A DNA stretch of 64,000 nucleotides from Phoronis australis (GCA_002633005.1 NMRA01000066.1:630940-694939), one strand, 5' to 3'; positions 1 to 64,000 are shown, counted from the stretch's first letter. The notes: generated from the letters alone by a model not told the origin. A program made the numbers and translations.

Positions 1-477
1 ATCTGTGTGCTATTAAAACAGTGAAGACATTCGCTCTTACACCCAACTCCGTGATGTGTATAAAGACATTGCAAAAAAAAAAACAACAAAAACATAAGGG
101 ATTAAGTGACAAGACTTTGAAGAACAACATTTCCCATTGCCTTTATGAAAGATTTAGCCTAGTAAAGGTGGAATCACCTTTTCGGTATTTATGATAGGAA
201 AAATGTATACCACTCATTGGAAGTGTAAGTCCAGGATCGTAGCCAAAAGGGGTCGAACTACAGACCGAGACAATGGGCCCTTGATATTAATTTACATTTC
301 AACAATGCAAACAGTGATCGAGCAGGATTGTCCGGACTGCCGGTTATGCCCACAGTTACTTGATCTGTCAAAAAATTCCTAATTTGCGAGCCCATATGCA
401 ACTGCACTAAAAAGGGCAGAAAGACTAATTACTGAATAAATAAAAGTAAAATTAGGATGTATACTGTTCTATTTCAG

Positions 478-3400
478 GTCACAAATCCTGTATTTGACTT
501 TATCACGGCTGTGGATGGGATCTCAAGAGGCACATACACTGCTTTTTACCTTAATATATCAGCGCCCGAGCAGGCAGCACAGACGTACCGCGCAGTAGTC
601 GCCATGCCGTACAACTCGTCTGCAATCATGGTTGTTGAGAGCATGAAAATCACACATGTCGGATACAACTACAAGTGCTTTGATTCCACTTCCGTTAAGC
701 CAGTCTTCAGTTCTGAGGTATATGTGCGTAATATGTCACCCATTGAGTTACTACAATTCGTAGCATACGGAAAAAAATGATACTCGTTGGTTTATACTCA
801 ATCTTGGGCGATGGACAATAAGCTCATTCAAGTCTGCACGAGATATCGCCGTACTTTAGTAGCGAAGCACGTGATTAAACAAGTTTTACTCGAATGTCTT
901 GTCTTTGCGGTTGGCTCCCAGGTTGTTGCCACCTTCTGTCTCATAATTATCACCTCGTATGATTTTGAACCACAAAACTTCCCCGCTGTGTCAAATGATG
1001 GAACCTGTAGTTGTTTTATTGGACTTCTGTTGATTGTTATTTCAGTTCTGCTTCATGTATTAGCTATTGTTAGGAAACGGAATCCTGCTCTATGAAGTTT
1101 GATTTAAAATTCAAAATAGTAGTCAACGTTTTTGAGATATCAGAAAGGCTTTCATCTCTTACCGATTCATGCCGTGTGTTGTAAGATTATCGATCACGGT
1201 AAGAAAATAACGGATTTTAATCCAAACTGCTTATTAACCAGAACATGTCAAGGTCATTTCTAAGGGCCTGACAACATTTAAAAAACGTGACAGTCTTAAA
1301 GTGCTTAAAATCACCATTCACCTTGAATAAACCACCATTCACTCTGACAAGTAACTGCAATTTCAGCAAGTTAAACAATCCTTTATAGCACTGCAAAACA
1401 CAATAACGATAAAAAGGAAATGAAAAGCGACTTCAGTGGAAAATTTCTGAGGTCCACGGACATAAGAATGACGGATGAACATACCCAGCGTCATTGTGCA
1501 ATGTCCACCAATACCAGAGTTTCTTGTACAAACATAGGCCATATCCACGCTTCTCTGATGCACCGCGGGAAATCGACGCAAGGCGTCGCCATTCGTTATT
1601 ATATCACAAAGGAGAAGCAATATTCGACGACTTCTCACACTATAAACTATAAATGATGGCTGACCCGGTTTTACATAGTATGCGCTAACCAATAAATGCT
1701 CGTAACTCTAGATCACTGGTTATTAACACATTATCAGGAAGTGTTGGCAAGCCTGCTAATTTGACAGCTGGTAGATTGATGGTGTTGTTTCTTATAGTTT
1801 TTGATATGAAATTGATGATTTTAAACACGTTAAATAAATGAAGACATTCTATGAAGTTACCTACGGTCAAATAGGTCAACGTTTGAGTTATAACTAGTCC
1901 CAAAACCCTTTCTCAGTTTGGAAGTGGTTTGGCACGAGTAACAGTTCATAAATTGCCTATGGCCAAGCTTCGTGCATAAAATGACAATCTTTATCAAGCC
2001 AAATTATGCAGTGGCGGATCTTGGATGTCGCAAGGGGAGGTCCAACCACGATATTTGAGCAAATGTCCGCACACGGCCCGCAACATCATGCCCAAAATCT
2101 GGCTCAATAAAAACCTGATCCTGGGTAAAGTCAGAAACCACTTCTACTCGGAGCAAGGAACAAGTCTAGACTTAGGTTAAAAGGGTGCGTGGCTTAACGC
2201 AAAAGTTTGAAACGAGCATTAAAACGTAACGTCGTACTTTTACTCATTGATATTGATGATTGCATGCTTGTGTGCACAGCAAGCACCTGGGTAGGCAATG
2301 ACCATCGCCTCTGTTGGCCCGAACCAGAGGCGATGCAGAGGCTATAGGCGCTCTGTACGCTGGAAGCTTTTCGGCGAATTATGCCTCGCACCGACTAAAC
2401 CATCAAAGTCACGTTGTCATAAATACCTTTTGCGCATAGAACACCTGAGGAGGTTGTCGATGTGTTTAATTCCTTCCAACTCAAACAAATACTCCTGTTA
2501 TCAAACTTTTTCTTCGAGCAGTCCCTATTTCAGTTCCCAAAATCGTGAACTCACCATTTTTATACTGCACACGCTCCAATTTTTACCGCGCTCGCTAGGT
2601 GATGTGACTTCATGACCTCAATCTTTAAATAGGCCAAAGGTGAGCCATTGCGGTCTTGTCAGTCAAATGTTCGTTTCCAAAATGCCACCACTTATACTTG
2701 TCTTTAATTGGCGTTACTTGAAACTTATTGTATTTCAATGTTTGTATTTGATAAAAATAAATGCTGTTGATATGACATTTAATAGTCTTTGTGCACATAT
2801 TTGACATTTTAATGTTTAACAACACGGCAAATGCACGGCTGGTTCCCGGCAGCACGTACACGAAGGGCGGGAACTTCAGTTTTCAAAGTTCGCCGGTAGG
2901 TCCGCAACTTCTGACCTTCGGCCTGGTTAAAAAAATGAAAATATTGATTTCACGATTTTGGGAACTGAAATAGGGACTGCTCGAAGAAAAAGTTTCATAA
3001 CAGGAGTATTTGTTCGAGTTGGAAGGAATTAAACACATCGACAACCTCCTCAGGTGTTTCTCTATGCGCAAAAGGTATTTATAACAACGTGACTTTGATG
3101 GTTTAGTCGGTGCGAGGCATAATTCGCCGAAAAGCTTCCGGCGTACAGAGCGCCTATAGCCTCTGCATCGCCTCTGGTTCGGGCCAACAGAGGCGATGGT
3201 CATTGCCTAGCACCTAGGATGCTTTTGTTGACAGTAGGTTACGCTGCTGTGCATGTTCAAGGTATTGCGATATGTAGAGCATGTCTGGTGAACATTGATA
3301 TTATTTCTTTTACAGGCCGGCGTAGGTGGACGGTACGATTATGGCACTCTGGACCTGGGCGTTGTGTTCAACAGCGGTGTGCGGTCTGACGCAGACAGCA

Positions 3401-6400
3401 ACTTCATCACCATACAGGTCATTGCCAAACTGATGGAGAATGCAACTGTGACACCGGGAGATGCAATTTACACCACCGCTGCCGTCTACTACGACGAAGA
3501 CATGCTTTTTGTAGCACAGAATCGGATATTAGTCGTCGAAGCACAGAATACATCAAAGGTAAGATTTATTTTGCTGGAAACATGCAAACTATACATATGA
3601 TGAACCTAATCGACATAGTTTAAATTGTTTTTGTGGCAATGGCGCAGGTAAAATGCAGTTGTGGGATGACTTCCAGTTCTTGTGACCAAGGGCTTGTTCC
3701 AAGAAAACAAGACAAATCTTAAGCCTAATTCAATTTTAAGATAAAACTTCAATTTGCATTATGTTCGTTCCGAAAAAGTGATTTTAAGTTCGATTTAATT
3801 TTTACTTGAGTTTTGTTTTAAGTTTTACCAATTTAGTGGATGTGGAAGTTTGAATATTTGAAGGTTAAGACAATCCTTTAACATGACCTTTAGTTGGTTT
3901 CTCCTGAAATACATGCCTGTTTCCATCGATTGCATGTCGCTTCTGCTGAGGCAAGTCAAGACGCCTCGCACATTCTTTGCTTCTGCGTGGACACTACGTT
4001 CACAAGTTGTTCAATTCCAGCTAAGACTATTTGGTGGTATACACGTGACGAGCACTAAAGGTACATGTATGGAGTAATCTCCGTAACATGTCAAAAACTC
4101 AACTGAAAGTATAGAAGTCGTGAGCCAAATGGAATAATTGAATGGCATAGTGACTTGTATCACGTGGTTTATTTACAATGAAGGTGATGCAGTTTACCTT
4201 TGATATGTCACTGCCTCAAGTGACTGCAAACCAAAAATGGCACAGATATAGAGCTTGGTCTCATTTTTAGCTCATGAATCCTGTGCCTCGGAAAACGCAC
4301 AAGCAAACACTTCCTTCTCTCTGCAAATGATCATTGTTAGCAATAGTAACACACACACAAACACACGCGTGCGCGCGCGCACACACACACACTTGTCTTT
4401 AAAAATGCCAGTGTCATTTATGCCTTTCATTTTTTATTTTTTAATCAAATATATAGGCCTACTAACGTAAAGTGTGTAAAACGTTTTTTCCGCGGAATAG
4501 GCAAAACGATGCGCAGTATTTTATTTTTGCAATTTGAACCAGCTAACGCTTTTAATGATTATTTCTAAACAGGATCCAACCTTTGAGATAAAGAATATGA
4601 TGCTCACCAACTTCTTCTACGAGGATTCTTCTTTCCTAATCCATTTGGATATCGAGATACCTCTACAGCATCAGTACAGTACCTTCACTGCTGACATCTA
4701 CAGTGCTACCGATAACTCTTCAACGGAAGTTTATACACAGCTGTGCCGCGTGGCCATCGTGAAACAAGGCCGAAATATTCTTGTGCCGAAAGTCTCAACC
4801 ACTAACTCATCCACCTTAAGTACGAATTTATATTGTTTTAAGATTGCACGTTATACACTAGGGCTGGGTTGCATGACGCCAGGTGGATTGTTCAACAATA
4901 ATAACGTGACAGGTGTTAATGCGACGTCATTGTTATGCAACTGGGTCCAGATCTAGTTTAACATTTACTAATATGATAAGATCTAATTTAAGAATTACAT
5001 ACATGTGCTAAGCAATATCATGGTTAAAATCATGCGCGCACCCAGGGGGGCTCGGGGGGCAAAAAGGTCCGCCCCCTAGAGACAAAAAGTCCAAGAAAAT
5101 GGGACAAAAGTCCACTAAATAAGCCAAATGCGCAATTCAGAGTGGTGCTCCCGTTTTTTTTTTCTTCTTTTTAGTCCGCCGGGTCTGTTGTTAGCAAAAG
5201 GTACACAACGCCGGGAATTCGAGCCCCCCAAATTGAATGCTGGGTGAGCGCATGAAAACTGTGACTCGAGTGATAAAATGTTGAACATTGCCATGATATG
5301 TTTCAACCTTAATGAACATCAAAAACACCAACTTGAGAATGCCCATGGTATATTTCGTTCCCATTTGTTCTTACACTCGAACAGGAAGCGTGCCTTGGTG
5401 TTTGTTTTTATTTTCTGAAAATTACGTAAATATCTAAATTTTTAAATTTTGGATTGTATCAATATTGGCATAGTATGTCATCAACACCAAAATATGTATG
5501 CTCGTGATCAATAGATTCGAACGCTCCACAGCATCCAACATGTTCTCTTTTGTCCTCGCCGCTAACAAACTAACGATAAGTTGTGACTGCAGTGTTTTTA
5601 TCTACAAGTTCCCAATAATTTTGCTGGCACTTCTCAGTTCATGGAGTCAGTTTTTATTCCAACTTGCACATAGAGTCTTGCAATAATACAACACAACGAA
5701 AGGAACCACTGTATGCTATTTCCGAAGGACGAAACAATTAAGAAAGATTTCATTGAAAACACAGTCAAATGTTCATCGAGAACGTTGATTTATTCCTATA
5801 GCAAATCTTTCGGTATTGTTGACTCGCTTTTACATCGAATTTCAGCTATACCATCTGAAAAATACAACGATCGCATACAGCTGAACTTGTCCGGTGTTTC
5901 CAACCTGGGGTTGAATTACAACAAAAAGTCTGACAACATGTTCACCATTGAAATCGTCGTGTCAACGGCTGGACACTCTCTGGCCATGCACAACAACACT
6001 GACTTCAGCACGTTCGTGTCGGTGCTATACACCAATAAAAAAATCTATGCGGCAGAGTATTTGATGACCTACAACGACCTCATGTCCAACATCGATGACT
6101 GGAGTGACCTGGTAAGTCAAATTACATAATTTTGTTTTAAGGTGCTTTCTTACCAAGTGTCACGTCAGGAACAGAAAGTCATTTAAAATAATTATCGCCA
6201 CGACACCACGCATGGTTTTCACTCCCCACATAAACATGGCACGGACAACAGTGATGAAGTTGTTTTACTTTGATTCGTTTCAGGTTGACCAACCGCAAGT
6301 CTCTGTATCTGCCTGTGACCTTGTGGCAGTTCCGGGTCAAGCTGTCATGTACACCATAGACGCCATAGTTCCGCCCACAACTACAGCCACTTGGGACTTC

Positions 6401-9400
6401 CTGGCTGTTGCTGAAAGTCAGGACCTTTCAGTATGCCGTGTTGAGATGGTATCACACGGGAATAACATTTCCCCTTGCCTCTCAGAGAAAGCTATTGCCG
6501 AATACACGTCTTTGGAAAACGACGGACAGAATGATTTGGCTTCCTTGAAGTACACGGGATTGACAAATATTGGTAATTCTTTGTTTCCTCTGTATACTTT
6601 ATCAACCTTTGGAGATGCAACGGCATTTTCAACTTTAAAGTTGTCGCCAAGACATTTGGTGTGTTAAAGCTGGGATTCGTCAAAAAGGAATCAATCAGTT
6701 GTCTTTGCCCGCTGACCCAACTGGTCCGTCAACATTCCTGGTTTTCAATCAAATGCATGAAAGAATTTACTTATTGTAGTGTATCTAGTTTAAACAATTT
6801 ATGGAATACTTGGAAAATAACACTCAGCCCATTGGTCTTATAAGCCATTGTTGTCGGTTAAATAATAACATTGTCTGCGTTTCAAAAAGCATTGTGCGTA
6901 TAACAGCAGGCTCGCTAAACAAATTTTTCGTTTACAGTTTTACTTTATTCACACCATAAAAGATCACAAATTTATTAAAAAAAATGATTATCTTCCAATC
7001 ATTAGTCATAACAAAAATTCTAGTGAGTCGTGGAACACAAGCTAAGAAGCCTATTCCAAAGTCTCGAGATCCACACAAACCGAACCTTTCAGGTATCAAT
7101 TTTTAATACCTTGCTTGGCAAGAATAGCCGTGAAGCAGTGAACCCCTAAAAATCTCATAACAGGGTTGTGGATCTTTTCACATCATTTCATATCACGAAA
7201 TCCGCCAATTTTAACCCCATCATCCGTAACTGGATGTGCCTGCACCCTATACGATAGCTGGAAAGTACTAAAACCACCATTCTTTAGAGATAGTAGATCA
7301 TGAATCAAGCGCACCAACCTTATCAACAAAGCGCATTGCTTCTCCTTTTATCAGGTCTTGATAAGCTGAACGACACCAACAAACTGGAAAACACATTCAG
7401 AGCACGTATTGTGATCGGCATCAATCCCCAAACCAATATAACAGCCAACCCAAGGCTTAAAGCTTCTCTTAGTATCGAAGCAGGTTCCAATATAGTAATG
7501 GCGACTGGCTTTGCTATTACCTTGAACAGCTCGTTGGAGATAGCTGCCCAGGTAATGTATGGATATCTTTTAAAGCAACGACTTTGAAGTTGTTATAAGT
7601 TTATAGTTAGCCTCAGATAGCTCAACATGATGTTGGCTTACAATGCCTATACGTTTTTGAGCTATATCCAACAAAGGATTCTGTTATTAAAGAACTCACC
7701 ATAGCAAATACCCACTTTTAGCGATTGTGTTGTTTACGGCTACATTTTAAGAGACTCAAGTAAGAAAAGGCACTATATCTTTGAGTGAATTGAGAATTTG
7801 AGGGACGTAAATAGAAGTCATGTATATTACAATGGTGTGAGCATCCTAGCGGTCGTGTACATTGGTCTTATTAGAAAAAACGACTTCCACTTTCTTCCTA
7901 CGCAACTTTGGCAACACGTTCAATGCCTGTCGTTCGCGCTCAGGTAATCTCATGTCCTCATTAAAATTTACAGACAGCCGTACCCACTATGAAGTTCTAT
8001 CATGCCAACGAGTCATCAATCGTGAAGGGCGCTGCTGGAGTCTACGTTCTCGAAATCTACAGCGTTCCAACGACCTATGGTGTTTATAAAATTAAGGCGC
8101 TCGCACCTGCAAACGGGACTGATCACGGCAAACTAAAAATACACGACATCCGGGTCATGTCCACTGGCTTCAACTGTCCATGCGTCAACGACACTCTCTA
8201 TTCACGGAAGTACATAGACAGCCAAACTGAAAATGGCACAATGCACGACATGGCTGAGATGGAGTTCAGAATAGCAAACGTCGGCACCAATGTCTCGGAC
8301 GTTGACAATAAAGATAATTTGGTGAGAATTTGAAAAAAGTGTAACCGTGCTAAGCAAACAGTGACTAGCCGAACTCAGCACCTTTTCTTGTTAACATTGC
8401 CAATTAAATTTACATTCCATTGCGGGACTTACTTGCGCTTTCTGAGCGACTGATGTAATATGTCACACAGGTCAACAGAAACAATATTAAGACGCTGGCA
8501 CACAAAACCCGTTATTATTGCATGTGCGCCCGTCTCGATGAAAGGCTAAGGGTGGACGTAAACAAGCAAAGTTTGCCAAAACATGTGTTGGATGCAACAT
8601 CGTTCATTGGGATCTTATTTAGATTGTGTGACGTTCAGTCGGGTCTCGCTCGTTCTTTTGTCCGGTTTCCATGTTGCGAATTGCCTCGGTGTGACATGGG
8701 CCCTGTCACACCATGACAGTTTGCACTAAGGTGTTTCGTTTTGCTGTTTAAAAAGTAATTATTTGCTAAACATCGCACTCCAGCTGACAATGCTTTGTGG
8801 TTCATAAGTTCAGGATTATTTATTCTCCGTCCCTTTTTCGATAGGTGGGGTAAATATCAATGCTTGTGGTTAATTTACTCACATTGTGACAGTTTGTTTA
8901 AATCACGATATTATTAAATTTCTAGCTAACCATGGAGATTGTTGTTGGGGCACCAGATGACTCAACGGCGAATATTGGCGACTATCTCTTTGTAGCTGTC
9001 TCCGTTCTACTCAATGACGAGAAGATCTTTGATGATTCAATGCGAGAAGTTCTGACTGACGTGATTAAAGTACGCCATCATTTTTCATGGTCCAAGAAAC
9101 TCGAATTCCCTCGCTAAGATTCGTGCTTACAGAAACCGTCGACTTAATGTAATATCAAACTTCAAACCTTGTAAAACCACTTTACTCCTTTACTCCTCAA
9201 AAATGAGCGAGCAACACACGTCTGTGTCGAATTGTCATTGATAAAGACTACGTGAGCAGGATTGGTAGAATAGAGTTACTAAAACAATTGGAAGCGGTCT
9301 AATACAGGTTGTACCTGACGTGCGCAGGTTGCTCGGGTAGGCCCTTTGCACTGATGACCTGGAACCATCTTATGCTTTCTTAAAATAAAGATAAAACCGA

Positions 9401-12400
9401 GTTGAGGAGCTAGAGACCTGTCTCAAATTCCTCATAGTGTGCCCCAGTGGTAGTCAAACCCACGACCTTGATTAAAGAAGCGACACTTATTCCAATAGGC
9501 CACATTACCTCCTCAATAGAGTCCCAGTCTATTTTGTAAAGCAAATTCTGGGCTGCCGTGCTCGTGTCGTTCTACAGCATATTATGCGTACAGCACATTA
9601 AACAATTTCAAAGTTCAAATACATGTGATTACAAATTTCTATTTACTTTGAAGCAAATGGAAAATACCACATGTCTAACATTATCCTTGTTCTAATTTAT
9701 TTTCTTCATCGTTCGCAGAACCCTGCATCAACTACAGTGAATGTCTACACGGCTAACAATGACAGTTCGTGCGGAGTCGGCCAAGTGACGTCCTACTTCA
9801 TAGATATCACTCTGTCAGAGGGGACGGACAGGATGCGCTTGACATTTGACCTCAGTCCTTACGCTAATGGACCCAGCCTGATACTCGAGGAAATTGTGTA
9901 TGCCACGGTTGGCAGTAACATAGCTGCTGACCCTGTATTTTTATCGGAAAACTACACCACATTCGGCGATGAGATGAACGGAGGCCAGACTTCGTCAAGA
10001 GTTGGTGGAGTGGTTGATATTGGTTTACTAACCAACACGGGTAAGTTTTAAATTACATAATATCGCAATACTACAATTCAGCTTTGGTGTCTGCGTTAGA
10101 AAAAAGAGTAGGCGTGACAGAAATGGTTGGTCTGAGGAGTTACTTACTTACTGTTGATAAATAATTTCTAGTAGTGAAACCAATATAACTGACTGAAAAC
10201 CTGTACACGAGATCATGTTAAAGCGCCGGAAGACCAACTTCCAGGTGCAAAATTTCTTTAAAGGGGCTGCAAACCCACCTAATCTCAAAATTAGTTCTTG
10301 AATTTGAATTCTTGAGAATTAGAAGTCTACCATGAGCTAAAACCATGAAATACGCTTAAAACTAACGACGGAAGCGGCGGCAGCAGAATAGACATTGGTA
10401 TATAATAAACTACATGTTAAACCGCCTCTTTTTCTAGGCACTACCAGACGTTATAAGTTTCAACCACACAAGAAAGCAGACGACATCATCAAGTTACAGA
10501 TGACAGTAATGTGCGACGACAACCCATTACATTTTTCCGACACAACCATTCCTTGGACACTGACAGTGACGGGTTCTAATAGCACCAGCACTACCTCATG
10601 GGAGGTCAACATTAAAACAACGGGCAACGAAAAGTCGCATATTTACAAACGCTCTTGGCTGGAAATTAACGGTCGGGCTAGAAAGGAAATTGGACCACAG
10701 TATGTATGAATTCAGTTACAGGGGCGGATCCAGGATTTTGAGTTAGTGGGGGCCAGGGCAGAATATTAGCCAGGATTTTGCCCATCAGACATTCACACCT
10801 TGAACTACCTACTAGAATCTGGGAGAATTTTAGGGGGGGCATAGCCCCCTTGGTCCCCCTCTAAATCCGCCACTGATTTACACTGCCTGACCCTTTAAAA
10901 TGTACAAGCCTGCTGCGACTTTTCGCCATTTTTCGCTTGTTTGCCTATGCTTCTTTTTAACCTGTGTTATGCCCATAATAAGAGTGATTGCGCCTCATTG
11001 TGGATTCTTCACCAGAGTCTGCTTTATGAAAAGTGACTTAAGATATAGGTCAGAAAGTTTGTCCTACGCCTCACAAAAATGTCTCTGAAAAATTACTAAA
11101 CCTCCCTTGCCCAAAAGTTCAAAGTCTCTGAGAATACACTTACAGCTGCTAGTTGCTGAGCTACTGTAATTTCATGTCAATTCACCGCCGACAAAAACCT
11201 TCTCCCGCCTTCCTCCGGTGTTAATAGTACGATTTCCGTAGGAGTTGGCGAGCTCCCCGATCTGCTCCTCGGGACAGTTGTCACCGTCAGACGGAGGTCT
11301 AGTTTATACGTTGAATTATACACCCAGATTACTTCCAACAATTGCCGTGCCAGTGACGCAACGCTCCTAAGAGCAATGTTGTAGCTAATTTTGAAATGTT
11401 GTTTCACAGAGACGAGATGAGGGTATGCACGCATTTCAATCATACCAAGGCCTCCACTGCACATGTGTTCAATGTGGTGCTTCATGTTTTACTTCCGGTA
11501 CACTCACGCTACGAGCCCTCAACTTTAGAATACAACGGAATTGAGCCAATCGTGGAGGACCAGTCTGGGACGAGAGGAGTTCTACTTAAGGTAATGCCTT
11601 TAAACTAATGCAAACTCTTGCAAAGCAAAAGGTTAAACTTTCACAGTTGTCACTCTTGACTCAGTGATAGCAACACGAAGTCAACAATGAATTAGAACAT
11701 CACGAAGCTTTTTACTCCTTTTTGTCACAGCTTTTTGCTGAATTCTCTGTTCAGTCCAGCACACTGTCCGCGTCTGGTATTGTTATCTTTCTGAGAAATT
11801 CCTAACATTTGCTTTTCCAAAGACAAATCTGAGGATAAATGTCATTTCAGTATGACCACGTGCGTTTCTCGGACAACTTGACCGTTTGCTTCAATTTCAC
11901 CATCGATCCTATCCACGCCATTCCGGTCGGTTCACTGAATGTAAACGAAGTCGTTACCACGTACCTTACTTACTACGAAGTCGACAGGAATCAATCAACA
12001 GAGGTCGTTGGCGAAGGAGCAACCATCGCCCGACGAACACTTCCAGAGGATCTCTCGCTTGAATACTTCGTTGCAGGTTTGTAGATCGTGACAAGAAATT
12101 GATGGATTGATCTACATGCATGCTGAAGCAAATGATGGCGTTAATCATTACTTTACGCTACGAGCTGGCGAAATAAAATACGTTTCTAGAAACGATGAAC
12201 AGAGAATGCAATTGTGGGGGACATGTGCAGTCATTTCTTTATTGTCGATGATAATTGCTGAGAAAGCTTACAATGTAGCATCTCTAATTTTCAATACGCA
12301 AAGTATTGTTTAGAGAATTGTTACTCATCTCTTCGTCAAAGTTGGCACAAGTTGGAAAAATAGATAACGTTGACGAGATTTACACATTTGTTGAAAACTC

Positions 12401-15400
12401 CTACTGCTTAATTTTATCTAAAAGAAACTCCTGAAGCCTTAAAGTCCTTCTGACTTTAATTTCTCTGTGAAAGTTTATTTTGCTTGACATCATTCGCTTT
12501 TGAAATAATTTCCTTTCAGACTGTTTTGATGAATTCGGCGTTCGTTCGGGACAGCTCCAAAGCTGTCAAGTCTTGGCATCAACCTCAATAAATCCAGAGA
12601 CGTTGCTAAGCGACCTCAGTTTGGACAGTAGCACGACTGCTTGGAAAACATCCGTCCGTCATCCACCCTACTTTCAAAACGACTACATTCAAGTTTGTGT
12701 CTTTGAGCTCTGTATTTCACATTGTTATTACTGGACCAAAAACGTTGTTTGTGAAAATCTAACTCACACTTTCACGGGAACAGGTGAAGTAGGAAGTGTC
12801 TGTCCTGCTCAGTGTCGTACCTGCATGTATTTGAATGTCAACATACGGGACATTATTCATCGAGTCCCCGGATGCTCCATACAAATATTGTCAAGCCGCA
12901 CACTGAGTTCACCGATTACTTTATACCGATCTGCGTCCGGAATTTTAGTGACCGTGTGATGAAGTTACGACGAAACAGAATAAGTGGCGCTCCATTTCTT
13001 CCAATTATAGTTCCTTAACATAAGATATAAACAATAAGTACCGAGAATCTTAAAAATTTGTTTTACGTTAGTCAACAAAGTTACGTTGTTAAAAAGCTAA
13101 TGCTCGTGGTTATTATGTTTACGCAAGTCTGGTCTTCTGTCAAAATTGTGGCTAAAATCGTTAAAGCTACTAACCTCAGCCATCCGGAACACCTCGGATA
13201 TTTCCGTAGCCTCTAATATACCCTCGGCTCTAGCTAAAGGTTATCTGCATAAGTGGAGACTCCGGTCATATGGCAACTCATATTACTTGGAGAATGGTTC
13301 ACCGTAAGCTTGAAGTTTGGACAGAATGTTGCCCTCCGAGGAGAAAATTAAGACATCGAGGTGTTCCGGATTAGTCACAGGATCAGGTGACAATAACTCG
13401 ACATTAATCCTCCCTATCCTAAAATTATATTACCTGCATAAGTAAGATGAAATATGGAGATTTTTAAGAACGACCACTATTTTTCAACATTTTCACACGC
13501 CCAAGTCACGTTCAACATAGCTAAGGCCGAATAACTTAACGAAAACGGTCCGATTTGAAGGTGAAGTCTTGCTGGAAAACCACGATCTCGCTAAACCTCG
13601 CAAAATCACGCGAATAAAAATTAGGCGAATGTTTCGCGATTATACTTGGAGCTTTCTAACCTATCCCAGAAAATGGCAGCCAATGAAGTGATTGGTCGAT
13701 GAGGTTGGAGTGTTGAATTATGGGTATAACAGGCTAATGTATGTCTTACATTCTACGGAACGCTGTCCTGGTATTTTGCTTAATCAAAATCGTGTGTGAA
13801 TGCATTTCATTGTCTGAAAGCAACAAACTAGTATTCACTGAACAGCTTTTATTTTCAAGATATACTCACGCAACGCTACACGTCTCACGGGTATTGGACT
13901 GAAGGGTGACCCTGAAACAGGGTCAACTATTACGAAGTTTAGACTCAAATACAGCATGGACGGACTTCAGTGGTTTGACGTTAAGATTGAGAACTCCAGT
14001 GAAGAATATAAGGCAAGATTCAGGAAATGTGTATATCCACGTACTTTACATAGCATGTAACAGAGGTTTCACCAATTAGTAGAGAAAATTTCTGCAGCGA
14101 GTCTAATCGTCAAAATTACCTTGTTTTTTCTTTTGCTAACGGCTCAAAAATAAGTGTAACGGGAAATTGTGGTAGTCAAGACTTCTTGTTTCAACTAACT
14201 TCCTTCAAAAATACATACTGTGTGTAAGTCGTTAAAACACCAAAGCACGAAGCTGCAAGTATAAATGCTTAGAATGTAGAACGAGCTCTTATGAACCTCC
14301 CCACTTTAACATCTAGACCTGTAGTTGATCAGTTTTGAAAATACTTATCTCAATCAATGAAAGATCATGCCATTGTACCGACAGGTACGTTTACATGTAT
14401 TAATTTATGCAGAGGTGTACCGTTGCAGCGAGCGACCTCTGTTGAGTGGTTGCAGTTCCCGTTTCTTCCAATCTTCATGGACCTTGCCTCAATTGATTTC
14501 TTACCTCGTGTATTTGTGCTGTTTTTCAGGTGTTCGCGATTGCGTTTGGCCCTCACAACGAATCAGGATACGAAACTCTATACAACATTACTGGCAACAG
14601 CACAATCCCTTACAACGAAACCAAGATAACTAGTTACCCTGTGAACATAGAAGACGGTTACTTTTATCCGCTTCTCTCCTCCGCCTTCGTGTCACACTAT
14701 GTGCGGTTCATTCCACTTGAAAATTCCAAAGGGGACTTTGTCATGTCAGCGCGACTAGAAATGTATGGGTGCGTCGTGAAACCGGAGCAAACACTGCCAG
14801 GCAAGTTGTATAATTGTCACTTGGTGTCTTTAGCGCTCCTGCATCATTGTTTAACCACTCTGTAATGCGCTAGTCGTGTTCAACAATAACGAAACGATCT
14901 ACCTTTGTTTGATAGCTGCTGCATTACACGCTAACGGAAGACAACAGATTCCAACTTCGTAGCACGAGTCGCGCGCACATCCTGGAGTATTTCTGATTAA
15001 TTTGTGGTAACGAAAATCAACGAGAACTCAAAACACCACCAATGGGTTTTAAACACAAAAGAGGTTTCGGGTTCTAGACAATTTGCTTATGACACCTCCA
15101 ATGACAAGCAACAAACTTAAACAACTTTGAAGGTAAATAGCTACCTTTGTTACCAAGGACCAGATTTCTTAAATAATATTGAATACTGTCTGTAAACCAG
15201 TGAAAACTATTTCTTTTCAAAATCCTTGGTTAAAAATCTCATAATGTCCACATAAATAATGTGCAGATGTTCACAATGATGTGACGGCGTTTTTCCGAGA
15301 ATTTCGATTTTTCACGGAGATCGTCGTAATTTCCACTTGACACACGCTCATTCTGTTACTTTGTTTTAATAACTTCAGCAGAATTCCTGGGATGTTCTAA

Positions 15401-18400
15401 TGCCTTTTAGCCAGATGACTCTGCTACAAAAACATATATTTCAACATTCCAAGAAAAGGCGTAAGTGTTGATTGCTGGCAGCCAAGCTCTAAGACCAAAA
15501 TGGGCTTAAAATAAAATCTACGCATTTGTAATTAATACAATAAAGAAACTGAACTAACAAGTATATTGTGGAAAATCAGGTTTGTGTAAAATACGGCGAT
15601 CTCAGTGAAAGGTTACGATTTAAATAAAAAGGATTAGGTACATCAGAACATTGCTTTAGAGCTACATGATAAAATTCATCAAGAATTTTTAAAATAGTAG
15701 TTTTATGGTTCTGCTAATAAGACTTAGTTACTGGACGTTTCTGATCACCTGCTGTACATTTACCTTGACGTTGTGAAGTTCAGAGGAAACCAATTACGCC
15801 TTGTCAACATTTCACATTCACAAACTCCGTGTTAGACATGCAACACAATCACGAAAGAAGCACCTTCACGAGGTCTATTTACTGGTTGGCACTCTTCTGT
15901 GACGTCACTGGATGTTTACGTGCCGACAACAGTCCTAGAATACATTTTCAAAACGACATCAGTACCTGAGCAATCTTTGTCGTACAGTAGGTGAAATCAT
16001 CCGAATTACCTGCTAGGCTATTGATGAATTACTTCTTTTACAGATGAGTGTCCTACAACAGGCCTCTCTCCCCCACCATCATTTCAGTCAACGAGATGTT
16101 TCATGGCCACTGAAGTTGGTAACGGAGAGATCTTTGCTTGTGTCCTTCCCAATGTTGAGTAAGTGAAGATCTTCAGTTTACCGATGATTACTTTTCAAAA
16201 TTTTGATAACTTTCCAGTTTACTGGCCTGTTATAAACGTTATTACGTTCACTAACATCCTGCATGAAGGTTTGTGTCATAAACCTAATGATTACACGATT
16301 TCTTGTGGTTATCTTTCATTTATTAAAACGTCTTTTCGAGACCAAATTAACCCCACTTCATCCCTCTTATAATTGCATGTGTACTCTTATTCATGTTTTA
16401 ACAAGTGCTGTGCTGTCTACAATCGTTCATTTTTTCAGATCTAGCTCTCCATCTTGCTCTAAGTCGGAGGATTTGGGTAGTTCCTGGATACGTAAGTGGA
16501 CGTCCTTGTGTCGGTTATTTGGAATAACCCTAGTTAAAACTACTACTGTCAGTGCCTTAGAACAGTTGATATCATTTTTAATTTGCTGCATATTCTAATA
16601 TCTGTTCGCCTGTTAATAGCAAAAAGTTGCCTTGTATACGATATGCATTAAACGTTCGACTGATTACTGTACTTTGTTGTCCACCATCCGGTGCAATGAT
16701 TTTTCACCAACCTGTGCCATCGCTAAAGTATGCATTTGAACGTCACAGTAGGTAGAAAGCTCAAATTTTCATTTCTGGACAATTTTGTAACATGTTGGGT
16801 CGCTTCGATTGTTCGAAGTTTCATCGTCCAAAGGTCGGATAGTCTTAACTGACGTTGTTTCAACAGACTCGTTGGCGTGTAGATTAGTCACGGTTAGTAC
16901 TTCTGTGTCTAAAACATCTTTTAATTCGAGCGTCAGCTAGTACTGGATACGTTTGGCAAAGAAAGTTTGACCACAATATACCCAGGGAACAAATTCGATA
17001 GGCAACTTGTTCTTCTCGTTTTTCAGCAATTGACGAAATCGTTGGCTTAATCACCTTTTACAACAACGCTACCGGAAACTTGTACGGTGTAAATAGAAAC
17101 AACGACGGTTACCTGTTGAGCAGTGACTTGGGAGACGAATGGGTCATGGTATCTGATGAGGTCTACACACAATCAGAAGCTGACGTGAGTAAAATACATC
17201 TTGAATAACAATAACTCAGAAAGAAGGCAAATATTGGTGTTATTTCCATGACAAATAAGAACCCCGCTTATCTTGAATGCATTTTAATGTCAAGCTTTCC
17301 TTGCCTCTATCAACTGCATGCAACATGACGGAAATGACGCGATTGGCATGAGTGCCAAGTTCCGCGTTCTGTTTCAGTGGGCAAACACTACAAATTGAAC
17401 TCTAATTGTACGATTTCCTCGAGTCCGCGAATGCTTTTGCTTTTGAAATGAACTGTGGAAATACGGCTTTTACGCAAACTACAACACTACACTAATGTTA
17501 CATGCATCGTTAACAAAGACTCTGACTAGGATTAATATTGAACTGCCGCTGTGATATAGGATTGTCTTTTCATTGAAAATAAGAATGCTAACTTTGGCTT
17601 TCCCTTTTTAGTACACCTGTGCACGTACATGTAACCATAATGTGGCCGGTCAAAATTGTCATGGTTGTATTAACGGGACATTCTCGGCTTCCTGGTGAGA
17701 AATATGACTTTACAGTAGTTAGCAGAACCGCGGACGCGAACCGTTTGGTTCCTTAGTAATAGTCAAAAGCTCTGCTGATGAGTTACATCCCATGTGTTAA
17801 GTTGCAGAACATTTTAAGCGTTAATTAATTAAACAAACAAAGAGGCCCGCATAAATTTCTGCGCATGTCTGGCAATTAAGACAATGACGATCATTGACAA
17901 TTTACAGAAAAAAACTGCAAAAACAACTGATGCTCTGTTATGTCTCTCCTTAAGCTAATATCTCTAAGACGTCTATCCCATCCAACAATGCGGTTTTTGA
18001 CCCTAAAACCAATAGTGTCCCTTCAACAAGACAATGCATAAGTCAAAAACTTGCTTTATTTCCTCCAGGTAATTTTGATTACTAAAATACAGATAGCAGT
18101 TTACTGAATGTTTTATGTGAAGTAAGTATTACATATAATGACGATTAAACCGTGACGCATCTTACGACCTACGAGAAATCTAGCAAGATGTTGAGCGAAC
18201 CACTTCCTGATACTTGCCTTGGACGTGATCTTACTGACACTGTTCTTTTTGTGAAAGCACACCAGGGATGCGATTCGTGCGTGAAAACGACATCGCGCAA
18301 GTCTTCGCGAGATATCCCCATGTACTACAGGCGAAGGCAAGGAAATGGTCACAAAAATTAAATCGCTAGTTGTTTGTATTAACTTTGGGGTTATCCGAGC

Positions 18401-20057
18401 GGAAAGTGCCAACTGAAAAAGACGCAAAGCAGCCGCTGTTGCAATGTAGCATAATGGTCTATGATTGAAATTTACATTCAATGGGCAATCATGATCTAGA
18501 AATTAGTGGGCATTTAAGAATGTCATATTGCGCAAATTTCTATGTGACAATCTTGATAACTAAAATGTGTTCGACTCCTTCCTTTTTATTTTATAAAAAA
18601 CAAGAAGGGTATCAGCAGTAAAATGTTAAAGACAAAAATTGACGGTGTTATTTTTGTGTAAATGTCAAAACGCAAAATTTGAGCCACTCAAAATCTAGAA
18701 AAAAACGTTTACCTCTGCCAACGCTAAGTGAACCCAGAAATATATTCAAAGCATTTCGCAGCTAAGTTAGTCTGTTTACAAAAGAAATTGTATTAAATTG
18801 AGATAGATTTTCAGCAATCCATGTTTTGACTTCACATTTTACTAGAGATGCCTCTGTTTAGGTGTCTGGATCCGAAAATCCCAACTCGTGGTCCGCCCTT
18901 GCTTTGCAGATTTGCAGTGAGCAAAGACCGAAATAAAAATATCGAAAATTAAAAAAAAAAACAATAATAAATTACAGTTGTATTGAATATCCTTAGTTTG
19001 TCGTGTTTTACTTTGTCGATTCAATGTTGTGTATGAAATGATCCCTTCGTCTTTGTAGTACAGAGTTGGCACCTATCACAATCATGTCACATTTGCAAAA
19101 TGGAACAAAACTCGGAACATAACTGCCACGGAATCTTCTCTTACGTATTAGTAATTCTTCATGTACTTTTTGCTAGTTGCAGTTGTTTGAACATTTATCA
19201 ATAGACCTAATAACTTTGTCACCAATTTTTGTTCACAGGCCCACATCACTTGCGTCGACTTCCCACTGAATACAAAGGAGACTGATATATACGCCCTCTT
19301 TAATAATTACGTAGTTCACTTGCCTCGTTTGCAAGTCTCTGTAGGTGGTAAGTACTCATTTTTTATGTTAGAGCGAAGACGTTTGTTACAAACAATGGAC
19401 ATGGCGCCACTTGTTTTCTATGTTGTAAAGTATTTGAAATACTTTACAGTCCAACTTCCATAATCTTTACATTTTCGTGAAAAAATTTCAATCGAAAAGT
19501 TCACACTAGAAGATATACGTAACATCCACCAGCATCGCTCTTTGCTACCATGCATGCAGTTAGTACAACCAATGGGATCATCTATAGTGCGGCCACCATA
19601 GGGAATACATATTTAATCTCCTACCCATTACGTCATTCCTGTTATATACGGGAACGGTGTCACTGGAAGATTTAAATTGTATTTCAAGTGCTTCATGTAT
19701 CAATCCCACAAGTAGGTCTCTATGCTATTCATGTCTCGTGCAAAAGGTCACTGGATCCACAACCTTTACGTAAAATCCTTCTCTAAGTTGATTTGCTGGT
19801 TTGCAACACTATGTATGCTGTTCAATGTAGTTGTGTAATACAATTTCTGACAAATCAATTGTTTTGTACGTACAGGCTGGTCGCATTCTTATAAACGATT
19901 AGATGTTACGTTATCTTTTATAGCCTTTCTGTGTTCCGTCAAACACTGTGTTACAAACTTTGGTTTTGCAGTAAACTGGAATGGAATTTTCGTTGTCAAC
20001 AGCAACTCTACGTATGCCAACACGACCGCTCCAGTAGTGAAGTGGGATGAGCTTTGA
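478..20057 (+). CDS. Large multi-exon extracellular/secretory-pathway protein, 5' end outside window: 5 tandem ~160-aa beta-rich repeats + a further beta-rich domain + F5/8 type C (discoidin) domain + 2 Asp-box (BNR) motifs, C-terminus KWDEL*
   Basis: Phase-consistent exons: 478-717, 3316-3558, 4573-4819, 5846-6111, 6284-6572, 7355-7551, 7974-8321, 8926-9069, 9719-10040, 10438-10699, 11410-11590, 11851-12076, 12520-12692, 13860-14012, 14530-14800, 16044-16158, 16439-16491, 17027-17184, 19239-19347, 19972-20057 (4083 nt, open throughout). Discoidin hallmarks: DCFDEFGVRSGQLQSCQVLAS...AWK...DYIQ...ITKFRLKYSMDGLQW...YVRFIP...RLEMYGC. Asp-boxes: SEDLGSSW, SSDLGDEW. Many N-x-S/T sequons. Confidence 0.85.
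2292..3209. mobile_element. Non-autonomous DNA transposon (918 bp) with ~260-bp TIRs and 9-bp TSD; AcademH-like or MULE-like
   Basis: 2292-~2550 is a near-perfect reverse complement of ~2950-3209, which produces the mirror ORFs 2298+ and 3203-. Termini TAGGCAATG...CATTGCCTA; flanks gcacctggg (2283-2291) and gcacctagg (3210-3218). Confidence 0.8.
4349..4392. repeat. Compound (AC)n/(GC)n/(AC)n microsatellite
   Basis: acacacacacaaacacacgcgtgcgcgcgcgcacacacacacac, intronic. Confidence 0.8.
5031..5254. mobile_element. Short MITE-like element with imperfect TIRs
   Basis: Ends catgcgcgcacccag ... ctgggtgagcgcatg. Internal motif ggcaaaaaggtccgcc...acaaaaagtccaag...gacaaaagtccac is shared with the copy at ~25330-25575. 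Confidence 0.55.
9290..9505 (-). mobile_element. Possible degenerate tRNA-derived SINE
   Basis: Minus strand reads gtggcctattggaataag...ggtcgtgggtttgactaccactgggg, resembling pol III A-box and B-box spacing; no intact cloverleaf. Confidence 0.3.
10719..10875. mobile_element. Short MITE (CAGGGGCGGATC...ATCCGCCACTG type)
   Basis: Terminal inverted repeats caggggcggat / atccgccactg; related termini at ~2009 and ~23883. Confidence 0.55.
15190..15710. mobile_element. Old foldback/MITE remnant with degenerate inverted arms
   Basis: tttcacggagatcgtcgtaattt (~15310) is the reverse complement of aaatacggcgatctcagtgaaa (~15590); weaker matches continue outward. Confidence 0.4.
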
Positions 20058-22607
20058 AAGATCACTGTGCTCGTACGTCTCGTGTTGAAGCTTCGCCCCT
20101 TCGCATTTTTGAACACTTACACAAAGTAAACCACACCGTTTTGAAGAACACCAGGCGGCGCTCGATAATCTGCTACCGTGCCCATGTTGAGTGTAGGCTT
20201 CAATCAAGGACACAAAGATAGTTTAGAANAGAGGCCCGCTTAATTTTCTGCGCATGTCTGGCAATTAAGACAATGACGATAATTGGCAATTTATAGAAAC
20301 AAAATACAAAACAACTGATGCTCTGTTATATCTCTTGTTAAGCTAATATCTCTAAGACCTCTATCCCATCCAACAATGCGTTTTTGACAGTAAAACCAAT
20401 AGTGTCCCTTCAACAAGACATTGCATAAGTCAAAAACATGCTTTATTTCCTCCAGGTACTGTAATTTTGATTATTAAAATACAGATAGCTGTGAAGTAAG
20501 TATTACATATTATGACGATTAAACCGTGACGCATCTTACGACCTACGAGAAATCTAGCAAGATGTTGAGCGAACCACTTCCTGATACTTGCCTTGGACGT
20601 GATCTTACTGACTTTCACTGTTCTTTTTGTGAATGCACACCAGGGATGCGATTCGTGCGAGAAAACGACATCACGCAAGTCTTCGCGAGATATCCCCATG
20701 TGCTACAGACGATCGCAAGGAAATGGTTACAAAAATTAAATCGCTAGTTGTTTGTATTTACTTTGAGGTTATGCGAGCGGAAAGTGCCAACTGAAAAAGA
20801 CGCAAAGCAGCCGCTGTTGCAATGTACCATAATGGTCTATGATTGAAATTTACATTCAATGGGCAATCATGATCTAGAAATTAGTGACCATTTAAGAATG
20901 TCAGATTGCGCAAATTTCTATGTGACAATCTTGATAACTAAAATGTGTTCGACTCCTTCCTTTTTATTTTATAGAAAACAAGAAGGGTATCAGCAGTAAA
21001 ATGTTAAAGACAAAAATTGACGGTGTTATTTTTTGTGTAAATCTCAAAACGCAAAATTTGAGCCACTCAAAATCTAGAAAAAAACGTTTTCCTGTGCCAA
21101 CGCTAAGTGAACCCGGAAATATATTAAAAGCATTTCGCAGCTAAGTTAGTCTGTTTACAAAAGAAATTGTATTAAATTGAGATAGATTTTCAGCAATCCA
21201 TGTTTTGACTTCACATTTTACTAGAGATGTCTCTGTTTAGGTGTCTGGATCCGAAAATCCCAACTCGTGGTCCGCCCTTGCTTTGCAGATTTGCAGTGAG
21301 CAAAGACCGAAATAAAAATATCGAAAATTAAAAAAAAAAACAATAATAAATTACAGTTGTATTGAATATCCTTAGTTTGTCGTGTTTTACTTTGTCGATT
21401 CAATGTTGTGTATGAAATGATCCCTTCGTCTTTGTAGTACAGAGTTGGCACCTATCACAATCATGTCACATTTGCAAAATGGAACAAAACTCGGAACATA
21501 ACTGCCACGGAATCTTCTCTTACGTATTAGTAATTCTTCATGTACTTTTTGCTAGTTGCAGTTGTTTGAACATTTATCAATAGACCTAATAACTTTGTCA
21601 CCAATTTTTGTTCACAGGCCCACATCACTTGCGTCGACTTCCCACTGAATACAAAGGAGACTGATATATACGCCCTCTTTAATAATTACGTAGTTCACTT
21701 GCCTCGTTTGCAAGTCTCTGTAGGTGGTAAGTACTCATTTTTTATGTTAGAGCGAAGACGTTTGTTACAAACAATGGACATGGCGCCACTTGTTTTCTAT
21801 GTTGTAAAGTATTTGAAATACTTTACAGTCCAACTTCCATAATCTTTACATTTTCGTGAAAAAATTTCAATCGAAAAGTTCACACTAGAAGATATACGTA
21901 ACATCCACCAGCATCGCTCTTTGCTACCATGCATGCAGTTAGTACAACCAATGGGATCATCTATAGTGCGGCCACCATAGGGAATACATATTTAATCTCC
22001 TACCCATTACGTCATTCCTGTTATATACGGGAACGGTGTCACTGGAAGATTTAAATTGTATTTCAAGTGCTTCATGTATCAATCCCACAAGTAGGTCTCT
22101 ATGCTATTCATGTCTCGTGCAAAAGGTCACTGGATCCATATCCTTTACGTAAAATCCTTCTCTAAGTTTATTTGCTGGTTTGCAACACTATGTATGCTGT
22201 TCAATGTAGTTGTGTAATACAATTTCTGACAAATCAATTGTTTTGTACGTACAGGCTGGTCGCATTCTTATAAACGATTAGATGTTACGTTATCTTTTAT
22301 AGCCTTTCTGTGTTCCGTCAAACACTGTGTTACAAACTTTGGTTTTGCAGTAAACTGGAATGGAATTTTCGTTGTCAACAGCAACTCTACGTATGCCAAC
22401 ACGACCGCTCCAGTAGTGAAGTGGGATGAGCTTTGAAAGATCACTGTGCTCGTACGTCTCGTGTTGAAGCTTCGCCCCTTCGCATTTTTGAACACTTACA
22501 CAAAGTAAACCACACCGTTTTGAAGAACACCAGGCGGCGCTCGATAATCTGCTACCGTGCCCATGTTGAGTGTAGGCTTCAATCAAGGACACAAAGATAG
22601 TTTAGAA
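17841..22607 (+). repeat. ~2.38-kb direct duplication (17841-20228 / 20230-22607) including the last two exons of gene 1 (second copies 21618-21726 and 22351-22436); probably a contig-overlap artefact
   Basis: Identical ORFs offset by 2379 bp; a single N at the exact junction (20229). Confidence 0.85.
18140..18650 (+). mobile_element. Interspersed repeat, also present at ~20515-21030 and ~58225-58745
   Basis: aaaccgtgacgcatcttacgacctacgagaaatctagcaagatg...gttaaagacaaaaattgacgg is colinear with the diverged copy at 58225-58745. Confidence 0.65.
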
Positions 22608-22625
22608 AAAAGTTGCTCTTTACAA

Positions 22626-22631
22626 TTTATT
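22626..22631 (-). promoter_or_regulatory. Candidate polyadenylation signal (AATAAA) for the JmjC-TPR gene
   Basis: tttatt on + strand, ~950 nt downstream of the stop codon at 23577. Confidence 0.3.
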
Positions 22632-23576
22632 ATTATATTGAAACAATTTCCCGAGACGCATGTGTAACGACACGTATAAGGCTACCATTGTAACAATACA
22701 TAGATAGACGTTCAAGGTTTTTTAACTATGGTGCACTTGTTCAACTCTACCATTGTGCTATTTCCTAATACATGTACGATGATTGTGTTATCGTCAAAAT
22801 ATAAGGAAACTTCTCATAGGCACGTTTTCGTCTTATTTTGTAACCGTGCTTGTGTCATTGCTGTTCTCCGGTATATTAGAAAATACACTCTGAGGAAAGT
22901 AAACGTTACTGGGGGAATGAGGTGTAGACATTATGAACGTTAACTTTGCCTTTCGTCAACACGGTCGACACAAACAAATGTCACAACATTCGGTCGCTAA
23001 CATTTCCCACCACTTTTCTGGGTAGTCACAACGTTCAAAACTGTCCGCAGTGGCAACCTTAGAGCTGCTAATTAGTGCGAAGGACAAGTGCGTCCCGCCT
23101 CCTACGCTCATACTAACAAGCTGTATGGTGCGAACGCATGTGTATCTTTAACTCCAAAGGTACACCACTTGCGGTGCCTCTACGCACTACGCATATAAAG
23201 TAACTTCTAGTTCCTTATAGAAGAAATTGTCAAACAACGATAATTTCTGCCAATTTCGTCCATACCAAAGGTCAGTTTTTAGGAAATGGAAACGGAATTT
23301 TCAAAGAAGCAACAAACTCAATCTCGACGGTTTAAGAGCGTCAGATTTCGTTAGGGATGACGTATCGAATCTCCGGTTGCTCATACCTGTAGGTGTCGTG
23401 TGCGTCTGTTCCATTGCCAGTTTTTCAAGATGGGGAAATCAGGAATGTATCAAGAGCAGCAGCAGATCTCTTAACAACGAAAGAAATGTTTCACTAAAAC
23501 TTCACGCATTAATTTGCAGTTATTCGCTCCTCCAAGGTCCTTTCTTCAGCCCAAACCTTTTTACTACTGTAACGTG

Positions 23577-26500
23577 TCACAGCTCGGAAGACCGTCGTGT
23601 GTTCTGGCGTTCGTTCAACAGTTTGGTGGATTTTCCTGCTGCCGTTATCTTGTTCAGCACTTCTTCCAAATCCGGCCTGAGCGCGTACGCCTTGAATAAA
23701 ATTGACAAAGCTGATTGCATTCCCATTCGTAGTAATCACAGACCGCTATGGAAGACCCCTAGGCTTAGCCAACGTTAACATGGTCTTATCACAACGTTTT
23801 AAGGATTCTGGACACTGTCGCATTTTCGTGAATGATAATGTTTCATTTTTGACACAAACAACGTTGTATTTCCTATCACGTGCAGAGGCGGATCTACAGG
23901 GGGGGCTCATTGGGTTCAAGCCCCCCCCTCGGGACAGAATCAAAAATAAAAATTAAAATAAATTTCGCCAGAAAAAATGAAATCAGCTGCTAAAAACCAC
24001 AAAAAATGTTACCCGAGAGGAGGGAAACCCCCTCCCAACCTTCCTTTCGCTCGGTGCTACGCGCCTCGGACAAAACCGCAGCTACTTTTACACCTAATTT
24101 TTCTTCTCGACTTTTGCAATATCTTACACGATATTTGAAAAATATTCACTTTTTCTTTTAAAATACTGCAATAGAGGTAGTTTTACACTACCTCCAAAAA
24201 CTGGTCCAGAGCAGCAGGCACGTTATCCTGCCGCGTAAGAAATTCTCCATATTCCAGGTACACTGCGGAACCAGGTTTTTGCTTCAAAGCTCTTTTGAAA
24301 ATCTTTGAAGCCTCTTTAACACGACCTTGCTGAAAACACAAACAACAAAATCAAACTTACAACAAGGTCATTTTGTACCTTTGATTAACATTTTGTAAAA
24401 AATTACAAAATATTTATAAAGAAAGTTTTGTAAAATGTTCCAGTTACAAATAGTAGCATGACAACAAACTCTTAATCACACCACAATGGCGTGTCTCCAC
24501 GTGACCAGAGTTCAGTGTAAAGTTCAATAAAAGTCTCGCTGCGAGAAAATACGATATCTCTTGCTTTTGGAGCGAGATATTTGCGTTACTAAACACCTTA
24601 CAGTTGAGCAATGTGAGATTTTTTTTGAACTGAGGATTTTTGAAATAAGCATTGCGAAAATATTAGAGAGTGGTAATGTTTATACACACGAACATTTGAA
24701 CAGAAATTACCCTCTCCTTTGTCTTTGCTAGAGTAGTGCACGCTCTTGTGTTGTAAGGATCCATGAGCAAAATTTGGCTTAGTATGTTAATTGCACCTGT
24801 GGAGTTCCCAGTCACGTACTCGTATTCAGCTAACATATTCATGACTTCTGTGTTTCCTAAAACAATGCAGTGGGCAGTTGTAAAACATACTCCTGTGGTA
24901 GTACGATAACCGGATCAAGTAACCTTGCAAAGTCTCTTGGCAGTAAATTTGAGACATTTTTTTGATGTGCTGAGTTGATGCATGCCAATGGGTAGGCATA
25001 TTTCTGAATTCAACATGGCCGACAGAATGGCCACATTTGATCATAACTTTCTATCTCAATACAGTAGGAAAGGGCCTGATAAAAATTCTTGTATTTTCAA
25101 TGTCAAGTCGTCTAATGCTGTAGTTATTTTATCAACTGGAAATATAAAGAACGCTAAAAAATTCAAACTTAGATCAATACCACAAAATGTGCGTCTATTG
25201 ATAAGCGTATGTGTTGTATGAATGTGTGTGAGCGCGTGTGTGTGTAAGGATACTTGTACATGTTTCCACAGCTCTGAAAGATTAAACGATCCTAGTGGGT
25301 CCAGCGTTTAATTACAACGGAAACACGAACACGCGGGGGGCTCTCACGAGCACCCTAATTTGGCGAATTGGGCAAAAAGGTCCGCCTCAGCGAAACAAAA
25401 AGTCCAAGTAAACGAGACAAAAGTCCACAAAATTCACGGGAAGTCGGCGCGGATGCAAGGTACGTCGGCCTGAACCTAGTGTCCCCGTTTTGTTTAGTCC
25501 TCGTGGATTTCTTTCAGTAAAAGGACCGCTTACCGAAAAATTTGAGCCCCCTACATTTTAGGCTGGATGCGTGCAAGTTTTACTCAAGAGTCGAGAGCTT
25601 CATTCGTGAGAGGACTAGCTCGTTGGGGAATAAATGCATCCGGTCCTCTGTGAGCTCAGTAATGCCCGGTGCTTCGTTTTAAGCAGAAATTCCATGTGTC
25701 ATTTTCCTCTACATGCACATGTAAGTAACCGTTGACAACCAACATATGTTCGAAGGTGAAGACATTCAGGTAACCTTGTTGACTGAGTTTTTGCATTGCA
25801 TCCATAGATGACAACTTAATCTTTACGACACGTGGGTGGGCAAGAGGGTTGATTGACCATTGGAAACTTGTCAAGCTATTAGTTGAATAGGATCGCAACA
25901 TCGATTAAAGCACAGATAGACACCAGTTTCAGGCAAGCACTGTGACTGCCGTCCTTTGGAGACTGGCGAATGCGTCACTGGTTCCACGTCTTTGCTGCCA
26001 GTTCAGTGTTCATAGTATTGCTGATACGACGACTACGCCAGTTGTGGGTCAGACGGTTAGGCGTTTCGACACTTCCTACAGTAAAAGATTTTTTAGCTGC
26101 GAATTTCCACTCGCTATTTCCATTCTTCCTTCGAAGTGTGTAATTGACGAGGTATGTGGTTACGTCACACATCAAGATGTGCTGGCTCACCGTAAGAATG
26201 GCAATTGTCCGAACATAAGCCGCAGACAGATTTTATACCAAAAAACAAGCAAGTGCAGTTGCCTGTTTTTCCGAAGTGAAGTGCAAATCCACGAAGACGT
26301 GGCGCGTAAAATATTCTCAGTTGATCAGCACCAATCTCAAGTGCTTTGATTTAGTTTAGTGATGTTCGTAACTAACATAAATTATTATTATACTTTTAAA
26401 AATTCCCTATGTTACTGTTGAACCAGGGAAAGTAACTCTTATGGTAATTAGCTCTATATGTTGGCCGTAGCAGTGCAGTCCAGCATGTGATACCGTTGGA

Positions 26501-29500
26501 TTTGGGGGCTGAAACTGATTTTTACTGCTTTTGGATGATTGCGTAAACTATTGGAAATAATGGGGTTAAAGGTTTCTGGCCAGAGCACCTTTTTGGGAGC
26601 TCGTCCGCATTCAACCCATAACATCAAATTCCTAGTTTGCAACGTTATGGCAAATCTGTAAAAACGTTGCAATTTCAGTTCCATCGTTATCCATAGAAAT
26701 GTGGCCCTGTGAAATGCTGATGTCACGTGACGCATAGACAACAGTTTCCAATGCAATAAACTAAGAATGCTTCCGTTGATGGTGTGCGGTTATTGCATAC
26801 GACAATGATATGAACAAATGCTGAATCACATACCTGGTAGTCTTACTAATAACTGTCGTGTCTGTCGCAGTGTCTTCTTGAAACCAACTTTAACCTCTTG
26901 AAGGAAAGGAGGATGTATGTTAGACTTATGTTCCAGGAATCATAGAACACCGTCATGATATTGTCAAAATATAAGTACATAAACAAAAATTATTTAAAAC
27001 CAAAGGCATAATGACGGCAGGACGTAAGATTATGAGCATATTTTAGATGCCGCTTGTGCGTAGATTGCCAATTTTCAATGTGTGAATCTCAAGATGTAAA
27101 ATGTAGATAGGTAGGTAATCGTTTACAGATCTCCTTTTTGTTCAGGTACCTTAGGTAATCATGCATTTGTTAACTCAGAACAGAGGATTTCATTACGTTT
27201 TCCTAACACCGATTAATTTTTGTGCCAGGAACACTTGGTAAAGTGCTTCAAAATTAATGTGATATTTTCAGCGAGAAATTTCAAAATGGCGCGAAATCGA
27301 ACCTATTGCTTCATAGTTCTGGTCAAACTTATAACTTCAAAAATCTACAATAATCCCATTTTTGGTTGAAAAACCATAATGTCACGTTAACTTTTGACTT
27401 AAGAATACATTAAGCACGACTGGACGGCATTAATTAACATTTAATCAAATCACCTTTATCCAGAACACTGAACGTGTCATCTTGTCGATCTATCGATTCT
27501 ACAGTGACGTCAATGTTTTGTGCCGAATCCACAGTCGCATAGTAAAAGTTTTCAGGCTGAAATTTTATATTTGTGTAAGATCAAACCGACATGAACTCTG
27601 AAAAAAAGTTACATCTAGCAGTAGCTCTATGAGGGCAGTCGTTGGTGATTAAATCGTAGGGGTTTAGAAGAGTTGGCATTGGGTAATATAACCCTCGTTA
27701 AAGCTGCCCTCTGACAAAGCGCCACCTATACTGAAAAGTGGCCCTGTGGAACCTGATGGACGACACATGGAATTCCGTTCCTGGGCATCAATGCGCATGC
27801 CTTAATCGAAAGTATACTGATCACATTGCCACCACTTACTCACGCCTTTATGTACTGTACTTGTTTTGGGCTTGATTTTGTTCAATTCGATCACTGCCCG
27901 TTTTAGTACATTGCAACTATTCAAGTCAAATGTGGTCTCCATACTACGTGACAGTAAACTGAAAGGGGTTTCCCAGATTTCAACCAGTGGGAATGACTGA
28001 ATGTTATGACGTCGGTTTCATTATTTTAACCAATGAGAAGCCATGTTAAACAACAATCTACAGTGCTACCTTTCATAGCACTGTGAAAGAGTGTTGACGT
28101 TAAGCATTCGTTCTCATGAAGCTTCTTCCGGTCTTCCATGTTGCAGCGACCTCACGTGACCAGGTTTTCACCTTACTTTACTGGGCTTTCGCTGAGAGAA
28201 GCTCACAGCAATTTACGTAATGAAGTTCGTAAATTATACATATTGTACTGACATTTTCATCCTTTATGTAAATTTTACGAACACGGATGTTAATTGCAAG
28301 ATTGGAGATTCGCCAGGCCACAGAAAAAGTTGAATACTCGCGTTGAACTCGAATTATTGCTAAAACGATAACGCTTGAGCAGTTTAACACAGGGTTAAAG
28401 ACTACAGAAACTGCAAAAGACTTACTATGTACACGATATCGCCAGGAAATTGAATGCACTCCAGCGGCCTTTGTTTCTTTGTCAGTTTCGGGTACACTGA
28501 GCTCAACCAGGTTACGGGACTAAACGCACGAGACACGCCTATATAATCAACATTGTTTATTTACTGATTCCCATAAACATTCAAATGTTGTGCTATGATC
28601 TGTGTGGTACAAGACTGCCATTCAATGAGGTACACTGAGAACACACGGGTTAAGTTACTATTGGCTCACATGCTAAATAAATTTCAGGTCTTATACCTTT
28701 GCTCGAGTTTTTGAGCTGATTGTTGGTTGCATTTCGTGTTGCAGCTAAGTATAACGACGTCTGTTTTTACGAGTCAATTAAGACTTAAAAGATTGAATAT
28801 TTTTCTTACTATCCCACTTCACAATTGCTGAAAAAGGTTTAGTGAAATAATCATAAGCGCATCATAATCCTGAGATATTTTATAGAAATTATCTCACAAA
28901 CTAGTAGTTAGTGTGTGTGTATTTTCAGACTTCGCACTTTTGATCAGGGAAGATTTTGATTATTCTATGGAAGTAGCCGTGTAAAGCGAAGGCCAAATTA
29001 CTGACTCAAGTATTAAATGACTTTTCATGAAACAGATACAAGGCCATGGAACCTGATTATTCTTAATAAAATCACCGTTGTCTAGTATACATGTGAATGT
29101 AAGTCGATAAAAGGTTTTGCGAATACTTACCACCAGGGGGTGTTGTTTCCTTGGGATACACAAACCATCGTCGTTGTCCGGATATAAGACCATTCCATAA
29201 TTCTGAACCCCGCTTAAAGCTGAGGTAATTTGTGGCGGCACTGACGGAAATGTATGTCGCAAAGTCACCCTGACGATGATAAGTCCTTAGAGTTAGTGCA
29301 GAACATTAAAATGAAGGCCGATCACTTACTGATGGTACATGGGTCAAAGGGGAATGATAACAACTATAACAAAGATTTTTTTTGTTGACAATTAAAAACA
29401 TTGTGAGTTTTTCAAAAGGTACAGGATTTTACCTTCTGAATTTGAGTTACTGCTTGTTGGCGAGAACCGATTATGGTCACTCAAAATAAAAACAACAATT

Positions 29501-32500
29501 TAGGCTCGCATGTTTTCGAACGAGATGCACTGTAATGGCTCGATCGGGAAAATTTTGTAGAAAGAAGCGTGTTAATGTTTTTAATTCGCGGCTACATTTC
29601 GTTCCGTTCCAGCATTAGCATGTACCCCCTCTATTGTTCAGAATGTGAACAGAGATTTTACCCGGTGCTCATTATTTTCTTCAACAATGATTTTCTAGCT
29701 TGCACTGTGACGTTCGCTTCTTGAGAGACCAGGCTAAAGTTGAACAGCTATCTCGAAGCGAGAAAAACCTAGCCACGTGCTCTCATTGAAAATACACAGC
29801 AACATCTGGTTGAATATCTCGACATCTTGTTCTTCACTGATATCTGGGTTCAGGATCTAATCTTTTTACTCAAAGATGCATTTGTCATTTAGCGTTCTCC
29901 TTCAACACTAGCTTTAAGACAATCATATACATGTATTAGTCTGTACTTGAGTATATTTTGAATTACAAACCATGTGTACTGGTCCCAGCTAGATTCGAGC
30001 CACAAATTCGACCTTTCGAGTAAAAACACAAATTTCAGAGTTCAAACTCCAACTTACAAGTAAATGAGAAATCTTCGAATGCATTTTTTCTTCAAGGCTA
30101 TGATAATTGATTAACGCAAAAAAATTAGAAAATCCGTCTACCGGTTGTGTAGAAAATAAAAACCCGCAATGTCGTAAACGTGAACGGGGATAAAAGCATT
30201 ATAAGCAAAACGTTGAAGCTTCATCATTCTTCGGCTAAGCTACTCGACTTATTTCACGAAACATACCGAATTTTATAGTAAACCGAGAGACCTCTTACTG
30301 AAGAATCCATCTCCATCATTTCCGTTAACAATCGGATATTTGACATTTTAGCCTCCTGTAGTAAGACATCGAGCTTATCCAGGAGACATTGCATTTCACT
30401 CACTCGTGTGATTTTGCGTGTTCTTCCGTAATCTCGCTATCTCTACAAAACGCACCATGTTCAGACAAAACAGCTCCTAGAAACAAAAGTTCATTTGTGC
30501 GTACGGTTAGTGCGCCTTCACGATTCTTATGGTTTATTAAAGCAGCAAACTGATACAATGCGCCTCTACTCACCAGGTGGCGAGACCGGCTCGACCTTGG
30601 GTCGACTAACCGAGAATTGCGACAGCCCGTCATCCAATAATAACGTTCAGCAAATAGACAATTAATGGGTATTGCAATCAGAGGAAATAAAGTCCTGTTA
30701 TCAAAAGCAGAAATGGGCACTAAGTATTGCTGTTGTTTCCTGATATTACAAGATAAAAACTATTATAATAATAATCAGGAGCCGAGATATTGTATAAGTC
30801 GAAATCGAACTCGAAAACATTTTAACATTTTCCGATCTGCTTTGCTATAAACTCAAGATACGTGTCTGCCTTTGTATGCTAGAGTATATTGTGATTTACG
30901 TGGGTGACATTTGATGACAAATATCCATTGTTAATTGCAATGATGGGCATGGTTTCTTCCGTAAGAGGTCTCTCGATTTACTGCAAAAATCGGTAGGTTT
31001 CGCGAAATAAGTTGAGTAACTTAGCCGAACAATACTGACGCCTCAACGTTCTGCTTATAATGCGTTTATCTCCGTTCACGGTTACGACATAGCGGATTTT
31101 TATTTTCTTTGCAACCGTAGACGGATTTTCACAATTTCTGCGTTAATCCATTATCTTCGTCATGAAGAAAAAAATGCTTTCGTGGATTTCTCATTTAATT
31201 TTTTGACTTATCAATCAACCGTTAAACAAGGAGCATTGTCGCCATTCCTGTTTTCAAAGTAAAGTTACTGAGACTTTTTATATATTTATTTAAACAAAGT
31301 ACAGTGTATTTCACAGTACTAAAAGCAGAACACACAAACACGTACACATACATACATCACAAACACACCCGGCATCAGAATATTATCAAAGACGAAAATA
31401 TACAAATAGATGAAACACTTGAGTACCCAGAAGCTATTTCATAACGCNAAAATGCTTTCGTGGATTTCTCATTTAATTTTTTGACTTATCAATCAACCGT
31501 TAAACAAGGAGCATTGTCGCCATTCCTGTTTTCAAAGTAAAGTTACTGAGACTTTTTATATATTTATTTAAACAAAGTATTTCACAGTACTAAAAGCAGA
31601 ACACACAAACACGTACACATACATACATCACAAACACACCCGGCATCAGAATATTATCAAAGACGAAAATATACAAATATATGAAACACTTGAGTACCCA
31701 GAAGCTATTTCATAACGCATGTAATAGTGGAAAAACTAGTTCCACGCAATTTGAAACCCTTTGATGACTTTTTGTGTCTTCTGGTGGTCTACTGATAAAT
31801 TGTCTTTATTGGCATTTCTGTCGGTCACGCATCCATCCACTGTCAAAGTTTCAAGTTTGATTGTTAGTTCATACTATGTCTAGATGCTGTAAACATAATT
31901 ATGTGAAACGTTATCAAGGAGTTTATAGGTCCGTAAACACGCAGTATATGGTTAATTCGAGCGGATATTTTTCCGGTATATCGTTGATCGGCGTTGCTGG
32001 CCTCTCAATTGCACTGGAAACAATCAAACGGCTTTCTTACACCGCGCATGATTGTGTGGCTAAGATAGCGAACTATCCTTGTGTTAACATGTTTCCGCCA
32101 CTTAGTTGGCAGGAATGCATTAGCTTGATTGACGTTTCGGAACTGTTGCATTGCCGAGCAATGTTCGAAACATTGGGGAATGCATCAGAGGTGATGGTGC
32201 TTCGGGGTGACCGATATCCAACAATTATTTGTGTGGTCTAAAATTGCGTCTCACTCTATCCGCGAAAGGTTTTTGCAGAATAAGTAGAATACCTGTTTAT
32301 GTAAACACAGTACTAGCATATTTTACCGATGAACAGAATGTATATGTTAATTCAAATATGAAAGTTTATTTGACATGTGGAACAATAATTGCTTGTACGA
32401 CGACCTACCTGTAACTTGAGAAGGTGTTTAATATCAACATGATCGATGAGTTTTTGATTTGACACGAAATCATCGGGTAAGACGAATCTGAAAACAACAT

Positions 32501-34241
32501 AAACATCATTTATATTCGAGGTCATATCCCAAAATCAATTTTTTTGGATTGTACGGATTGTCTTGCGTGATCACGACCCCTGCCGTCTGATTTTGCTACT
32601 TTTGCAAGAACGCATCACCCGGAATTAAGGCATGTGAGAAAGCATGGACACAATTTCTTGGTAATTGGCTCATTAGGGCATTCACGCAAACAAAATAACC
32701 GTGTTCTTTCATGAAAGTGCAACACGGGCCTTCACGTTAACAACGCTTGTTTCTCACGGATACAATTTTTTTCTCACTAACTGTAGTGTTGTTCTTGTCT
32801 CATACAGCGAGCAAACGTCTTTCCTCGTAGTTGTAGCGCAGACAAAACTGATACATTGTACCCACACCTGTGCTCATGTGTCCTAACGGAAACTGAAAAC
32901 ATTTGATTCCTGGAGAAAGACATGTGTTCATAAAGCGAAAATGCGGTGCCTGAGAAAATAATAAAATCTTCAAGAAAAAGAAAAACGTCAGTCAGAGCGG
33001 GGACATTTTCTAGCGTAAAACGAAGCTATAATTTGTATTGTTTCACGTGTCTTGTGCGTCTAGACATGGACAATCGATTTCAAAATGAGTTTTGGTATAG
33101 TCCCTAATCCACTGCACTAGTTTACATTCGGTCGTGACAAATCCTTCTCGCATAGGCTAACAACTTACATCTGAGTCGCATGCTGGCTGAAACGCTAGCG
33201 TTTTCGCTGGCACCTTCGTTAGGAGAAAAAACACCAGTAACAAGGTCTACGCTCGCAAAGATCACTTTTACTGGCACTTTGTTGGAGGTTTGAGCTACCC
33301 CAAAACTTCTGACGTTTTCGTTAACCCTTTTGCAGGTAGACCACTTATTTCATAGGACACACTCATGCAGTGTTGAAAGGCCTTGTTCTATCGTCAAATC
33401 GATAAATTTATGTCACACTGTGAACATATTTTGACACCAATATTCGCTTAAAACGGACTCGGGGGTTAGGAAACAAACTAACTGCTGTCAAAAAGTACTC
33501 CTTCCCTGAGAACTCGTCAGCCTGGCTAAAACTCTAGCGTTTTCGGCGCTATCTCTGCACGATATCTCTGCAGCATTGCAATGGACAAAATAATATATGA
33601 TTTTCCAGCTTCTGTGTTTCTCGCCATGGCGACCAAGGTAATGCATGTACGCTTTCCATTTTTATTTTTTGATCACATCAATTGAAATAATATTTTAACT
33701 ATGCTAAACAACGAATAGGCAAACTTTAATCATCTTAAGTTGTGGTTTCTTACCTGTTTGATTTTGCACCAAAGGCGAAACTGTCATTTTTTGTCTGGAG
33801 AAACTCTTCAAAGGGAAGACGAGCAGCGCTTCGTTTATGATCAGTAGCTTTTTGACGCCACTTCCTCTCCAAATTTTGCAATTTAGCTACAGAAAACTTG
33901 GCTGAATTCGTCCAACTATGTTGGTTTTTCTTAAAAGTAATTATCATTGGGTCCTTATTTCGATAATCGTTCAACAACAAAGTATCGAGGTTGACCAACT
34001 TAATATTACACAGTGCATCCGAATGCGTTTCCTGCGACGAAACGTGCGACACCATCGCGTCGTCTGCTACCCGTAAAATTGTCGTGTGGTGTTGATGCGC
34101 TGTTCGCAGAAAGTGAAATCCGCATTTGTAGTGATATATACACAAACAAGTTACCGCCAAAACAAATGCTGATCCGAAATTTCTAAAACCTCTAACTAAT
34201 GTGCTTTGTTTCCCATCACTGCCACTGTTCTCAGGCGCCAT
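23577..34241 (-). CDS. JMJD8-like JmjC/cupin protein with N-terminal hydrophobic anchor, degenerate metal site, C-terminal TPR-like repeats and C-terminal SSEL (~460 aa)
   Basis: Exons (minus): 34241-33754, 32487-32409, 29269-29131, 28538-28426, 27556-27454, 26896-26834, 24856-24711, 24329-24192, 23690-23577, all GT-AG and phase-consistent (1383 nt). Start context ttcaaaATGGCG. JmjC motifs: LWNGLISGQRRWFVYPKETTPPG, WLSSVYPKL...RPLECIQFPGDIVYIPENFYYATVD. TPR-like: AINILSQILLMDPYNTRACTTLA, GRVKEASKIFKRALKQKPGSAVYLEYGEFL, ALDQFLEAYALRPD. Confidence 0.85.
25330..25575. mobile_element. MITE-like copy related to 5031-5254
   Basis: Shared ggcaaaaaggtccgcc...acaaaaagtccaag...gacaaaagtccac and gagcccc motifs. 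Confidence 0.5.
30061..31197. mobile_element. Diverged foldback/non-autonomous DNA transposon with ~290-bp inverted arms, in intron 2 of the JmjC gene
   Basis: 30061-~30350 (taaatgagaaatc...aatccgtctaccggttg...gagagacctcttac) is an imperfect reverse complement of ~30910-31197 (gtaagaggtctctc...caaccgtagacggatttt...gatttctcattta). Confidence 0.7.
31171..31718 (+). repeat. ~275-bp direct duplication around a single N (31448); probable assembly overlap
   Basis: 31171-31447 vs 31449-31718; visible differences are a 7-bp indel and one substitution. Confidence 0.8.
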
Positions 34242-37200
34242 TTTGAACGTCTGTGTCAACGGTGCGCTGTAACGTCTTCCCTCGTCCCTGTGATTGACGG
34301 AAAGACTCGTCCTTCTTGGAGACCGTTCCCTTGCGAGTTCAAATGACCTTCGTCTACCAGTAGGTCGTATGGTCAACCTAGTGCCAATGGCCATGATGAT
34401 TCGAGGTTTTTATGTCCACGAAAAACTGACAATCCGACCACTTATGACATGATCAACTCACTTGATTAGTTACGTGAATGACCACTCCTTTCCTTTCCGA
34501 GGTTTCAAAAAGATCAATTCTCGGCCATTGCGTTTCAGTTGTTCTCGTAATTCTGCAGCTGAACTCTATTGCCGTTTAGAACGACGCCGCGGCATTAGAC
34601 TTGTGTCTAACCACTAATCACTAGTTCGTCACTGAAGCCACCGTTGTCAATCGATTAGGGACTGTCATGTGAGCGGTTAGTTGTACATGGAAGATAGGTT
34701 CACCATATGCATCTCAAAAATACAGCACTGTGCCAGTTGATGACTTAACTCATTGGTTAAAACTAATCAACGGCTACTGCTCTTAATCACAAGCTGTAGA
34801 ACCCTCTCTAGTTCTTTATCAAATGTGAAGTACATTGCACTAATACACGTACATATACGAATGAATAGACTGTGTTCGCAGCAATTTCCAACTTAAGCCG
34901 ATAGTTCGAAGTGATTAAATTTAATTGCGCGTAGGAATTAATCATATCATGCTTATTAAAAAAATCTTGTGTAGTCAGCTTAACTACAATGGGGGGCTAA
35001 TGCACGTATTGACCATCGCTAATACGACTACTAATAGTGCATTATTCACTGCAATAAACTGTGGTGTTTTGCAAACTGACAATCTAGAATGTTAACACGA
35101 ACAGCACTCACGAACATACTTGCCAACATAGTCAACAGATTCCCAAGACCCGAAGTGCCAACTTCCTTATTACCCTAAACTGTACAATGGTCCATGCTGC
35201 ACTTGCTGATTTGATCAACACATTAGGCATTGTGTACTAGTCCCCAAAAACTGTGTAAATGTACTTTACGCGTAGGGCTTGACGATAGAACACGCGTAAG
35301 TGTCGTCGGCTAAATGGGGAATCTCGAGTAAATTGTTGTTTGGCAGATGTGCGCACAATCCAAATTTACACTTTGTGAACCCTATATTCCAGATACTTAT
35401 CGAGATCCAATTCAAAATTTCGAGTTCAAATTCGAACTATCAATGAATTGTCGAAATACTCATGTACTTGTATGACCACTATGTACTCGAGCACAAAATC
35501 TTAGACAAATATTTAGAGTAAGAAGAAGAAGTATCATAGAGCACAAATATAGAAAATTGCACGTGCTCAGGTGGGGTTTCGCAGCCCAGGTGTTTAGTTA
35601 ATAAGCCATCTCCTTGGTGACTGACTACTCATGAGAACTTCGCTTGTCAAGTCATTTCAAATAACATACTAATTAACAGGTAAGTGGCTAGGGTGATTCC
35701 TACATCTCTCCTGCGCGTTATTATTCTATCATTTTGGCTTATACAATCGCCGAGGGAGAGTATAAATGCTACGTTCTTCAATATCCAATGACTAAACGCC
35801 GATATTATTGCGTTTTACTATCACTCCGTTGGGAAAACAAAGAGTGTACCTGTACGTCTCCTCAGCTATCGTCGAAATTACCAAGTGTAATAATAGGTCA
35901 CGCAGTGATTATGTGGTACCTTTATTTCGCTAATTGAAATAGGAATTGAATAGAGCTCCCCTTTGTGATTGTGAGTGTTTGAGCTGACTATTTCATTTGT
36001 TTGGAGATACTCCATAGAAATTTCATTTATTGGTGAGTGTTTCGTCTCTATTGGTGAAAGTTTTGTATTTGTTGATTCTTTCATGACAGCGGGCGCGTGT
36101 TCTGTGACTCGGATGTCATTCGACGAGTTTAGTGGGCAAAACTAATCCACTCGAAAATGGAAAATTACCTGATTGGAAGTCGGCCAACGAAAGCTGAGTA
36201 ACATACAAGAGCCAAGATTCACGCCAGTAACGCTATTGCAGTCACGTGCTTTAATTGCAATGCATAACGATATTTTGCGAAACTTTCAGTCGCTTGTGTG
36301 TTGCATTTCCGGAACCGGCACTGGGTTAGCATAAAGTCTCTTTAGCGTTATTGCGATCCTGACGGCGGCAAAGAGGAACGAATGAGCTCTTAGACATTAA
36401 AGTGGCGTAGACTGTGAAAACCAGAAATCATTCAAAGTGGCTACCTGTCACTAAAACAGATTTCAAACTGTTCACTGGGTATTTTTAAGGATTGTTTGTA
36501 AAGATTTCGAATTTCTGCTGATGTTAAAGCATTTTCCTTTAGTTTCAAATTTCAAAAAAGAAAACTATCTGTCAACTGCTTATCATTTCTTCAATTTCTC
36601 TCACACAAAACAAAGCACGTCTCATCATGTAGTATGGCAAGACATAGACGTTGCACATTTTTCCTATATGGAAAATGTGCGTTTTTAAACAGCATTATTG
36701 AATACTACGTGAACACTACACGTGGTAAAGCTTTTGAATTTTGAAAATCGGACAAGAAATAGGACTTGTATAACTTTTGAACAATTTGCCCATTGCTTGA
36801 ATCAGTGAGCTTATGAATATGACATACGGTACTTTTTTAATCAGCAGGGTGCATTGAAATGTTTCATATTCAAAATTTTTGTAAATAATTTACAAAACCT
36901 TTCATGAGCTTTTGAAATATGATGTTGAGAAATATGACATCCAGTTATGACGTTTTTAGGGGACTATTTTACACATCTAGTAAATTAAACAGGAAGTAAG
37001 CAGTTCGTCGGTATAGAAAGATGGAAAAAATGTGCAAAGGGATAGCTACAACATCAACGAAAACGCATATGCAATCGACTAGGTGGGGTGATGATTTGAA
37101 GAAGTGCTATGGAGCATGCACAAAATCTTCACAAGTGGCAGGAGTGAGTGCGGGTGGTATGCTGGCACGATGTCAATTTTCGCCTTGTCAAATTCCACTT

Positions 37201-37534
37201 GCATTGCGCTATTTCGAAGTTCATAAATTTCGGTTGATTTCTATTTTATATCATTTTTGTTTTCAATTTAGATCCTAACTCGGCCTAAAGTGGACGATCT
37301 CATAAACCGTTATAATGTTGAACCTATACTCTTTCTCCATAATGAAAAATCTGAATGAACTGAGAATTCTCCATTATGTCATTTTTTCATTTGTTTTTGA
37401 ACTTAGGTCAAGCCCATAGACATATACCCATATCTATGATCAAAGAACGGCACTAGTGTGCGCCATGCTAAGATCACAAAGCAATGCTTTACACTTCAGC
37501 GAGAATGCACGTGCTTTGGTTCTGCACTGACCAA

Positions 37535-40500
37535 TAGTCCAGTAATTCTAGGGTTCCACAGAATCCAACCTAAAAAAATTGCAACAGAAGGTTTTCTTGC
37601 ATAAATGGCATCTTCAAACATCCCTTGGTGACGGAAAAAAATTCTACCAAAATCGGAAAGGCGGAAGTCGGTTTTTCAAGATGGCGGAAAAATGGCTGCC
37701 AAAACCGGTGTTTACTGCTTTTTGGCATGTTACTCTTATGCAACAGCTCAAAATAACACAGCAAAGCTTGTCATTGGTTGTACACTTTTCATAACAGGCA
37801 TACCTATTAAAAGATGCCAATTTCTGTAAAATAAAACCAATATGGCCGACAAAATGGCGGCCGAAACGACAATTTGGTACATGTTGCAAAATTTCTTTTC
37901 ATATTTTGCCCTAAAAATGACAAAATTTCTATGCATTTGTAAGTTCGACAATTGAAAATATCTGGACCTCACTGATGGTAACTTATTGGAGACAAAAACA
38001 TCAAGATGGCTAACAAAATGGCCGCCAACTCACAAATAACTCCAGTTTACATGTACCTCATGTGCATTCTGGAAACTTTGTTTGTAACCTGAGAAGCAAT
38101 AAATAAAACATTTTACAATCTACAGTTAAGCTTAATGAGTTGATTCTTTATAAAGTTTGTTTTTATGATATAGGTACTAATTGTGGAATTTTAATCACAT
38201 TTTAGATTAATTGACGTAAAATTTGGTGTTTTTCAGAAAAAGCATTAGTTATATTTTCATAAAGAATTCCACACACTCAATTATTTTTCTGTAAAATATA
38301 TTCATTTGAGGCATCAAAAATAATATTTGTTAGAAAAATATGTAATTCTGGTGGAATTATTGGCTTATTTAGAACACAAACCCTGAATCAAATTGGGCAG
38401 GAAGTGACTTTTCTCTCTGCTATTGGAGATATTGTCAGTTGTTCCCATGCAAAGATTTCGTCTGCTACTGACATGAGTGGAGAATTTGGCAGCTGATTTC
38501 ACCTGAATTTGATGAAAAATAAATTTGTGTAACAAAAAGTTGATAATTAAATGTTTAGCATTTAGTTCTCAAAATTGCATGCTTTTAATGAACATAGGTA
38601 ACTGATTTCAGAGGAAATTAGTGCCAGAAAAAACAAACGACAGTGATCTGCAGTCACTTGTTCTTAGCCAGGCTTGGCGGATTTCATATTGAGATGAGCT
38701 TTCTGGGATTTATTGGATAAGTAATGTCAGGCAACAGGTTTCAAGCTATTGACACAGTGTATGCACCAAACAGTGTGATCCACATATTAAATTGAAAAAG
38801 TGTGGATAGAGGAGTGAGGGAGCATTTGTTGGTAGACTCAGCACTGAATGTTATCATCACAGCCAGAGCATCCAACATCCCACTCAGATTCCCTTAGCCC
38901 CAGACAACTTTTACGATGCCTATCCAGCACGCCCTTTGTATTGATGTAGATCTGAGCTAATGAAGTGGAAAGGTAATAGCTAGCATTAACTGTCTCGACA
39001 ATGGTTGTTGTTAGTACCCCCAATGTGGTTTTCTCTGACATTTGCAGAGTTACAGCCTGCAACTCTGGAGAGTAGTTTTACCTTGGTACATTATAAATAT
39101 TACAAAATGACTAAAAAGGTTAACTTAACAAAGGGCCACTTCCCAAAGGAACGGTATGTTTCATATTGGTTTTCGTTATTTAATTTTTAATGCTTCTGCC
39201 CACTTGTTTTTTTTCTTACCGAAAACGGATTGATAACTTTTTATCTATGTTTTAAACTTGAAGTACCAATGAAAACACTGGTAGATTTTGATCGCCAGCG
39301 TAAAAATTAGTTAAGTTCATTGTGAGTCCATACCTGAACTTTCCACATTACAGGTAGCCCTACACTTAACATTTCACGTGTCATTCATTTATAACAACCT
39401 TTATTAGAACTCAAATCATAAAATATATACAAAAGTGAAAATATGGTGATAACCAGAACTGAAGATTTGGAATTTTTGAACAATTTCGGTGGCACTGACC
39501 ATATAACTATTTTAGCTCTTTGTCAGTAATAAAAAATGAAAAATGGGCACAATTTAAGTACATTCCATTGTTTCCTGGTCTAAAATCTGATTAAACGAGA
39601 TTGAAAGAATATAAAAAATGAATCTATGTGATATTGTTAACTCTGATCAGCGTTTGTATATCCAACGAGTATATCAATACGCGCGGTAGTTTATCTTCAA
39701 TCGTACCCAATGGTTGTGGTTTTTAGATTACTAGTTCATGGATTTTTAAAAACCGGAAACCGTATTTGATTGTTGTTTTTCCAACTCAATAGCGTTTTTA
39801 ACGAAAATTATTGGTTAATGCATCTTGATGCATCACGTAAAAACAGAGATGTTTAATACAGTTTATGGTCGGGTAATTGGGTCTTGCTCGCATCGGGCAA
39901 TGCGGTCATCACAACTGTACCTGACACTTGCGCCGCGCTCTCTTTGGTCCTGGTACAAGCCCCTCAGAAGGATGAGCGGTGAAAATTCCTGCATATCTTT
40001 AGAAAGGCATGACTTCCTTGTAAGCGTATTATTCATGGTATGTGACAGATCAAGTAACGCCAATCCAGAACCAATGACTTCAGGATTTCAAGAACGAAGT
40101 TCCGGTTCTTCAGAAATTCCAGGAGTCCCGAATGTCACCAACACAGAACACATATTCTGTGCCAAGAGACAGAGCAATTCGATGCTTGTACACAAACGTT
40201 GGCTCGTCAGAATATATGGAGACAGATTTTTCAGACATCCCAACTGATGACATAACTATAGATGTATACATCGGGACATGCAATGTACAGGCAGTGTCTT
40301 CCGATTCTGAACATTGGATTACAGTGAAATACACACACAATAGTTCACTCCTGGTTTCCGACATACTGCCACTGGTATATTTAAACAGTACTAAATCAGA
40401 GTATAGGTCTTCAGAATTTGCAGTGACAGAATGGTTTGTCAGAATAATCGACGGCCACTGGTATACTTGATGATGATTTGAAAGCTGGTCTGAAGCTGTA

Positions 40501-43333
40501 TGATGATCTTATTGCTGGAATGACGTCTATGTGCGGAATCCATAAAAAACGAAGCACATAAATCAGACTTAGTTTGCAAAGTCGAACGAGCAGTTTCTGG
40601 CTACAGTATATGAAAATGGATGACATCCTTCGACTTTTTCTAAAAGCAGAAATAACGTCAGATTGGGAACTTCACCTATAAGTAGTTTCTAATATGCTGT
40701 CGTAGTTTGCAGCTGCTGGTTACATCTCATATGCAAAATCTGCATACATATACTTACAGAAGATGCACAAACTCAAAGACACCCACCCAGACGTCTACAG
40801 CACATTTATTAACGGCCACCATGCCATAACACCAAGTGACAGATTCTGGGCTGGCTTTTCATCTGACCTTGTAATTGAACAAACCCTCATAAAAACAATT
40901 AAACCATCAGGAGGTTTAACTAGAGGTTGCGGGATAGGAGATACGCAGCATGTACTGTTGCTGCTTTCTATGCAGGTATGCATGCTCAAGTGTAAAATGG
41001 CGCGAAACAAGTGAGCAGCATAAACGATGTACCCTGACAAAGACATCCTCAGCCTTGTTGAATTCCTTCACAACAGAAATCCATTTGAAGGGGATTACAG
41101 AACATCGCCACTATTGTGACTGCAAGCACACGCGTCAATGCCGAAAATGTCAAAGAAACGGGGAAGTCAATTCTTTTGTCTGTACAGGAGTCGCGTGTAA
41201 AATGCTTCACATTCCGAAATAAGACGAGGTTGTGGCAATGACAAGTCCACTAGTTCATGTTGCCAATATTGACTTTACACAAGTGGATCCACAACTGCTA
41301 TTTCAGCGATTACTGGCAGCTGCAAAAGACAACAGTGAATGTTTATCAAGCCGTTTGAAGTTTGAGTTGTGTGTAGCTTCCCCCGCTCTTTTTGTAACAT
41401 CTGGTCTTCCCAAAGTGGCTGAGCTGATACACTCTGATCCAGGGGAGCACGACCTCCCATGTTAGAAGACTGGGTGGGGTAGTAGAAACTGAAGTTCACT
41501 TCAGTGGTGACATAGTGATCAATTCAAAAGAAGAAAGTTCACATTTTTGGCAAACAGCAAAAACAGACAGGCTGGTTGCACAAGGTCAAGGTGACGCAGA
41601 TATTTAATTGTAGAAACAGCAGTAGAGAATGCAGCACAAGTTCCTACTACCCTCATTGCAGACGATAGAGACTTGATGGTTTTTTTGGGTTACCATACTA
41701 CTTCACAACAATTTCCAATATTCAAGATCCGACAAAAGGCACCAAAACGAGAGGAGACTCCGTGACATCAAGAAACTACAGTTGTCTTTTGGTGCCCAAA
41801 CTTTGGCGCTTTTGCCATTTGCGCATGCAATACGTGGTTGCGATACAACATCACGGCAGTTTGGTATTGGCAAGGCTCTCTCATTCATGAAACTTATCGA
41901 TTGAGAATTCTGCGAAAAGGCTAGTAACTAGACTTGATGAACCTGAAGGAAGACATATTTGAAGCTGGTAAAAGATTTGGGCATTATGTACTTGCTATGG
42001 AAATTTAAATGACTTGCGATGCAGGCGATTTGAGGAAAAGGTGTCATCAAGCATAGCCCAAGTCCAAATACAGTCATTACCACCAACTGCTTCAGCAAGT
42101 CAATTCCTTGCTGCTAGGACAAAAACGAGAGTGGTGAAGTATCGGTGGCAGTGAGCTAGACCCGCTGGATTGAGGATGAATGCTGGCAGGTGGAAAACCC
42201 ATTCCAATTACAACCGACCAGCCAGCAGCACCAGAGAACCTGCTGATGGTAAGATGCTCGTGCAAGACCAACTGCAGTTCCAAGAGATGTACTCACAAGA
42301 AGTTAGAATTGCCGTGCTCGGTTGCATGTGGAGAATGCAGTGATATAAGCTGCAACAATTCATTCTCAGTTGAAAGAGATTAGTTGTGTAAATACTTCTT
42401 AGTTGTGTATAGATTTTGATTACACACTGAGAATTACAGCTTTGGACACACCTGTAACATCACTAAAGAGAACCCGAGTGGGAGCTGTTCAAGCACTTAT
42501 AAACTGTTTAACTTGCCAAACATACCTTACTAAACCTTTCTCCTGTCTCAACTGTTGCTGTATTCACTAGCATTTACAACTAACTGGAGGTGACACAACC
42601 GGTCAATTGGTGTGGTTAGTAGATTGCTGAATTAATCGCGGAGAATTATTTTGGACACAACAATTTTTTTACGGAGAATGACCATCCAGTCTAGCAGAAC
42701 CTAATGTTTTTCACCCAAATAAGTTATTATCTGTTTAACAATCTTGAAAATGGTAGTCGTATCAATCAGAGCCAGACAAAAATAATTTTGATGGACATGT
42801 TGATCTCTGGAACTCCGAATATGAAATCTGTGAAGATGGCGTGTCTCTGTCTAACACAAAGCAACTATTTGGTGGCCATATTAGAAAATTGTGGAAGTAA
42901 TCATTAGAGCCAAACGCAATGAGTCTCAATGGATTAGTTGACCCAGAATACCAATAATGCCATGTTTGAATCAAAACGATACACTAATCTGTTCGTGCGA
43001 AGTTGTGCGACTGGAAGTAGTTTTGGCGGCCATCTTGGGAAAATGGCGGATGGTGTCCCCGCAGCCATGCAAAACTATTTCCAATAGATTTGTTGACCCA
43101 CAGAAGATACGTAAATCTTTTTGAATTTTTACTATATCACATTCCACTCTCGAGTTATAATGGTCATACTCAAATCTGGCGGCCATTTTGTCCGCCATCT
43201 TGAAAAACCAACTTCCGCCACCCCGATTCCAGTTGACTTTTTTCTCACACTAAGGGGTATGAGAGGATACAATCTATGCAATAAAACCATCAGCTGCAAT
43301 TATTTCCGGGTTATCTGTAGAATGACTGGACTA
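37535..43333 (+). mobile_element. Decayed Academ (AcademX-type) DNA transposon, ~5.8 kb
   Basis: Imperfect TIRs: TAGTCCAGTAATTCT...gtttttcaagatggcgg at left, ccgccatcttgaaaaacc...AGAATGACTGGACTA at right. The internal disrupted ORF carries transposase, XPG-like and Cys-rich motifs. The possible 3-bp TSD is imperfect (caa/aaa). Confidence 0.7.
40400..42383 (+). pseudogene. Frameshifted, stop-containing Academ-type transposase/XPG nuclease/Cys-finger ORF
   Basis: Fragments: FWLQYMKMDDILRLFLKAE..DWELHL*; FAAAG..YAKSAYIYLQ; FWAGFSSDLVIEQTLIKTIKPSGGLTRG; DPQLLFQRLL..FELC..PALF; HAIRGCDTTSRQFGIGK (XPG/FEN1 H3TH-like); SLPPT; CSCKTNCSSKRCT.KK..PCSVACGECSDISCNN. Confidence 0.75.
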
Positions 43334-44568
43334 AAATAAAACCATAGTACTTTACTGAAATTATATGTTATAGATGATCAGTTTACTCTAGCACCAATAA
43401 CAGTGACAACATCGGACGGAAAAGTAACAACAAGATAAATTCTGATTTTAACATAAAATGTACGTTTTTGCCTTTCTATGTTATTATTGCGCGCAAATTG
43501 ACATAAACAATAAACAGCATTGGGTACGGACTTTGTGTGTCGCGATTGCCTTGCATCTACTGAACGCATCCTATCTTGATGAATGAAAACATTCGAGAAG
43601 ACCTCGCCAGGAGACATCTTTGGGCCGACCCATTACAACTAAATGTTCAGTTCCAAATAATGTGTTCACTTAAATGCAATGACCAAATAATGCCTATTGT
43701 CTTACTTTCGTCCACATCGCTGCGACAATTTCAGTGCTTTTCAAATAGCTGCGAACAACACCCTACACAATACGCTGCCTCGTCTTTATTTCAGCTCAAT
43801 ACAGCGGTCACGTAATATGGTGCGCAAAGCCTACTTACCACTTGGACGTACTTAACTTTGGAATGGTGATTTAACCGTGTTTCCATATATTGCTAGAGCA
43901 TTGTCCGGACTATGAAAATTCCCCAATAATACAAAATCCAAAAGTTCGTCGGAGGAAGGCTTTAATGATGTCGTGCACAAGTGATTAGTCAATCGACTTA
44001 CTTGCACACAATTTTAATTGCATTCTAAAGTAATGAACCAACAACACATGCATAGAAAGCGTGTATTTCTAATGTCTAGCAAATCACAAATGGTTTTTAC
44101 TGTATAAACACGTCTCACGTCCATTTAATACAAACTTTTGGTTAAAATCAACTATAGTTAAGAAGTTGGAGATTACGCTGTAACTCTGGTCTAATTTGGA
44201 AGAACTGACAGCTTAATATTGCTTGAAACCATTGCCAGTAAGTTGTCTTGTCACATTTTGTGCATGATATTAAACTATAACGCATTGCATAATTGAGTTC
44301 GTTCTAAGACTTGGTATCTTTTGTCTCTTGAGAATGGAACAAGTCAAAAATCAGTTTTAAACCTGTCCATGCTCCAAATTACTGTTCTATTTTGCGACGG
44401 AAGATTGAAGAGTCTCATAGCATCTTCTTATGACTCGTTCAGTGAGCTAACTACAGTTGGGATACCAATAGTCCTGCGCATGATGAAATCTTCTGACGAA
44501 TTTGCAAGCAGATATACTTATGTTTCGAGTCAGTCGGAGTGTCTATAAATGTCATAAGGTGCTACTGG

Positions 44569-47500
44569 TCAATTTCCATGGCTGCCGCACTTCCGGCAAC
44601 GGCATGTGGGACAGCCGTTTTTGTCGTAGATCCTGCCGCATGCACATATGTTCTTACACAGAGGTGGGCACGTTGGACACGGTTTGCACTTGCAGATTGG
44701 ACAACCCTTAACTATGACGTTACCACAGGGACAGAATATCTCACAGACAGGAGGACATTGCTTTTCTGAAAGTTAAAGAAACAAAGAATTGGAACAAGCT
44801 GAAAGCGTATGGATCCAACAGGCATCACATTATCATTGTAAGTTGGTGTCAGTACGGTAGTGATTAAGATATCAATTCTTTGGTAATGAAAACTATGCCT
44901 TTTAAAGTTCGAAATCCATCGTATAGCCATTGTAGTTACCGACAATCAGGGTCTAAATGACGTCATTTTATGGTCAATCAAATGTTGACCATCTGTCCTT
45001 GCCCAAAGTACTCATGTCAAAACAACGGAATTGACGTCATTATTAACGGGGCACTCAAAGTATCAACTCACAAGACTTGTATGGGCAATATCACAACGAA
45101 GTGATAGAAATATGATTTTTCATATGAGAAGTCTTTCTAACCAGGTGCAACTTTTGACTAATTCTTTGAAATTATCAATCGAAACTGACTTTCATAATCA
45201 TTTTAGGAAAATGCAACTAAAATACCTTTGGCCAATTTTTGAAATACATTTAGCGCTACCTTTGCCGCGAAATCGCACCCTTAACATTTTCAAACGCGAA
45301 TTACCAATTGCTTAAACTGACTTTGTCCTTATTGATCATTTTAGTGGTATAGATTTTTGTTTTCTCTGATGTTTGTGCTTGTAAGTCTACAGACAAAACC
45401 CCAAGGACCCTCCGAAAGGTGGGGCGGAAGACGGGTCCAACCACACTGATGTAACGCATCGACATAGGTCAATGAGATCGATTACAGCAACACAACAGCG
45501 TACTTGTACATGTACATGTAGCAAGACACTGAAGAACGTCAGTGGGCTGAAGATACAAGATACACCAAGGCAGGATAAAGTGTCTCTGGAGGACTGCAAG
45601 GCAGCTCTTGGATGCAATATCCAGTGAGACGGCAGAGAAACTGAGTCAGGAAACGAACCACAGCCCCGAAAACCTCAAGTATAAGCAACCGACGCATTGG
45701 CGGAGAATGATGTCACGTCGGTTGTGACACAATTTCTTCGGTTGTTGACGTAATACACTATTCCACATATCGGATAGGATATGTCTTAATCCTCAGTTTC
45801 CGTTGCGGCTGTGGGACTCAATTATCTCATGAATCGCCTCTCTCATCACACGGAAAACCAATCCTCCAAAACACTGCTGAGTCATAGTTATATCCACAGG
45901 CAGGGCAACGTTGTTGATAAACCCTACTTTTAAGCGCCTGCTTCGTTTCCCCCAACAAAGGACGGTGCACATTCGCTTTTCGTTCAGTGTAAAAGACAAA
46001 CCACCAAAAGGAACGAATGTGCAGGGCCCTATGTTGGGGAAACGGAACAGGCGCTTAAAAGCAGGGTTTATATAAACACCGTCGCCATACCTATGGGGAT
46101 AACTATGACGCAGCAGTGTTTATTCACCTTGCGCATCAGACCATGACTTTTTTCTGAAAAATGTGGTGATCCTTGATACTGAGGAGGATTGGTTTCCCCT
46201 TGGTGTGAGAGAGGCGATTCACGAGAGAATTGAGTTCCCCAGCTTCAACAGACACTAAGAACTAAGACAAAACCTATCAGCTATGTAGAATAGTGTACTA
46301 CGTCATCAACCAAAGAAAGTGTCACAACCCGTGATAAAAATGTCCACCAGTGTCGACACGCCAGCACTTCGGGTTCAGAAGATCTGTAAAAATCTCCGAG
46401 ATGGGAACGCTACGTTTTTATTAGTATGCCGTTTGTTTGTGTTGAAGAAGTTTGGTTGTCTTTAATGGAAGACCATTGTAACACCTTCCACACTGTTTCC
46501 AGTTATGCATAGCATTAAAAACTTATTTATTCCGAAAGATCGAACATTGTTCATAATCGGGTCTCTATTGCGGTGACACTTCCAAAATTACGTAGGTGTG
46601 GGAAGCCGGGTGACAAGGGGGCAAACAACCTCTCGACCAAAATATCGGAAGGTGAATGTACGTTTTCGACCCCAAATATTCCGGATAGTAATGAGTATCG
46701 ATTAATTATTCAGTTTCGACACGCAAAATAACATTGAAAATAGAACACTCTCCACCACCATGAAATTTTTCCTACGCCTATGTAACAAAGCAGTGATTAA
46801 GGCAATATTACACGAGTAATTAATTTTTTTCAAAGACAGAAATGTCTGCTGACCATTTTTGCAAGATGAATAATAAAAAAATGGAGCATTTCACTAAAAT
46901 CTTTCACGCCTATTTTAAAAACGATTTTTGGATTGAGAATAAGGCTCCATTCGGTAAGTAATTTAGATAGTTATACTTTTGTTAATTAATGAAACTTCAT
47001 CATCTCGGTATAATTTTTTAACGCTACTAAGTCTGCAAGTGATGATAAAGGGCTATGTCGTTTTGGTCGTCTGACCATCTCAACAAAGCAAAACACAACT
47101 TGAACGCATGGTGCTGGAGAATCACTTCGAAAATCGAAATGTTGCCCAGCAACTTTCACCCACATGGAAATTGCGACAATCCACAGACAGTTGAATTCTT
47201 GCAGTTCAATGGTTTTTAATAACATACCAAAATATTGACAATTTTAAATTCATTTTGTTGGGGACAGGGATGTTTGCAAACTTCAAACTAAATCAAATCA
47301 ATTTAACTGCGGTAAACTTTCCTATCGAATCAGTAAGTGAATTTCAATATTAAAAAGTGTTACACTACAAATAAAATCCTACATCTTAATTTTCAAAGTC
47401 AGCACTGCAAGTGGCGTTAAAAGGAAGGGGTGCTGATGTAACTTACCACACATACATTCTCTTCTCTGGGCAAAGAACCAGATCGTCTTTCTACCGTGTG

Positions 47501-50500
47501 GAGTCCCACGTCTGCATCTGCCTCGGGCAAGAAAGGTGACGTCGCGCGTTTGACATTTTCCCAGAGGACTGAAGTTGCACACAGCACTGTAGAATGGTCA
47601 AAACATTACCTGGGACAAGATTACATTATCTTTTCTATGTTAAGGTGCAGGTTAAGAACATTTGACGTTTTTGATACAGACCAGCATCCTGTTTTGTGTA
47701 TTTTATTAGTTGACTGTGGGCAATAACATTCAGGTGACTGAGATTTCAGAAAATTTGAGAAGTCCTTCCGACTTTTAATTTTTTTTAGAGAGGGACAGCG
47801 AAAGGCAGAGCGATATGGGAAGGAGGTGGAGGGGATGTAGACGGGGGGGGGGGAGAGGAAGCAGGGAAATTCTTATTATTCGACATCTGCTACCATCTCT
47901 AAATGTCATGACCAAATCTGTCCAATATGATGTCATCAGGTTATTGAATACCTTTCCGGATAAAGTCAAAGAGGCAAAAACATTGGCTGCAGTAGATTAA
48001 CTTTGCCGGATCCGCCTGTTAATATCTGGATAAGACATCTGATTGACGGTGTTTTTGCCTGTTGATCCAGCTCAACAAGTAAAATCCATCAAGTGTACCT
48101 AGTTTGTATATCCCAATGAACTGGCGTTTTCAACTGAAGGCCACGTCGTGTGCATCCATGAAAAAATACACGGAATGCCCTGAAGAAGTACGAGTATGCT
48201 TGGATATGGCCCAAGTCTTCAGGCACTAACAGCCACCTTTACAGTTCACAGTGTTTTACAAAACGTTCTCCCACTAGCAAATAATCGACACTCCTATGAG
48301 CGAGAACCTGTGAAAGGGTTGCGATTGTGACTGTGGCTTACACTGTTGTGTGGACTAGACTTAAAAATCCATTACGACTGACCTATTCATTTCTAATTCC
48401 TAATAATTTAAGACGATTACTAGATGACAATGTTAACAACCAACATGAGTGCAATTGTGAGGCCTTCAGAAACGTACACAATTCTTGGTGAGTTTTTGTT
48501 TTTAAGTAATGACGCGATTGAGTTGTATAACGATGCCTGGGCACGCCAGAACCAAGTACTCCATTTTGACCTTAACAGAGAATTTCCATCAAGGTTTATT
48601 TTTTCTACTTGAAAGTGATGAAGCAAATTTTTTCTTTTTCTCTGCTTATGAGCCATTCCAGTTGAGGTTCATGAGTTCACATAAATTTCGAGAACCGAAG
48701 GGTTACAATCATTGCACTGTCATGGCACTCATCGCCTACTGTAGGTCTGATAAATGTGTTTCATATAATGTACCTCATGATAAATGTGGGTTTCATATCG
48801 AGAGTCGCAGTATGTAAATGATCTTACGACCAGCCTCGAAACCTACATGTAATGACTTATATTCATTCTATTCGTGCTTTATTAGAAAAATGTTTCTAAA
48901 TAAGAATGAACACCCACTTACTTTTTCGGACGACACACTGTGTTCTTTACAGGCCTAGTGTAATATACGCCTCTGTATGACCGTGAATAGTAAGTCCGCT
49001 TTTTACACGGACGGGCAGGTTCATGCCAATTATGTTGTCGCTTCTGAAGCTTCTCTTGCACCTCTTCCTCCATGTTTGTTTCTTTAGCTGTCAAATCGTC
49101 AGCAAACGTCTCCTCGGTGTTTCTTATGTCGAAGTCACCTAGTCCAACCTGAGCGTCATTCGTGACATCATCTGCACGCGCGTACGCGTACAGGCATACC
49201 AGGATTAGGGCAAGGAATGCCTGTAAGTTCAAATATCACGCTTAGTTACTAACACTCAGTTGTCATGTAAATGAGCCTTGTTCAGATCACTATTCATAGA
49301 GGGCTATAACAATAAGTGACACTATTTGCTAACGTCACTTCCTCAATTCATTCCTTGCTGGCAACCACCAGCATGACACGCACATGCACACTACAGGTCT
49401 TTGCAACAAAACGTATACCTTAATGGCTAAGAATATCTTGTTATACCAGACGATATTCCATTTGCACCTGTAAAGTAGTTATCAACCACGTTCCATTCTC
49501 CAAAACAAATTTCTAGCAATTTCAGAAATATTACATTTACGAAACGGCGTGATTGTCTTCTTGCTTTATGTCAGAAGTGAAATTGGTTTTAAAAATTCAT
49601 TTAGACAAATCAAACGTTCCAGAACATTTCGAATTTGATCTGAGACATTCAATCCGTGAACAGGAAATTATTTAGCCGGGACAGATGCAATAACAACCTG
49701 ACAGTTCTTCGTGAGTCCAAAGATCTCTTCTAAATTGTGTACGAATTAAGATGAGAAGACCATTTTTATACGGGCAAATGACTTGAATCAGACAGTGTTT
49801 TATTACAAAAAAGTTAAAACATGAATTTAATGTCACTTTGACATCCTGAATCCTTAATCCCACCTTTTCGACTAGCTCGTGTAATTAGTTAATTATTTTA
49901 AAAACTATAGATTTTAACTTAGTAAAAGTGTACATTTTCTGAAAGAATTTGATGCTTGACCTTTTTAACAAACTGACATTAATTGGGTAACGTGACCACG
50001 TCTACTGTCTTTTGGTAAAATTGAACAAAACAATTGCATCGATAACGTAATACGAAGGCCCACACGTGCCATGAAAGAAATTGAATCTGCTAACACGGTT
50101 TGCCAGTCTGTTCATAAGGATTGCCAATCTATTCATAAGGATTGCCAATCTGTTCATAAGGATTGCCAATCTGTAATTACGGATTTCTGATCTCTTAATA
50201 AGGATTTCCAAGCTGTATTATGGATTGGCAATTGGTTGGTTTCGACCAGTGACTCATACGCAGAGCATTGTAGTGGAAGTGCCATCGACCTTTGAGAATC
50301 GTGTTGACTTAAGACAGAGATTTGACAAACTTTGTAGATTTAAAGCACATGCTATAGCACTTTTATAAATATTTTATATGTATGTTACAAGTTTTAATTT
50401 CGATATTGAAATAGTTAAACATTCTACGCACTAATTTTGTTTTGTATGCTCTCGTTTTTGTTGCAGTTTGTTTCCTGGGAAAAAGGACAAGTTCCCTCTC

Positions 50501-53258
50501 TTTGTATTTAACTTATTTCAATCAGTTAAATACAAACATCTAGATCTAGATTCATCAGCCACCTATATTCCATCGTAGCGATTTGAAAAAAAATATGTGC
50601 CTGTACATGATTTGCATTTTGTTTCTTTAAAACCGCATGCTGCGCCATCTTTCTTTTGGTCAATGTTTTGCACAAAACCATTCGTATTTGTTTCTTTTTA
50701 ATACGAAGTGTTAGCGTTCCTAATTAGACATAAAATCATGGACCGAATGGTGTTCATGCTTTGCTAGAACACGAACTGATGTTATTCTAATTTGATGTTA
50801 GTGATTTCGGCATTACCTAGACTACTTGGCACTGCACGGGGCTTTAAGGGGCGTGATTACCTTGTTGTCTTATGTCAAAAGTGAAATTGGTTATAATAAT
50901 TCATTTTCTAACTCAGTACAATTCTTGTCAGCATTGTGCATTTGCATATATTCTTTTCCAACGTTTCGACAAAAAGCACTTCACCATTCCCAACGAAAAT
51001 ATCCAACCACCACAGCATGGTCAGACGTATCACGAACAATAGCTCACTTGCGAGTTTCTCGCTAGTCACTGTGACGTCACCGCAAAGGGGGCAAAACCCG
51101 CCATATTGCTCTTGTTTTGCCCCGAGTCTTTGCTACACACGCTAAAACTTACTGGAGTTCTTATGGTGAATTTTACGCTTAAAACGTTAAAACAACTTAA
51201 GATATGGTAGATGGGTCGTGGAATAACTGTGAATAGACGAAGAAAATGTGACCTTGTTATGTTGTGNAGGCTCTCCTTATTAGCTAGGGTTTCACTGATT
51301 CTGGGGTCGGTTGAGCTCACCCTTTGGGGATATCTTTGACCTCTGCATGAAACTACTTTACAAGGGACCTTTGGTTTAGTTGTTCGTGTTACTTGTAACC
51401 ATTCTTGAGGTGGTAGGAAATTTTTCTTGAAAGTGGTGAAGTGAATTTCATGGAAACGTTGAACATGTATGTATGTAAATTCACGATGCTAACAACAATT
51501 ATGCTGAGTTTTCTAATTTTACTAATGTGACCCAAAACAACTATCGCTAATAATTCATTTTGACAAGTCAAACGTGCCGGTACATATCAAATTTGATCTG
51601 AGACATTCAGTTCGTGATCTGGACATTAATGGACCTAGTATGAATCAATAACAACTTGACAGCTCTTTGTGAGTCCAAAGATTTCTTCTAAGCTGTGTAA
51701 TAAATAAGATGAGACCATGTTTGTACTAGTAAATGACTTAAATCAGACAGTATTTCATTACCAAAAACATTACTTTAAATCAGCTCTAACATCCTTAAAC
51801 TTTTATCAGACTTTACCGACTGGCCCGTGTAATTATCAAACTACTTGAAAACACATAGATTTTAACTCAGTAAAAGTATACATTTTCTGAAAGTAAAGGT
51901 AGCGTAGAATTTGATGCTTAAACTTTTTAACAAACTGCCGTGATTTGGGTACAGTATCTTTTGGTAAATTTGAGCAAGACAGAGATATCAATATCGTAAT
52001 ACGAAACCCCAATAGTGTCATGAAGAAATAAAATTTGAATCTGCTAATACGCTTTTTCCAATCTGTGAATATGGATTGCCAATCTGTTATGTCGGATTGT
52101 CATTCTGTTATTACGGATTGTCAATCACTTATTACGGATTGTCAATCCGTTAATTATGATTGGAAATCCGTAATAACAGACTGGAAAACCATATTAACTG
52201 ATTGGCAACCCGTATTAACAGTTTGGCAAAATGTAATTACAAATTGGTATTCCCTATTAACACATCCATTTTTATTTTTTCTTGGCACGAATGGGCCTTC
52301 GTATACCCTTCCATACTCTTTATGTTATTTCTGATTTTCCTGTGTACAGTTGTAAAGCAAACTGCCAACAAAAGAAGTAAAAATATTACCCTCAGGCACA
52401 TGGTAAAATGAACGTGGTGGAAGTGAAATCAACGGTGAAATAAACAATGTCAGAGAATGTGAATAAAAAACGGCAGAGGTCTAACTGAACACAACCATCG
52501 TGCAGTAAGCTGCTTATTCAGCACAAATTTTGAGACTAATTAATAGAGGCTAAAAATCTGAAACCGAAATGGGTCATTTTATACAAGCGAGAAGTCGTGT
52601 TGCTTGTTATCTCGTTCTATTTATTTTCCAGCCATGTTGGTGTAAAATGATCTTGAATGGACACACCTTTCAAATGCAAGGACAACTGTCGGGATAGAGA
52701 ACATAACGTGCGTTCAATGTAACGCTATTCACAAGAATGAATACGAAAACATTTATCCATAAGACTTGTGAATTCTCATTAACAACATTACATTTGGCCA
52801 CTGGTCGCAATCGTTACCAACATGGGTTGTTCCTCATGACAAGGTTACGAGACTTTATATTGTGATAGTAAATAAGTACATTCCGTCTATCACCTGGTTT
52901 GTTGTTGTCTCTTGCGATCTTTTTCAGCGCATATTTGTCTATCAGATAATCATTTTATATGTTGTTGTTATAGTACACATTATTAATGGTGCTGCCGCTT
53001 GGTTTAATGCCAACATGAGAGTCAAACCTAGGTACGAAAGTCCTGATGTTATTATCAACAAACGAATTAGTGTAACAATTGTTAAATAGAACTTTTTATA
53101 CGACATATGGCAAGCTATGCCTACCCCTTTTAAAACGAATGAGGAAAGGTGAGAGGCATTTGATAACAAATTAAAAATTGAAACCAAAAACACAGTATAT
53201 AGATTGCGTTCTATATCAATACACTGAGAACAAGTTGTTTACTTACAAACTTTTTCAT
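44569..53258 (-). CDS. Secreted Cys-rich precursor, copy A (215 aa): signal peptide + acidic propeptide + KR site + 7-Cys cationic domain + 2 antistasin-like modules
   Basis: Exons (minus): 53258-53247 (ATGAAAAAGTTT|gtaagt; the least certain exon), 49220-48922, 47586-47447, 44765-44569; 648 nt in frame. MKKFAFLALILVCLYAYARA/DDVTND...EEEVQEKLQKR/QHNWHEPARPCKKRTYYSRSYRGVYYTRPVKNTVCRPKNAVCNFSPLGKCQTRDVTFLARGRCRRGTPHGRKTIWFFAQRRECMCEKQCPPVCEIFCPCGNVIVKGCPICKCKPCPTCPPLCKNICACGRIYDKNGCPTCRCRKCGSHGN*. Confidence 0.85.
45660..46380. mobile_element. Penelope-like retroelement remnant (GIY-YIG endonuclease 3' end) as two inverted partial copies
   Basis: Plus strand ~46030-46250 reads YVGETEQALKSRV..HRR / AVFIHL / NVVILDTEEDWFPLGVREAIHERIEFPSFNR across frameshifts. 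~45700-45960 is a diverged reverse complement of this. Absent from the equivalent intron of copy B. Confidence 0.7.
46590..46782. mobile_element. Short MITE (taggtgtggg...cctacgcctatg), also in the paralogous intron at ~61468-61671
   Basis: Imperfect TIRs; present at the equivalent position in both gene copies. Confidence 0.45.
50050..50232. repeat. 21-bp minisatellite (gattgccaatctgttcataag)n inside a partial MITE
   Basis: Three near-perfect units (the source of the NRLAILM x3 ORF), preceded by tacgaaggcccacacgtgcca. Confidence 0.7.
52000..52303. mobile_element. MITE with an internal degenerate 21-bp minisatellite
   Basis: Left tacgaaaccccaatagtgtca, right tggcacgaatgggccttcgta (reverse complement of the 50051 terminus). 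Internal gattgccaatc-type repeats give the DCQSV/DWKSV ORF. Confidence 0.6.
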
Positions 53259-56200
53259 CTTGACCGCACGGCAGAATGAGATAAAGTACAACACATATCC
53301 TTCACAACCCCCTTGTTTGTATGCAAGTACATGCGAGATCGCGATGTCATGACCTTGTCATAACCTCAGTTTTGTTCTGCAACGCGGAACACTTCATTTT
53401 AAAAAGTCACAAATTTCATTTTTTGATGTTCCTTACATACCGGAAAGAAAAGGTAATTTATGTCGAGAAAATTCACTTGTCCATAATGAATGAACCAGCC
53501 TAGATTCCCTGGCTCCTTTTAAAAAGTCTGCAGACCTTGGCGTCCAGTTTAACCATGCTGTGTCTCATTAAAACCGTGAATATTCGAATTCGTAACAAGC
53601 CCACCAAGTGATTTCCTGGAGAACTGTTTGTCCAAGTATAATCGGGTAAAGAGAGTTTTCTAAATAAATTGTAGTCTTAAAGAAAACGCCACTACTGATA
53701 CACTTTATAAATGAAATAAACAAATAATAAAAACTATGCCTCGTTTCATTAGGGTAGAGTCAATGCTGTATGGAATTTCCCAGGGTTTTCCTGTGTCGTC
53801 CTAAGAAGTTTTCACTGCTAAAGACGTAAAATATTATGATGCTTAATGTTGTCCAAGGTGACGGCAAACTGAAATTACAGAACGAATGCTTTAGTTGTGG
53901 TCACAGTAAGGAGTGTCGGCCGAGTAGTCAGACTTCAGTTGTCGGTGGCCTTCAGGTTCCATACATACTAAGATCTTGTACAGACTTAACTATAGAGACA
54001 TTTTAAGTGGATCTGTTTCGATGCAGAGTGCTGCAGGAAAATTAGGATACCTACCCGTTTATGGAATAATTGAATGTAGAAATTCATGATAATTTCCACA
54101 TCATTGTTCCAGAACATAACAGAGAATGTTTTTATTATTCGTTTCTTTCACTACCAAATAACGATTTCGTCATATTTGGAACTACTAGGATTTTTTGTTC
54201 CATTTATTTTCAGTGTATCAGTTGTGGTGCTGTTTAAACCGCGATTTATTTACTGCACATACTAGCTGGAACCTGTGCTCTGCACGATTACCAGCTTGTG
54301 TAAGGGAATCAGCTTTAGCCGGGTTTACTCTACACATAGGAAGTTGCCCTGGTGATACATGCATGAGGAAACAAAAATATCACCTAAAAGGTGTGGTGTT
54401 ATCAATGCTTTTAAGTATTATTTGCTATTGCCATCCAACTTTTTGTTTATCGCATTTCATTCTTTGTCGAAAGTCCGTTTTTATAGTTATTTCACTGCAC
54501 ACAAATGTGATGTCGGTAACACCACAAAGTACAAACCTCAAATTCTCACGTACAGATCTATATGTGAATGTGTGTTTCGCGTGTTTAGCTGTAGCGAACA
54601 AAGTCTTCACGGACAATCAAATTAGCTTGGTGCTGTTCCCATCACATTAGATTTTTGTTGGATCGTTGTGCGAACATAATGTGGAAAAGAGAAGTGCAGT
54701 GGCCATGGAATATAGAATATAGCAGCTTCCGCGGAACACATGCCTCACACTTTGTTGTCTTCCAACAAATGGAGTCTAACCACACACCTCTTTCAACGTT
54801 TCCAGTACCTGGCCCTGTATTGCACGCAGATATTCAAATGATGTTCCATTGGGTTCATGGAGGTTTTGTGCACTAATCATGATCGTAGGCAGTAAAGTTC
54901 AAAGACCTTCGCCCAATAAAATTTTTTGCTTCCTAATTTCCATTTATGAAGATGAAGTTTTCAACTAATAATCGATATTTTTAAATAATTATTTACAAAA
55001 AGGCATTTCTAATCTTGTGTTGTTGTTTTCGTAGTAACCGGTGGCTGTAGAAGAGAAAAGAAAAACAACGATCAAATATACTTGGAGCCATAATACATCA
55101 GTGTTCTCCACGACCAGTTTTAGCTCGTCACTTCATCAGGGTAGCCTTCAATAATGCTATTTTAGGTTAATAGACAGCGCACAACAAGAAACGTTGTGCA
55201 CTGACACCTGTCCTTTAGAATTATTTGCTACAAGTGACTGATTGCTAAAGTTTAATAACTGTCAATTCCACGTCATGAGACAATACACAATAGAGAAACT
55301 TTCATTACACCAGACGTTCACTCATTTGGGATTCATTTATTCATATTACTGAATGCACTCTGGCGTTCAGACACTTGCATTAATTTTACATAAATATGTA
55401 CGATGTCCCATAAAGTATCGGTAAATAAAAAAGTGTTACAGAAATACAGTCAATTCATTTATCCCTTATATGTGAGAATACAGCCATTGAATACGCCGTG
55501 AAATATACCATTGAATACGGAAAGTGAAGCCAGTAAATTTACATTGTTCGAGACCTTATTTCTCGGTTGGTTTAGAGTCTCCTGGTGAAGTAAATTCATG
55601 TGTACGACGGCAAATTTTGATTGGGCTCGTTCCTTTGTTCTATTTAAAAATAGTACGACGCGTCGTTCTTGAAAAAGTAGCAACTACAACTCTAAAACTA
55701 TGAACTTTCAGCAAAGAATACTTATGAAAACTGCTACGCACAGTGATCAGCTGGCTAATTTTAGGCTTCGCTAGTTTTAAGCTGGTTCATCATCAATATG
55801 TAAATGAACTACATGACGGCCCCAACAAAAACAGGCAAACATCTAATTCAAATCAAACAAAAAATTTTTGTTATTAACGCATACAGTATATCTACACTGA
55901 GAACTTTTAAGTTTAAAAATATATGCAGGAAATTGCGACCTAATATCTAGACAGGCGATGAAAGCCAACTCGCTGGTTCCCTGCGTGAAGAGAACACACG
56001 CAGGTACTATTCAGTAGCACGCACTTCATCACTGGTTGATGTAACCTCGGCAGTCATTGGTTAGCTTTGCAACAAAGTGGGAAAGTGGCGGACTATGAAC
56101 GATTTTTAGCCTTGTCATGCAATTGGCGTAGCAGCAACTATTTCGTTTCAGCAGTAATGTTTAATAGCCGCTTGCTTGAAACACTGTAAAATAAACACGC

Positions 56201-57324
56201 ATCTGGCCGATTTAACCGGTGTGTTATTCATACTGTATGAATACAGAACAGCAACGTAAACAAAAGTCAGCAACAGTACAAAGATGCACTCCGAAAAGGC
56301 GCAAACGCAATTTTCTGGTATTCACATTTCTTGAACATGAATGTTAAGCACCGATTTGTCAGTAAAACAGATAACCTTAATTTACACTTCCTCCATCAGT
56401 CATGCCAGTTAGTTTGCGTCAAGCGCTATCTTTTGAGAATTTGACCAGCCAATCAGTAAGGCCGGGGTAAGAAAAATTCTCGAGGAAAATTAAATGATAC
56501 CTGCGTGATGGCTACCACCTAGCGGCAGGCAGGGAACAAGCGAGTGAAAGCCAATGGCTCCATGTATGACGTCACCACAACCTGGGCCCATCTCATCAAT
56601 TGCACCCCTTGCCTTTGCCTATTGATACTCATTACCAACAAACATGAAACATTACATATTAAAAAGCACCACCATGATTATAGAACACACAGAATTTCAC
56701 GAAGACTGGAAATGTTATTTTTTCTTTCGGCTTCTGTGTTTACACTTGGCGACGTCAATCATAAGACTTCTAGTTTTTATCGACTACCATTGCAATTCTC
56801 GACCTAAAAGGCAGCGTATTTTTTCTATTGCAAAAGGGAGCCTTATGAATCAGAGGCAAACCTATCACTGCACTACTTAAGTTGACTTTTCGCCAGCAGA
56901 TGTCAAAGCGAGCAAAAGTGGCAACAATGGCACGATATAGGGTAGAATGCACAAACCAAGAATTGTACCCATTTAAACGATTACAATTTACTCCGGCTTC
57001 AGAAACCTGCGCAAAATTCAGTTCCATGCACACGTCATTGCCTGCTGGCATGGCCGTTTCGCGGTCGACGGAGAGAGGTGGGTAAAAAGCATTCGCTGTC
57101 ATCATGAATATCCGCCAGTAGTGCCGTCAGCTACAGGGCCTTGTACCGTCTGTCGAACCTGAGGTGCACACTTCGCTGGGATGCCACTGTATTGGGGCAC
57201 GACGTGACAGCTTGCACCCAGTTTCACCTTGGGTGGTCTGCTTGCCCAGGACGACTTATCACGTACTTGGCCACTACCGACCCGCTACTTTTATTCGTAA
57301 ACCCTGCACTTTGCAGAAAACGCT

Positions 57325-57925
57325 CTTCTAGTGAAACCGACAACAAAAATTGACCGATAAATGGTGCATTTCTCGAGACTCCAAAAATTTCAACGACCCA
57401 TTTCTGAAACCGGTAACAATCGCCGATAAACGCTGCGTGCTTTTCTTGGCACCTTTTAAGAAAATTTTAAGAAATTCACTGAGGCCAGCCCGGTTACGTG
57501 GCTGTGGACCACATAGCGAGTCGGCAACGTGGGAACTTGCCACACCGGCCACTTTCGCTAATTTTGTAGGATTTCGGGATGTATGCTTGCCGAGATAGCT
57601 TTTATGCCCAAGACCGACAGGCTGTATTTTGGGGGCCATTCAAGGCCCGCCGTTTGCAGAAGACTCACTTCTGAAACCGTGACAACGATAGGGCTTTTCT
57701 CGGGACCCATATCTAAAATCGACAACAATAGCCGATAAGCGGTGCATTTCTCGGAAATTAGCTTGCCACACCGGCCAGCTTGCGCTTACGTCAATTTTGG
57801 GTGTTTGCTTGCCGAGGTTGTCTCACTGCACACGACAGACCGGCAAGATTTGGGTAGCCACCCCCTGCCTGCCTTTTGTACTACACCTTCTGAAACCGAC
57901 AGCACAAGCCGATAAACGGTGCTTT
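57325..57925. repeat. Cluster of degenerate direct repeats (ctgaaaccgacaacaa..gccgataaacggtgc)
   Basis: Motif recurs at ~57330, 57403, 57671, 57715 and 57890; cttgccacaccggcc occurs twice (~57536, ~57762). Confidence 0.55.
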
Positions 57926-58224
57926 TGAGTGTTATGACATGGCCATGGCTTGCGATCTGGCAAATCTACAAACAAGGTGCTTATGAGGTACACTTTTTCA
58001 TTCTGTCGGGCGGCAAAAAAAGCAGTTTATAAGTGAAGCAACTTCTTAGCACTCTGTTGACATACTGTAGCACACGTCCTAAATGTATACTTTATGTTTG
58101 TGATTTATAAATTGTTATCAAATGCCCTTCCCTTCCTTTCTATCGTTTTAAGGGTGTTTGTAAAGGAGTATTTGACATTGACAAACTTATAAGACATTTG
58201 AATGTTTGATTTCAAATAACGTGA

Positions 58225-58745
58225 CTGTTAAACCGTGACACATCTTACGACCTTCGATAAATCAAGCAAGATGTCAAGCGAACTACTTTCTGATACTTGC
58301 CTTGCACCTACATGTAATCTTCCTGACTTTCACTGATCTTTTTGTGAATGCACTCCTGGGATACGTTCCGTAGAGACAGTTTTGTGCGAGAAAACGACAT
58401 CACGCAAGTCTTCGCGAGATGTCGCCGTGTACTACAGGCGATCGTAAGGGAATTGTGTCAAAAATTAAATCGCGAGCTGTTTGTATTTAATTGGAGGTTA
58501 TGCGAACATAAAGTGCCAAAAAAGACGCAAAGCAGCCGCTGAAGCAATGCAGCATAATGGTCTACGATTGAAATGTACATTCAGAGTGCAATCGTGATCT
58601 AGAAATTGGTGCACTTTCAAGAATGTCAGATTGCGCAATTTCTTATGTGACAATCTTGATAACGAAAAAGTTTTCGACTCCTTGATTTCATTTCGCAGAG
58701 TGGTATCAAGAACAAAATGTTAAAGACAAAAATTGACGGGGTTAT
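58225..58745 (+). mobile_element. Diverged copy of the interspersed repeat at 18140-18650
   Basis: Colinear similarity including gaaaacgacatcacgcaagtcttcgcgagat and aaagacgcaaagcagccgct. Confidence 0.65.
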
Positions 58746-60273
58746 TTAATGATACTTCTATGCATAATTGACCTATTGGTACGAGCTATGGTAATGTGGT
58801 TATAAAACAATAAAACTGGTGAAAAATATTATTGTTGAACAGTCGTGAATAGTATTACACAGAAGCCTTAGCACACATTTACGCCAGAAGCAACATTTTA
58901 GTTTCTTGACAATTCACCAGATAGCTTACCTGCTTCAACCATTTTGCCATAAGTCAATTGTTTCATTTGAGGCTCGATTACGTTTCGTCCTCAGAATCCA
59001 TCGTTTGGGGGAATCGGGGTGATGTGATATCCGTAACCGATGCGGAATTTGCATATCTCTCCCATGTCCTTCCCACAAAGACAAAAGCGTAGATTCATGT
59101 GCATCAAGTAATCAACAAACGGGCACACGCACGTTATCCGAGAATTAAGTACAAACTTCTCACCGAAAAAAATACTAGTTTCAAAAAGCGAGAGAACGTG
59201 CGGGACGCTTTCCATTTGCACAAGCAAAATGGCCCATAATGAAATAGATAGCGATGCGAGTTATGGAAGTTTATTTCTGTTTCATGAAAAAATACTTCTC
59301 CCGGAAGTGTGTAACGATTGCACATCGTGAAACATGACAACGTTCGAGAGGACCTCGCCAGAGGACGTCATTTAGGTGGCCCGTTCAACGTTACTGTTTG
59401 TTTGCAAACATCGTGTTGAGAACAACACCATTTACAATACGCTGCTCCATCCTTATTCTTCCTCAGTACAGTGGGCGTTTTGATGCCCTATCTTCTAGCG
59501 TTCACATAGTATGGTGCGTAAAGTCTATTATCCCCTTGGACGTATGAACATGGAGAGGTGATAAAACCGTGCTTCCATATATTGCTTCAAAATTGTCTAG
59601 ACTATGAAAATAGTCCAATAATCCAAAATTGTAAATTCTTTCGGATGAAGGCTTTAATGATGTCGTGCACGGGTGATTAGTCAACCGACGTACTTGCACA
59701 CAATTTTAAATGCATTCTAAGATAATAAATCAACAAAACATGCATAGAAAGCGTGTATTTGTAATGTCTAGCAAATCAAATATGGCTGCTACTGTATAAA
59801 CACGGCTCACTTCATTCAAAAACAAGTTTTTGCTAAAATCAACTGTAGTCAGGAAACTGGTCAAAGTTATACCTTACATAGATAAGACTCGAACTCTCGT
59901 CTAATTGAGAAGAACTGACATCTTAATGTTGCTTTAGGGCATTGCAAGTATGTTGCTTTGTCACATTTTGTGCATGATATTGAACTATAACGCATTACAT
60001 CACTGAATTCTTTCCGAGACTAGGTATCTTTTGTCATTTGAGTGTGGAACAAGTCGAAATCAGTTTTACACCTGTTCACGCTTTAAATAAAAAGTCATAT
60101 TTTTCGACGGAAGGAGGTCTCATTGTATCTTTTTATGTTTCGTTAAGCAAGGTAAGTACAATATGAATATCATTAGTCTTGCACATGATGGAATCTTCTG
60201 ACGAATTTGCAAACAGAGATACTTATGTTTCGAGCCGGTCGGAGTGTCCATAAATGTCATCAGTTGCTACTGG

Positions 60274-63200
60274 TCAATTTCCATGGTTGCCGCACTTACG
60301 GCAATGACATGTAGGGCAGCCGTTTTTGTCGTAGATCCTGCCGCATGGACATCTGTTTTTACACAGAGGGGGGCACGTTGGACACGGTTTGCACTTGCAG
60401 ATGGGACAACCCTCATCCATGACGTTACCGCATGGACAGAATATCTTGCAGACGGGAGGACATTGTTTGACTGGAACTTAAAGGAAAGAAAAATTGGAAC
60501 AAGCTGAAGCTTATGGAACCAGGAGGCATCACTTCCTGATATCAACGTAAGTTGGCCTCAGCACGGTTGTTATTCAGATATCATTTCACTGGTAATGGTA
60601 ATCTATCGTATAGCCATTTTAGTTACCGACAATCAGGCTCTAAATGACGTCATTTATGATCAATCAAATGTCGACAATCTTCCCTTACCCAACGTACTCA
60701 TAACGATATCACAACATTCATTGCTCTTGATTGGGATTTGTCAACGCCTGATCGTCACTCTGTCAGCAAACAAATCCCAATCACGTTTTATGCCCCTTGA
60801 CGTCATTATTTACTAGACCCTGAAAGTTTCAATTTATATCGTCACTCGATTGCCAATACCACCACGATGTGACAGAAATAGCAATTTTCTCTCGTGTGTG
60901 GTATTTGTAGGTACGGCTGTGTTGGGATACATCACAAGGCAGACAAGGGAATGTCCAGGAAATGGCTTTTGGCGTACACAAACATCTACTAAGTATTTCC
61001 GAAAGTTGACTCTTTATATAGTGGGTCAGAAAATATCCTACAACATAGCAAATTTTGGGACAAATTGTATTTTGAAAATGTCAACTTCCATCCAAAAGAC
61101 GCCCACTCAAAAGAAGAAGTTTGGATCAACGCATTTTAGATAGGTGTTAATGACTGTTAAGTAAACTACGCTCATAAATTCAGACTTTTTAAAGTTTTAA
61201 AAGCTCTTTCGTGCATTTTATATAATAGTTGGAACTTTTACTCTGGATTGTAAATTTTCGTGTGCGACGAAGAATCAAAGTTGGTTTAAAGATGATATCC
61301 TTCGTGCCAATTGCCGTTTCTTTATGCTTAAGAAGTTTGGTTGTCTTAAGTGGAAGATCATTGTAACATCTTACATATATGCAGAGCATCAAACAATTTT
61401 TTTTCTAAAAAAGAGAAAGATCCTTTTCAACATCGGGTCTCTATTGCGGGGACACTTCCAAAATTATTTAGGTGAAGGAAGCAGGGAACAAGGGGTGAGC
61501 ACCCCCTCAACCAAAATGTTGGAAGGCTGATACAAGTTTTCGACCCCAATTATTCCGGATAGTAATGACTATAAATTAATTATTCAACGTTTGGAGACGC
61601 AAACTCTGTTTTAAAATAAAACTGAAAATAGAACACTCTCCCCCCACCATCGAATTCTTCCTACGCCTATGTAAAAAAAGCATCGATTGATGTAAAATTA
61701 AATGTGAAATTAATTTTTTCAAAAGACAGAAAGATCTGTTGACAATTTTTGCATTATGAATAGTAAAAATTGGGGGAAATTCACTAAAATCTTTCACGCT
61801 TATTTTAGAAAAGATTTTCGGATTGAGATTAATGTTTTACTATACCGTAAGTGATTTTGATTGTTATACTTCATTAATTAATGAAACTTCATCATTTCGG
61901 TAGAGTTTTCTAATGCTACTAAGTCTGCAAGTGATGATAACAACTTTTAGTCGTCTGACTTTCTTACCCAAACACCACACAACTTGCACGCATGCTGCTG
62001 GAGAATCCCTTCTGAACACCGAAATATTTCCCAACAACCTTCACGCATATGAAAATTGCGACAATCCACAGAGCTGAATTCTTCGAGTTCTATGGTTTTT
62101 AATAACAAATGTTGATCATTTTAAATTGAGGTTGGTATATAATAGGGGCGCTTGCAAACTGAAATAAATCAATTTGACTGCTGTAAACTTTCCTATCGTA
62201 GCAATAATTGAACTTAAATATTAGAAAGTGTTCCACTGTATATAAAATCCAACATGTTAGTTTTTATAAAAAAGCACTGCACGCGGCGATAAAGGGGAAG
62301 ATTGGTCAAACTTACCACACATACATTCTCTTCTCTGGGCAAAGAACCAGATCGTCTGTCTACCGTGTGGTGTCCCACGTCTGCATCTGCCTTGGGCAAG
62401 AAAGCTGACGACGCGTGTCAGACATTTTCCCAGCGGACGGAAGTTACACACAGCACTGCAGAATGGTCAAAACATTACCTGGGACACGATGATATTATCT
62501 TGTCTATGTTAAGGTGCTGGTTAAAAACAATTTGAGTTGTCTAATACAGACCAACACCTTGCCTTGTGTAACTACAGAGTTTATTAGTTGAATGTGGGCA
62601 ATACCACTCAGGTGGCTGGTATTTCAGAAAAAATTAAAATACCTCTCGACTTTTGGTTTTGTAGTTCAAATGCAAGATAAAAAGGGAAGAGCGAACTGCA
62701 GAGGAAGAGGGGAGGTAGGTAGGTGAGCGGGNAGAGGGGGAAAGGTGTCAGGGAGAGAGAAAGCAGAAAAATTCTTGTGAGTCGACCTCTACTACAATCT
62801 CTAAAAGTGATTTAAGTCACAATCAGATCCGCCCAGTATGATGCCATTAAATTAGTGAATGCCTTTCCGGATAAAGTCAAAGATGCTAAAACCTTTGCTG
62901 CGTTTAATTGACTTTGAAGGCCCCACCTGTCATCACAGTTGTAAAAACCATACTTAAAAATCCATTGCGACTGGGTTATTCATTTCTAATTCATAATTAT
63001 TTTAGACGATTACTGATTAGACGGAGTTATTCATTTCTGATCTACAATCATTTTAGATGACAATGTTAAAAACTAACATGAGTGGACCTACGTAAATGTA
63101 AACATAAGTTTAGTTAATTAAACCGTGTGATTATTTGTTCTATTAACATGATGTATCATACTCTAGTAAGTTGTAAAGATATGTTGTTGGGGCTACCCAA

Positions 63201-64000
63201 CCCAGCCCGATCTACTTCTCACTAATGACATGCTTTATGGGTAAATAAACGTATTGAAAAAAAACATGGGTGCATTCGTGAGCCCTTTAAAATCACACGC
63301 AAGCCTTTTGTTTTTAAGCAAGGACGCGATTGAGGCGTAAAACGATGTGAGTGCACACCAGAACAGAGTATTCTATTTTGACCTTAACTCAGAATTTGTT
63401 TTTGCGTTTTATTTCCTCTGCTTGATCGTGAACAAGCAAACTTACATTTTATTTCTTTTCCCCTGTTTCTGAGCCACTCTGGTTGACCAACTTCAGGACC
63501 ATGAGTTCAAAATAAATTTCGGGAACCGAAGGGTAACATTCATAACACTGCTGTGCCACTCCTCGCGTACTGTAGGTCCATCAAATGTGTGTCATTTAAT
63601 GTACCTAATGATAACTGTGGGTTGTCACATCGAGAGTCGGAATGTGAAAATGAATTTGCGACCAGCCTCGATACACACATATAATGACTTTTATTCATTT
63701 TGTATTACAAAAACGTATCTCAATAAGAATGACCATCCACTTACGTTTTCGGACGACATACTGTGTTTTTTACAGGCCTAGCGTAATACACCCCTCTGAA
63801 AGACCGGGAATAGTAGGTTCGCTTTTTACACGGGCGGGCAGGTTTATGCCAATTTGCAAATTGTCGAGTCTCAAGATCATCTTGCGATTCTTTCTCCATG
63901 CTTGTATCTTTAGCTGTAAAGTTTTCAGCAAACATCTCCCCGGTGTTTCTTATGTCGAAGTCACCTAGTCCATCGTTAGCCTCATTCGTGACGTCATCCG
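60274..64000 (-). CDS. Secreted Cys-rich precursor, copy B (5' end outside window)
   Basis: Exons (minus): >64000-63745, 62455-62316, 60470-60274; the last two have the same lengths and phases as in copy A. ...DDVTNEANDGLGDFDIRNTGEMFAENFTAKDTSMEKESQDDLETR/QFANWHKPARPCKKRTYYSRSFRGVYYARPVKNTVCRPKTAVCNFRPLGKCLTRVVSFLAQGRCRRGTPHGRQTIWFFAQRRECMCVKQCPPVCKIFCPCGNVMDEGCPICKCKPCPTCPPLCKNRCPCGRIYDKNGCPTCHCRKCGNHGN*. Confidence 0.85.
63085..63262 (+). mobile_element. 5'-truncated non-LTR retroposon 3' end with poly(A) tail and 10-bp TSD
   Basis: Ends taaataaacgtattgaaaaaa; flanked by aacatgagtg (63075-63084) and aacatgggtg (63263-63272). Copy A has the empty site (a single aacatgagtg at ~48442). Confidence 0.7.

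Follow-up and report, generated by a model that had tools for sequence, protein, structure and literature searches.

The window analyzed here, a stretch of 64,000 nucleotides from Phoronis australis, raises a question about protein architecture: what is the product of genes that join, in one probably secreted precursor, a basic domain with seven cysteines (7-Cys domain) to a pair of antistasin repeats? The preliminary description of this DNA read the basic domain as a candidate Spaetzle/neurotrophin-like cystine knot encoded by a tandem gene family, and proposed a protease-activated cytokine, defence peptide or toxin-like protein carrying its own inhibitor modules.

Two expressed paralogues

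Two genes on the minus strand encode the precursor: gene A has four exons and specifies 215 amino acids, and gene B, its paralogue, overruns the window end. In gene A, exon 1 (53247..53318) contains the 5′ UTR and the start of the signal peptide, with a coding part (53258-53247) that reads MKKF. It was placed from loose read ends behind 49220 that match 53247 (137 in RNA run X2 and 461 in X3); read ends fall at 53264-53318, and a GT donor is present. Another exon candidate, at 49419-49467, has good splice signals but was rejected: no joint is listed for it, and exon 2 joins 53247. Exon 2 (48922..49220) carries the rest of the signal peptide, the acidic pro-region, the QKR/Q site and the first two cysteines (C1 and C2) of the 7-Cys domain, and exon 3 (47447..47586) carries C3 to C7, the last of them in a CxC; both exons have AG/GT ends. 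The coding part of exon 4 (44569..44765) comprises two antistasin-type units of eight Cys each and the stop codon. It is followed by the 3′ UTR (44114..44568), with ATTAAA at 44129-44124, and many molecules in runs X1 and X2 end at about 44114, just past this signal. Intron phases in gene A are 0, 2 and 1. The phase-1 intron separates the 7-Cys domain from the antistasin exon and lies exactly on the domain border, which is a sign of exon shuffling.

In gene B, the window end truncates exon 2 (63745..64000, minus strand), which encodes pro-region, ETR/Q site, C1 and C2 and is connected through joint 62455/63745 to exon 3 (62316..62455, minus strand; C3 to C7), which has spliced joints on both sides. 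The coding part of exon 4 (60274..60476, minus strand) again holds two antistasin-type units and the stop codon. Its acceptor, 60476, lies six bases before the one that matches the acceptor of gene A, so the linker of gene B is two residues longer.

To follow splicing, three stranded raw-read runs (X1, X2, X3) and one contig set were mapped to the region; 12.8, 11.3 and 11.0 million records were read from the three runs, about 18-19% of each. Across the exons, first mates fall on the plus strand; most stranded libraries yield this arrangement from minus-strand RNA. The joint between exons 2 and 3 of gene A (47586/48922) was found in 68, 190 and 437 reads in X1, X2 and X3, and the joint between exons 3 and 4 (44765/47447) in 66, 123 and 287. 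B-type joints occurred in the same runs with 69, 205, 16 and 31, 94, 37 reads, and the joint between exons 3 and 4 of gene B (60476/62316) with 121, 389 and 122. Because both the exon 2/3 and the exon 3/4 joints were read in all three runs, the two domains are present in one mRNA; the connection of exon 3 to exon 4, on which the fused precursor of the preliminary description depended, is thus present in 3 of 3 raw-read runs. Mapped reads numbered 1,477, 3,254 and 4,979 (X1, X2, X3; repeats included), a fairly high expression for a hormone-like signal.

We also considered whether A and B might be a duplicate created by assembly, and rejected this. A-type and B-type joints occur in all three runs, so the genes are paralogues, and their introns are only 72-83% alike save for one 31-base block; over exons and introns together, aligned blocks are mostly 72-83% alike across ~4.5 kb. 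The encoded proteins show 75% identity in exon 2, and 40 of 46 residues are identical in exon 3. No third gene copy was found by tblastn within the 64-kb window. The tandem family proposed earlier therefore stands as a pair of paralogues, on the minus strand and where the preliminary description had put them, and within the window it extends to two copies only.

The precursor and its antistasin repeats

The precursor begins with a putative signal peptide of 20 residues, read by eye, followed by an acidic pro-region of 45 residues that ends, again by eye, in QKR (A) or ETR (B). Both motifs of the preliminary description, QKR/Q and ETR/Q, are present in the translations; as cleavage sites they are putative, and that of gene B is a single Arg, not a dibasic site. 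The acidic character described earlier is also evident: the pro-region of A contains 14 D/E against 6 K/R (exon 2 as far as the site), and that of B, which is partial, 14 D/E against 4 K/R. The domain that follows, described as very basic, has a net charge of +17 in A and +19 in B. The Cys spacing is 23, 6, 7, 12, 19, 1 in both copies, followed by a further 16 Cys, so that the mature part contains 23 in each, the odd number reported before. Because exon 4 has an even count (16, or 2×8), the spare Cys is likely to lie in the first domain, most likely as C5. The overall layout of pro-region, site, basic 7-Cys domain and two antistasin units is thus borne out.

Comparison of A with B gave dN/dS values of 0.054/0.30 for the 7-Cys domain (83 codons), 0.064/0.41 for exon 4 (65 codons) and 0.21/0.14 for the pro-region (45 codons). 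Both the 7-Cys domain and the antistasin part are under purifying selection. The earlier suggestion of a toxin-like protein found support in no test; the selection is on the mature part of both A and B.

Membership of the C-terminal units in the antistasin family is clear: a search with the Pfam profile PF02822 gave 27.3 bits for A and 32.3 bits for B, above the cut-off of 21.2, with two matching stretches in each exon 4 (E = 5e-6 for A and 1.4e-7 for B). In this, A and B agree with the Hydra-type short repeats of the family; they differ in that the repeats follow an unrelated 7-Cys domain. Leech inhibitor domains contain ten Cys (PMC7851590), compared with eight per unit in A and B. In a homologue search with exon 4, only 1 of 19 candidates matched: P0001, a secreted protein that has the same 8-Cys unit (56% identity) and consists of antistasin only. 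In leech proteins, Lys or Arg at P1 accompanies trypsin-type inhibition (PMC6265900). The putative P1 residue of A and B is Lys in three of the four units and Glu in unit 1 of A, in a register taken from a weak alignment with bdellastasin (E = 0.75). From these residues, the repeats may block trypsin-type proteases. Protease inhibition is not implied by the repeats as such, because antistasin-like domains also occur in CRIM1, a regulator of BMP that has four of them. CRIM1 resembles A and B in placing such domains within a growth-factor regulator; unlike them, it sits in the membrane as a large protein, contains IGFBP and VWC domains and has no knot itself.

The 7-Cys domain

In human noggin the knot is built from Cys 155, 178, 184, 192, 228 and 230, a spacing of 22, 5, 7, 35, 1 (PMC9034678). 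When C5 is set aside, the spacing in A and B is 23, 6, 7, 32, 1, which puts six of their seven Cys in register with noggin. Random placement of Cys came as near to noggin in 61 of 300,000 draws, and in 1,915 of 300,000 when the first Cys, the span and the final CxC were fixed; these tests, like the motif shuffles below, were designed after the match had been seen, and they use one family out of several that were considered. The spacing also agrees with the general knot pattern of six Cys bonded I-IV, II-V and III-VI with a final CxC, as a pattern only and post hoc. If the domain is a knot, its cystine ring would have size 11, compared with 10 in noggin, 14 in NGF and 8 in TGF-beta and VEGF (PMC3592873).

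Sequence motifs point in the same direction, with gaps. Both genes have aromatic-aromatic-x-R-x-hydrophobic at a fixed distance before C2, a pattern that appeared in 207 and 247 of 400,000 shuffles. Of the six positions in the motif of the family (aromatic, aromatic, P, R, aromatic, hydrophobic), four agree in A and B; the Pro and the second aromatic of PR(Y/F) are absent from both, and a post-C4 motif does not hold in B. Over the 11 residues ending at C2 there are 7 identities with a ctenophore trunk-like protein, counted by eye in the best of ~30 sequences compared. The AlphaFold model of the exon-2 piece spans the stretch between C1 and C2 with a single long hairpin (strands 11-19 and 25-35; mean pLDDT 70.6), as expected of finger 1 in a knot. 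For the exon-3 half the model is of low quality (pLDDT 50), and the one hairpin in it pairs 32-37 with 40-45, which departs from the pairing expected for finger 2.

Noggin is the nearest in Cys register. It shares the basic character of A and B and, by eye, R-x-V-K before C2, T-F/V-L after C4 and the E-C-x-C end; Trp stands 8 residues before the CxC, compared with 11 in noggin (by eye). The differences are substantial: A and B have no clip-like segment in the 45-residue pro-region (by eye), one Cys in a shorter finger 2 where noggin has two, and no terminal CxCxC dimer Cys, the Cys after CxC belonging to the antistasin exon. They add a cleavable acidic pro-piece, an antistasin tail and an intron that splits the domain, and lack the long N-terminal region.

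With trunk, PTTH and the invertebrate type-T1A IL-17 proteins, A and B would share a secreted precursor with a C-terminal knot. This branch is widespread among invertebrates (PMC11087794, PMC6660194), and trunk is described as the closest relative of IL-17 (PMC11087794). The seven-Cys layout of A and B also occurs in some hemichordate and nemertean trunk-like proteins, which by eye have seven Cys, one of them in finger 2, no CC doublet, and spacings of 22, 4, 6, 16, 26, 1 and 22, 4, 6, 16, 27, 1 (PMC6660194 and its supplement). In contrast to trunk and PTTH, A and B have neither a Trp ahead of C1 nor the DLG nor an intact PR(Y/F), their C2-C3 gap is 6 instead of the usual 4, and they carry a Cys-rich tail; the trunk-type and noggin sequences compared, part of those available, end at or just past the knot.

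Searches for relatives gave little. Exon 2 matched 0 of 91 candidates among longer proteins at E up to 1, and an exon-2 alignment matched 0 of 43 of near length at E up to 10; exon 3 had no match at E up to 0.001 among 1.84 billion representatives. In Pfam, none of four half-domain pieces met a family at E up to 10, nor did queries of 38-99 residues, halves of the intron-split domain, match the Noggin profile. Half-domain queries against PDB sequences returned no cystine-knot chain, and against the ESM Atlas one match of 0.76 without a family and no usable named match. Fold searches gave four chains with Z≥2 (best 2.8) for the exon-3 model, and for the exon-2 piece a best Z of 2.1 and a best Foldseek E of 1.2, with no cystine-knot structure for either; half-domain models of this kind say little about the fold. 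A metagenome scan of 121 stretches yielded four loci, all with 17-residue matches; the one opened was rejected as an off-frame match within a long bacterial ORF, and the other three are taken as chance matches. Because the queries were half-domains of 38-99 residues, these searches could reveal close relatives only.

In the searches run (half-domain sequence, profile, exon-4 and literature), the architecture matches no annotated family, as the preliminary description had supposed. Among the papers listed, no title or abstract opening names a fusion of antistasin with a cystine knot or noggin, and six short antistasin or window-derived terms had 0 matches in the part of the 913-sequence trunk/noggin set that was covered. 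The literature returned for antistasin with cystine knot consists mostly of venom and mucus surveys, and that for antistasin with noggin concerns Hydra regeneration. Our verdict is that the architecture of A and B is real and lineage-restricted. If the knot reading is true, both modules are of known kinds, and it is their pairing that was not found in the databases and literature searched.

Taken together, the spacing, the partial motif before C2 and the C1-C2 hairpin of the half-domain model are indirect evidence for the cystine knot of the preliminary description, and we consider it probable that the 7-Cys domain is a growth-factor cystine knot. Because profile and structure searches yielded no cystine-knot match, the fold is to be called likely and no more. 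The branch proposed earlier, Spaetzle/neurotrophin, fits worse than noggin/trunk/PTTH/IL-17; that the domain belongs to the noggin/trunk branch is slightly favored.

Proposed function and its alternatives

Our working proposal, which is tentative, is that A and B are divergent, clip-less knots of the noggin/trunk/IL-17 branch that bind polyanions outside the cell and signal in defence or repair, carrying trypsin-type inhibitor repeats. We prefer a ligand role of this kind because there is no clip and the pro-piece is cleavable. The noggin/trunk branch includes both BMP antagonists and receptor ligands, roles between which it has switched in evolution (PMC9071555). The precursor would be secreted by means of its putative signal peptide, and the acidic pro-piece, presumably masking the +17 to +19 domain until cleavage, would be cut off at KR in A and at R in B. 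Bonds C1-C4, C2-C6 and C3-C7 would close the knot, leaving C5 free to link two chains. The cationic knot could then bind heparan sulfate or microbial polyanions and engage a receptor of the Torso or IL-17R type, the repeats inhibiting nearby trypsin-type proteases through P1 Lys. Binding to a double-FN3 receptor of the Torso or IL-17R type is the defining interaction of the branch (PMC11087794).

Two alternatives concern the fold itself. The 7-Cys domain could be a lineage-specific disulfide-rich fold with no growth-factor knot, the spacing match being due to chance. The C-x19-CxC end brings to mind Dickkopf and prokineticin domains, whose CC doublet is absent here. Such a fold would account for the lack of any profile, sequence or structure match and for the poor exon-3 model, and the tests in favor of the knot were post hoc; however, with halves of 38-99 residues as queries the searches were of low power, and the spacing, the motif register and the predicted C1-C2 hairpin agree independently, so we rate it as rather unlikely. 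The Spaetzle/neurotrophin-type Toll ligand of the preliminary description is, in our judgment, very improbable. In Spaetzle the Cys are spaced about 36, 6, 13, 29, 0, 1; the C1-C2 loop is long, and a CC doublet precedes the final Cys. A and B, in contrast, have no doublet and first and third gaps of 23 and 7. The C-x6-C(NF) of A and B is similar to the Spaetzle motif named in the preliminary description. Beyond this the likeness is one of count: Spaetzle, too, is a pre-pro-protein with a signal peptide, a cleaved pro-domain and seven Cys, of which six form the knot and one bonds to a second chain (PMC8637286, PMC9427763), matching the one likely intermolecular bond of A and B. Against this, the ring size of 11 expected for a knot is nearer to noggin's 10 than to the 14 of NGF (PMC3592873), the half-domain pieces gave no Pfam match, and no C-terminal antistasin appears in the literature consulted on Spaetzle and neurotrophins.

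The other two alternatives accept a knot and change its task. The main rival holds that the same scaffold is no ligand but a cationic effector, made in abundance, with antimicrobial, agglutinating, or mucus- or clot-forming action, the antistasin repeats protecting it from proteases. An acidic pro-piece beside a mature domain of +17 to +19 recalls defensin precursors, in which the pro-piece is acidic and the mature part cationic; the read depth is rather high, and coagulogen is a knot protein used in clotting (PMC2586362). We nevertheless consider it unlikely: A and B show purifying selection and no fast diversification, there are only two copies within the window, and trunk-like and noggin proteins, in the sequences compared, also have acidic and basic stretches. 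The proteins might instead trap BMP/TGF-beta or other growth factors as noggin does; the antistasin repeats would then be modules for binding or spacing, as in CRIM1. The Cys register is closest to that of noggin, an aphid noggin construct without the clip retains BMP inhibition (PMC9071555), and CRIM1 itself shows four antistasin-like domains in a BMP regulator. However, A and B lack a clip-like segment, the second finger-2 Cys and the terminal dimer Cys (by eye), and their cleavable pro-piece is more like trunk/PTTH, which leaves a trap improbable.

For the polyanion-bound signal that we prefer, a more specific version can be envisaged, a new class of noggin/trunk-branch cytokine with a built-in protease brake: a trypsin-type protease would remove the acidic pro-piece and free the cationic knot dimer, whose antistasin repeats would inhibit that same protease, a self-limiting activation loop in one polypeptide. 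We regard this version as distinctly unlikely. If the noggin/trunk assignment is true, A and B would represent a very divergent member joined to an inhibitor exon, illustrating how knots acquire new functions through exon shuffling and that profile searches overlook part of the noggin/trunk family. Should the domain prove not to be a knot, it would be a new disulfide-rich basic fold for which no relative was found.

Both genes are small and expressed. The B-type reads are not uniform but form several classes, for example with C>G at 44643 in 13 of 155, 60 of 450 and 1 of 533 reads; these classes may be alleles or a third copy.

Antistasin-type unit and intronic transcription at gene A

The search with exon 4, the exon coding for the antistasin repeats, matched a secreted protein of 138 residues (P0001, 56% identity) that is built solely of the 8-Cys antistasin-type unit found in gene A and its paralogue, gene B. 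Unlike the products of these two genes, P0001 has no 7-Cys domain, and the 8-Cys unit is thus a module that also occurs free.

Within intron 3 of gene A, minus-strand transcripts were observed at 44899-46135 in only one of the three RNA runs, X3. Reads from these transcripts overlie an inverted-repeat element (45695-46352), and four donors in the intron are spliced into exon 4, with 16, 4, 21 and 3 reads, respectively, again in X3 only. When the sequence upstream of exon 4 was searched from each of the four donors, no in-frame Met was found; the transcripts therefore probably arise from a promoter within the intron and code for no protein.

Open frames elsewhere in the window

Numerous plus-strand open frames of 95-185 codons each lie at 436-16600. 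They resemble the exons of a single large extracellular protein in which beta-rich domains recur and which also has a part that appears discoidin-like by eye (12504-12959 and 14497-14865); a Pfam scan of 12 single frames from this region gave no significant match. The minus-strand frame of 219 codons at 33750-34409, also without a significant Pfam match, encodes a short N-terminus followed by a hydrophobic stretch, as the opening exon of a gene for a type II membrane enzyme would.

Repeats and duplicated stretches

Four stretches (2292-3209, 30058-31200, 37573-43305 and 45695-46352) are MITE- or DNA-transposon-like: each is flanked by long inverted repeats whose arms are 78-96% complementary. 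Intron 1 of gene A holds a 600-base duplicate (49590-50262 and 51548-52304) containing tandem repeats of a degenerate 21-base unit, which occur in either orientation. Heavily mismatched, loose-ended RNA reads map to 51038-51266, 54661-55200 and 55987-56470, the first and third of these places having reads from both strands; these are dispersed repeats whose transcription occurs elsewhere in the genome.

Two tandem duplicates of 97% identity, at 17841-22612 and 31171-31718, have halves that meet at an N (20229 and 31448, respectively), and are likely assembly overlaps or haplotype doubles. A portion of the former recurs, at 80% identity, at 58209-58747.
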